A stretch of DNA of 36,430 bases from Paramuribaculum sp. (GCA_029058705.1 JAIDXA010000250.1:1-36430), one strand, 5' to 3'. Numbered from the stretch's first letter, positions 1 to 36,430 are shown. Program-made: numbers and translations. The notes: generated from the letters alone by a model not told the origin.

Positions 1-63
1 GCTGACAGATATGGCGCGGGCGCGGAGCGGGTTGATATGAGCGGCGTCGGAGCAACATCGCCG

Positions 64-71
64 CAAAGATA
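64..71 (-). promoter_or_regulatory. Bacteroidetes -7 promoter element (TATCTTTG) pointing off the left edge
   Basis: Reverse complement of caaagata matches the TAnnTTTG consensus; divergent from the operon starting at 294. Confidence 0.45.
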
Positions 72-232
72 AGGCCGCAGGGAGAGGAAACGGATGTCAA
101 TTTCAAAAATTGAAGCGCCTGTAATTGCCTGACTCAGTAATAGATCAAATTATTTAAGTTAAATATAGTTAATTATAGAAAATCTCATGTAAAATAATTT
201 CAAAAAAGCTTGCAAAAAGATAAAACGAGCCC

Positions 233-240
233 TATATTTG
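233..240 (+). promoter_or_regulatory. Bacteroidetes -7 promoter element (TATATTTG) for the S74/C25 operon
   Basis: TATATTTGCA about 55 nt upstream of ATG 294, with TTG at ~210 as a possible -33 element. Confidence 0.65.
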
Positions 241-293
241 CAGCAGACCTTAAAAAACCGGCTATCAATAACCAGTCAACAAATATATATGCC

Positions 294-1187
294 ATGAGAC
301 ATTTGATTTTATTTTTCGCGGCAATCGCTTTTACAGCAAACGCCGACATCCAAATCACTCCGAATCGCGTCACAGTGGGAGCCCCGACAACGTCAGCTGA
401 CTCAATCTTCGAGCTGTCGGTCGATATCCCCGGTGGGTTTGTAATGCATCATCCCTCCAAACGCGATGGAGAATTCAAAATCCATCTGCCATCAGGTAAT
501 GACACCAAAGAGTTTCAGTCGCCGTCAATATCGGGCAATGGAGGAGTGATGAGTCTGTATTACGAGGCTTATAAAAGGAAACAGGCGTTGAACTGCGGGA
601 ACATCTACCAGATGTCGGACGAACGCAGCAAGGAGGAGATTGAAGATCTTCCCTCAAAGCTTGACATTTTGGCAGAATCCATTGAGCCTACCGGGCCGAT
701 GAAATCAAGAAGCGCGTCTGAATTACCCTCCTCAATGAGACAGACAGCATTATATTCCTCTCTCGCGCCATCGTCCGTCATCATAACAGAACAAGATACG
801 GCAATAAATTATGCAGAGATAATTCCCGTACTGGTCAAGTCCGCTCAAGAACTGAGCAATCTGGCTGACCAACAGGATATCGTGATTGAAAATTTAAGAA
901 ATGAGATTGCACTAAGGAAACATAAAGCCGCATCGCCTGTAAAAATCAAATCATGTTCACCAAACCCGGCGCAAGACAATATTTCAGTTGTCATCGGGGT
1001 GGAAGAGAATATCTCAGGACTCAAAATCTCGATGGTCGATCTTGGTGGAAACTCATGTCTGAGCCTTGATGTCGCTGAACGTTATGAGCTGGCCATTACC
1101 GTAGGACATCTGAAGCGTGGAATATATCATCTTGTCCTTGCATCCGGTTCCGAAGTGTTTGATACATGTCGCATCATTTTAAACTAA
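294..1187 (+). CDS. Secreted tail-fibre/intramolecular chaperone (peptidase S74-like) domain protein with T9SS type A C-terminal sorting domain
   Basis: Signal peptide MRHLILFFAAIAFTANA (start moved from 210 to ATG 294, downstream of the promoter). S74 autocleavage-type motif SDERSK, INYAEIIPVLVKSAQEL plus coiled coil. C-terminal SPNPA...GIYHLVL...RIILN CTD pattern. Confidence 0.8.
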   Translation: MRHLILFFAAIAFTANADIQITPNRVTVGAPTTSADSIFELSVDIPGGFVMHHPSKRDGEFKIHLPSGNDTKEFQSPSISGNGGVMSLYYEAYKRKQALNCGNIYQMSDERSKEEIEDLPSKLDILAESIEPTGPMKSRSASELPSSMRQTALYSSLAPSSVIITEQDTAINYAEIIPVLVKSAQELSNLADQQDIVIENLRNEIALRKHKAASPVKIKSCSPNPAQDNISVVIGVEENISGLKISMVDLGGNSCLSLDVAERYELAITVGHLKRGIYHLVLASGSEVFDTCRIILN

Positions 1188-1193
1188 AACGCC

Positions 1194-1871
1194 ATGAAAA
1201 GAATAATATTACTAATATCGGTCATTGCCATGAATCTCAGTGTCATGGCTCAATTATCGTACTACGGAGGCCTGTTTCATCTGTCCAAAGACTCCAATTT
1301 CTTCAGACAAACCCCCGGATTCTATATCGACGGCTACAACGGGGTAATCATGAGATCAACCGGCGCGTGGTTCAAAATTGACCTCAGCAAAGAATATACC
1401 GCGCTCTCCGGAAGCCGCGATTTCATAAATCTTTATGATGCCGACACCGGCAACTATGGAACTCTATTTGTCTATGAGATATTCAACATGAACGAACACG
1501 GTAATGTCCCGTTCTCATTGGATGACGGAAGCGGACTGACAGTCGGGAGCAAGCTCAACGCCCTGCGTCCGGTGAGCTACAGATGGAAACCAACGGCAGA
1601 AAGCGCGAACGCCGACAATCTCAGACTCAAAAGCGGCGAACATTATGGATTCATCGCTCAGGAAATAGCGGAGGCCTATCCAGAACTTGTTGCGAGCGAC
1701 GACTACGGGAATCTGATGGTGAATTACATCGGCATGATACCAATTCTGATTCAGTCGCTTAAAGAAACAGAAGAACGCGTGGATCGCCAGACACTGGAAA
1801 TAGAGGCACTGCTCAGCGAAAAGTCACTACTTGAAAATCAGCCTGTAACAAAAAATCAGATCAAGCCATGA
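1194..1871 (+). CDS. Secreted tail-fibre/S74-like chaperone domain protein (paralogue 2)
   Basis: Signal peptide; LNALRPVSYRWK...HYGFIAQEIAEAYPELV...VNYIGMIPILIQSLKE followed by coiled coil. Confidence 0.85.
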   Translation: MKRIILLISVIAMNLSVMAQLSYYGGLFHLSKDSNFFRQTPGFYIDGYNGVIMRSTGAWFKIDLSKEYTALSGSRDFINLYDADTGNYGTLFVYEIFNMNEHGNVPFSLDDGSGLTVGSKLNALRPVSYRWKPTAESANADNLRLKSGEHYGFIAQEIAEAYPELVASDDYGNLMVNYIGMIPILIQSLKETEERVDRQTLEIEALLSEKSLLENQPVTKNQIKP

Positions 1872-2503
1872 AAAGAACCTCAATCACCGTCACACTCCTT
1901 GCGCTGTCAGCAGCCATAATGACCACACTCCCGGCAGGCGCACAGCTGAAGTATAAAGAACATGAATCCATCTGTATCGGTGAACACTTTCCAGACCCCA
2001 ACTATGGAGTGACAGCCAGAGGATTCCAATTGTTTCAGATCTACGGACCGGGGTCGATGTTCTACGCCAACACAAACCACACGATGTGCTATATCCGCGG
2101 ATCAAGCTGGAATGTGCTGTTCTACAACAGGCAGACGAATAAATACAATGATGTGCGGGCTGCCTATGTGCTCACCTATGCAACCGGAGAGATCTACGAC
2201 ACATGGATCGATCCGGCCTATACGTCATCCGTGCTCAGAACTCTCCGGCCTGTGGAGTTCAACACATCCGGCTCTCAGAAAACATCAATGGCAACAGCAG
2301 AAAAAACAAAATCAGGATACGGATTTGTAGCATCGGAAGTCGAGGAATTATTGCCAAAGGCAGTAATAACCGATGAAGATGGAAACAAACTGATCAATTA
2401 TTCGGCATTCATTCCATTGGCCACCAGATCCATCTCAGACATCTATCATAAAATTCAGGATAACGGCAAAAAACTGAAACAGCTCGAGTCCATGTCAGAA
2501 TAA
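1868..2503 (+). CDS. Secreted tail-fibre/S74-like chaperone domain protein (paralogue 3)
   Basis: Signal peptide ending AGA-Q; LRTLRPVEF...YGFVASEVEELLPKAV...INYSAFIPL; ATGA overlap with the previous gene. Confidence 0.85.
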   Translation: MKRTSITVTLLALSAAIMTTLPAGAQLKYKEHESICIGEHFPDPNYGVTARGFQLFQIYGPGSMFYANTNHTMCYIRGSSWNVLFYNRQTNKYNDVRAAYVLTYATGEIYDTWIDPAYTSSVLRTLRPVEFNTSGSQKTSMATAEKTKSGYGFVASEVEELLPKAVITDEDGNKLINYSAFIPLATRSISDIYHKIQDNGKKLKQLESMSE

Positions 2504-2530
2504 TCCAACACCCTAAAAACGACTGAAAAC

Positions 2531-4798
2531 ATGAAAACATATCTATATATCCTGCTTGCAATGATATTGGCGTCGCCGCCGGTATCGGCTCAGTCATACG
2601 AATTCACATTCAATCAGGATGATTTTGAAGTCAGCATATCAGACAATGTCGCTACGGTCAGCAGCAAGACTTCAGAATTCTTCACCACAACAAACCCGAC
2701 CGGACCGGTTCTTCCGATGACCATGAAAAAGGTGCTTAACCCATCAGGAAGTCACGCAGTCGATGTCGACGTCGCAATCTCGAAAAAGCTGATCGCCTCG
2801 GATGTTGCCATGGAGTCATGCGGCGAGTTCACGCCCACCAACGCAGCAGTGGCCGCAGCCGCGAAAAAAAACGCATTCGCCACGGCATCGGAAATGGATG
2901 CAGTGGGTCTGATGGCTGGAAAAAGCGCGCAAAACGGCTACAGTTTTTCCTATTACAGCCTTAAACCATTTCTCTATGATGCGGACGCGCGTGAACTCTA
3001 CTTTGTGAATAAAATTTCGTTTACTCCGCGTTTCGAGAGTCTCTTGAAGTCAAGGGCATCAGCCGACGTGGCAGAGATTCCTCGCCCCGATATGGTCGAT
3101 TTTTCCGACGTGCTGAATATCTCTGCCAAGGAGACCTACCCATCGCCGGGCTCATCCGTCAGCCGGGGCGCACAGCCGCAGAACGAGACGATCGACTATC
3201 TGATCATCACTGAAAGAACCCTGATTTGGGGATTCCCGGAATTTGTCAAGTGGAAACGCCAGAAAGGATTGAATGTCAAGTTGGTAACAATAGATGAGAT
3301 AGATGCACTCTATCCTGATATTGAATATAAACCATTAAGGATCAAAACATATATAAAGAAGCTCTATCAGGAGAATAAACTGAGTTATGTGCTTCTTGGA
3401 GGAACACCTGATATAGTACCACGCGTTCCCTGTTATTCGCCCATCGAAGGTCGAGATGAATCAGATGGTAAGTTGGACTCAGACACCTACTATTCATGCT
3501 TAAGCGATGGTTATAGCTTTGACTGGAATGGCAACGGCTACGAACCCTATGGAGAATACGACGACAATATTGATCTGGACCCGGATATATGTCTTGGGAG
3601 ATTGCTCGCAACTGGTCCCGGCGAAGTAGGAATAGCCTGCAAGAAGATTATAGAATATGAAAAAGGACGTTTTCCGGACGAAAACATAAATAAAATTCTT
3701 TTGGGCGGATCCTCCCTTAAACGAGATCAAGATCCCTATCCTGCAGTAGAAGGTAAGAGTTTTAGACATATAAATGGCGAATTACTTGATAATCTACATA
3801 TGAAACCTTATGGGAAACAGGCATCATATATTTTTGATACTACAGTATCGCCCAAATTCACTTCCAAAGAATTAGCTTCGGAGATAAACAAAAATTATCA
3901 TTTCATAAATATAGACTGTCATGGAGCAACCGATGCTTGGATTTGTTGTGAAAATGAGAATAATAATGACAATTTCGATAATGATAATATAAAATCACTC
4001 ACAAATATACCGGCCGTATTTACAACTACCGCCTGTTATACCAATGATTTTAGAAGTGAATCAAAGGGAGTTTCTCCGCAAGGTGCGAGACTTTCTCATA
4101 TATTGACAACGTCTGATAGTATCGGAAGTGTCGCCTACATAAGCAGTTCCGGACTTGGATGGAGAATTGGATATGGAATCGCAGCTTCCTCTCTTTACAA
4201 TGCGACATTCTATATGAATCTTTTTGGGACAAACAGTCGTCCACATGGGAATATCATTTCGCGTATACATAATCAAGTAATAACTAATTTAGTAAAAATT
4301 AATCAGGATATTTACAGATATCTCTTTTTGGGTATAAACGTTTCCGGAGATCCGGCGATGACACTGTTTACCGAAATACCCAAAACAATCGTTCCGCCCT
4401 CTATGACATGGACGGAAGAGGGATTACGTATCCGTAATATCCCGTCAGGGCTGATGGTTTCCATCAACGCAGTCGATGAAGAGACCACATGTTTAGGCAA
4501 ATGTATATCAACCGGCGACGACGTGTTTCCTGGCATCAATCGCCCGTGCGTATTGACAATCTCCGGTGTCAACTACAGACCCTACCAGTATCATATAAGA
4601 AATTATCCGGTCCTGACACTTGAAGACATGACGGTTACGGAAGATTCGGAGTATACCGCCGACAGGATTTATCTTGGCGACAATGTGAATTTAAGGAGCA
4701 TGGTCACACTCAAGCTGAACTACCGGGAGTTCCTAAAGGTCAGGGACAACATCAACTGCGATGCAGACAGCAAACTGATTATAAACCATAAAAAATGA
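2531..4798 (+). CDS. C25 family (gingipain-like) cysteine peptidase
   Basis: Signal peptide and propeptide-like N-terminus, then DYLIIT, WKRQKG, YVLLGG, SDTYY, LGRL, catalytic-type HG (DCHG) and TAC, and GDP motifs. Confidence 0.88.
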   Translation: MKTYLYILLAMILASPPVSAQSYEFTFNQDDFEVSISDNVATVSSKTSEFFTTTNPTGPVLPMTMKKVLNPSGSHAVDVDVAISKKLIASDVAMESCGEFTPTNAAVAAAAKKNAFATASEMDAVGLMAGKSAQNGYSFSYYSLKPFLYDADARELYFVNKISFTPRFESLLKSRASADVAEIPRPDMVDFSDVLNISAKETYPSPGSSVSRGAQPQNETIDYLIITERTLIWGFPEFVKWKRQKGLNVKLVTIDEIDALYPDIEYKPLRIKTYIKKLYQENKLSYVLLGGTPDIVPRVPCYSPIEGRDESDGKLDSDTYYSCLSDGYSFDWNGNGYEPYGEYDDNIDLDPDICLGRLLATGPGEVGIACKKIIEYEKGRFPDENINKILLGGSSLKRDQDPYPAVEGKSFRHINGELLDNLHMKPYGKQASYIFDTTVSPKFTSKELASEINKNYHFINIDCHGATDAWICCENENNNDNFDNDNIKSLTNIPAVFTTTACYTNDFRSESKGVSPQGARLSHILTTSDSIGSVAYISSSGLGWRIGYGIAASSLYNATFYMNLFGTNSRPHGNIISRIHNQVITNLVKINQDIYRYLFLGINVSGDPAMTLFTEIPKTIVPPSMTWTEEGLRIRNIPSGLMVSINAVDEETTCLGKCISTGDDVFPGINRPCVLTISGVNYRPYQYHIRNYPVLTLEDMTVTEDSEYTADRIYLGDNVNLRSMVTLKLNYREFLKVRDNINCDADSKLIINHKK

Positions 4799-5691
4799 GG
4801 GCTATGAAAAAGTATCTGAATATTGTGTTGGCTGTTATAGGGGTGTCGGTTTTGACTGGTTGCAAGGATGACCCTGATCCAATTATATTAGATTTTGAAC
4901 GGCTTGCAAGCCCAGAAACGGTGTTCCACGCCGGTGCAGAGTTTTGCCAGCGTGGGACTAATTATGGGGTTTTGTTCAATCTTTCGGAGAAGGAGTTTCT
5001 CGGCAGGTCATATCTTCAGATCAATATATTCGACAAACCGACCGAAATGCTTTTCAGGATTGACGGGAGCGTCATCTGGGGTTACGACCATCAATCAGAG
5101 AGCGAGTTCAAGATGTATGATTTTTCGAAGTGGCCATTGGAGGCGGGAGATTCACTGACCTACCGGATTTACGAAATCAATGACAACTACGAAATAACCG
5201 GAATTGCGGATTACAGCAACGTGCTTAAGAGCAATAGCAGTACGAAAGAATTAGATTTTATATTCAGTGAGGAACAGGAATCAAAAAGTGCAGCGGTTTA
5301 TAATCAAGATGACAAGATATATAAATCATATAATAATTATAATGATGTCTGGAATTATTATTATGCCGGAGAACATTATATATCCAATCATAAGGATAAT
5401 ATTTATAAAGATTCAAGAATTGCCCATCTTTATAGACCCAACTACTGGAATAACCATAAGGGACTATACTCATATATGATATGGTGTGGTTACCGTGTTT
5501 ACGAAGAACGATGGGATATATATCAGTATCGCACATTCAGATATATCCTGAACTTTGGAATGCATACCGGAAAGGGCCTTTTCTTTGAAGACAAGACTTT
5601 GACTGGAAATGAACCTGTTTTTGTTGAGATATATAAACAAGTTATTGATTCGGTAACCGATAAAATTAATGATGAGATCGGCTGTAGTTAG
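4795..5691 (+). CDS. Hypothetical lipoprotein
   Basis: Lipobox VLTGC followed by KDD; ATGA overlap with the C25 gene (alternative start 4804); Tyr/Asn-rich C-terminal half. Confidence 0.7.
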   Translation: MRAMKKYLNIVLAVIGVSVLTGCKDDPDPIILDFERLASPETVFHAGAEFCQRGTNYGVLFNLSEKEFLGRSYLQINIFDKPTEMLFRIDGSVIWGYDHQSESEFKMYDFSKWPLEAGDSLTYRIYEINDNYEITGIADYSNVLKSNSSTKELDFIFSEEQESKSAAVYNQDDKIYKSYNNYNDVWNYYYAGEHYISNHKDNIYKDSRIAHLYRPNYWNNHKGLYSYMIWCGYRVYEERWDIYQYRTFRYILNFGMHTGKGLFFEDKTLTGNEPVFVEIYKQVIDSVTDKINDEIGCS

Positions 5692-5792
5692 AAGCTGTTT
5701 AAGAGAATGTTTACTTTTACCACGAATTAAGAAACTCATCACTCCCGGGACTGTAGATAATGACAAATTCATGAAGTAATAATATTGGATGC

Positions 5793-5835
5793 CGGCAAGG
5801 CGGACTCCCATCAGAATGGGGCGTCCGCCTTGCTG
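5793..5835. terminator. Hairpin between convergent genes (probable bidirectional terminator)
   Basis: cggcaaggcggac...gtccgccttgctg inverted repeat with an inner cccat/atggg stem. Confidence 0.6.
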
Positions 5836-5912
5836 TTATAAGAGAGAGGTTGAATTAAAAGAGTGTTTGAATTAAGAGTATGGCTACTCTGAGATCCATA
5901 TATGAGGCGGGA

Positions 5913-6497
5913 TCAGTCGTCGTAGATGTCGAGAGCCATGTAGTGCTGATAGGGGTGGTCGCATGCGGGGCATGTCTGAGGGGGAGTTGTTCCCTCATGG
6001 ATGTAGCCGCAGACAAGGCATTGCCATTTTACAGGATGCTCGCGTTTCCAGACGGTTCCTTCTTCAACCTGCCGGATGTAGCGTTCGAAACGACGGCGAT
6101 GGGTCATTTCGACTTTTGCGATCGCGGAAAAACGGGATGCGATTTCGGGGAAGCCTTCCGATTCGGCAACTATTGCAGCCTTTGAATAGAATTCGACCCC
6201 TTCGTGGAGTTCTTCTTCGGAGGCAGTGCGCAGGTTCTGGAGCGTTGTTCCAATCACACCAGAATCGTAGCATCCGGTAGCGGTCACCTTCCCACCTTCG
6301 AGGAATTTAAAGAAGACTTTGGCATGGTGGAGTTCATTGTCGGCAGTTTCCTGGAATATCTGCTGGATGGGGAAATACTGCTCTTTTCCGGCCTGTTTGG
6401 CATAGAATATGTAGCGTGTGTAGGCTGTCGATTCGGCGATGTAGGCTTTTACGAGGAGATTTTCGGTCTGAGTGCCTTTGATGCTTTTGACTGACAT
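5913..6497 (-). CDS. rbr: Rubrerythrin
   Basis: TENLLVKAYIAES, di-iron ExxH-type motifs, C-terminal WQCLVCGYIH...CPACDHP rubredoxin domain. Confidence 0.93.
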   Translation of the reverse strand: MSVKSIKGTQTENLLVKAYIAESTAYTRYIFYAKQAGKEQYFPIQQIFQETADNELHHAKVFFKFLEGGKVTATGCYDSGVIGTTLQNLRTASEEELHEGVEFYSKAAIVAESEGFPEIASRFSAIAKVEMTHRRRFERYIRQVEEGTVWKREHPVKWQCLVCGYIHEGTTPPQTCPACDHPYQHYMALDIYDD

Positions 6498-6576
6498 AGC
6501 GATAAAGATGTTATTTGGTTAGTGTTAAAATAGACAACAGCATGACCGGAGAAAAGGTTCATTACGCGATTACACC

Positions 6577-6613
6577 AAAAGCGGGAGAAGCCCGACAACT
6601 GGGCTCCTCCCGC
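6577..6613 (-). terminator. Intrinsic terminator after alpha-galactosidase
   Basis: Minus strand gcgggaggagccc-loop-gggcttctcccgc followed by TTTT. Confidence 0.7.
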
Positions 6614-6636
6614 GGCAAAATCAGAAGTCGAGAGCG

Positions 6637-8835
6637 TTATTCGGCGGTGAGGAGCAGGACGCGCGAGGCCCATTCGTCGGCAGATGGGGCGTTGTGGGAG
6701 AGGGGCATCTCGAGCCCTTTGTCCATCAGATAGCGCCCGGAGAAGCTCTTTCCCTCAAACGCAAGCGGCTTGAGGTCGATGCGGTTCATTTCGGTAACCT
6801 TATAGTTTCGGTCGGGATCGAGACCGGCCATTTTTACGCGAGGATATTGTTTGTGGCAGAAAGCCTCGGTTTTCCACCAGAAGAAAACGGCCCGGTCTTT
6901 TTCGGGGGTCGCATACATGAGTGAAGCCGCACCGAGACGATCGAACGGAGAGAGAAGGCGATAGAGATCACCGTGTTGCACGATGGGGCGCAGGTGGGTT
7001 TTATATTCTTCGATTGCCCGACGGCACTGGTCGCGTTCTTCGGGCGACATGTTCCGTGGCTGGATCTCCATGCCGAGCCGGCCGCTCATTGCGACGTCGG
7101 TGCGGAACTTCAGGTTCATGGATCGTCCGGTCTGGTGGTTGGGGGCGGCGGAGATGTGCGATGCCATAGCGATTGCGGGATAGAAGCAGGATGTTCCCCA
7201 CTGGATGTATATCCGCTGGAGGGCGTCGGTGTTGTCGGAAGTCCAGAACTCGTCGAACCAGGGGAGCAACCCGTAGTTTACGCGTGCTCCGCCGCTTGCA
7301 CATGCCTGAATGACGATGTCGGGATATTTCGCGCGGATGCGGCGCAGCGTTTTTTCAAGCCCACGGTGATAGTCAATGAACAGATGGCTCTGATTGTCGG
7401 CCGAGAGGTATTGGGAACCGTGGTTGCGGATGGGCATATTGGCGTCCCACTTGATGTAGGCAATGTCGGGATAGCGTGTGAGGAGAGTGTCGACGACGGT
7501 GAATACGATGTCCTGTACCTTGGGGTTTGACAGGTCGAGGACCATCTGGGTCTTTCCACGTCCGTAGGTCAGGTCGCGGTTTGGGGCTTTGATTACATAT
7601 TCGGGATGGTTTTCGTAGAGTTCACTTCCGATGTTCACCATTTCGGGTTCGATCCAGATTCCGAACTTGATTCCGTGACGACGGGCAGCGTCGAGGAGGC
7701 CTGGAATTCCGGCGGGGAGTTTGCGGGTGTCGACCGTCCAGTCGCCAAGGCCCTGTTTATCGCCGTTGCGCGGATATTTCACACCGAACCATCCGTCGTC
7801 CATGACAAAGAGTTCGCCACCCATAGAGGCAATGTCGGCCATCATCTGGTCCATTTCATTTTCCTTAATGTCGAAATAGACACCTTCCCAGCTGTTGAGA
7901 AGGACGTCGCGGAGCTTGTCGGCGTGGAGCATTTTCTTATCGCGCCCCCACCGGTGGAAGCTACGGCTGAGTTGTCCGAGGCCTTTGTCGGTATAGGACA
8001 GGGCAAGAACCGGCGTGGTGAATGTTTCTTTTGGCCTGAGGCTGTAGGATGACTGGGTTTCGTCGATTCCGGCGATAAAGTGATGATAGTTCTTGTCGGG
8101 GGAGGCGTCGACGATGAGCCTGTAGTTGCCGCTATAGCAGAGTGCGGCGCCTATGAGGCGTCCGTTGTCCTCGGCGGGTTTTCCGTCGAGAGAAAAGACG
8201 ATTTCGCTTCGTGCGGATGCGGAGTTGCGGACTCCGTCGCGATCCTTTATGACTTTCATTCCATGAGCGAGTGGTTCGCACTGGATCTGCGCTTCATTAG
8301 CCCAGGATCCATAGAAAGAAGTGATCCAAACGTCGCCATAGCGGATTGGGAGATAGCCTGAGGCGAAGCGGTTGAGCCGGACAGTTTTTTTCTCGGAATG
8401 GGATATTTCCGTCCAGGTCTCCACGATTTCAAGCCCGGGGTAGGTGCGGTAGCATACATTGACGAAGAATGGATAGGCTTTGTCGCGAAGACGGATCACC
8501 GTGACAGAGGCATCATTTTCCTCACGCGATTCAATGCCGTCGACAACAAGGTCGAGCGTCATGTTACCGTCGGCGTGTTCGACCGCAATTGCTGGTTCGA
8601 CCGAGGGATCGACGCCATAGTCGGGATATGCGTTGAGGAGAGCGGCCCCGGCAGCTTTCAGGTTGGCGGCATCGGAGTCGGTTATACGGGTCCCGTAGTA
8701 GAGATGTTTCAGTTTTTTGCCTTTGTCGGCCTGCATTACAAGCGAAGATCCGGGAGTGTTTATCTGAACCACTTCTGCCAGAACGCCTGTTGACAAGGAA
8801 AGGAATGCGAGTGCAAGGGTTACGATACGTTTCAT
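6637..8835 (-). CDS. Alpha-galactosidase, GH36
   Basis: LNSWEGVYF, FVMDDGWFG, FGIWIEPEMV, YIKWDAN, CASGGAR and WTSDNTD motifs; signal peptide. Confidence 0.95.
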   Translation of the reverse strand: MKRIVTLALAFLSLSTGVLAEVVQINTPGSSLVMQADKGKKLKHLYYGTRITDSDAANLKAAGAALLNAYPDYGVDPSVEPAIAVEHADGNMTLDLVVDGIESREENDASVTVIRLRDKAYPFFVNVCYRTYPGLEIVETWTEISHSEKKTVRLNRFASGYLPIRYGDVWITSFYGSWANEAQIQCEPLAHGMKVIKDRDGVRNSASARSEIVFSLDGKPAEDNGRLIGAALCYSGNYRLIVDASPDKNYHHFIAGIDETQSSYSLRPKETFTTPVLALSYTDKGLGQLSRSFHRWGRDKKMLHADKLRDVLLNSWEGVYFDIKENEMDQMMADIASMGGELFVMDDGWFGVKYPRNGDKQGLGDWTVDTRKLPAGIPGLLDAARRHGIKFGIWIEPEMVNIGSELYENHPEYVIKAPNRDLTYGRGKTQMVLDLSNPKVQDIVFTVVDTLLTRYPDIAYIKWDANMPIRNHGSQYLSADNQSHLFIDYHRGLEKTLRRIRAKYPDIVIQACASGGARVNYGLLPWFDEFWTSDNTDALQRIYIQWGTSCFYPAIAMASHISAAPNHQTGRSMNLKFRTDVAMSGRLGMEIQPRNMSPEERDQCRRAIEEYKTHLRPIVQHGDLYRLLSPFDRLGAASLMYATPEKDRAVFFWWKTEAFCHKQYPRVKMAGLDPDRNYKVTEMNRIDLKPLAFEGKSFSGRYLMDKGLEMPLSHNAPSADEWASRVLLLTAE

Positions 8836-8920
8836 CTTACTGCTGTGTTTTTTTGGAGGATTGGTTAAAAGTAAACATACTCTAAGTCAAGATGGCTTCG
8901 GTTTCTAAGAGTATGTATGA

Positions 8921-8928
8921 CAAAGTTA
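8921..8928 (-). promoter_or_regulatory. -7 promoter element (TAACTTTG) for alpha-galactosidase
   Basis: Consensus match about 85 nt upstream of the start codon. Confidence 0.6.
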
Positions 8929-8999
8929 TGCAACAATCATCTATAAACCAAATCCGGATCAAGAATCGGTTTAAAATCAAACACTCTCATAAAATTGTT

Positions 9000-9878
9000 T
9001 TACCGGATTTCAGCAGACCGGGCCTCAACCAGGAGTTTACCGAATTCGAGGATGTTTTTTGCAGTTACGGGAGGCTGGGGGTCGGAGTTGATGGCGGTTT
9101 CGAGAGTAGTCTCCCCCGACAGGACGAGCACACCGAGGGCTCCGGCATTAGCGGCCATTGCCACATCGGTGTAGATGCGGTCGCCACACATGGCAATCTC
9201 ATCGGGACGCAGCCCGAGGCGGAACCGGATTCCAGAGAGCATGTCGGGATTCGGCTTGCCGATGACAATGTCGGGACGTCGCGAAACCGCATGTTCGATG
9301 CAAGCGCAAAGCGATCCGCAGTCGACCAGTACGGTCCGGAGGTTCGTGGGGCAGACGCGGTCGGGGTTCGTTGCGATGTACGGGATTCCCTGAGAGGCGA
9401 GCCATGAAGCATGGCACAGCCTGTTGTAGTCGAGGGTTGTGTCGAAAGCGACGACAAGAGCCTGCGGCATATCGTCGGCCGACGGCGCGGTCAATTCGAA
9501 TCCGGCCTGTTGGAATTCGGCTTTCATGTCGGGAGTGCCGACAACAAAAATCCGTCTGACACCGGGCATGCGCGCATGCAGGTAGTCGATAGTGGCGACT
9601 GCCGTCGTGTACATGTTTTCAGGTTTGGCCTCGATTCCCATTCCGCGCAGTTTCCGGATATATGACGGAATGCTTTTTGTCGGGTTGTTTGTCAGGAAGG
9701 AATACGTTATTCCGTTTTCGTCGAGAAGTCTGAGAAAGTCTTTTGTGAAAGGAAACAGTTCGGACCCGAGATAGATCGTTCCGTCCATGTCAAGAGCGAC
9801 ATGCCGAATTTTCCGGCAGGCTTCGAGAAGTTCGGAATGAGACATCGGGGTGAGGTATGTTTCGCAGATTGTTTTCAT
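9000..9878 (-). CDS. HAD-IIA family (NagD-like) phosphatase
   Basis: DMDGTIY, LTNN, TNPD, GKP and GDRIYTD motifs. Confidence 0.92.
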   Translation of the reverse strand: MKTICETYLTPMSHSELLEACRKIRHVALDMDGTIYLGSELFPFTKDFLRLLDENGITYSFLTNNPTKSIPSYIRKLRGMGIEAKPENMYTTAVATIDYLHARMPGVRRIFVVGTPDMKAEFQQAGFELTAPSADDMPQALVVAFDTTLDYNRLCHASWLASQGIPYIATNPDRVCPTNLRTVLVDCGSLCACIEHAVSRRPDIVIGKPNPDMLSGIRFRLGLRPDEIAMCGDRIYTDVAMAANAGALGVLVLSGETTLETAINSDPQPPVTAKNILEFGKLLVEARSAEIR

Positions 9879-9903
9879 GATCGGTAGGTGTCAGAGGTTT
9901 GTG

Positions 9904-11448
9904 TCAGAGATCAGTGTCGTCAAGAGAACCGGCTTCGGCAATGGCTTCCTCCTTTTCTTTTCCGGACAGTTGCCGGTAGAAGTGGTTTGAGCGTTCGTAT
10001 CCGTCGCGCGGAGCAGTCCACATCGTGAGGAACGTCAGCGCGCCAAGAACGCCGACGCCGATAATGAGGAGAAAAACAGTGTTCCATCCGAAACAGTCGG
10101 CGATATATCCGATTCCGATGGCCGATACGAACGATCCGAAATAGCCGAAGATGCCTGCGAGTCCGTTGGCTGTTGCCGAGGCGTCTTTAGTGGCGTGGTT
10201 TGCCGAGGCGATACCGATAAGAGCCTGAGGGCCGTAGATGAAGAATCCGGCCATGGCAAGCAGCAGGATGGACAGGATTGCGGGGATATCTGTGATGAAA
10301 ATAAACAACGACATGAAAAAGACGGCCCCGATCATGCATATTAGACACATCCGGTGGGCTTTACCGTTGAATATCCTGTCGGTTGCCCATCCGGCGATTA
10401 TTGTTCCCACGATGGCGCAGATCTCAAATACAGCGACAGTCGTCGCGGCCATTTCAATCGACATACCCCGGGCTTCGGTCAGGAATTTGGGACCCCAGTC
10501 GAGGATTCCCATCCTCATGACGTAGACAAATACATTGGCGATGCATAGAGTCCAGATCCACCGGTTGGTCCATACCATAACGGAAAGGAAGCGGGAGTGG
10601 GAAACGTTTTTCTTGCCGGAATCCTTGCCGGTTGTCGTGCCGGGGAGTTCGGGCAGACCGACAGAACGGGGATCGTCGCGCAATCCGATGTAGAGCCAGA
10701 GCGCGCCAACGACAGCAAGGACACCGGGAAGCCAGAAACACCATCGCCAGGCATCCCAATGGCTGGCATAGCCGAGGATTGTTTTCATATCGCCCGGATC
10801 GGAAGTGTCGAGCCCAAGGTTGCCGGCAATGGTCGATATGATCCGGGGATCGTTGCTGAGGTCCTGTCCGAGCTGCCCCATGATGAATCCGCAGGCGAGG
10901 ACAGCCGCACCGGCTCCGATGGAGTGGCTCGTGTTCCAGATCGACATTTTGGTGGCGAGTTCGGACGGATGTATCCATGACGGGAGCAACCGGGCGCATG
11001 GGGGATAGCCTATTCCCTGAAAATACTGGTTCAGTACGCTTGTGACGCCCATGACAAGAATGAGCATGTTTATGAAATCGGGGCCGTTGTAAGCGCCCAC
11101 GATCATGCCGGACAGGTTGACTCCGAATCCGAAGCAGAAGTTTGCGGCGGCGCACAGAAGCAGCCCGACAGCCATGACCTTACGGGAACTCGCTTTGTCG
11201 ACGACGAAGCCATTGACGAATCGTGAAAATCCATAGATCAGCGATCCGATTCCGATGATCCATCCGAAGCTGGTGTTTGTAATGCCGTATTGGGCTGTCA
11301 GTCCGGGCATTGCCACAGAGAAGTTCTTACGGACAAAGTAGTAGATGGCATATCCTACCATCGAAACGAGAATGGTTCTCAGCTGCCAGCGTTTAAAATT
11401 CCTGACCGTCAGGGCATCCCATCCGGCGTAGATGTTTTCTTTACTCAT
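9904..11448 (-). CDS. glpT: GlpT/UhpT-family MFS organophosphate:Pi antiporter (probable glycerol-3-phosphate transporter)
   Basis: GYAIYYFVRKNF, FQGIGYPPC, WNTSHSIG, GFFIYGPQ; in the glpABC operon; start placed at MSKENIY. Confidence 0.82.
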   Translation of the reverse strand: MSKENIYAGWDALTVRNFKRWQLRTILVSMVGYAIYYFVRKNFSVAMPGLTAQYGITNTSFGWIIGIGSLIYGFSRFVNGFVVDKASSRKVMAVGLLLCAAANFCFGFGVNLSGMIVGAYNGPDFINMLILVMGVTSVLNQYFQGIGYPPCARLLPSWIHPSELATKMSIWNTSHSIGAGAAVLACGFIMGQLGQDLSNDPRIISTIAGNLGLDTSDPGDMKTILGYASHWDAWRWCFWLPGVLAVVGALWLYIGLRDDPRSVGLPELPGTTTGKDSGKKNVSHSRFLSVMVWTNRWIWTLCIANVFVYVMRMGILDWGPKFLTEARGMSIEMAATTVAVFEICAIVGTIIAGWATDRIFNGKAHRMCLICMIGAVFFMSLFIFITDIPAILSILLLAMAGFFIYGPQALIGIASANHATKDASATANGLAGIFGYFGSFVSAIGIGYIADCFGWNTVFLLIIGVGVLGALTFLTMWTAPRDGYERSNHFYRQLSGKEKEEAIAEAGSLDDTDL

Positions 11449-11534
11449 CGCATTGAAAGAAGGTCGAAATGATGATTGGTTATACAAATTTACAGAATTT
11501 CCGGCTATTGTCAAAACACGACACCGGTCGTGGT

Positions 11535-12779
11535 TCAGATGTCATTTGCCCTGCGGGTGGCATCGATATCGAGAGCGGAGGCAAGAATCGACACGGGGTT
11601 TTCGACGGGAACTCCGGCAGACATTTCGATCTGCCATTTGCATGTCTCGCAATCGGATGCAACAATGTCGACACCGGCACCGCGTATGCTGTCGAAGAGT
11701 TCGGCCCCGACGGCCTGTGAAGTGGCATAGTTTTCTTTCTTGAATCCGTAGGTGCCTGAAATGCCGCAGCAACCTGGCTCGATCGGAATCAGTTCGAGAC
11801 CCGGAATCATTTTCAGGAGTTCGAGGGAGTGGACAGCCCATCCCATGCGCTGCATGTGGCACGGGACGTGATAGGCCACGCGTTTTTTCCATTCGCGGCG
11901 GAAAACGAGCCTGACATTTCCTGCATCGACGAGCTGATGGATGAAGCGTGTGGCGAGGAGGATAGAGTCGCGGACATCATGGTTGTCGAGATGAAGGATG
12001 TGGGGATATTCGTCGCGCATTGTGAATATGCACGTCGAGCTTGTTCCGAGGACAATACGTCCGTCGGCAACAGAATTACGGATGGCGTGCAGGTTTTTTT
12101 CAGCGTCGCGCCGGGCCTGGCCGATGAGCCTGTTTGCGATTTTGGCGACACCGCAGCAACGCTCGTGTTCGAGAAGCCTGACCCCATAGCCGATCGCATT
12201 CATCAAAGTGACAAAATCGCGGCCGAGGGCGGGATTGTTGTAGTTGACATAACATCCGTGGAAATATGAGACCTGACGCCTAAACGGATTCTGGTCGGGC
12301 GCTCCGGAGTTCATCCAATGTTCGAACGTCTGCGAGGCGTAGGCGGGAAAAGTCCGTCGGGAGTCGATTCCGACAATGTGGTGCATGAGGGTTTTTACAG
12401 GCCCCAGACGGAGCATCGTGTTGACGACCGGAGCGATTTTCGTTGCGACAGCCCCCATTTCGTCGGTCGATGCCAGCATGCGGTCGCGCAGCGAAACGGG
12501 GTGTCGGTCATAGCGTATGCGCGCGTTCTGGATGATGTCGCCGATCCGCACTCCGGATGGACATGCAACCTCGCAACGTTTGCAGTTCAGACACATTTTC
12601 AGCGCCTTGTCGTAGAATTCAGGCGCTTTCAACCTGTATCGCTCGCCATCGGGCCCAGCCTGTTTGGGGCCTGGATAGAGTGGATTGACCGAAAGGACAG
12701 GACAATAGACGGTGCATATGGTGCATTTTATGCACTGTTCGAAATTGTCGCGACTTATGTTTTTTACTTGATATTCCAT
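11535..12779 (-). CDS. glpC: Anaerobic glycerol-3-phosphate dehydrogenase subunit C
   Basis: CIKCTICTVYCP and CLNCKRCEVACP 4Fe-4S motifs, GPKQAGPDGER, CCG domains. Confidence 0.95.
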   Translation of the reverse strand: MEYQVKNISRDNFEQCIKCTICTVYCPVLSVNPLYPGPKQAGPDGERYRLKAPEFYDKALKMCLNCKRCEVACPSGVRIGDIIQNARIRYDRHPVSLRDRMLASTDEMGAVATKIAPVVNTMLRLGPVKTLMHHIVGIDSRRTFPAYASQTFEHWMNSGAPDQNPFRRQVSYFHGCYVNYNNPALGRDFVTLMNAIGYGVRLLEHERCCGVAKIANRLIGQARRDAEKNLHAIRNSVADGRIVLGTSSTCIFTMRDEYPHILHLDNHDVRDSILLATRFIHQLVDAGNVRLVFRREWKKRVAYHVPCHMQRMGWAVHSLELLKMIPGLELIPIEPGCCGISGTYGFKKENYATSQAVGAELFDSIRGAGVDIVASDCETCKWQIEMSAGVPVENPVSILASALDIDATRRANDI

Positions 12780-12803
12780 CTGAAAGTGAGAAGGGAAAGT
12801 AAA

Positions 12804-14042
12804 CTATTGGAGGATTTGCCTGGCTGCAGCGACGGCGGTCAGGAGAGCTATTCCTGCTCCGGAGCCTTCATTGAGAGAATCGGCACCGGAAAGGATCGAG
12901 CCGACAGCGCGGAGATTTGTGACAACCGAGCCGTTGCGTGACACACGGAACCGGCTGTCGGTCACGACGCCGAACCGCATATAGGGTTGTGGTGCGAAAA
13001 AGTCGATATCGCATCGGGAGGTGCGTTTTTCCGATTGCACGACATCGAGTCCAAACACCGGTTCGATGACCGCATCGGGTTTCGCCACCAGTCCCTGGCT
13101 GAAAAAGCTGCCGGTAGCGATCAGGAATTCGTCGGCCCGAAGGGGCGTTTCGCCGAGATTCACGGTGTTTACCGATATCAGACGGTTGTTTTCGAAGTTG
13201 CCTTTGTTGACGCTGTCGCCAAGGAAATAAGCACCTCCCAGGCTTTCAAACCGCCGGCGCATGAGAAACTCGGCCCGCACACCGGTTACCGACATTGGAA
13301 TCACGGGTACATATCTGACCGTGATGTCGACAAGCGAAGCGAGAAGGTTGGCCGGTGCGTCGGAACGGAGTCCGACCACAGCGGGGAGAAGCAACACGTC
13401 GGCGTCGGATTTTATTTTCCGTATTGCCTGCGCGAGATCGCTGACAGCCTTGCCTTCGAGGATTCGTGCCATCGAGGCGGCCCTCATTCCGGAACAGCTT
13501 TTTCGGAGAGCTGCGAGCTGCGGGAGTTCGATTTCATAGGATTCGGAAGCGATTCCCGCAGTGGCGAGCCCGTCGGCAAGATATCCGGGATGGAAGTCGA
13601 GGTAGCCTTTGAAATTGACTATGGCGGCTTTACGCCACGTGCATCGCGAAGGATGGCTGCATGAGGCGATATCCTTTACCGTCAGCCAGGCCGGTTGCCA
13701 GACTCCGAATGGAGTCAGGCAATAGCGATGGGCTTCAGGAGAACCTTCGACATCAAGGCCGGCACGCCTGAGAATCATTGTTGCTTCGGCCGCGAAGTCG
13801 TGAATATTGCCTACCCCTATTTTCTGATATGGATGGGATGGGGGGAGTGTTGCGATTGCCTGCAGCGGGTCGCAGACCTGGCGACCGTCGATCCGGTTGA
13901 GCAGCGACATTGATCCTGAGGAAAAATGCAGGGCACTCTGTCCGGAAGTTATTATCGCGACTTTTTTCCCGGCCGAGACGAGCCGTATTCCGGCAGTCAG
14001 ACCGCTGAGTCCACCTCCGATTATAATAGAATCGTATTTCAT
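12804..14042 (-). CDS. glpB: Anaerobic glycerol-3-phosphate dehydrogenase subunit B
   Basis: IIGGGLSG, GQSALHFSSGS, ATGSFFSQGL motifs. Confidence 0.95.
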   Translation of the reverse strand: MKYDSIIIGGGLSGLTAGIRLVSAGKKVAIITSGQSALHFSSGSMSLLNRIDGRQVCDPLQAIATLPPSHPYQKIGVGNIHDFAAEATMILRRAGLDVEGSPEAHRYCLTPFGVWQPAWLTVKDIASCSHPSRCTWRKAAIVNFKGYLDFHPGYLADGLATAGIASESYEIELPQLAALRKSCSGMRAASMARILEGKAVSDLAQAIRKIKSDADVLLLPAVVGLRSDAPANLLASLVDITVRYVPVIPMSVTGVRAEFLMRRRFESLGGAYFLGDSVNKGNFENNRLISVNTVNLGETPLRADEFLIATGSFFSQGLVAKPDAVIEPVFGLDVVQSEKRTSRCDIDFFAPQPYMRFGVVTDSRFRVSRNGSVVTNLRAVGSILSGADSLNEGSGAGIALLTAVAAARQILQ

Positions 14043-15751
14043 TGTTCGGAATTTTTTCTGTCGGGGTTACCGGGATTAGCTACCGGATGAGTAGGGGTTT
14101 CGGTTGTATGGCCTTGTCCGGAGGGAATGAGCTGCGGATCAAGACCGCAGACGCCCTTGTAGAGCCATGATGAGAACTGCGCTTCAACCAGCGTCTGACC
14201 CCATGCGACGGGAAACATGCCTTTCCATCGTTCGTTAAGGAAATTGCAGAGATCGCGGAGGGCGTGAGGCCTGTCGTTGAGTTCGTCGCCGAGAATGGCG
14301 GCCGCGCGGCTCGCGCAAAGACATCCCTGGCAGGTGCCCATTCCGAGCCTTGTGCGTCGCCGCAGATTCACCAGATTGTTTGCATGAAGCTTGCGGACGG
14401 CATAACGGATTTCGCCGACAGAAACCTCTTCGCATTCACAGACGAGTGCGTCATTGTTTGTGTCGAGACCGATGTCGGGTGTCATCGATCCATGCCGTCC
14501 GAGCGCGGCCTTATGATCGGTAGTGAGTTCGATTATATGGCGTTTTCCGTGACTGACCGGAGCGTCTTTGTCGGATTTGTCTGATCCGGGCAGCGGAGTT
14601 GTCGCGGTCCGGCATTTTTCGCTGCGGCCAAGCTTACGGCATGCCATGTCCGTGGCCCACTCGGCCATCAGCCTGTAGGTCATGAGCTTGCCTCCGGTAA
14701 TTGTTATAAATCCTTCGAGGCCGTCGCGCAGGGCATGATCCAGACAGACAATTCCGCGGCTTATGCTTCGGCCGGAAGGATCGTCGTCAGAAGCCACAAG
14801 CGGCCGCACTCCGGCATAAGCGCGCAGAATTCTTGTTGTTGCAAGCGATGGAGCAATCCGCGATCCTTCGCGCAGGAGAATATCGACCTCCTCGGGGGTC
14901 ACCTCCATATTGTCGACCTGATCGTATGGGATCCGGCTCGAAGTTGTTCCGATGAGCGATATGGTGTCGCCCGGTACGAGAATGTCTGCGTCGGCCGGTT
15001 TACGGCATCTGTTTATCACTATATTGTTGACCCTGTGTCCGAATATCAGCAAAGCTCCCTTTGCAGGAAACATATTGACATCAACTCCGGCGAGACGGCA
15101 GATTCCGTGTCCCCAGATTCCGGCTGCATTGATGACAAGATCGGCGTCAACGCGCCGCGATCCGCCGGTGCGCTGGTCGCGCAGAGTCACGCCGCATACG
15201 CGCTGGTGAGATATGTTCAGAGCCGTCACTTCGTGATAGGTCAGGATGTGTGCGCCGTTGCGTTGCGCCGCAATGGCATTGGCTGTAGTCAGCCTGAACG
15301 GATCGACTGCACCGTCAGGGACTTTGACCGCCCCGATAATGTCGGGGTTTACAGCCGGCTCGATTCTACGGGCTTCTGCAGGATCGATTATCTCAGCCTC
15401 GATTCCGGCATTGCGGCAGGCCTCGACGAAAGTGGCCTGATAGGCGAGATCGTCGTCGGGCAAGGTCACGAATATCCCCCCCGTCTCCTCAACGCAATGG
15501 CGGGCGATTTTCCGGAGGATCATGTTCTCGCGAATACACTCGGCAGCCGACTCCCGGTCGGTCACCGCATAACGCGCGCCGCTGTGGAGCAGCCCGTGGT
15601 TTCGCCCTGTCGCACCAGCGGTGAAATCGAACCGCTCGACAAGAAGGACTTTCAGGCCACGCATCGCGCAGTCGCGTGCCGTGCCGGCGCCCGTTGCCCC
15701 CGCTCCGATTATAATGACATCATAATGTTGGTCAGACTGATTGTTTTTCAT
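14039..15751 (-). CDS. glpA: Anaerobic glycerol-3-phosphate dehydrogenase subunit A
   Basis: IIGAGATGAG, GATGRNHGLLHSGARY, CECE...RRRTRLGMGTCQG; alternative start 15775. Confidence 0.95.
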   Translation of the reverse strand: MKNNQSDQHYDVIIIGAGATGAGTARDCAMRGLKVLLVERFDFTAGATGRNHGLLHSGARYAVTDRESAAECIRENMILRKIARHCVEETGGIFVTLPDDDLAYQATFVEACRNAGIEAEIIDPAEARRIEPAVNPDIIGAVKVPDGAVDPFRLTTANAIAAQRNGAHILTYHEVTALNISHQRVCGVTLRDQRTGGSRRVDADLVINAAGIWGHGICRLAGVDVNMFPAKGALLIFGHRVNNIVINRCRKPADADILVPGDTISLIGTTSSRIPYDQVDNMEVTPEEVDILLREGSRIAPSLATTRILRAYAGVRPLVASDDDPSGRSISRGIVCLDHALRDGLEGFITITGGKLMTYRLMAEWATDMACRKLGRSEKCRTATTPLPGSDKSDKDAPVSHGKRHIIELTTDHKAALGRHGSMTPDIGLDTNNDALVCECEEVSVGEIRYAVRKLHANNLVNLRRRTRLGMGTCQGCLCASRAAAILGDELNDRPHALRDLCNFLNERWKGMFPVAWGQTLVEAQFSSWLYKGVCGLDPQLIPSGQGHTTETPTHPVANPGNPDRKNSEQ

Positions 15752-15858
15752 CAATAGCGCCGCCCTGCATACCATCGGGCCGATGTTTTGTATAGTGATA
15801 TGTACAGAACAAAATCAAAAGCGATTGTGTTTCGTTTTGCTCTTTTTATATTTCGCAA

Positions 15859-15866
15859 CAAAAGTA
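15859..15866 (-). promoter_or_regulatory. -7 promoter element (TACTTTTG) for the glpABC operon
   Basis: Consensus match upstream of glpA. Confidence 0.55.
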
Positions 15867-16014
15867 GCAAGGTTTTGTTGAATAACAAAATTATTTTATC
15901 AAAACTGAATTATTTTTTCATAATTCTCCAGTCGGCGAATACCACCAAGCCCTACAGTCCTGCCGGCTTATTAAATAATGACATCTGTATTCCATTTATT
16001 CATAATTTTTTTAT

Positions 16015-16022
16015 TACATTTG
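16015..16022 (+). promoter_or_regulatory. -7 promoter element (TACATTTG) for the DeoR regulator
   Basis: TACATTTGCA in the AT-rich divergent intergenic region. Confidence 0.6.
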
Positions 16023-16204
16023 CAGTGTAAACACTTAAATCAGATAAAAAACCACGCACAACACAAGTTTCGCAACCGCCCGATGACGAAAACAATCAGG
16101 TTTCGCTTTTCGGAAAACGCGACAGACACAACCTAATAACTATTTCGAAACTCTCTTCATTCAATCGCATTTCAGTCAAACCACCAAGACCACAACTTCC
16201 AGCC

Positions 16205-16975
16205 ATGACAAAAGAAGAACGCCATCAGCTTATCCTCGACACCCTAATGCGCCACGAGTCAATTCCAGTGTCGAGCCTGTCAATGCTATTGGATGTATCG
16301 GCAGTAACAATACGCAAAGACCTCACCGAGCTTGAAGCCGAAAACAAGCTCTACCGCAGCCATGGCAAAGCCGTTCTGATCAACCCCTACATAAACAACC
16401 GTTCGATCAGTGAAAAAGAAAAGCTCCAGCGCACGGAAAAAGAACTCATCGGCCGCGAGGGCGCGTCAATGATCACACGCGACGATTCGATCATCATAGC
16501 GTCGGGCACAACGGTTCTCGCGTTCGCGCGCTGCATCACCCCGATCCACCGGCTGACCGTGATCAGCGCATCGCTTGCGGTTTCGCAGCTGCTCGGCCCG
16601 AATGAATCCATAGAGGTCGTACAGCTCGGCGGCTCACTGCGCCAAAGCTCACTGTCGGTCGTCGGCAAATTCGCCGAAAGCCCGCTTTGCGAGTTTTCAT
16701 GCAGCAAGCTGTTTATAGGTGTCGACGGCATCGATCCTGATTTCGGAATCACGACGACAGACATCCGCGAGGCCGAACTAAACCGCGCGATGATGCGCAC
16801 AGCCCAGAAAACAATTGTTCTGGCGGACTCTTCGAAATTCCGCCGCCGCGGATTCAGCAAAATCGCCAATCTGACAGAAATCGACACCATCATCACAGAC
16901 TCCAGGATAGCCCCGACAGTTGCCCAGTCGATCGAAGATATGGGAATCGAACTGAGAATCGTTCCGGTCGACTGA
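16205..16975 (+). CDS. DeoR/GlpR family transcriptional repressor
   Basis: ERHQLIL...VSAVTIRKDL HTH; SGTT, GG, ADSSKF sensor motifs; divergent from glpABC. Confidence 0.93.
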   Translation: MTKEERHQLILDTLMRHESIPVSSLSMLLDVSAVTIRKDLTELEAENKLYRSHGKAVLINPYINNRSISEKEKLQRTEKELIGREGASMITRDDSIIIASGTTVLAFARCITPIHRLTVISASLAVSQLLGPNESIEVVQLGGSLRQSSLSVVGKFAESPLCEFSCSKLFIGVDGIDPDFGITTTDIREAELNRAMMRTAQKTIVLADSSKFRRRGFSKIANLTEIDTIITDSRIAPTVAQSIEDMGIELRIVPVD

Positions 16976-17042
16976 CATCAAAACAACCTATAAAATCCAC
17001 TCAACGAATCACACAATTAAAATACAATTTCCTGAATTTTTA

Positions 17043-17077
17043 AAAACACGAATTTTCTTCAAAAAAATTCGTGTTTT
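17043..17077. repeat. Perfect 14-bp inverted repeat (terminator or operator)
   Basis: aaaacacgaatttt-cttcaaa-aaaattcgtgtttt. Confidence 0.7.
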
Positions 17078-17102
17078 ATTTTGATATATGATTATAAATA
17101 CC

Positions 17103-17110
17103 TATTTTTG
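17103..17110 (+). promoter_or_regulatory. -7 promoter element (TATTTTTG)
   Basis: Consensus match with TTTG at ~17080, upstream of the phosphoesterase gene. Confidence 0.5.
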
Positions 17111-17166
17111 TTGCGAAATGAAAGAATATAACTTTCATTTCCAAACCAATCATTGCTTTAAGTCTG

Positions 17167-18687
17167 ATGTCCAACCACTTACCAAAATTCATACAGAACG
17201 CATTCTTTTTCGTTTTCCTGCTGGCGACACCAGCAGCAAACGGGGAACACCGCTCACCGGACAGCGAGACCAAGAGAATGAACCTCACCGGACGCGTGAC
17301 GGTCGACGGCAAACCGCGCGAAGGAGTTGTGGTCAGCGACGGGATCAGCGTTGTCACCACCGACAGCTCGGGAGTCTACCAGATGTCGTCGGAAGGCCGT
17401 CAGCATGTTTTCATCTCGGTTCCGTCCGATTGCGAGATTCCGGTTGAAGAAGGATTTCCAAAATTCTACACCACAATATCTGAAAACGGCGACGAAGTCG
17501 GACGACATGATTTCGCATTAATCTCGTCACCGGTAAAAAAAAGATGGTCGTTGATGACTATAGCTGACCCGCAGATCGGAGTACAGGACACAGCCGACTA
17601 CGCAAACGTGGTAATTCCACAGATCTGCCGGTTCGCATCGACGCTCGGCCCCAACACATATGGAATATCGCTCGGCGATCTGATATGGAATTCACCGGGA
17701 CTATATCCGGAATACAAGAAACAGTCCTCGAAAATCGGCATTCCGCTTTTTTCGGTGATCGGAAACCATGACCACAACGAGAAGATACACAATGACTCCG
17801 AAAGCGACCGGGATTTCCGCAACTCAGTCGGTCCGACATACTATTCGGTCAACATCGGCGACTGCCATCTCGTGGCGCTTGACGATGTCATCTACAGCGG
17901 GAAAAGAAACCGCAACGACTACACAGGGGGCCTGACGCGCCAGCAGCTCGACTGGCTCCGGCAGGATCTCGCACACGTGGACACATCGAAAACAATAATC
18001 GTCGGAGTCCACATCCCCACCTCACGCCGCAACGCTCCAGGAAAGATCCAGGGCCACGAAGAGCTTTACGAGCTCCTTCGCCCGTTCCACCGTGCTGAAA
18101 TATTTTCCGGACACACCCACTATCATTTCACAACCACCATAGCGCCCAACATAACAGAAACGACCTACGGAGCCGCAATGGGCGCGTTCTGGTATCCGAT
18201 GTGCAACGACGGTTCACCGCGCGGGTTCGGAGTGGTCACCTTCGACGGGTCTGAGATAGTCGATAAATTCTATACCGGAAGCGACACCCCCAGAAAATAT
18301 CAGATGAAGCTCTATCGCCCTGAAGAGGCGGTTCTGTGGAATCCGGAAAACAAAGCCGGCGACCCTTACGACAAGATCCTCATCAACATTTTCTGCTGGC
18401 ACACCGACTGGACCGTCGAGGTCAGCGAAGACGGGCGTCCATTCGCCCCGCTGTCCGCAGACGCCAGACTTGTCCCTTCGGAATCGGGAGGCAGGTGCTG
18501 GGATCCGGAAATAAGAAAATGTCTGGTGAAGGGTAAGATTCCGGCCAACCATGGCGGCTCGAAGCCGGCCGACAAAAACGACCATATGTTCCTATACACC
18601 CCCTGTGAGGGCTGGTCGACAATAACAGTCAGAGCAACAGACCCATATGGGAATGTCTATACCGAAACTCTCGATAAAGACAAATAA
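17167..18687 (+). CDS. Secreted calcineurin-like metallophosphoesterase
   Basis: ADPQ, GDL, GNHD, HIP and SGHTH motifs; N-terminal GVVVSDG...TD..G.Y module; signal peptide. Confidence 0.9.
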   Translation: MSNHLPKFIQNAFFFVFLLATPAANGEHRSPDSETKRMNLTGRVTVDGKPREGVVVSDGISVVTTDSSGVYQMSSEGRQHVFISVPSDCEIPVEEGFPKFYTTISENGDEVGRHDFALISSPVKKRWSLMTIADPQIGVQDTADYANVVIPQICRFASTLGPNTYGISLGDLIWNSPGLYPEYKKQSSKIGIPLFSVIGNHDHNEKIHNDSESDRDFRNSVGPTYYSVNIGDCHLVALDDVIYSGKRNRNDYTGGLTRQQLDWLRQDLAHVDTSKTIIVGVHIPTSRRNAPGKIQGHEELYELLRPFHRAEIFSGHTHYHFTTTIAPNITETTYGAAMGAFWYPMCNDGSPRGFGVVTFDGSEIVDKFYTGSDTPRKYQMKLYRPEEAVLWNPENKAGDPYDKILINIFCWHTDWTVEVSEDGRPFAPLSADARLVPSESGGRCWDPEIRKCLVKGKIPANHGGSKPADKNDHMFLYTPCEGWSTITVRATDPYGNVYTETLDKDK

Positions 18688-18714
18688 CAGAATCAGCAAA
18701 CACAACCACGAACA

Positions 18715-19527
18715 ATGAAGATCAGAACGCTTTTAGGATCAATTCTAATAATGTCGGCGCTTGCAGCTGCCGGACAACCGAAAGTGATAGCCCACCGTGG
18801 CTATTGGGATTGCGACGGATCGGCTCAGAACTCACTGCGTTCGCTTGCAAAAGCGGATTCAATAGGCTGCTACGCGTCGGAATTCGATGTCTGGATGACA
18901 CCGGACGGAGTTGTCATGGTCAATCACGACCCGACAATAAACGGCGTGGAGATCCAGAACACACCGTCGCAGACAGTCCTGCTCGAGAAGCTTTCGAACG
19001 GAGAAACAATTCCGACCCTCGACCAGTATCTGGAGGCCGCGACAAAGATGCCCGGCATGCGGCTTGTGTGCGAGCTCAAGACCCACGACAGCCGCCAGCG
19101 GGAATCGGCCGCGATCAAAAAGATACTTGAAACAGTCAGGAAATACGGGCTTGAGAGCCGCACGGACTACATCACCTTTTCGCGCGACGGTTTTCACGAG
19201 TTCATAAAGAAAGCTCCGAAAGGGACTGCCGTCTATTACCTGTCGGGCGATTTCGTTCCCGAACAGATCAAACATCACAAAGGCCGCGGAATAGACTATT
19301 CGATCAAGACGATGCGCAAACATCCGGAATGGATCAAACAGTGCCACGACCTCGGCCTTGAGGTCAATGTCTGGACCGTCAACAAACCTGAAGACATGGT
19401 CTGGTGCATTGAACAGGGCGTCGACTACATAACGACCAACGATCCGGAAGGTCTGCAGAAAATAATCTCGGAACTGCCGGAGACAAAAGCCACGGAGAAA
19501 AAGGCAAAAAAGCAAAAAAAGCAATAG
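18715..19527 (+). CDS. Glycerophosphodiester phosphodiesterase (GDPD/GlpQ-like)
   Basis: IAHRG, QNS, SEFDV, HD, ELK, WTVN, ITTNDP; signal peptide. Confidence 0.92.
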   Translation: MKIRTLLGSILIMSALAAAGQPKVIAHRGYWDCDGSAQNSLRSLAKADSIGCYASEFDVWMTPDGVVMVNHDPTINGVEIQNTPSQTVLLEKLSNGETIPTLDQYLEAATKMPGMRLVCELKTHDSRQRESAAIKKILETVRKYGLESRTDYITFSRDGFHEFIKKAPKGTAVYYLSGDFVPEQIKHHKGRGIDYSIKTMRKHPEWIKQCHDLGLEVNVWTVNKPEDMVWCIEQGVDYITTNDPEGLQKIISELPETKATEKKAKKQKKQ

Positions 19528-19605
19528 CAGGGAGTGATCCCTTATGATTTTTCAATAGTTACACATACCTCAGGAATCAGTTATTAGGTTTGACACACTA
19601 TCAAG

Positions 19606-19638
19606 GGCAGGAGGCAGCCGCGGAGGCTCCCTCCTGCC
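19606..19638. terminator. GC-rich hairpin after GDPD
   Basis: ggcaggagg...cctcctgcc with an inner agcc/ggct stem; no clear U tract. Confidence 0.45.
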
Positions 19639-19707
19639 TGCCGCATGGACTAAACCCAACGGAACTTTGAAATGTTTCTTCTTCGAATACATTTATAAAC
19701 CACAGCC

Positions 19708-20544
19708 ATGAACGACATTGATCTGATCTCAATCCTGACCCACGCCGAGACAGGTTCCCGCACGGTCAGAAAACCTCCATTGACGGAAGCGCCGGTTTTC
19801 GCATCAGCGCTTCTGACAACCATTCCCGCCACATTCGGCACAGGAAACTCAGGCCGCCTCGGAGTCAACATAATAGCCAACCGCCTTTTAGCGGCCGGAG
19901 CCCAACCACGCTACATTTCGGCGACCGTCACAATTGACCTCGACACACCTCAGGAAATCATCAATGAGGTTGCAATGGGAATGCGCGACGGAGCGATACA
20001 GGCCGAGATGGAATGGGCCACAGCCGAAACCGCGATTCTTCCGACAGGGCCTGCCAACGGGATATCGCTGTCGTTTTTTGGTGTCGGATGCCGGATGGTC
20101 AATGTCACATCCCCGTTAGATTGCGCAAGGCCAGGCGACGTTCTGATTGTGACCGGCAACATAGGCGCGACCGGCGCTGCGGTCGCAGGCATGCGCCAGG
20201 GCATCGAGGTGTTGACTGAAAGCGACGGGACGGCACTGACCGATGTGATGAGGAGCGTCTATGTGCATCAGCCGGACATTCCGGCTGTCTGCTTTCCGAT
20301 CCACGGCATAAACGCAGCCCTTGAATCGCTCGGAGTCAAGGCCGAGATCGACCGGAAGAGGATTCCATGTTGCGATGCGGTCAGGAGCGCCTGCGACATA
20401 ATGGGGCTCGATCCACTTGAGATGGCCACTTCCGACGCGATGCTTCTTGCCGTCAGCGAGCCTGACGCCGGCACGCTTCTTGAATCCGTCAGACGTTATC
20501 GTGGCGGGGAGTCCGCTTCCATAATCGGCCATATCACAGACTGA
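19708..20544 (+). CDS. Degenerate HypE/AIR-synthase-like (PurM superfamily) protein
   Basis: GRLGVNIIANRLLAAGAQP, RPGDVLIVTGNIG, ACDIMGLDPLEMA, ASIIGHI follow the HypE pattern; no C-terminal PRIC. Confidence 0.7.
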   Translation: MNDIDLISILTHAETGSRTVRKPPLTEAPVFASALLTTIPATFGTGNSGRLGVNIIANRLLAAGAQPRYISATVTIDLDTPQEIINEVAMGMRDGAIQAEMEWATAETAILPTGPANGISLSFFGVGCRMVNVTSPLDCARPGDVLIVTGNIGATGAAVAGMRQGIEVLTESDGTALTDVMRSVYVHQPDIPAVCFPIHGINAALESLGVKAEIDRKRIPCCDAVRSACDIMGLDPLEMATSDAMLLAVSEPDAGTLLESVRRYRGGESASIIGHITD

Positions 20545-20579
20545 GAGCCGTTTGATTTGCAACTATGACATACAGTCGT

Positions 20580-20587
20580 TAACTTTG
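20580..20587 (+). promoter_or_regulatory. -7 promoter element (TAACTTTG) for hflX
   Basis: TAACTTTGCA with TTTG at 20556-20559. Confidence 0.65.
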
Positions 20588-20654
20588 CAAAAAAATGACG
20601 ACACCGGACAATTGAATTGCCGGCTGACGCAACAACTTCAGAAAAAAGCTTCAA

Positions 20655-21893
20655 ATGAAAGACCTCATAATCGACAAGGAAACATCTGAACGCGCCGTTC
20701 TGGTCGGACTTATCACTCCCCAGCAGAACGAAGAGCGCGCAAACGAATATCTCGATGAACTCGCTTTTCTCGCCGACACGGCGGGTGCTGTGACCGAAAA
20801 GCGGTTTCTTCAGCGAATGAACCAGCGCGACTCCCGCACCTTCGTCGGGAAAGGGAAACTCGAAGAGATCCGCCAGTATGTCGAGGACAATGAAATCGGG
20901 ATGGTCATTTTCGATGATGACCTTACATCGAAGCAGGTTGCCAATATAGAGCGCGAACTGAAAGTGAAGATTCTCGACCGCACGAGCCTGATCCTCGACA
21001 TTTTCGCCAAACGCGCCCAGACAGCCAACGCGAAAACCCAGGTGGAGCTTGCACAATATCAGTATCTTCTGCCACGCCTGACCCGCATGTGGACACACCT
21101 CGAACGCCAGCGCGGAGGTATCGGCATGCGCGGACCGGGAGAGACCCAGATCGAAACCGACCGCCGAATCATCCTCGACAAGATATCCCGCCTGAAAGCC
21201 GAGCTGCGCGACATTGACAAACAGAAAGCCGTTCAGCGCAAAAACCGAGGCAAGCTCACCCGAGTGGCTCTCGTGGGCTATACGAACGTAGGCAAATCGA
21301 CGCTAATGAATCTTCTGAGCAAGAGCGACGTGTTTGCCGAAAACAAGCTTTTCGCGACGCTCGACACGACCGTGCGCAAAGTGGTCATCGACAATCTTCC
21401 GTTTCTTCTGACAGACACAGTTGGGTTCATCCGCAAGCTGCCGACCCACCTTGTCGAATCGTTCAAGTCGACACTCGACGAAGTGAGAGAGTCGGACATA
21501 CTTGTGCATGTCGTTGACATTTCCCATCCGAATTTCGAAGAACAGATCGAGGTCGTCAACCGCACCCTGACAGAAGTATGCGAGGGCGCCGACAAGCCTA
21601 TGATCATGGTGTTCAACAAGATAGACGCGTTCACCTACAAACCGAAAGATGCCGACGACCTGACGCCCGCAACACGCGAGAACATCCCGCTCGAAGAGCT
21701 TGAACACACATGGATGAGCCGCATGGGCGACAACGCGGTGTTCATCTCTGCAAAAAAAGGAATCGGAATCGAAAAGCTCAAGCATCTTCTCTATGACAAA
21801 GCCAAGGAAATACATCTGACACGTTTCCCCTACAACGATTTCCTTTTCCAGACCTACGACGACCTCGACACGACATCAACCGACGAAGAATAA
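20655..21893 (+). CDS. hflX: GTPase HflX
   Basis: GPGETQIETDRR, GYTNVGKS, FATLDTT, DTVGF, NKID. Confidence 0.97.
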   Translation: MKDLIIDKETSERAVLVGLITPQQNEERANEYLDELAFLADTAGAVTEKRFLQRMNQRDSRTFVGKGKLEEIRQYVEDNEIGMVIFDDDLTSKQVANIERELKVKILDRTSLILDIFAKRAQTANAKTQVELAQYQYLLPRLTRMWTHLERQRGGIGMRGPGETQIETDRRIILDKISRLKAELRDIDKQKAVQRKNRGKLTRVALVGYTNVGKSTLMNLLSKSDVFAENKLFATLDTTVRKVVIDNLPFLLTDTVGFIRKLPTHLVESFKSTLDEVRESDILVHVVDISHPNFEEQIEVVNRTLTEVCEGADKPMIMVFNKIDAFTYKPKDADDLTPATRENIPLEELEHTWMSRMGDNAVFISAKKGIGIEKLKHLLYDKAKEIHLTRFPYNDFLFQTYDDLDTTSTDEE

Positions 21894-21912
21894 TTTCACC
21901 TGCCAATCTCCA

Positions 21913-22863
21913 ATGAAACAGATCCTGACATTCCTGGCCGCCATATTACTGGCAGCGTGCGCCAGCAACGGAACGGCACGAGGCGCCGACCTCCCTGCCG
22001 CCGGCTCCTCCGACAGCCTTGACGAAGCATTGGCCGACAGCCATGAGCTGCCGCTTCCCAGGATTCCTGACTCAATCCGCGAACCGCAGGCGAGAGCGAC
22101 TTTTCTGCTCAACCATTTTTGGGATGAGGCCACACTGACAGACACTGCCGTGACACGCAACGAACATTTCATGGAACGCAACTTCGTCAATTTCGTCAAC
22201 CTCTATCCCCACGCGAACGCCGATTCCCTGCCGGAAATCACCTACAGGCTGCTCGCCCAGGTTACTCCGGATGTCCGTTCCCGTGTGATTCTCTATGATC
22301 TGATCGACAAATATCTATCCGATCCGGAATCACCGGTCAAATCCGACGACTCATACATCATTTTCCTACAGCAATGGCTGAAACTCCCGAACCTGAACAA
22401 ATATGAGAAAGAGGAACCGCGCTACCGGCTGACTTCGGCCATGAAAAACCGTCCGGGAACAACTGCAACCGATTTCAACTATCTCACACGGGAAGGCTCA
22501 CAAGGCTCGCTGTCGTCGACCGAGGCGTCCAATCTGCTCCTGCTCTTCTACGATCCGGATTGCGACCACTGCAACGAAACAATCGCCGCACTGCGCAACG
22601 AGCCGACCGTCAACAACGCCATCGAGGCCGGCAATCTGAAAGTGCTCGCCGTCTATGCCGAAGGCGACGAGCGCCTCTGGCACTCCACCAACGGAACAAT
22701 GCCCGAGAACTGGACCGTGGCGCTTGACCGCAGCGATATCGCCGACAAGGGTCTCTATATCATCACCGAAATGCCGGGGATCTATCTGCTTGACAAGGAC
22801 AAGAAGGTAATCATGCGGGATCCGGGGCTTAAGAAGCTTGCCGAAGCCCTGAGCGACCTCTGA
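21913..22863 (+). CDS. Lipoprotein with DUF5106-like N-terminal domain and thioredoxin-like C-terminal domain
   Basis: Lipobox LLAAC; HFWD; FYDPDCDHC; YLLDKDKKVI. Confidence 0.75.
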   Translation: MKQILTFLAAILLAACASNGTARGADLPAAGSSDSLDEALADSHELPLPRIPDSIREPQARATFLLNHFWDEATLTDTAVTRNEHFMERNFVNFVNLYPHANADSLPEITYRLLAQVTPDVRSRVILYDLIDKYLSDPESPVKSDDSYIIFLQQWLKLPNLNKYEKEEPRYRLTSAMKNRPGTTATDFNYLTREGSQGSLSSTEASNLLLLFYDPDCDHCNETIAALRNEPTVNNAIEAGNLKVLAVYAEGDERLWHSTNGTMPENWTVALDRSDIADKGLYIITEMPGIYLLDKDKKVIMRDPGLKKLAEALSDL

Positions 22864-22941
22864 TTCCGACATTGAGCGGCAACTGATGTTCCCCCAAGGA
22901 TTTTTCCTGCAGGAAACGGCTGATATTAGAGGAAAAAGCTT

Positions 22942-22949
22942 TAATTTTG
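22942..22949 (+). promoter_or_regulatory. -7 promoter element (TAATTTTG) for the sialic-acid operon
   Basis: TAATTTTGC just upstream of the MITE and the MFS gene. Confidence 0.55.
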
Positions 22950-22975
22950 CCGTGTCAACCGTATGTGTCGACTCA

Positions 22976-23170
22976 GAGAATGTTTGAATTTAAACCGCGT
23001 TAACAATAAAACGAATGAAAGGTATAACCTTCAAAATAATCCTGAGGTCTTTTTTGGCGAATTCCGCCAAGTCTCATCGGTCACATAGCCCGCTATGCTC
23101 CCTCTTCAACTCGCGGAATCCGCTCAAAAAATCCGCTCAGTCTTAATTTGATTTAAATCCAAACACTCTC
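22976..23170. mobile_element. 195-bp MITE-like element, copy 1
   Basis: Terminal inverted repeats gagaatgtttgaatttaaa / tttaaatccaaacactctc, flanked by TCA/TAA; ~91% identical to 36145-36339. Confidence 0.8.
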
Positions 23171-23201
23171 TAAATATCCAATCTATTACCACGTTTAAAT
23201 C

Positions 23202-24506
23202 ATGACATTAAAGAATTCACACAGTTCGATCTATCCATGGATTGTCGTAGGGCTGCTCTGGGTAGTGGCACTACTCAACTACATGGACCGCCAGATGCTC
23301 TCGACAATGCAGAGCAACATCGCCCTCGACATCCCCGCGCTCCAAAACGCCGAAGCGTTCGGCGCCCTGATGGCCATCTTCCTATGGATCTACGGATTCG
23401 CCAGCCCATTTTCGGGTGCTGTCGCTGACCGAGTCAGCCGGAAATGGCTGATTGTCGGATCGCTGGGCGTATGGTCGGCTGTCACTCTGGCAATGGGCTT
23501 CTGCCATAGTTTCCAACAACTTATGTGGCTACGCGGCATAATGGGCATCTCCGAGGCGCTCTACATTCCTTCGGCGCTCTCGCTCATCGCCGACTACTTC
23601 ACCGGCAAAGGGCGTTCACTCGCCATCGGCCTCCATATGACCGGACTCTACTGCGGACAGGCATTAGGCGGTTTCGGATCACTTGTGGCCTCGACATGGT
23701 CGTGGCAGTCAACATTCCAGTGGTTCGGAATAATAGGAGTCGCCTATGCATTCATTCTGATTTTTCTTCTCCATGAAAAGCCAGGCCACGGGAATCTGCC
23801 TGACAAGAAAACGGCTTCAGACGCCGCTTCGCGCAACAGCGAGTCAATTGTCCGTTCATTTGCAGTCGTCTTCACCAACGTCGCATTCTGGGTCATTCTT
23901 TTCTTCTTCGCATCAAGCTCGATTCCGGGATGGGCAACAAAAAACTGGCTTCCGACCCTGTTTGTCGACAATCTTGGCCTGTCAATGGAACTGGCCGGCC
24001 CGATGGCCACACTGACAATCGCCGTGTCGAGCTTCATCGGAGTGATGATCGGCGGCCCGATAAGCGACAATTGGGTGCGGCGCAACGTACGCGGACGCAT
24101 CTACACAAGCTCCATCGGCCTCGCAATGATGATTCCGGCACTTGTCTTTATCGGTCTTGCCCACAACGCATGGCTTTCGATACTCGCCGGTCTGTTTTTC
24201 GGAGTCGGCTACGGAATGTTCGATGCCAACAACATGCCCATACTGTGCCAGTTTGTCTCTTCACGCCAGCGGGCAATGGCCTACGGATTCATGAACTCAC
24301 TGGGAGTCATAATGGGAGCCATCACCACCCAGCTTCTGGGAGGTCTGTCGGAATCTGTCGGACTCGGGCTCTGTTTCGCCCTTATGGGTGGAATCCTTCT
24401 AATCGCGCTGTCGCTGCAGCTGATCGTCCTCAAACCAAAATATGACGACAAGGACCTCGAATTGTCCGAGGCCTCCCTGTCGGAATCCGAACAAAACCAA
24501 ATGTAA
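23202..24506 (+). CDS. MFS transporter, probable sialic-acid permease
   Basis: LNYMDRQ, GAVADRVSRK; 12-TM MFS pattern; directly upstream of the Neu5Ac lyase. Confidence 0.8.
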   Translation: MTLKNSHSSIYPWIVVGLLWVVALLNYMDRQMLSTMQSNIALDIPALQNAEAFGALMAIFLWIYGFASPFSGAVADRVSRKWLIVGSLGVWSAVTLAMGFCHSFQQLMWLRGIMGISEALYIPSALSLIADYFTGKGRSLAIGLHMTGLYCGQALGGFGSLVASTWSWQSTFQWFGIIGVAYAFILIFLLHEKPGHGNLPDKKTASDAASRNSESIVRSFAVVFTNVAFWVILFFFASSSIPGWATKNWLPTLFVDNLGLSMELAGPMATLTIAVSSFIGVMIGGPISDNWVRRNVRGRIYTSSIGLAMMIPALVFIGLAHNAWLSILAGLFFGVGYGMFDANNMPILCQFVSSRQRAMAYGFMNSLGVIMGAITTQLLGGLSESVGLGLCFALMGGILLIALSLQLIVLKPKYDDKDLELSEASLSESEQNQM

Positions 24507-24535
24507 TTCAAATCCACATAAACAAACCAACCAAA

Positions 24536-25453
24536 ATGGAAAAGATCAAAGGTCTTATCGACGCACCTTTCACTCCGTTTCTGGAAAACGGAGATATAAA
24601 TACCGAACCGATTCCCGCTTACTGCAACATGCTTGTGGCCAACGGCATGCAGGGAGTGTTCATAAACGGATCATCGGGCGAAGGCTACATGCTGACAACC
24701 GACGAGCGCAAAACCATTGCCGAGGCATGGGTAAAAGCCGCGCCCGAGGGCTTCAAAGTCATTGTGCATGTCGGCAGCTGCTGCACCCGCGACAGTCGTG
24801 AACTCGCGCGCCACGCCGAAGAGATCGGCGCATGGGGCATCGGCGCCATGGCACCTCCGTTTCCGAAAATCAACCGTGTCGAAGAACTCGTGAAATATAT
24901 CGAGCAGATCGCTTCCGGCGCACCCTCGCTCCCCTTCTACTACTATCACATACCCGCATTCAACGGCGCCTACCTCCCTATGGTCAAGCTGCTTGAAGAG
25001 GTCGACGGCCGCGTGCCCAACTTTGCCGGCATCAAATATACGTTCGAAAGTCTCTATGAATACAACCAGTGCCGCCTTTATAAAAACGGCAAATACGACA
25101 TGCTCCACGGTCAGGACGAAACGATTCTTCCCTCGCTGGCTATGGGTGGCGCTCAGGGTGGCATCGGCGGAACCACAAACTATAACGGCCGCGAACTGAA
25201 CGCCATTATCGACTGCTGGAATGCCGGCGACCTTGAAGGAGCCCGCGAACACCAGAATTTCGCTCAGGAAGTGATCAACGTGATCTGCCACTATCGCGGC
25301 AACATCGTTGCCGGCAAACGGATCATGAAACTTATCGGTCTGGATCTCGGGCCTAACCGGGTGCCATTCCAGAACATGACGCAGGAGGAAGAAGACGCTA
25401 TGCGTGCGGAACTCGACGCCATCGACTTCTTCTGCCGCTGCAACAAAGTCTGA
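24536..25453 (+). CDS. nanL: N-acetylneuraminate lyase (Bacteroides NanL type, DHDPS family)
   Basis: GLIDAPFTPF, NGSSGEG, YYYHIP, GIKYT, GQDE, GGIGGTTNY. Confidence 0.88.
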   Translation: MEKIKGLIDAPFTPFLENGDINTEPIPAYCNMLVANGMQGVFINGSSGEGYMLTTDERKTIAEAWVKAAPEGFKVIVHVGSCCTRDSRELARHAEEIGAWGIGAMAPPFPKINRVEELVKYIEQIASGAPSLPFYYYHIPAFNGAYLPMVKLLEEVDGRVPNFAGIKYTFESLYEYNQCRLYKNGKYDMLHGQDETILPSLAMGGAQGGIGGTTNYNGRELNAIIDCWNAGDLEGAREHQNFAQEVINVICHYRGNIVAGKRIMKLIGLDLGPNRVPFQNMTQEEEDAMRAELDAIDFFCRCNKV

Positions 25454-25457
25454 TTCC

Positions 25458-28400
25458 ATGGGACTGCGGTGGATCTCCCTCCTGACAACGGCGCTGATTC
25501 TTTGCGGAGGAGGCCTGTCAGCCAAGACCAAGGTTGCCTGCATCGGCAACAGCATCACCTACGGCTACGGGCTTCCTGCCGACGAACGCGCCTCCAGCTC
25601 CTATCCCGGCCGACTGCAACAGATTCTTGGAGAAGATTATGTGATCGGCAACTTCGGGCATAACGGAGCCACACTTCTCAGCAATGGCCACAATCCGTAC
25701 GTACGGCTGCCGGAATATCGCGAAGCTCTTGAAATGAAGCCTGACATTGCGGTTATACACCTCGGAGTCAACGACACGGATCCCCGCAACTGGCCTAATT
25801 ATTCCGACTTTTTCATTCCCGACTATTCCGCCCTGATCGATTCACTCCGGGAAGCCAATCCGCAAGTAAGAATCATCATTGCCAGACTCACCCCGATCAG
25901 TGCGAAGCATTTCCGGTTCCGCACCGGCACGCGCGACTGGCGGCTGCTCGAGCAGGACGCGATTGAAAAGGTCAGCAGACTCAAAGGCGTCGAGCTGATC
26001 GATTTCGATGTTCCGCTGCGCGACAGGCAGAATCTCATGCCTGACGGAATCCACCCCGATGCTGTCGGCTACGGGATTCTGGCAGAAACCGTCGGCAAAG
26101 CCATCACAGGCAATTACGGCGGTTTGAGGCTTCCGGGCTATTACCAGAGCGGGATGATCCTGCAACGGCATCGGCCGCTGACAATCTCGGGCTCGGCAAA
26201 TGCCGGCAGCGATGTGACTGTGACGCTTGACGGAATCCCATATCGCTCGACAGCCGACAATCTCGGCCGATGGCATGTTGTCACCGCTCCTCTGGCCGAC
26301 GGGGTCTACACGATGACAGTCGCAGACAGAGACTCGGTCATAGCCCTGACCGACATTCTCGCAGGCGAGGTATGGGTCGCATCCGGACAGAGCAATATGG
26401 AATTCAATCTGTCTGAAGCTACGGGCAGCGAAAGAGACATTGCCGCAAGCGGCGATCCGCTGCTGCGTTTCTACGACATGCGCCCTGTCGCGCGGACCAA
26501 TGCGGGACGCTGGAACGACAACGAAATAACAGCCACCGACACTCTGGGACATTTTCTGCCAGGCCGCTGGACGCCTGTCGGCCCGGACAATGCCGGACGC
26601 CTGTCGGCTGTGGCATATTATTTCGGACGCCGTCTGCGCGATTCCCTAAATGTTCCCGTCGGAATTATCAGCAACGGAGTCGGCGGCTCTCCCTGCGAGT
26701 CATGGATCGACGTCAACACGCTTGAAAGCGCCGTTCCTGAGATTCTTGTCAACTGGAAGGGCAACGATTATGTCCAGAAATGGTGTCAGCAGCGCGCGGA
26801 AGAGAACGCTCCCGGCAACCACCGCCATCCCTATGAACCCAGCTACCTTTTTTCGGCGGGCATCCGCCCTCTGCAACAACCCGACATTGCAGGTGTCATA
26901 TGGTATCAGGGTGAATCCAACGCCCATAACACCGAACTCCACGAGCAACTCTTTCCACTTCTTGTCGAAAGCTGGCGAAAAGAGTTCCGCCGGCCGGATC
27001 TTCCGTTCTGCATTGTCCAGCTGAGCAGCATTGACCGTCCGTCATGGCCTCTGTTCCGCGACTCTCAACGCAGGCTGTCCGACCGTCTCGACAGAGTGTA
27101 CATGGCCGTCAGCTCGGACCATGGCGATTCGCTCGATGTCCATCCGCGCAACAAGCGCCCTATCGGGCATCGCCTTGCCCGCCAGGCACTCCGTAACGTC
27201 TACGGCTTCAACCGTCTCATTGCCGACGGACCGCAACCGGTCGCGGCAACCGGCAACCGCGACGGATCGGTGACCATCACATTCAAAAATGCCGACGGCC
27301 TGACCACCTCCGACGGCAAATCGGCCGGACCATTCGAGCTGGCCGATGAAGGAGGACTGTTTGTCAATGCAGCAACAGAGATTCTCGCCGACGGCAAAAT
27401 CAGACTATCAACGGGAAAAGCAGGCTACAGACCTGTCAGCGTCCGCTACGGTTGGCAACCGTTTACTCGGGCAAACCTGATCAACTCCGACAGCCTTCCC
27501 GCTTCCACTTTTAAAATTCCAATCTCCAACATGAACGAACTCTACAACCCTGAAGAAGGTTTCGACAGAGGAGTCTCGGCCTGTTTTGCCGGTCTTCTGC
27601 CCGACGGCAACGCTCTGCTTGCCGGAGGATGTAATTTCCCATGCGACGAACCGCTGTCGCCGCAGGCTCAGAAAAAATTCTACAAAGGAATCTATCTCTT
27701 CGACGGCTCGGAGTGGAAACGCGCAGGATCGCTTCCCGAAGCAATTGCATATGGCGCGTCGGCCACAGTAGCAGACGGGATAGTCCTGGCTGGCGGCACA
27801 ACCGCCGGGGGAGCCACTGCCAAAACAATCCTTATCAAGCAGGATCTGACAACAGAGCAACTGCCTGAACTTCCGGCAACTCTCGACAATATGGCAGGCG
27901 CGGCGATCGGCAACACCGTTTATGTTGCGGGGGGAAACCGGAACGGAGTGCCATGCAACGATCTCTATGCGCTCGACATCGACCAGCCACACAAAGGATG
28001 GAAAAAACTGAGCCGTATGCCGGGAAATCCGAGAGTCCAGCCCGCTATGGCATCATCGGGAGGAAAACTCTATCTCTGGGGAGGCTTTGCGGGACGACAC
28101 GGACGAAATGAGCCGTCGCTTGAAGTGGACGGACTCGTCTATGATCCGAAAAAAGACAAATGGAGCCGGATCGAAGGCCCACGGGACGCAGAAGGGTCGC
28201 CGGTCAGCACCGGCGGCGGCTGCGCGACGACTCTGCCCGACGGACGGATAGCTATTGCCGGCGGCGTGAACAAGGATGTCTTCCTTTCCGCCCTGATCGA
28301 CCAGGCATCCGACTACCTCAACCACCCGATCGGATGGTATGGTTTCAACCCGACAGTCTATGTCTTCAATCCGGCCGACGGCTCTTTCAGTCCGGCCGGG

Positions 28401-28526
28401 ACCGACCCGCTGTTCGCACGTGCCGGCGCAGCGGCGGTCGCAACGCCCGAGGGCAACGTTCTACTTATCGGCGGCGAGCTTAAACCACGCATCAGAACCA
28501 ACACAACCTCAACAATAAGACCATGA
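25458..28526 (+). CDS. Fusion protein: SGNH/GDSL esterase + sialate O-acetylesterase + Kelch-type cyclically permuted mutarotase
   Basis: Signal peptide; CIGNSIT...GVND...DGIHP; GEVWVASGQSNM, WYQGESN, DVHP; then GVSACFAG...GGCNFP...GGELKPRIRT. Confidence 0.88.
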   Translation: MGLRWISLLTTALILCGGGLSAKTKVACIGNSITYGYGLPADERASSSYPGRLQQILGEDYVIGNFGHNGATLLSNGHNPYVRLPEYREALEMKPDIAVIHLGVNDTDPRNWPNYSDFFIPDYSALIDSLREANPQVRIIIARLTPISAKHFRFRTGTRDWRLLEQDAIEKVSRLKGVELIDFDVPLRDRQNLMPDGIHPDAVGYGILAETVGKAITGNYGGLRLPGYYQSGMILQRHRPLTISGSANAGSDVTVTLDGIPYRSTADNLGRWHVVTAPLADGVYTMTVADRDSVIALTDILAGEVWVASGQSNMEFNLSEATGSERDIAASGDPLLRFYDMRPVARTNAGRWNDNEITATDTLGHFLPGRWTPVGPDNAGRLSAVAYYFGRRLRDSLNVPVGIISNGVGGSPCESWIDVNTLESAVPEILVNWKGNDYVQKWCQQRAEENAPGNHRHPYEPSYLFSAGIRPLQQPDIAGVIWYQGESNAHNTELHEQLFPLLVESWRKEFRRPDLPFCIVQLSSIDRPSWPLFRDSQRRLSDRLDRVYMAVSSDHGDSLDVHPRNKRPIGHRLARQALRNVYGFNRLIADGPQPVAATGNRDGSVTITFKNADGLTTSDGKSAGPFELADEGGLFVNAATEILADGKIRLSTGKAGYRPVSVRYGWQPFTRANLINSDSLPASTFKIPISNMNELYNPEEGFDRGVSACFAGLLPDGNALLAGGCNFPCDEPLSPQAQKKFYKGIYLFDGSEWKRAGSLPEAIAYGASATVADGIVLAGGTTAGGATAKTILIKQDLTTEQLPELPATLDNMAGAAIGNTVYVAGGNRNGVPCNDLYALDIDQPHKGWKKLSRMPGNPRVQPAMASSGGKLYLWGGFAGRHGRNEPSLEVDGLVYDPKKDKWSRIEGPRDAEGSPVSTGGGCATTLPDGRIAIAGGVNKDVFLSALIDQASDYLNHPIGWYGFNPTVYVFNPADGSFSPAGTDPLFARAGAAAVATPEGNVLLIGGELKPRIRTNTTSTIRP

Positions 28527-29284
28527 CCGATAAAACAGTCGATCTCAGCATAAGCAACTACGCGGCCACCCGCGGAAAAACCTATGACATCGCAATCCTT
28601 CCATGGGGAGCGACGGAACCGCACAACCTTCATCTTCCCTACCTGACGGACGCGATTCTCAGCCGTGACATCGCTACAGACGCGGCAATGCTCGCCCGTA
28701 AAGAATACGGGATCAATGCAATGGTCCTTCCACCCGTTCCGCTCGGCGCACAGAATCCGGGACAGAGAGAACTTCCGTTCTGCATCCACTACCGCCACGA
28801 CACACAGATGGCAGTTCTGACCGACATCGTCGCCTCACTCCACCATCAGGGCATGCGACGCCTGCTGATCGTGAACGGCCACGGAGGCAACACCTTCAAG
28901 GGAATGATAAGGGATCTGGCTGTCGACTATCCCGATTTCATCATCGCCTCGGGCGAATGGTTCAAGGGAGTACCTGCGAAAGATTATTTCGACCGGCCCG
29001 GAGATCACGCCGATGAAGTGGAGACTTCCGTCATGATGCACTATCATCCCGAACTCGTCGACCTCAACGAAGCCGGCCCAGGCGGGAACGGCGGATTTGC
29101 CGGAAAGGCACTCGGCCGGGGCACAGCATGGCTTCCCCGCGACTGGTCACGCATAAGCGACGACACGGGGATCGGCGATCCCTCCTTGTCGACCCCCGAA
29201 AAGGGAGCCAGATTCGCAAAGGCATGCGCGGAAGCGTTCGCAGAGGCAATCGCAGATCTGTGCCAGCCTGATCTTTACCGATAA
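28523..29284 (+). CDS. Creatininase-family amidohydrolase
   Basis: LPWGATEPHNLHLPYLTD, NGHGGN, DHADEVETS; ATGA overlap with the upstream gene. Confidence 0.9.
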   Translation: MTDKTVDLSISNYAATRGKTYDIAILPWGATEPHNLHLPYLTDAILSRDIATDAAMLARKEYGINAMVLPPVPLGAQNPGQRELPFCIHYRHDTQMAVLTDIVASLHHQGMRRLLIVNGHGGNTFKGMIRDLAVDYPDFIIASGEWFKGVPAKDYFDRPGDHADEVETSVMMHYHPELVDLNEAGPGGNGGFAGKALGRGTAWLPRDWSRISDDTGIGDPSLSTPEKGARFAKACAEAFAEAIADLCQPDLYR

Positions 29285-29320
29285 GTAATTCCAATCCAGC
29301 AACAAAACAGAACATAACCA

Positions 29321-30490
29321 ATGGATAATTTCAGCTATTGCAGTCCGACAAAATATATTTTCGGCCGAGGCGCCGAAAATCATGTGGCACATGAACTCGT
29401 TGCGATAGGGGCCGGCCGCGTACTGGTTGTCTACGGCGGGGGTTCGGTCGTCAGAAGCGGGCTTCTCGACCGAATCAAGGTTCAGCTTGACGCCGCCACA
29501 CTTTTCCACACTGAACTCGGCGGAGTAGAGCCGAACCCTACCGATCCGAAAGTAAGAGAGGGGATCGCATTATGCCGCCAGGAGAGCATCGACACGATTC
29601 TGGCCGTCGGTGGCGGGTCTGTAATAGATACGGCCAAAGCGATTGCCGCCGGAGTTCCGTACAAAGGCGATTTCTGGGATTTCTGGGCCGGCAAAGAAAC
29701 AATCCGCGAGGCGTTGCCCGTCGGTGTGGTCCTGACCATTCCTGCCGCCGGAAGCGAAGGCTCGGGCAACTCGGTCATCACACTGCTTGACGGGATGCAC
29801 AAGATCAGTCTGCGCACCGACTTCTGGCTAAGACCGAAATTCGCGCTGCTCAATCCGGAACTGACATTCACGCTGCCCCCGGAACAGACCGCAGCCGGAA
29901 TCGCCGACATGATGGCCCATATTTTCGAACGCTATTTCTCGCCTACAACGGAGGTGGAAGTCACCGACCGGCTGTCGGAAGGATTGCTGACGGCAATCAT
30001 GAACGAAGGACGCAAGGTATTTGCCGATCCTATGGATTATGATGCGAGAGCCAATATAATGTGGAGCGGCACGCTGGCCCACAACGGGATTTGCGGATGC
30101 GGCCGTAAGGAAGACTGGGTTTCGCATTTCATGGAACATGAAATCAGTGCCGTCTACGGGGTCACCCACGGCGCCGGACTTGCTGTTGTCCTACCGGCAT
30201 TCATGACCTACATGGCAGAACACCGGCCGCAAAAGGGCGCTCAACTCGCGCGACGCGTGTTTGGAGTCATCGAAAACGATGACCGCGTTGCCGCACTCGA
30301 AGGCATTGACAGACTTAAAGCGTTTTTCTCTTCGATCGGACTGCCTCTGACTTTTTCAGAGCTTGGAATCGACCGCCCCAATATAGAACTTCTGGTAAGG
30401 AAACTCCACGAAAACAAAGGCGATCTGATCGGCGGCTACATGGCTCTCGGACCGGCTGAGACAGAGCAAATCTACCGACTCGCGCTCTGA
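29321..30490 (+). CDS. Iron-containing alcohol dehydrogenase (butanol dehydrogenase/YqhD-like)
   Basis: YGGGS, GVEPNP, GGGSVIDTAK, AAGSE, HFMEHE, HGAGLA. Confidence 0.92.
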   Translation: MDNFSYCSPTKYIFGRGAENHVAHELVAIGAGRVLVVYGGGSVVRSGLLDRIKVQLDAATLFHTELGGVEPNPTDPKVREGIALCRQESIDTILAVGGGSVIDTAKAIAAGVPYKGDFWDFWAGKETIREALPVGVVLTIPAAGSEGSGNSVITLLDGMHKISLRTDFWLRPKFALLNPELTFTLPPEQTAAGIADMMAHIFERYFSPTTEVEVTDRLSEGLLTAIMNEGRKVFADPMDYDARANIMWSGTLAHNGICGCGRKEDWVSHFMEHEISAVYGVTHGAGLAVVLPAFMTYMAEHRPQKGAQLARRVFGVIENDDRVAALEGIDRLKAFFSSIGLPLTFSELGIDRPNIELLVRKLHENKGDLIGGYMALGPAETEQIYRLAL

Positions 30491-30517
30491 CAACAGACAG
30501 CGGAGACAACGCCTCGA

Positions 30518-31420
30518 CTATTGTTCGATCAGCACACCGTCGGTCTCGACCGTAAATGTCGCAGGAATGCTTTCGACAAAGGGCATGATTGCGGCAGCAT
30601 GGCCGAACGGAACGCCATAGGCAACAGGATAGGCATATTCGGCGACAAGCTCGCTGATCATCTCCTCCATAGAGCGTCCGTCGACATCGGGTGAATATTC
30701 CGTGAAATCGCCTACAATCAATCCTTTCAGACGTCCCAGAACTCCCGACAGCTTGAGCTGATACATCATCCGTTCGATCTTGTAGACCGGCTCGGAAACA
30801 TCCTCTACAAAAAGGATCGTATCCGGTTTGAGAATATCGTAGGGCGTTCCGATCAAAGCTGTCAGTACAGCCATGTTGCCGCCAAGCAGTGTTCCCGATG
30901 CGCGTCCGTTGCGGTTCAACGGATGGGGTTCGACATTATAAGAAGGCAACTCGCCCTGCAGAATTCCGAAAAGGGCGCGGGAATCATTGTCGGCCCCTGC
31001 ATGCGATGCGATGTGACGCGCCATCGGACCGTGGACAGAAGCTATTCCATGACGGTGCATGAGCGCATGAAGCGCTGAAATGTCGCTGAATCCGATTATC
31101 CATTTCGCATTGTCGCGCAGGGGAAGCCTGTCGAGCCTGTCGAGAAGATGGACAGCGCCATAGCCTCCTCTTGAGCAGAGAATCGCTTTTACGGATGGGT
31201 CGAGCAGAGCGGTTTCAAGATCTGAATAGCGCTCATCGGAAGTGCCGCTGTAAGTCCCGTGGCGTCCGAATGCATGGGGCGATGTGTAGGGTTTCCATCC
31301 CAACGACTGCAGGACCGGAATGGCAGCATATACATTCTGCGGGCGCGTTATGCCCGCAGGCGAAACGATAGCGACCTTGTCGCCCCTTTTCAAAGGATCG
31401 GGAATGATTACGTTGTGCAT
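30518..31420 (-). CDS. LD-carboxypeptidase (peptidase S66)
   Basis: RGGYG, GFSDIS, HGP, GGN, EDVSE, FGH. Confidence 0.92.
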   Translation of the reverse strand: MHNVIIPDPLKRGDKVAIVSPAGITRPQNVYAAIPVLQSLGWKPYTSPHAFGRHGTYSGTSDERYSDLETALLDPSVKAILCSRGGYGAVHLLDRLDRLPLRDNAKWIIGFSDISALHALMHRHGIASVHGPMARHIASHAGADNDSRALFGILQGELPSYNVEPHPLNRNGRASGTLLGGNMAVLTALIGTPYDILKPDTILFVEDVSEPVYKIERMMYQLKLSGVLGRLKGLIVGDFTEYSPDVDGRSMEEMISELVAEYAYPVAYGVPFGHAAAIMPFVESIPATFTVETDGVLIEQ

Positions 31421-32196
31421 CAGTTGACTTTCACATCAAGACCGGCGCTGCGGAAACGACCGGCAATTTTTTCAAGTTCATCACGTTCAACCTTATGGAG
31501 TGTGCGGCAAGGCGTCTGACGGTCGATCGAATAGAGCATTACCGATTCGGGCGCAATACGGCGGCAAGCCTCTATAAGGGCATCGATCTCGTCGTCGGTC
31601 GTGTTGTTGACCGGAATGCCATCAATCTCGCCGCGCAAGAGCATTGTCTGGACAATGGCTTTTCCCCGGAATTGCGCGATCCCATCGATTGCCCGTTCGA
31701 CAGTGAATTCAGGCGAACCAGGCCTGTCGATCAGCCTCATTGTTGCATCGATTGCCGAATCGAGTTTGAGAATGTTGTTGTCTACCCGGTTGAGCGCTCT
31801 GACAACTCCAGGGTCGCCAAGACGGGTCGAATTGCTCAGCACACTGACTTTAACACCGGGGAAATATCTGTCGCGCAAAGCAAGAGTGTCATCGATTATG
31901 CCTTCAAAGTCGGGATGGAGCGTCGGCTCGCCGTTTCCGGAAAAGGTTATTACATCGAGAGGATGACCGTCTGACTTCATCCGTCTCAGTTTGCCGTCGA
32001 GCTGATTGCGGACCTCCTCCCGCGACGGCAGTCCGGACGTACCGGGACCCTGCGCGTTGAAACCGGCCTCGCAATACAGACAGTCGAACGAACAGATCTT
32101 GCCGTCTGTCGGCGACAGATTGACCCCGAGCGAGCTACCGAGTCTTCGCGAGCGTATTGGGCCGAAAATGACTGAATGGAAAAGAACCGTCTGCAT
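31420..32196 (-). CDS. Radical SAM protein of unknown function (related to TYW1-like Fe-S oxidoreductases)
   Basis: FGPIRSRRLGSSLGVN, CSFDCLYC, FSGNGEPTLHP. Confidence 0.88.
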   Translation of the reverse strand: MQTVLFHSVIFGPIRSRRLGSSLGVNLSPTDGKICSFDCLYCEAGFNAQGPGTSGLPSREEVRNQLDGKLRRMKSDGHPLDVITFSGNGEPTLHPDFEGIIDDTLALRDRYFPGVKVSVLSNSTRLGDPGVVRALNRVDNNILKLDSAIDATMRLIDRPGSPEFTVERAIDGIAQFRGKAIVQTMLLRGEIDGIPVNNTTDDEIDALIEACRRIAPESVMLYSIDRQTPCRTLHKVERDELEKIAGRFRSAGLDVKVN

Positions 32197-32232
32197 TAAC
32201 AATTCAAAAAGAGGGGAATGAAAACCTGTTTT

Positions 32233-33333
32233 TTATTTCTTTGAGACGTCGACCCTGACAGTTGCCGGCATGGTCCGGTTTCGCTCGTCGACAGCATCGA
32301 TGACCTCGTGTGAGAGATGCGTGAAAGCCTGACCGGTAATAGTGTCGGTCAACGCTACCGGTTCGCCGCCGTCGGCCTTGTCGCAGATCGACCCGACAAG
32401 CGGAATCTGTGCGAACAAGCGTATGCCGAGCTCTTTCGCCAAAGCCACTCCCCCGTCGCGACCGAAAATGTAATAACGTTCGTCGGGGTGCTTTTCCGGT
32501 GTGAACCAGGCCATGTTTTCGACAAGGCCGAGAACCGGAACATTCACTTTGTCAGACATGAACATCGCGATTCCCTTACGGGCATCGGCAAGCGCGACCT
32601 CCTGAGGAGTGCTGACAACGACAACCCCCGTCATGGCGAGCGTCTGAACCAAAGTCAGATGGATGTCGCTCGTTCCCGGCGGCATATCGATCAGGAAATA
32701 ATCGAGTTCGCCCCAGTCGGCTTCCTCGATCAGCTGGCGCAAAGCGTTCGACGCCATGCCGCCGCGCCACAGGACCGGAGCGTTACGATCAACGAGAAAA
32801 CCGATCGACAGGAGCTTGACTCCATAACGTTCGGCAGGAATTATCAACTGACGGCCGTCGACTTCATGCATATACAGCTGCTCATCCTCGAGTCCGAACA
32901 TTTTCGGGACCGACGGCCCGAAGATATCCGCATCGAGCAAACCGACCTTATAGCCTTCGCGGGCCAAAGCCACCGCAAGGTTGGATGCGACCGTCGATTT
33001 TCCGACTCCCCCTTTTCCGGAAGAGACACCGATTATGTTGCGCACCCCCGGCAGAGCCGGCCGTTTCTTCACTTCGGGCTGTGGCACAATTGTGTTTACC
33101 GTGACTTCAACTTCGGGCGATATGCGGGTATGGACCGCAGCTTCGGCACTCTTTACAAGCGAACGCATGAAAGGGTCTGTCGGTTTCTGAAACTGAAGCG
33201 AAAAGCTGACTTTATTGCCGTCGATGCGTATGTCGTCGGCAACCATATCGAGTTCGACAATGTTTTTTCCGTTGCCCGGATAACGCACGGTTTTAAGCGC
33301 GTCAACAATCAACTGAGGATATAGTCTTTCCAT
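32233..33333 (-). CDS. mrp: Mrp/NBP35 (ApbC) Fe-S cluster carrier ATPase
   Basis: SGKGGVGKST, DADIFGPS, DMPPGTSD, VENM. Confidence 0.95.
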   Translation of the reverse strand: MERLYPQLIVDALKTVRYPGNGKNIVELDMVADDIRIDGNKVSFSLQFQKPTDPFMRSLVKSAEAAVHTRISPEVEVTVNTIVPQPEVKKRPALPGVRNIIGVSSGKGGVGKSTVASNLAVALAREGYKVGLLDADIFGPSVPKMFGLEDEQLYMHEVDGRQLIIPAERYGVKLLSIGFLVDRNAPVLWRGGMASNALRQLIEEADWGELDYFLIDMPPGTSDIHLTLVQTLAMTGVVVVSTPQEVALADARKGIAMFMSDKVNVPVLGLVENMAWFTPEKHPDERYYIFGRDGGVALAKELGIRLFAQIPLVGSICDKADGGEPVALTDTITGQAFTHLSHEVIDAVDERNRTMPATVRVDVSKK

Positions 33334-33335
33334 AA

Positions 33336-34121
33336 TTATTCCTGAACATTTTCGGTTGAATTTCCGGCAAAAAGCGCCGGCATCTGGATCTGTCCGCGCG
33401 AGAAGCTGCGGTATGTGTCGCGTTCGATCTCAATATCGGGTTCTGAGAGAGGAGATGTCTGGTCGAGGCCGAATGCAAAATATTTAATTGTCAGACCGCG
33501 GTCGAGCCACTGCTGTTCATAATATGTGCGTATGTTTAGAATCGGGTCGCCTGCGTGTGTAGTGTAGAGGTCGTCGGTGTCCACAAACACGGGGAGTCTG
33601 TTCAGTCGGGCCATCTCGCGGGTATATGTGTAGAGAAACGGGCTGTCGGACTTGAGATTAATCCTGATATTTTCGCCGGCCACCCTGCGGTAAAGCTCCA
33701 TGAAGCGGGTGGATGTAAGCCGCTTGCGGGTCTTTTTCATCTGCGGGTCGGGGAATGTTATCCATATTTCGGCCACTTCCCCTGGTGCAAAGAACTCCGG
33801 AAGAAGCTCGATGTCGGTTCTCAGAAAAGCGACATTGGTCATGTTGCGCTTTTTGGCCTGGGATGCACCGGTCCACATTCTGGCGCCCTTGATGTCTATG
33901 CCGATATAGTTTGCGTCGGGATTTGCGCCGGCGAGTCCGACAGTGTACTCCCCCTTTCCGCATCCCAGTTCGAGAATTATCGGACGGTCATTGTGGAAAA
34001 AGTCTTCATGCCACCGTCCTTTGAGCGGAAAACCGCTTTGCTGCAGCCTTGCCCATGGATACTGGAAGACGAAGTCAATCTCTTCCATCTCCCTAAATTT
34101 CTTCAGTTTATTCTTTCCCAT
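33336..34121 (-). CDS. trmB: tRNA (guanine-N7)-methyltransferase
   Basis: LELGCGKGEY, IGIDIKGAR, ITFPDP; start placed at MGKNKLKK. Confidence 0.95.
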   Translation of the reverse strand: MGKNKLKKFREMEEIDFVFQYPWARLQQSGFPLKGRWHEDFFHNDRPIILELGCGKGEYTVGLAGANPDANYIGIDIKGARMWTGASQAKKRNMTNVAFLRTDIELLPEFFAPGEVAEIWITFPDPQMKKTRKRLTSTRFMELYRRVAGENIRINLKSDSPFLYTYTREMARLNRLPVFVDTDDLYTTHAGDPILNIRTYYEQQWLDRGLTIKYFAFGLDQTSPLSEPDIEIERDTYRSFSRGQIQMPALFAGNSTENVQE

Positions 34122-34145
34122 TATCAGTTGATAGACTAAGTAATG

Positions 34146-34153
34146 CAAAATTA
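34146..34153 (-). promoter_or_regulatory. -7 promoter element (TAATTTTG) for the trmB operon
   Basis: Consensus match about 25 nt upstream of ATG 34121. Confidence 0.65.
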
Positions 34154-34188
34154 GCGAAATTCCTACCCATTGCCAAACATAGAAACGC

Positions 34189-34217
34189 AAAAAACGGCCG
34201 ACCCACGTCGCCCGTTT
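34189..34217 (-). terminator. Intrinsic terminator downstream of the ECF sigma gene
   Basis: Minus strand aaacgggcgac-gtgg-gtcggccgtttttt. Confidence 0.65.
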
Positions 34218-34330
34218 CCTTATCAATCATTCAATAAACAATAATGTGAAATTTCAAAAACCAATCAAATTATTTTAAACCAATCAAAAACGTATATGCG
34301 TGCTTTTCAGAGTAAACAGAGACAATGTGT

Positions 34331-34837
34331 TTATCTGTAGTCGGCAAACCGCTGCTGGAGGGCCTGGCGCGCGAAGAAGATGCGGCTCTTGACGGTGCCG
34401 AGCGGCAGTCCCATGTGGTCGGCGATTTCGTTATATTTGTATCCGGAGACGTGCATGGTGAACGGTATCCGGTATTTTTCAGGAAATTCCTCTATTGCAG
34501 CCGTGATCTCGTTGACTCCGTAGGAACCTTCGGGGGTGGAGAAGCCAGAGTCCTGCGGCAGGTTCAGATGATAGAGATCCTCGGTGCGGTCAACCACTGT
34601 GGCCGAACGCACAACGCGGCGGTAGTTGTTGATGAAGAGGTTGCGCATGATGGTGAAAACCCAGCCCTTGAAGTTGGTGTTTTCGGTGTATTTGTCCTCA
34701 TTGTCCAGAACCTTGAGCATTGTGTCCTGGAGTAGATCGTAAGCGTCGTCGCGGTTGGAAGTAAGGGTGTAGGCGAAGTTGAGCATGTTGCCCTGCAGAT
34801 CCATCAGGCGTCGGGTGAATGAAGTTGTTGTTGTCAT
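34331..34837 (-). CDS. ECF-type RNA polymerase sigma-70 factor
   Basis: DAYDLLQDT, NFKGWVFTIMRN, YNEIA...PLGTVKSRIFFAR. Confidence 0.95.
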   Translation of the reverse strand: MTTTTSFTRRLMDLQGNMLNFAYTLTSNRDDAYDLLQDTMLKVLDNEDKYTENTNFKGWVFTIMRNLFINNYRRVVRSATVVDRTEDLYHLNLPQDSGFSTPEGSYGVNEITAAIEEFPEKYRIPFTMHVSGYKYNEIADHMGLPLGTVKSRIFFARQALQQRFADYR

Positions 34838-34945
34838 GTCGGCTTGATTTTGCGGATTTTACTTGTTTTACTTTTTTACTTGGCTTACCGGATGAGACTC
34901 GCGGTGTCAGATCAGCAACAATGATGTTACAAATCGTTGACAATG

Positions 34946-34953
34946 CAAAGTTA
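34946..34953 (-). promoter_or_regulatory. -7 promoter element (TAACTTTG) for the ECF sigma gene
   Basis: TAACTTTGCA on the minus strand. Confidence 0.65.
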
Positions 34954-35185
34954 CGCACTTTTCATCAGTTGCAAGAATTTTAAAGTTAAAATCAGTTAAA
35001 ATAGTTACAGCGCTGTTACAGACACCTCCGTGCAGATATTCCACAGACCGGTTTCCCGTTGACAACAGGCAACTTGCATATATTTCAAAAAATAATCAGG
35101 CCAGAAATTTGCAACATTCGATAATATTCCGTATATTGCGACACGAATCTATACCAATCACAACAACGCCAGCGCAGAATGATGT

Positions 35186-36121
35186 ATGTTTTGCTATTTC
35201 AATCCCCAGCTCCAGCGGCACAAATTCGGCGCAAAAGAACTCCTGACCGAGTTCGGCCTCGCCGAATATGACTTCAATGCCCGCCGCGCGATCGCGGCTG
35301 TCGCCTCGTTCTCCCAGCCCGACCCATTGGCCGGGGCGTTGACCGACCCTCAGACTGGCAGGCGACTCGCCGTTCCATACCTCTCCGGCATTTCCCCCTA
35401 CGCATACTGCGCGGCCGATCCAATAAACCTCATCGATCCCTCAGGTGAATATACCTTAGTCAATGGCGAGTATGATTTTTTTAGTTCACTCCTCGCTATT
35501 TTCCCATCTTATGTAACCCAAAGTGGGCTCAATGAATCTCAAGCTACAATCCGAAACGATTACATTGCCGCAAAAGATTCCAATGTACCCATATTATTAG
35601 TGGATAATGTTGAGGACATGCGTAAGGCGTTCTCCGAAGTAGCGAGTTTAAGCAGATATGCGTTCATTACCATTAATGAACATGGATCACCTGGTATTTT
35701 AAAAATCGGAAATGAAACGATAGACATCACCTATGATTTTACAGTCTTTAAAGATTGCTTTTTCCTTAAAACTATCTTCATTGGAGAATGTAATGTTGGC
35801 AAAGGTATTATAGGCAAATGTTTCGTTGAACAACTTGCCGAAGAAAGTTGCTCTACAATAATAGCTCCCGAGCATGCAATTGCATCAAAACACAAGTACG
35901 ACGGTGCATATGTCAAATGTTCGATTCCAACAGATAAAATAGATTCCGACACCGGAATGCCTATATATGAGGCAATACCACACTCTTCCGATTGCAAGCC
36001 ACCTGGAATATTACCAACTTTTTTCATGTCTGTCTACGGAGTCCAAAATTATCAAATCGTTGACCTCGCATTAAATAGAATTTTTGGCTTTGTATGGAAA
36101 CTTCATTCGTCCTATGATTAA
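35186..36121 (+). CDS. Orphan RHS repeat-associated core protein with a variable C-terminal (putative toxin) domain
   Basis: HKFGAKEL...YDFNAR...DPLA...SPYAYCAADPINLIDPSG, followed by an AT-rich extension with HG...CNVG. Confidence 0.85.
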   Translation: MFCYFNPQLQRHKFGAKELLTEFGLAEYDFNARRAIAAVASFSQPDPLAGALTDPQTGRRLAVPYLSGISPYAYCAADPINLIDPSGEYTLVNGEYDFFSSLLAIFPSYVTQSGLNESQATIRNDYIAAKDSNVPILLVDNVEDMRKAFSEVASLSRYAFITINEHGSPGILKIGNETIDITYDFTVFKDCFFLKTIFIGECNVGKGIIGKCFVEQLAEESCSTIIAPEHAIASKHKYDGAYVKCSIPTDKIDSDTGMPIYEAIPHSSDCKPPGILPTFFMSVYGVQNYQIVDLALNRIFGFVWKLHSSYD

Positions 36122-36144
36122 TTCTGATTATGATCAATATCTAA

Positions 36145-36339
36145 GAGAGTTTTTGAATTTAAACCGCGTTAACAGTAATACGAATGAACGGCAGAAACTT
36201 CAAAATAATCCTGAGGTCTTTTTTGGCGAATTCCGCCAAGTCTCATCAGTCGCATAGCCCGCTATGCTCCCTCTTAAACTCGCGGAATTCGTTCAAAAAA
36301 TTTCCTCAGCCTTAATTTGATTTAATTCCAAACACTCTC
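36145..36339. mobile_element. 195-bp MITE-like element, copy 2
   Basis: Terminal inverted repeats gagagtttttgaattta / ttaattccaaacactctc; TAA on both sides (36142-36144, 36340-36342). Confidence 0.82.
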
Positions 36340-36354
36340 TAAAAAACCAAAATA

Positions 36355-36430
36355 ATGACTACACGTATTCTTCTACTTGGACTAATCATGCTGTTATGCG
36401 CCTGCAAACAGAGCACTGAAACAGCTTCTG
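36355..36430 (+). CDS. 5' end of a lipoprotein gene (truncated by the window edge)
   Basis: MTTRILLLGLIMLLCACKQSTETAS: hydrophobic core plus LCAC lipobox after an A-rich leader. Confidence 0.6.
   Translation, partial: MTTRILLLGLIMLLCACKQSTETAS

What the first reader, a model, noticed from the sequence alone, without database searches (positions are those of the whole stretch)
294..5691. Candidate new secreted system: three phage-tailspike-chaperone (S74-like) paralogues + gingipain-like protease + lipoprotein, with one T9SS signal for the whole operon
Seen: five tightly packed co-oriented genes (gaps of 6 and 27 bp, two ATGA overlaps) behind one promoter and ending at one hairpin. All five have Sec or lipoprotein signal peptides, and there are no phage genes nearby. 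Three are short paralogues with the S74-type chaperone domain, and only the first has a T9SS type A CTD. Known: S74 domains trimerise phage tailspikes/fibres and then self-cleave, and T9SS cargo normally needs its own CTD. Inference: the three proteins form a 1:1:1 heterotrimer, a phage-derived folding module domesticated for secretion. The CTD-bearing subunit may carry the others, and possibly the CTD-less C25 protease, through T9SS. The lipoprotein could be an anchor, inhibitor or immunity factor.
Basis: partly seen in the sequence, partly recalled or inferred. Interest (0 to 1): 0.85.

Follow-up and report, generated by a model that had tools for sequence, protein, structure and literature searches.

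The report
One export tag, four secreted proteins
A gut bacterium carries three phage-tail-like genes beside a protease gene that lacks the usual export tag, and comparison across relatives suggests the three proteins likely form a short spike that grips the protease's tail so that one tag would carry all four out of the cell, a loading route I found no description of.

Summary
The five-gene operon is real, intact and under purifying selection. It is the triplicated form of a widespread Bacteroidales module. In that module a short S74-chaperone/coiled-coil protein sits next to a protein that ends in a ~65-residue beta-helix tail (weakly related to NCBIfam GCX_COOH).

Among related non-PorU C25 proteases, 29 of 31 scorable tail-terminal, CTD-less ones have an S74 gene alongside. 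None of 25 with their own C-terminal tag does, and the state switches at least six times on the tree. Elsewhere the export signal changes partner: when the S74 gene lacks a CTD, the tail protein carries a CTD or is a lipoprotein (13 of 13). This points to a trimer-plus-cap complex that shares one export signal.

The triplet occurs in 4 of 69 genus genomes, as three position-specific clades. ORF1 keeps the CTD and the SDxxxK motif; ORF2 and ORF3 here have lost both. Heterotrimer formation, binding and export are inferred, not shown: the complex predictor was unavailable. The lipoprotein is best read as an inhibitor/immunity-type partner (weak evidence). No description was found in ten literature searches.

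The parts
233..240 (+). Bacteroidota-type -7 promoter box (TATATTTG)
   Evidence: motif search (3 matches in 6 kb, this one 53 bp before ORF1); consensus recalled
294..1187 (+). ORF1 (297 aa): signal peptide, short beta-spike region, degenerate S74 domain that keeps SDxxxK, coiled coil, T9SS type A CTD
   Evidence: position-1 clade in tree
615..632 (+). SDxxxK S74 autocleavage motif (Ser108...Lys113) of ORF1
   Evidence: motif as defined in PMC10769870
960..1184 (+). type A CTD of ORF1, the only CTD detected in the operon
   Evidence: PF18962 E 2e-5 and TIGR04183 E 5e-4 to 3e-3, both just under cut-off
1194..1871 (+). ORF2 (225 aa): signal peptide, beta-spike region, S74 domain lacking SDxxxK in this lineage, coiled coil, no CTD
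   Evidence: PF13884 E 3e-10; Atlas neighbours 100% S74
1868..2503 (+). ORF3 (211 aa): as ORF2; SDxxxK absent in 6 of 6 orthologues; no CTD
   Evidence: PF13884 E 0.0045, below cut-off; orthologues above cut-off
2531..4798 (+). gingipain-like C25 cysteine protease (755 aa): prodomain, catalytic domain with His464/Cys502, Ig-like domain, beta-helix tail, no CTD
   Evidence: PF01364 E 5e-45; His-Gly and Cys at least 90% conserved in 42 relatives; model pLDDT 82.5; Foldseek RgpB E 5e-22
4598..4795 (+). C-terminal beta-helix tail (about residues 690-755), GCX_COOH-like; inferred docking cap
   Evidence: model pLDDT 94.6, all beta; best structural matches are beta-helices at Z 5 or less; relatives hit NF045639 weakly; the window's own tail does not
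4795..5691 (+). lipoprotein (298 aa; lipobox Cys23 followed by an acidic stretch); distant relative of the CTD-bearing proteins encoded at the same position in other loci; candidate inhibitor/immunity protein
   Evidence: no Pfam/NCBIfam hit; hhalign 91%, E 1e-6 over 47 columns; Atlas unnamed Bacteroidota clusters 0.85
5692..5734 (.). short dispersed repeat directly after the last stop codon
   Evidence: 33-43 bp matches on 17 other contigs
5789..5839 (.). strong hairpin between the operon and the convergent rubrerythrin gene; likely terminator
   Evidence: ViennaRNA -35.2 kcal/mol

Best explanation
ORF1, ORF2 and ORF3 likely assemble in the periplasm into one short three-chain spike, the protease's terminal beta-helix likely caps that spike, and the single export tag on ORF1 would then pull the whole complex through the type IX secretion system. 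Shown: the gene anatomy, selection on all five genes, one CTD, and the coupling of tail, S74 gene and export signal across genomes. Inferred (about 0.75): tail and S74 trimer bind. Inferred (about 0.65): the three paralogues form a 1:1:1 heterotrimer derived from a one-gene homotrimer. Inferred: export by hitch-hiking, then PorU processing of ORF1's CTD. Speculative: only ORF1 can self-cleave, so uncleaved ORF2/ORF3 would keep the spike and protease joined to the coiled coil and thus to the surface anchor. Speculative: the lipoprotein is the protease's cognate inhibitor. The protease's substrate is unknown.
For: (1) C25-first survey: 67 non-own loci from 301 family genomes. Tail-terminal and CTD-less: 29 of 31 scorable have an S74 gene alongside (7 more at contig ends). 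Own CTD, or fusion to a downstream tagged protein: 0 of 25 scorable (2 more at contig ends). Two loci were unclassifiable. (2) The tree of 70 C25 domains needs 11 changes of the tail+S74 state, at least 6 forced by well-supported branches. (3) S74-first survey: 35 of 40 family loci have a tail-terminal neighbour; 0 of 37 such neighbours hit TIGR04183. (4) Tail-first survey over 151 order genomes: terminal tails have an S74-CTD gene in 8 of 11 scorable loci. Tails followed by a CTD-like end have a CTD-less fibre neighbour in 7 of 10 and an S74-CTD gene in 0 of 10. (5) Where a short S74 lacks a CTD and the partner ends in the tail, the partner has a lipobox in 13 of 13 cases picked. (6) The passenger varies (C25, S8, C1, M12/M43, GH16, transglutaminase, Rhs bridge) while the tail is constant. 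(7) Triplet: three clades, one per gene position, support 97-99, same internal branching; dN/dS 0.07-0.13 for all three; complementary motif loss. (8) The genome encodes SprA and PorU. (9) Precedent for a monomer capping an S74-family trimer: the top PDB match of the profile is gp37 of the gp37(3)-gp38 complex 6F45 (PMC6851490 passages).
Against: No binding, structure of the complex, expression or secretion data exist here. 27 of the 29 positive loci were first found through their S74 gene, and most trained the C25 and tail profiles. Among loci not found that way the count is only 2 of 4 versus 0 of 25 (Fisher p 0.015, kin not independent). Exceptions: an intact tail-type C25 with no adjacent S74 (L122; its genome has two adaptors elsewhere); tails without an S74 neighbour (L080, L093, L113, L129); S74-CTD genes without a tail neighbour (8 of 19, some truncated or with tails the filter missed; L229 is a clear case); a CTD-less S74 with no tail neighbour on Bacteroides plasmids. 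At least 4 of the 7 long fusions keep an internal tail remnant without any S74 gene. Only 10 of the 27 own-tag C25 ends hit TIGR04183; most others were called with a home-made profile or by eye. Coiled-coil charge pairing did not favour a heterotrimer. Self-cleavage at SDxxxK would cut the spike from the CTD, and this is unresolved for the one-gene form, where 38 of 42 keep the motif.
Confidence: 0.55

Rival explanations
1. Tail and S74 proteins bind and share the tag, but not as a 1:1:1 heterotrimer. ORF1 would trimerise alone or in mixed ratios, with ORF2/ORF3 acting as alternative subunits or as periplasmic assembly helpers.
For: The ancestral one-gene form must work as a homotrimer (about 35 family loci). 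Tandem adaptor duplicates that each keep a CTD exist (L032, L033, L200). The charge test is uninformative.
Against: Always exactly three genes in the same order in 6 operon copies, each its own clade. ORF1 orthologues have lost the GFxAQE core motif that ORF2/3 keep, and ORF2/3 have lost the CTD.
Confidence: 0.15
2. The S74 trimer is a folding template or maturation factor for the tail-bearing enzyme, or a periplasmic shuttle that hands it to the translocon. The enzyme would not travel bound to it, or would stay periplasmic.
For: S74 domains are chaperones (PMC10769870). The tail resembles beta-helix segments including an autochaperone region (3ml3, Z 4.0). Pairs with no CTD on either gene exist (lipoprotein S8 type; L071 and L073).
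Against: The tail is predicted to fold alone at pLDDT 94.6. A pure chaperone would not need to be lost each time the C25 gains its own CTD, nor to swap which partner bears the export signal.
Confidence: 0.14
3. The lipoprotein, not the CTD, gets the protease to the surface or anchors it there.
For: Lipobox followed by an acidic stretch like the recalled Bacteroidota surface-export signal. In other loci a lipoprotein is the only export signal of the module. The lipoprotein is translationally coupled to C25 in this operon.
Against: In those other loci the lipoprotein itself bears the tail, whereas here it does not. The same gene position is filled by CTD-bearing homologues in one-gene loci and in the G030 triplet, and the S74-CTD gene is still present there. 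Deletion remnants keep the lipoprotein while losing the protease.
Confidence: 0.08
4. The genes are only co-transcribed. The S74 proteins are an independent adhesin and the protease works separately.
For: Orphan S74-CTD genes and orphan tails exist. Kin share gene order, which inflates counts.
Against: At least 6 independent switches in which tail and S74 gene go together. The export signal sits reciprocally across four other architectures. 0 of 80 viral and 1 of 80 CTD-less long or truncated cellular S74 loci have a tail neighbour.
Confidence: 0.08

Closest known systems
Phage S16 long tail fibre tip, gp37(3)-gp38 (PDB 6F45; PMC6851490 passages)
   Same: Best PDB match to the S74 profile (E 4e-16). 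A trimeric beta-helix of the S74 family is capped by one functional monomer.
   Different: gp37 is a homotrimer on a virion, and gp38 docks through three helices with tryptophans. Here the proteins have Sec signals, the candidate cap is a C-terminal beta-helix on an enzyme, and one chain has a T9SS CTD.
Bdellovibrio MAT fibres, S74 subgroup (Bd3182; PMC10769870 passages)
   Same: Chromosomal, signal-peptide-bearing S74 proteins with SDxxxK, used without phage.
   Different: MATs are about 1000-aa homotrimeric adhesins. These are 211-297 aa with almost no fibre, come as three divergent paralogues, and pair with a tail-bearing enzyme.
Gingipains RgpB/Kgp (peptidase family C25)
   Same: Prodomain, caspase-like catalytic domain with His/Cys, Ig-like domain.
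   Different: 18% identity. The CTD is replaced by a beta-helix tail. Substrate specificity is unknown.
T9SS type A cargo; type B cargo with PorP/SprF partners (PMC10994853 passages; PMC9143113 listing)
   Same: A single CTD binds the SprA/PorV cavity and exits CTD-first; some cargo need a dedicated partner.
   Different: In the papers seen, each cargo carries its own CTD. Here the enzyme and two S74 chains have none.
Hitch-hiker export by Tat (PaoABC; PMC4273604 abstract in listing) and VgrG-PAAR cargo loading in T6SS (recalled)
   Same: One signal or one trimeric spike moves signal-less partners.
   Different: Different machines and unrelated proteins; an analogy only.
Potempin-KLIKK protease pairs of Tannerella forsythia (PMC7296668 passages)
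   Same: A lipoprotein encoded next to a secreted protease, reported as its specific inhibitor.
   Different: No sequence relationship was tested. Potempins are small and upstream; this lipoprotein is 298 aa and downstream.

Membership tests
Peptidase_S74 / intramolecular chaperone (PF13884) | profile match above curated cut-off | tested here: inconclusive
   ORF2 met (40.5 bits); ORF3 17.7, below 22, but orthologues 38.8 and 44.8; ORF1 no hit
Peptidase_S74 / intramolecular chaperone (PF13884) | SDxxxK catalytic motif | tested here: inconclusive
   met in ORF1 (6 of 6 orthologues); not met in window ORF2 (3 of 6 orthologues keep it) or ORF3 (0 of 6)
Peptidase_S74 / intramolecular chaperone (PF13884) | trimerisation and self-cleavage | not testable with these tools
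   needs biochemistry; the complex predictor was unavailable
T9SS type A cargo (ORF1) | signal peptide plus C-terminal type A CTD | tested here: met
   PF18962 25.2 bits (cut-off 27), 27.2 in the genome search, orthologues 28.3-28.5; marginal but consistent; signal peptide by eye
T9SS type A cargo (ORF2, ORF3, C25) | own CTD | tested here: not met
   no PF18962/TIGR04183 hit
Peptidase C25 (gingipain-like) | profile match, His/Cys dyad, gingipain fold | tested here: met
Peptidase C25 (gingipain-like) | proteolytic activity and specificity | not testable with these tools
   needs assay
PorU sortase | NF033707 above cut-off, about 1150 aa | tested here: not met
   34 bits vs 420; the true PorU is on C250
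GCX_COOH, 3-coathanger stack domain (NF045639) | profile match | tested here: inconclusive
   the window's tail does not hit; 11 of 37 and 5 of 11 homologous tails hit below cut-off
Prophage or phage tail module | phage genes nearby; long fibre without signal peptide | tested here: not met
   none of 80 viral S74 loci has the CTD or tail context; upstream of base 1 unseen
Potempin-type inhibitor (lipoprotein) | inhibits the co-encoded protease | not testable with these tools
   only indirect signs: fastest evolution, low GC, tandem and orphan copies

The most novel reading that the evidence does not exclude
Bacteroidota have domesticated a phage fibre tip as a general plug-and-socket. A short S74 trimer and a ~65-residue beta-helix cap snap together in the periplasm, so one export signal on either partner (T9SS CTD or lipoprotein) displays proteases, glycanases and Rhs toxins on the surface, with S74 self-cleavage acting as a release switch. 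In this genus the trimer became an obligate heterotrimer with one tag and one cleavable chain, which would turn a released enzyme into a tethered one.
Probability: 0.4. Interest if true: 0.9.

Novelty: new variant of a known kind. Interest (0 to 1): 0.76.

Why it matters
T9SS cargo is predicted by looking for a CTD. If this reading holds, a class of CTD-less enzymes is exported by docking on a partner and is missed by such predictions; the tail profile matches 1,627 protein clusters at 50% identity. It would give a function to two common but unstudied annotations, the Bacteroidota 'tail fiber domain-containing protein' and the GCX_COOH-like domain. It makes two questions directly testable: whether the T9SS moves assembled hetero-oligomers on a single tag, and how a self-cleaving domain can sit upstream of its own export signal. 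A portable 65-residue docking tail would also be a tool for surface display in gut commensals.

Tried and rejected
- Complex prediction of ORF1+ORF2+ORF3+tail: not available, no verdict.
- Coiled-coil e/g charge scoring: favoured order 1-3-2 in the window and in G506, but scored two homotrimers equally. ORF1 was mis-anchored in two other sets and the script stopped at the fifth. Rejected as evidence.
- A PF01364 scan of 401 genomes listed almost only PorU and was replaced.
- A curated GCX_COOH scan of 61 phylum genomes gave 5 hits. Four lie in an operon with a CTD-less coiled-coil fibre gene. That fibre family has no Pfam S74 hit (0 of 10) and only a 67% hhalign match over the coiled coil, so its S74 membership is inconclusive, and its profile was built from sequences picked by eye.
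- Fold searches with the tail gave only generic beta-helices (Z 5 or less; no Foldseek hit at E 0.001 or better) and no match to PAAR or gp38.
- The lipoprotein could not be folded usefully (Atlas model pLDDT 0.31).
- Word-index protein searches found only 4 and 1 close relatives.
- No RNA holder was listed.
- No other triplet turned up in 400 family genomes (only 7 candidates scored per genome), in 79 genome loci beyond two genus-level relatives, or in 80 metagenome loci.
- A 721-aa S74-S8-tail fusion in one metagenome contig (L242) may be an assembly artefact and was not counted.
- Literature: ten searches found no paper linking S74 proteins to T9SS cargo or naming the GCX domain (0 papers). 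The library lacks most subscription journals, and supplements were not read.
Full report
Observation. The five ORFs, their spacing, a Bacteroidota-type promoter box and a strong downstream hairpin are as described. The window is contig C169 of a 2.3-Mb, 88%-complete genome. The nearest named records for ORF2 (77-79% identical) are titled Muribaculaceae/Paramuribaculum, and the runs that hold the stretch are mostly animal gut metagenomes. The genome encodes SprA and PorU. The other 24 ORFs scanned are metabolic or housekeeping genes. All five genes are under purifying selection against genus relatives: dN/dS is 0.07-0.13 for ORF1-3, 0.21 for C25 and 0.32 for the lipoprotein (simple Nei-Gojobori; dS near saturation for the window pairs, 0.17-0.31 for the second-copy pairs).

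The three small proteins. ORF2 is a clear S74 protein. ORF3 is one by way of its orthologues, and ORF1 by alignment and motif. A profile of the family matches S74-bearing structures: phage S16 gp37, MYRF and others. The triplet occurs in 4 of 69 genus genomes, six operon copies in all, some split over contigs. It was not found among 400 family genomes, where only 7 candidates were scored per genome. In a quick IQ-TREE tree of 60 rows the three positions form three clades (support 98, 97, 99) with the same internal branching, grouped with short one-gene adaptors from the same family. The triplication therefore predates the divergence of these operons and all three genes were kept each time. The losses are complementary. 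Position 1 keeps the CTD and SDxxxK (6 of 6) but lacks the GFxAQE core motif. Position 3 lacks SDxxxK (0 of 6), position 2 keeps it in 3 of 6 and not in the window, and one-gene adaptors keep it in 38 of 42. This fits an obligate heterotrimer but does not show it. A charge test of the coiled coil was uninformative, and the complex predictor was unavailable.

The C25 protein has a gingipain-type prodomain, catalytic domain (His464, Cys502) and Ig-like domain. Where gingipains have a CTD, it has a ~65-residue all-beta tail, predicted to fold alone (pLDDT 94.6) like a short beta-helix. Homologous tails hit NCBIfam GCX_COOH weakly. A profile of 41 tails matches 1,627 clusters at 50% identity. Of the best 150, 140 have it within 25 residues of the C-terminus and none of those has a CTD (many are fragments).

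Coupling of tail, S74 gene and export signal. S74-first: of 40 family loci, 35 have a tail-terminal neighbour, mostly a 730-900-aa C25 directly beside a single S74-coiled coil-CTD gene, and 0 of 37 such neighbours hit TIGR04183. C25-first: 71 matches in 301 genomes gave 67 non-own loci. Of 38 tail-terminal loci, 31 were scorable and 29 have an S74 gene alongside. The two exceptions are an intact orphan and a truncated remnant, both in genomes with adaptors elsewhere. Of 27 loci with their own C-terminal tag (20 direct, 7 long fusions to the downstream protein), 25 were scorable and none has an S74 gene. Two loci could not be classified. Two caveats apply. 27 of the positives were found first through S74 and most trained the profiles; the unbiased remainder is 2 of 4 versus 0 of 25. 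And only 10 of the 27 own tags hit the curated CTD model. The states are interleaved on a FastTree tree of 70 C25 domains: 11 changes, at least 6 forced by starred branches. Tail-first across the order: 38 new loci. Terminal tails have an S74-CTD gene in 8 of 11 scorable loci (13 more are cut by contig ends). Tails followed by a CTD-like end have a CTD-less fibre neighbour in 7 of 10 scorable loci and never an S74-CTD gene (3 unscorable; 1 locus untagged). Most of those fibres belong to a family whose S74 membership is inconclusive.

Five architectures emerge. A: S74-CTD plus a tail-terminal enzyme (C25, C1, M12/M43, GH16, transglutaminase). B: CTD-less S74 or S74-like fibre plus a tail-CTD protein. 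C: CTD-less ~204-aa S74 plus a tail-terminal lipoprotein of ~600 aa (S8 protease in the one scanned with Pfam; 13 of 13 picked have a lipobox, two are tail-only), as in Prevotella brunnea and Bacteroides heparinolyticus. D: S74 plus a small YD-repeat protein plus a ~2000-aa Rhs-type protein, where either the Rhs N-terminus looks GCX-like by eye and the small protein has the CTD, or the small protein has the tail and the S74 has the CTD. E: this window. In each, the export signal sits on one partner of the S74/tail pair, and which partner varies. The simplest reading is that the two bind before export. Types B and C also imply that the trimer is more than a carrier, since there it is the passenger; a stalk or targeting spike for the enzyme is my guess. 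As a control, 0 of 80 viral S74 loci and 1 of 80 CTD-less long or truncated cellular S74 loci have a tail neighbour. Against the rule, 8 of 19 short S74-CTD loci in that call showed no tail neighbour (some truncated, two with tail-like ends that the filter missed), and two Bacteroides plasmids carry a CTD-less S74; the one inspected has no tail partner.

The lipoprotein. It has no family hit, but its N-terminal part is related to the CTD-bearing proteins that follow the C25 gene in one-gene loci (hhalign 91%). It evolves fastest and shares a low GC content with the C25 catalytic domain: 0.39 for both, against 0.46-0.51 for the other operon parts and 0.54 for the rest of the window. It occurs in tandem and orphan copies. 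A lipoprotein gene is kept in two deletion remnants that join the start of ORF1 to the C25 tail region (C85 in this genome, L066), and contigs of three other runs show a similar join, 312 to 4635. That pattern is what an inhibitor or immunity gene would show (inference; compare the potempins, PMC7296668 passages). No activity was tested.

Mechanism and the open problem. Most likely all four non-lipoprotein chains cross the inner membrane by Sec, ORF1-3 trimerise through the S74 and coiled-coil regions, the protease tail caps the spike, and ORF1's CTD enters SprA/PorV CTD-first (as shown for type A cargo, PMC10994853 passages). S74 domains cut themselves at the serine of SDxxxK (PMC10769870 passages), which would separate the spike from the CTD. 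In the one-gene form cleavage must therefore be delayed, or the pieces must stay bound until export; cleavage could serve as a release step. In the window only ORF1 could cleave, so the complex would stay linked through ORF2/ORF3. This last point is speculation. Which end of the spike the tail binds is unknown.

Comparison and novelty. It works like a phage gp37(3)-gp38 tip (PMC6851490 passages) and like hitch-hiker export in Tat (PMC4273604, abstract in listing) or VgrG-PAAR loading (recalled), but it is a member of none of these. The parts are known families; I found no description of the pairing in ten searches. One paper lists a 362-aa 'tail fiber domain-containing protein' in a Tannerella forsythia vesicle proteome table (PMC10682907 passage); its gene context was not checked. 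A T9SS review (PMC10202324 passages) showed nothing on CTD-less cargo in the passages seen. Earlier AI notes of this scan report related pairings of S74 fibres with small T9SS partners; they are leads, not support. Verdict: a real feature, an undescribed cargo-loading variant of T9SS with a genus-specific heterotrimeric form; best explanation 0.55, interest 0.76.

Noticed in passing
G000 contigs C303, C212, C109: A second complete copy of the operon appears split over three contigs (ORF1-3 at 40-44% identity, C25, two tandem lipoproteins). G512 has the same layout on C6 and C13.
   Followed up: yes
G000 contig C85 4755-5421; L066:16217-18259; window 312/4635 joint in runs X2-X4: Recurrent deletions join the start of ORF1 to the C25 tail region; in C85 and L066 a lipoprotein gene is kept downstream.
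   Followed up: partly
L092:6877-11434, L102, L105, L091: Arrays of 76-85-aa tail-only ORFs alternating with 156-217-aa proteins behind a full-length tail enzyme, resembling cassette arrays of polymorphic toxin loci.
   Followed up: no
L123, L124, L126, L128, L145, L147, L149: 1030-1200-aa C25 proteins apparently fused to the downstream partner and a C-terminal tag, some with an internal tail remnant, and without an S74 gene.
   Followed up: partly
L397:6910-10648 (Parabacteroides distasonis record NZ_OY725801.1): An unannotated 135-aa ORF with signal peptide, beta-helix tail and one YD-type repeat lies between an S74-CTD gene and a ~2000-aa FG-GAP/Rhs-type gene: a candidate bridge protein.
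   Followed up: partly
L008, L163, L195, L219, L264; G000 contig C128 10592-17133: Small 143-151-aa CTD proteins directly precede ~2000-aa Rhs-type genes, in five loci together with a CTD-less S74 gene.
   Followed up: partly
L027, L030, L031, L117, L397:4612-4974: A ~120-aa gene (annotated DUF3244 in the P. distasonis record) and often a TPR regulator precede many one-gene adaptors; absent from the window's operon.
   Followed up: no
window 1-113 and 5692-5734: Two dispersed repeats flank the operon: ~110 bp on about 10 other contigs, mostly near contig ends (possible IS end), and 33-43 bp on 17 others.
   Followed up: no
window 9000-16975: Glycerol-3-phosphate utilisation cluster (anaerobic G3P dehydrogenase-like subunits, MFS transporter, HAD hydrolase, DeoR regulator), followed by a metallophosphoesterase and a glycerophosphodiester phosphodiesterase.
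   Followed up: no
window 23202-29284: Sialic acid utilisation cluster with a 1040-aa fusion of GDSL esterase, sialate O-acetylesterase and NanM-type mutarotase domains.
   Followed up: no
L396:2384-5252 (Bacteroides ovatus plasmid NZ_CP103211.1): A CTD-less 204-aa S74 gene on a conjugative-type plasmid, between a 67-aa lipoprotein-like ORF and a methyltransferase; the same methyltransferase follows several lipoprotein-type loci.
   Followed up: partly
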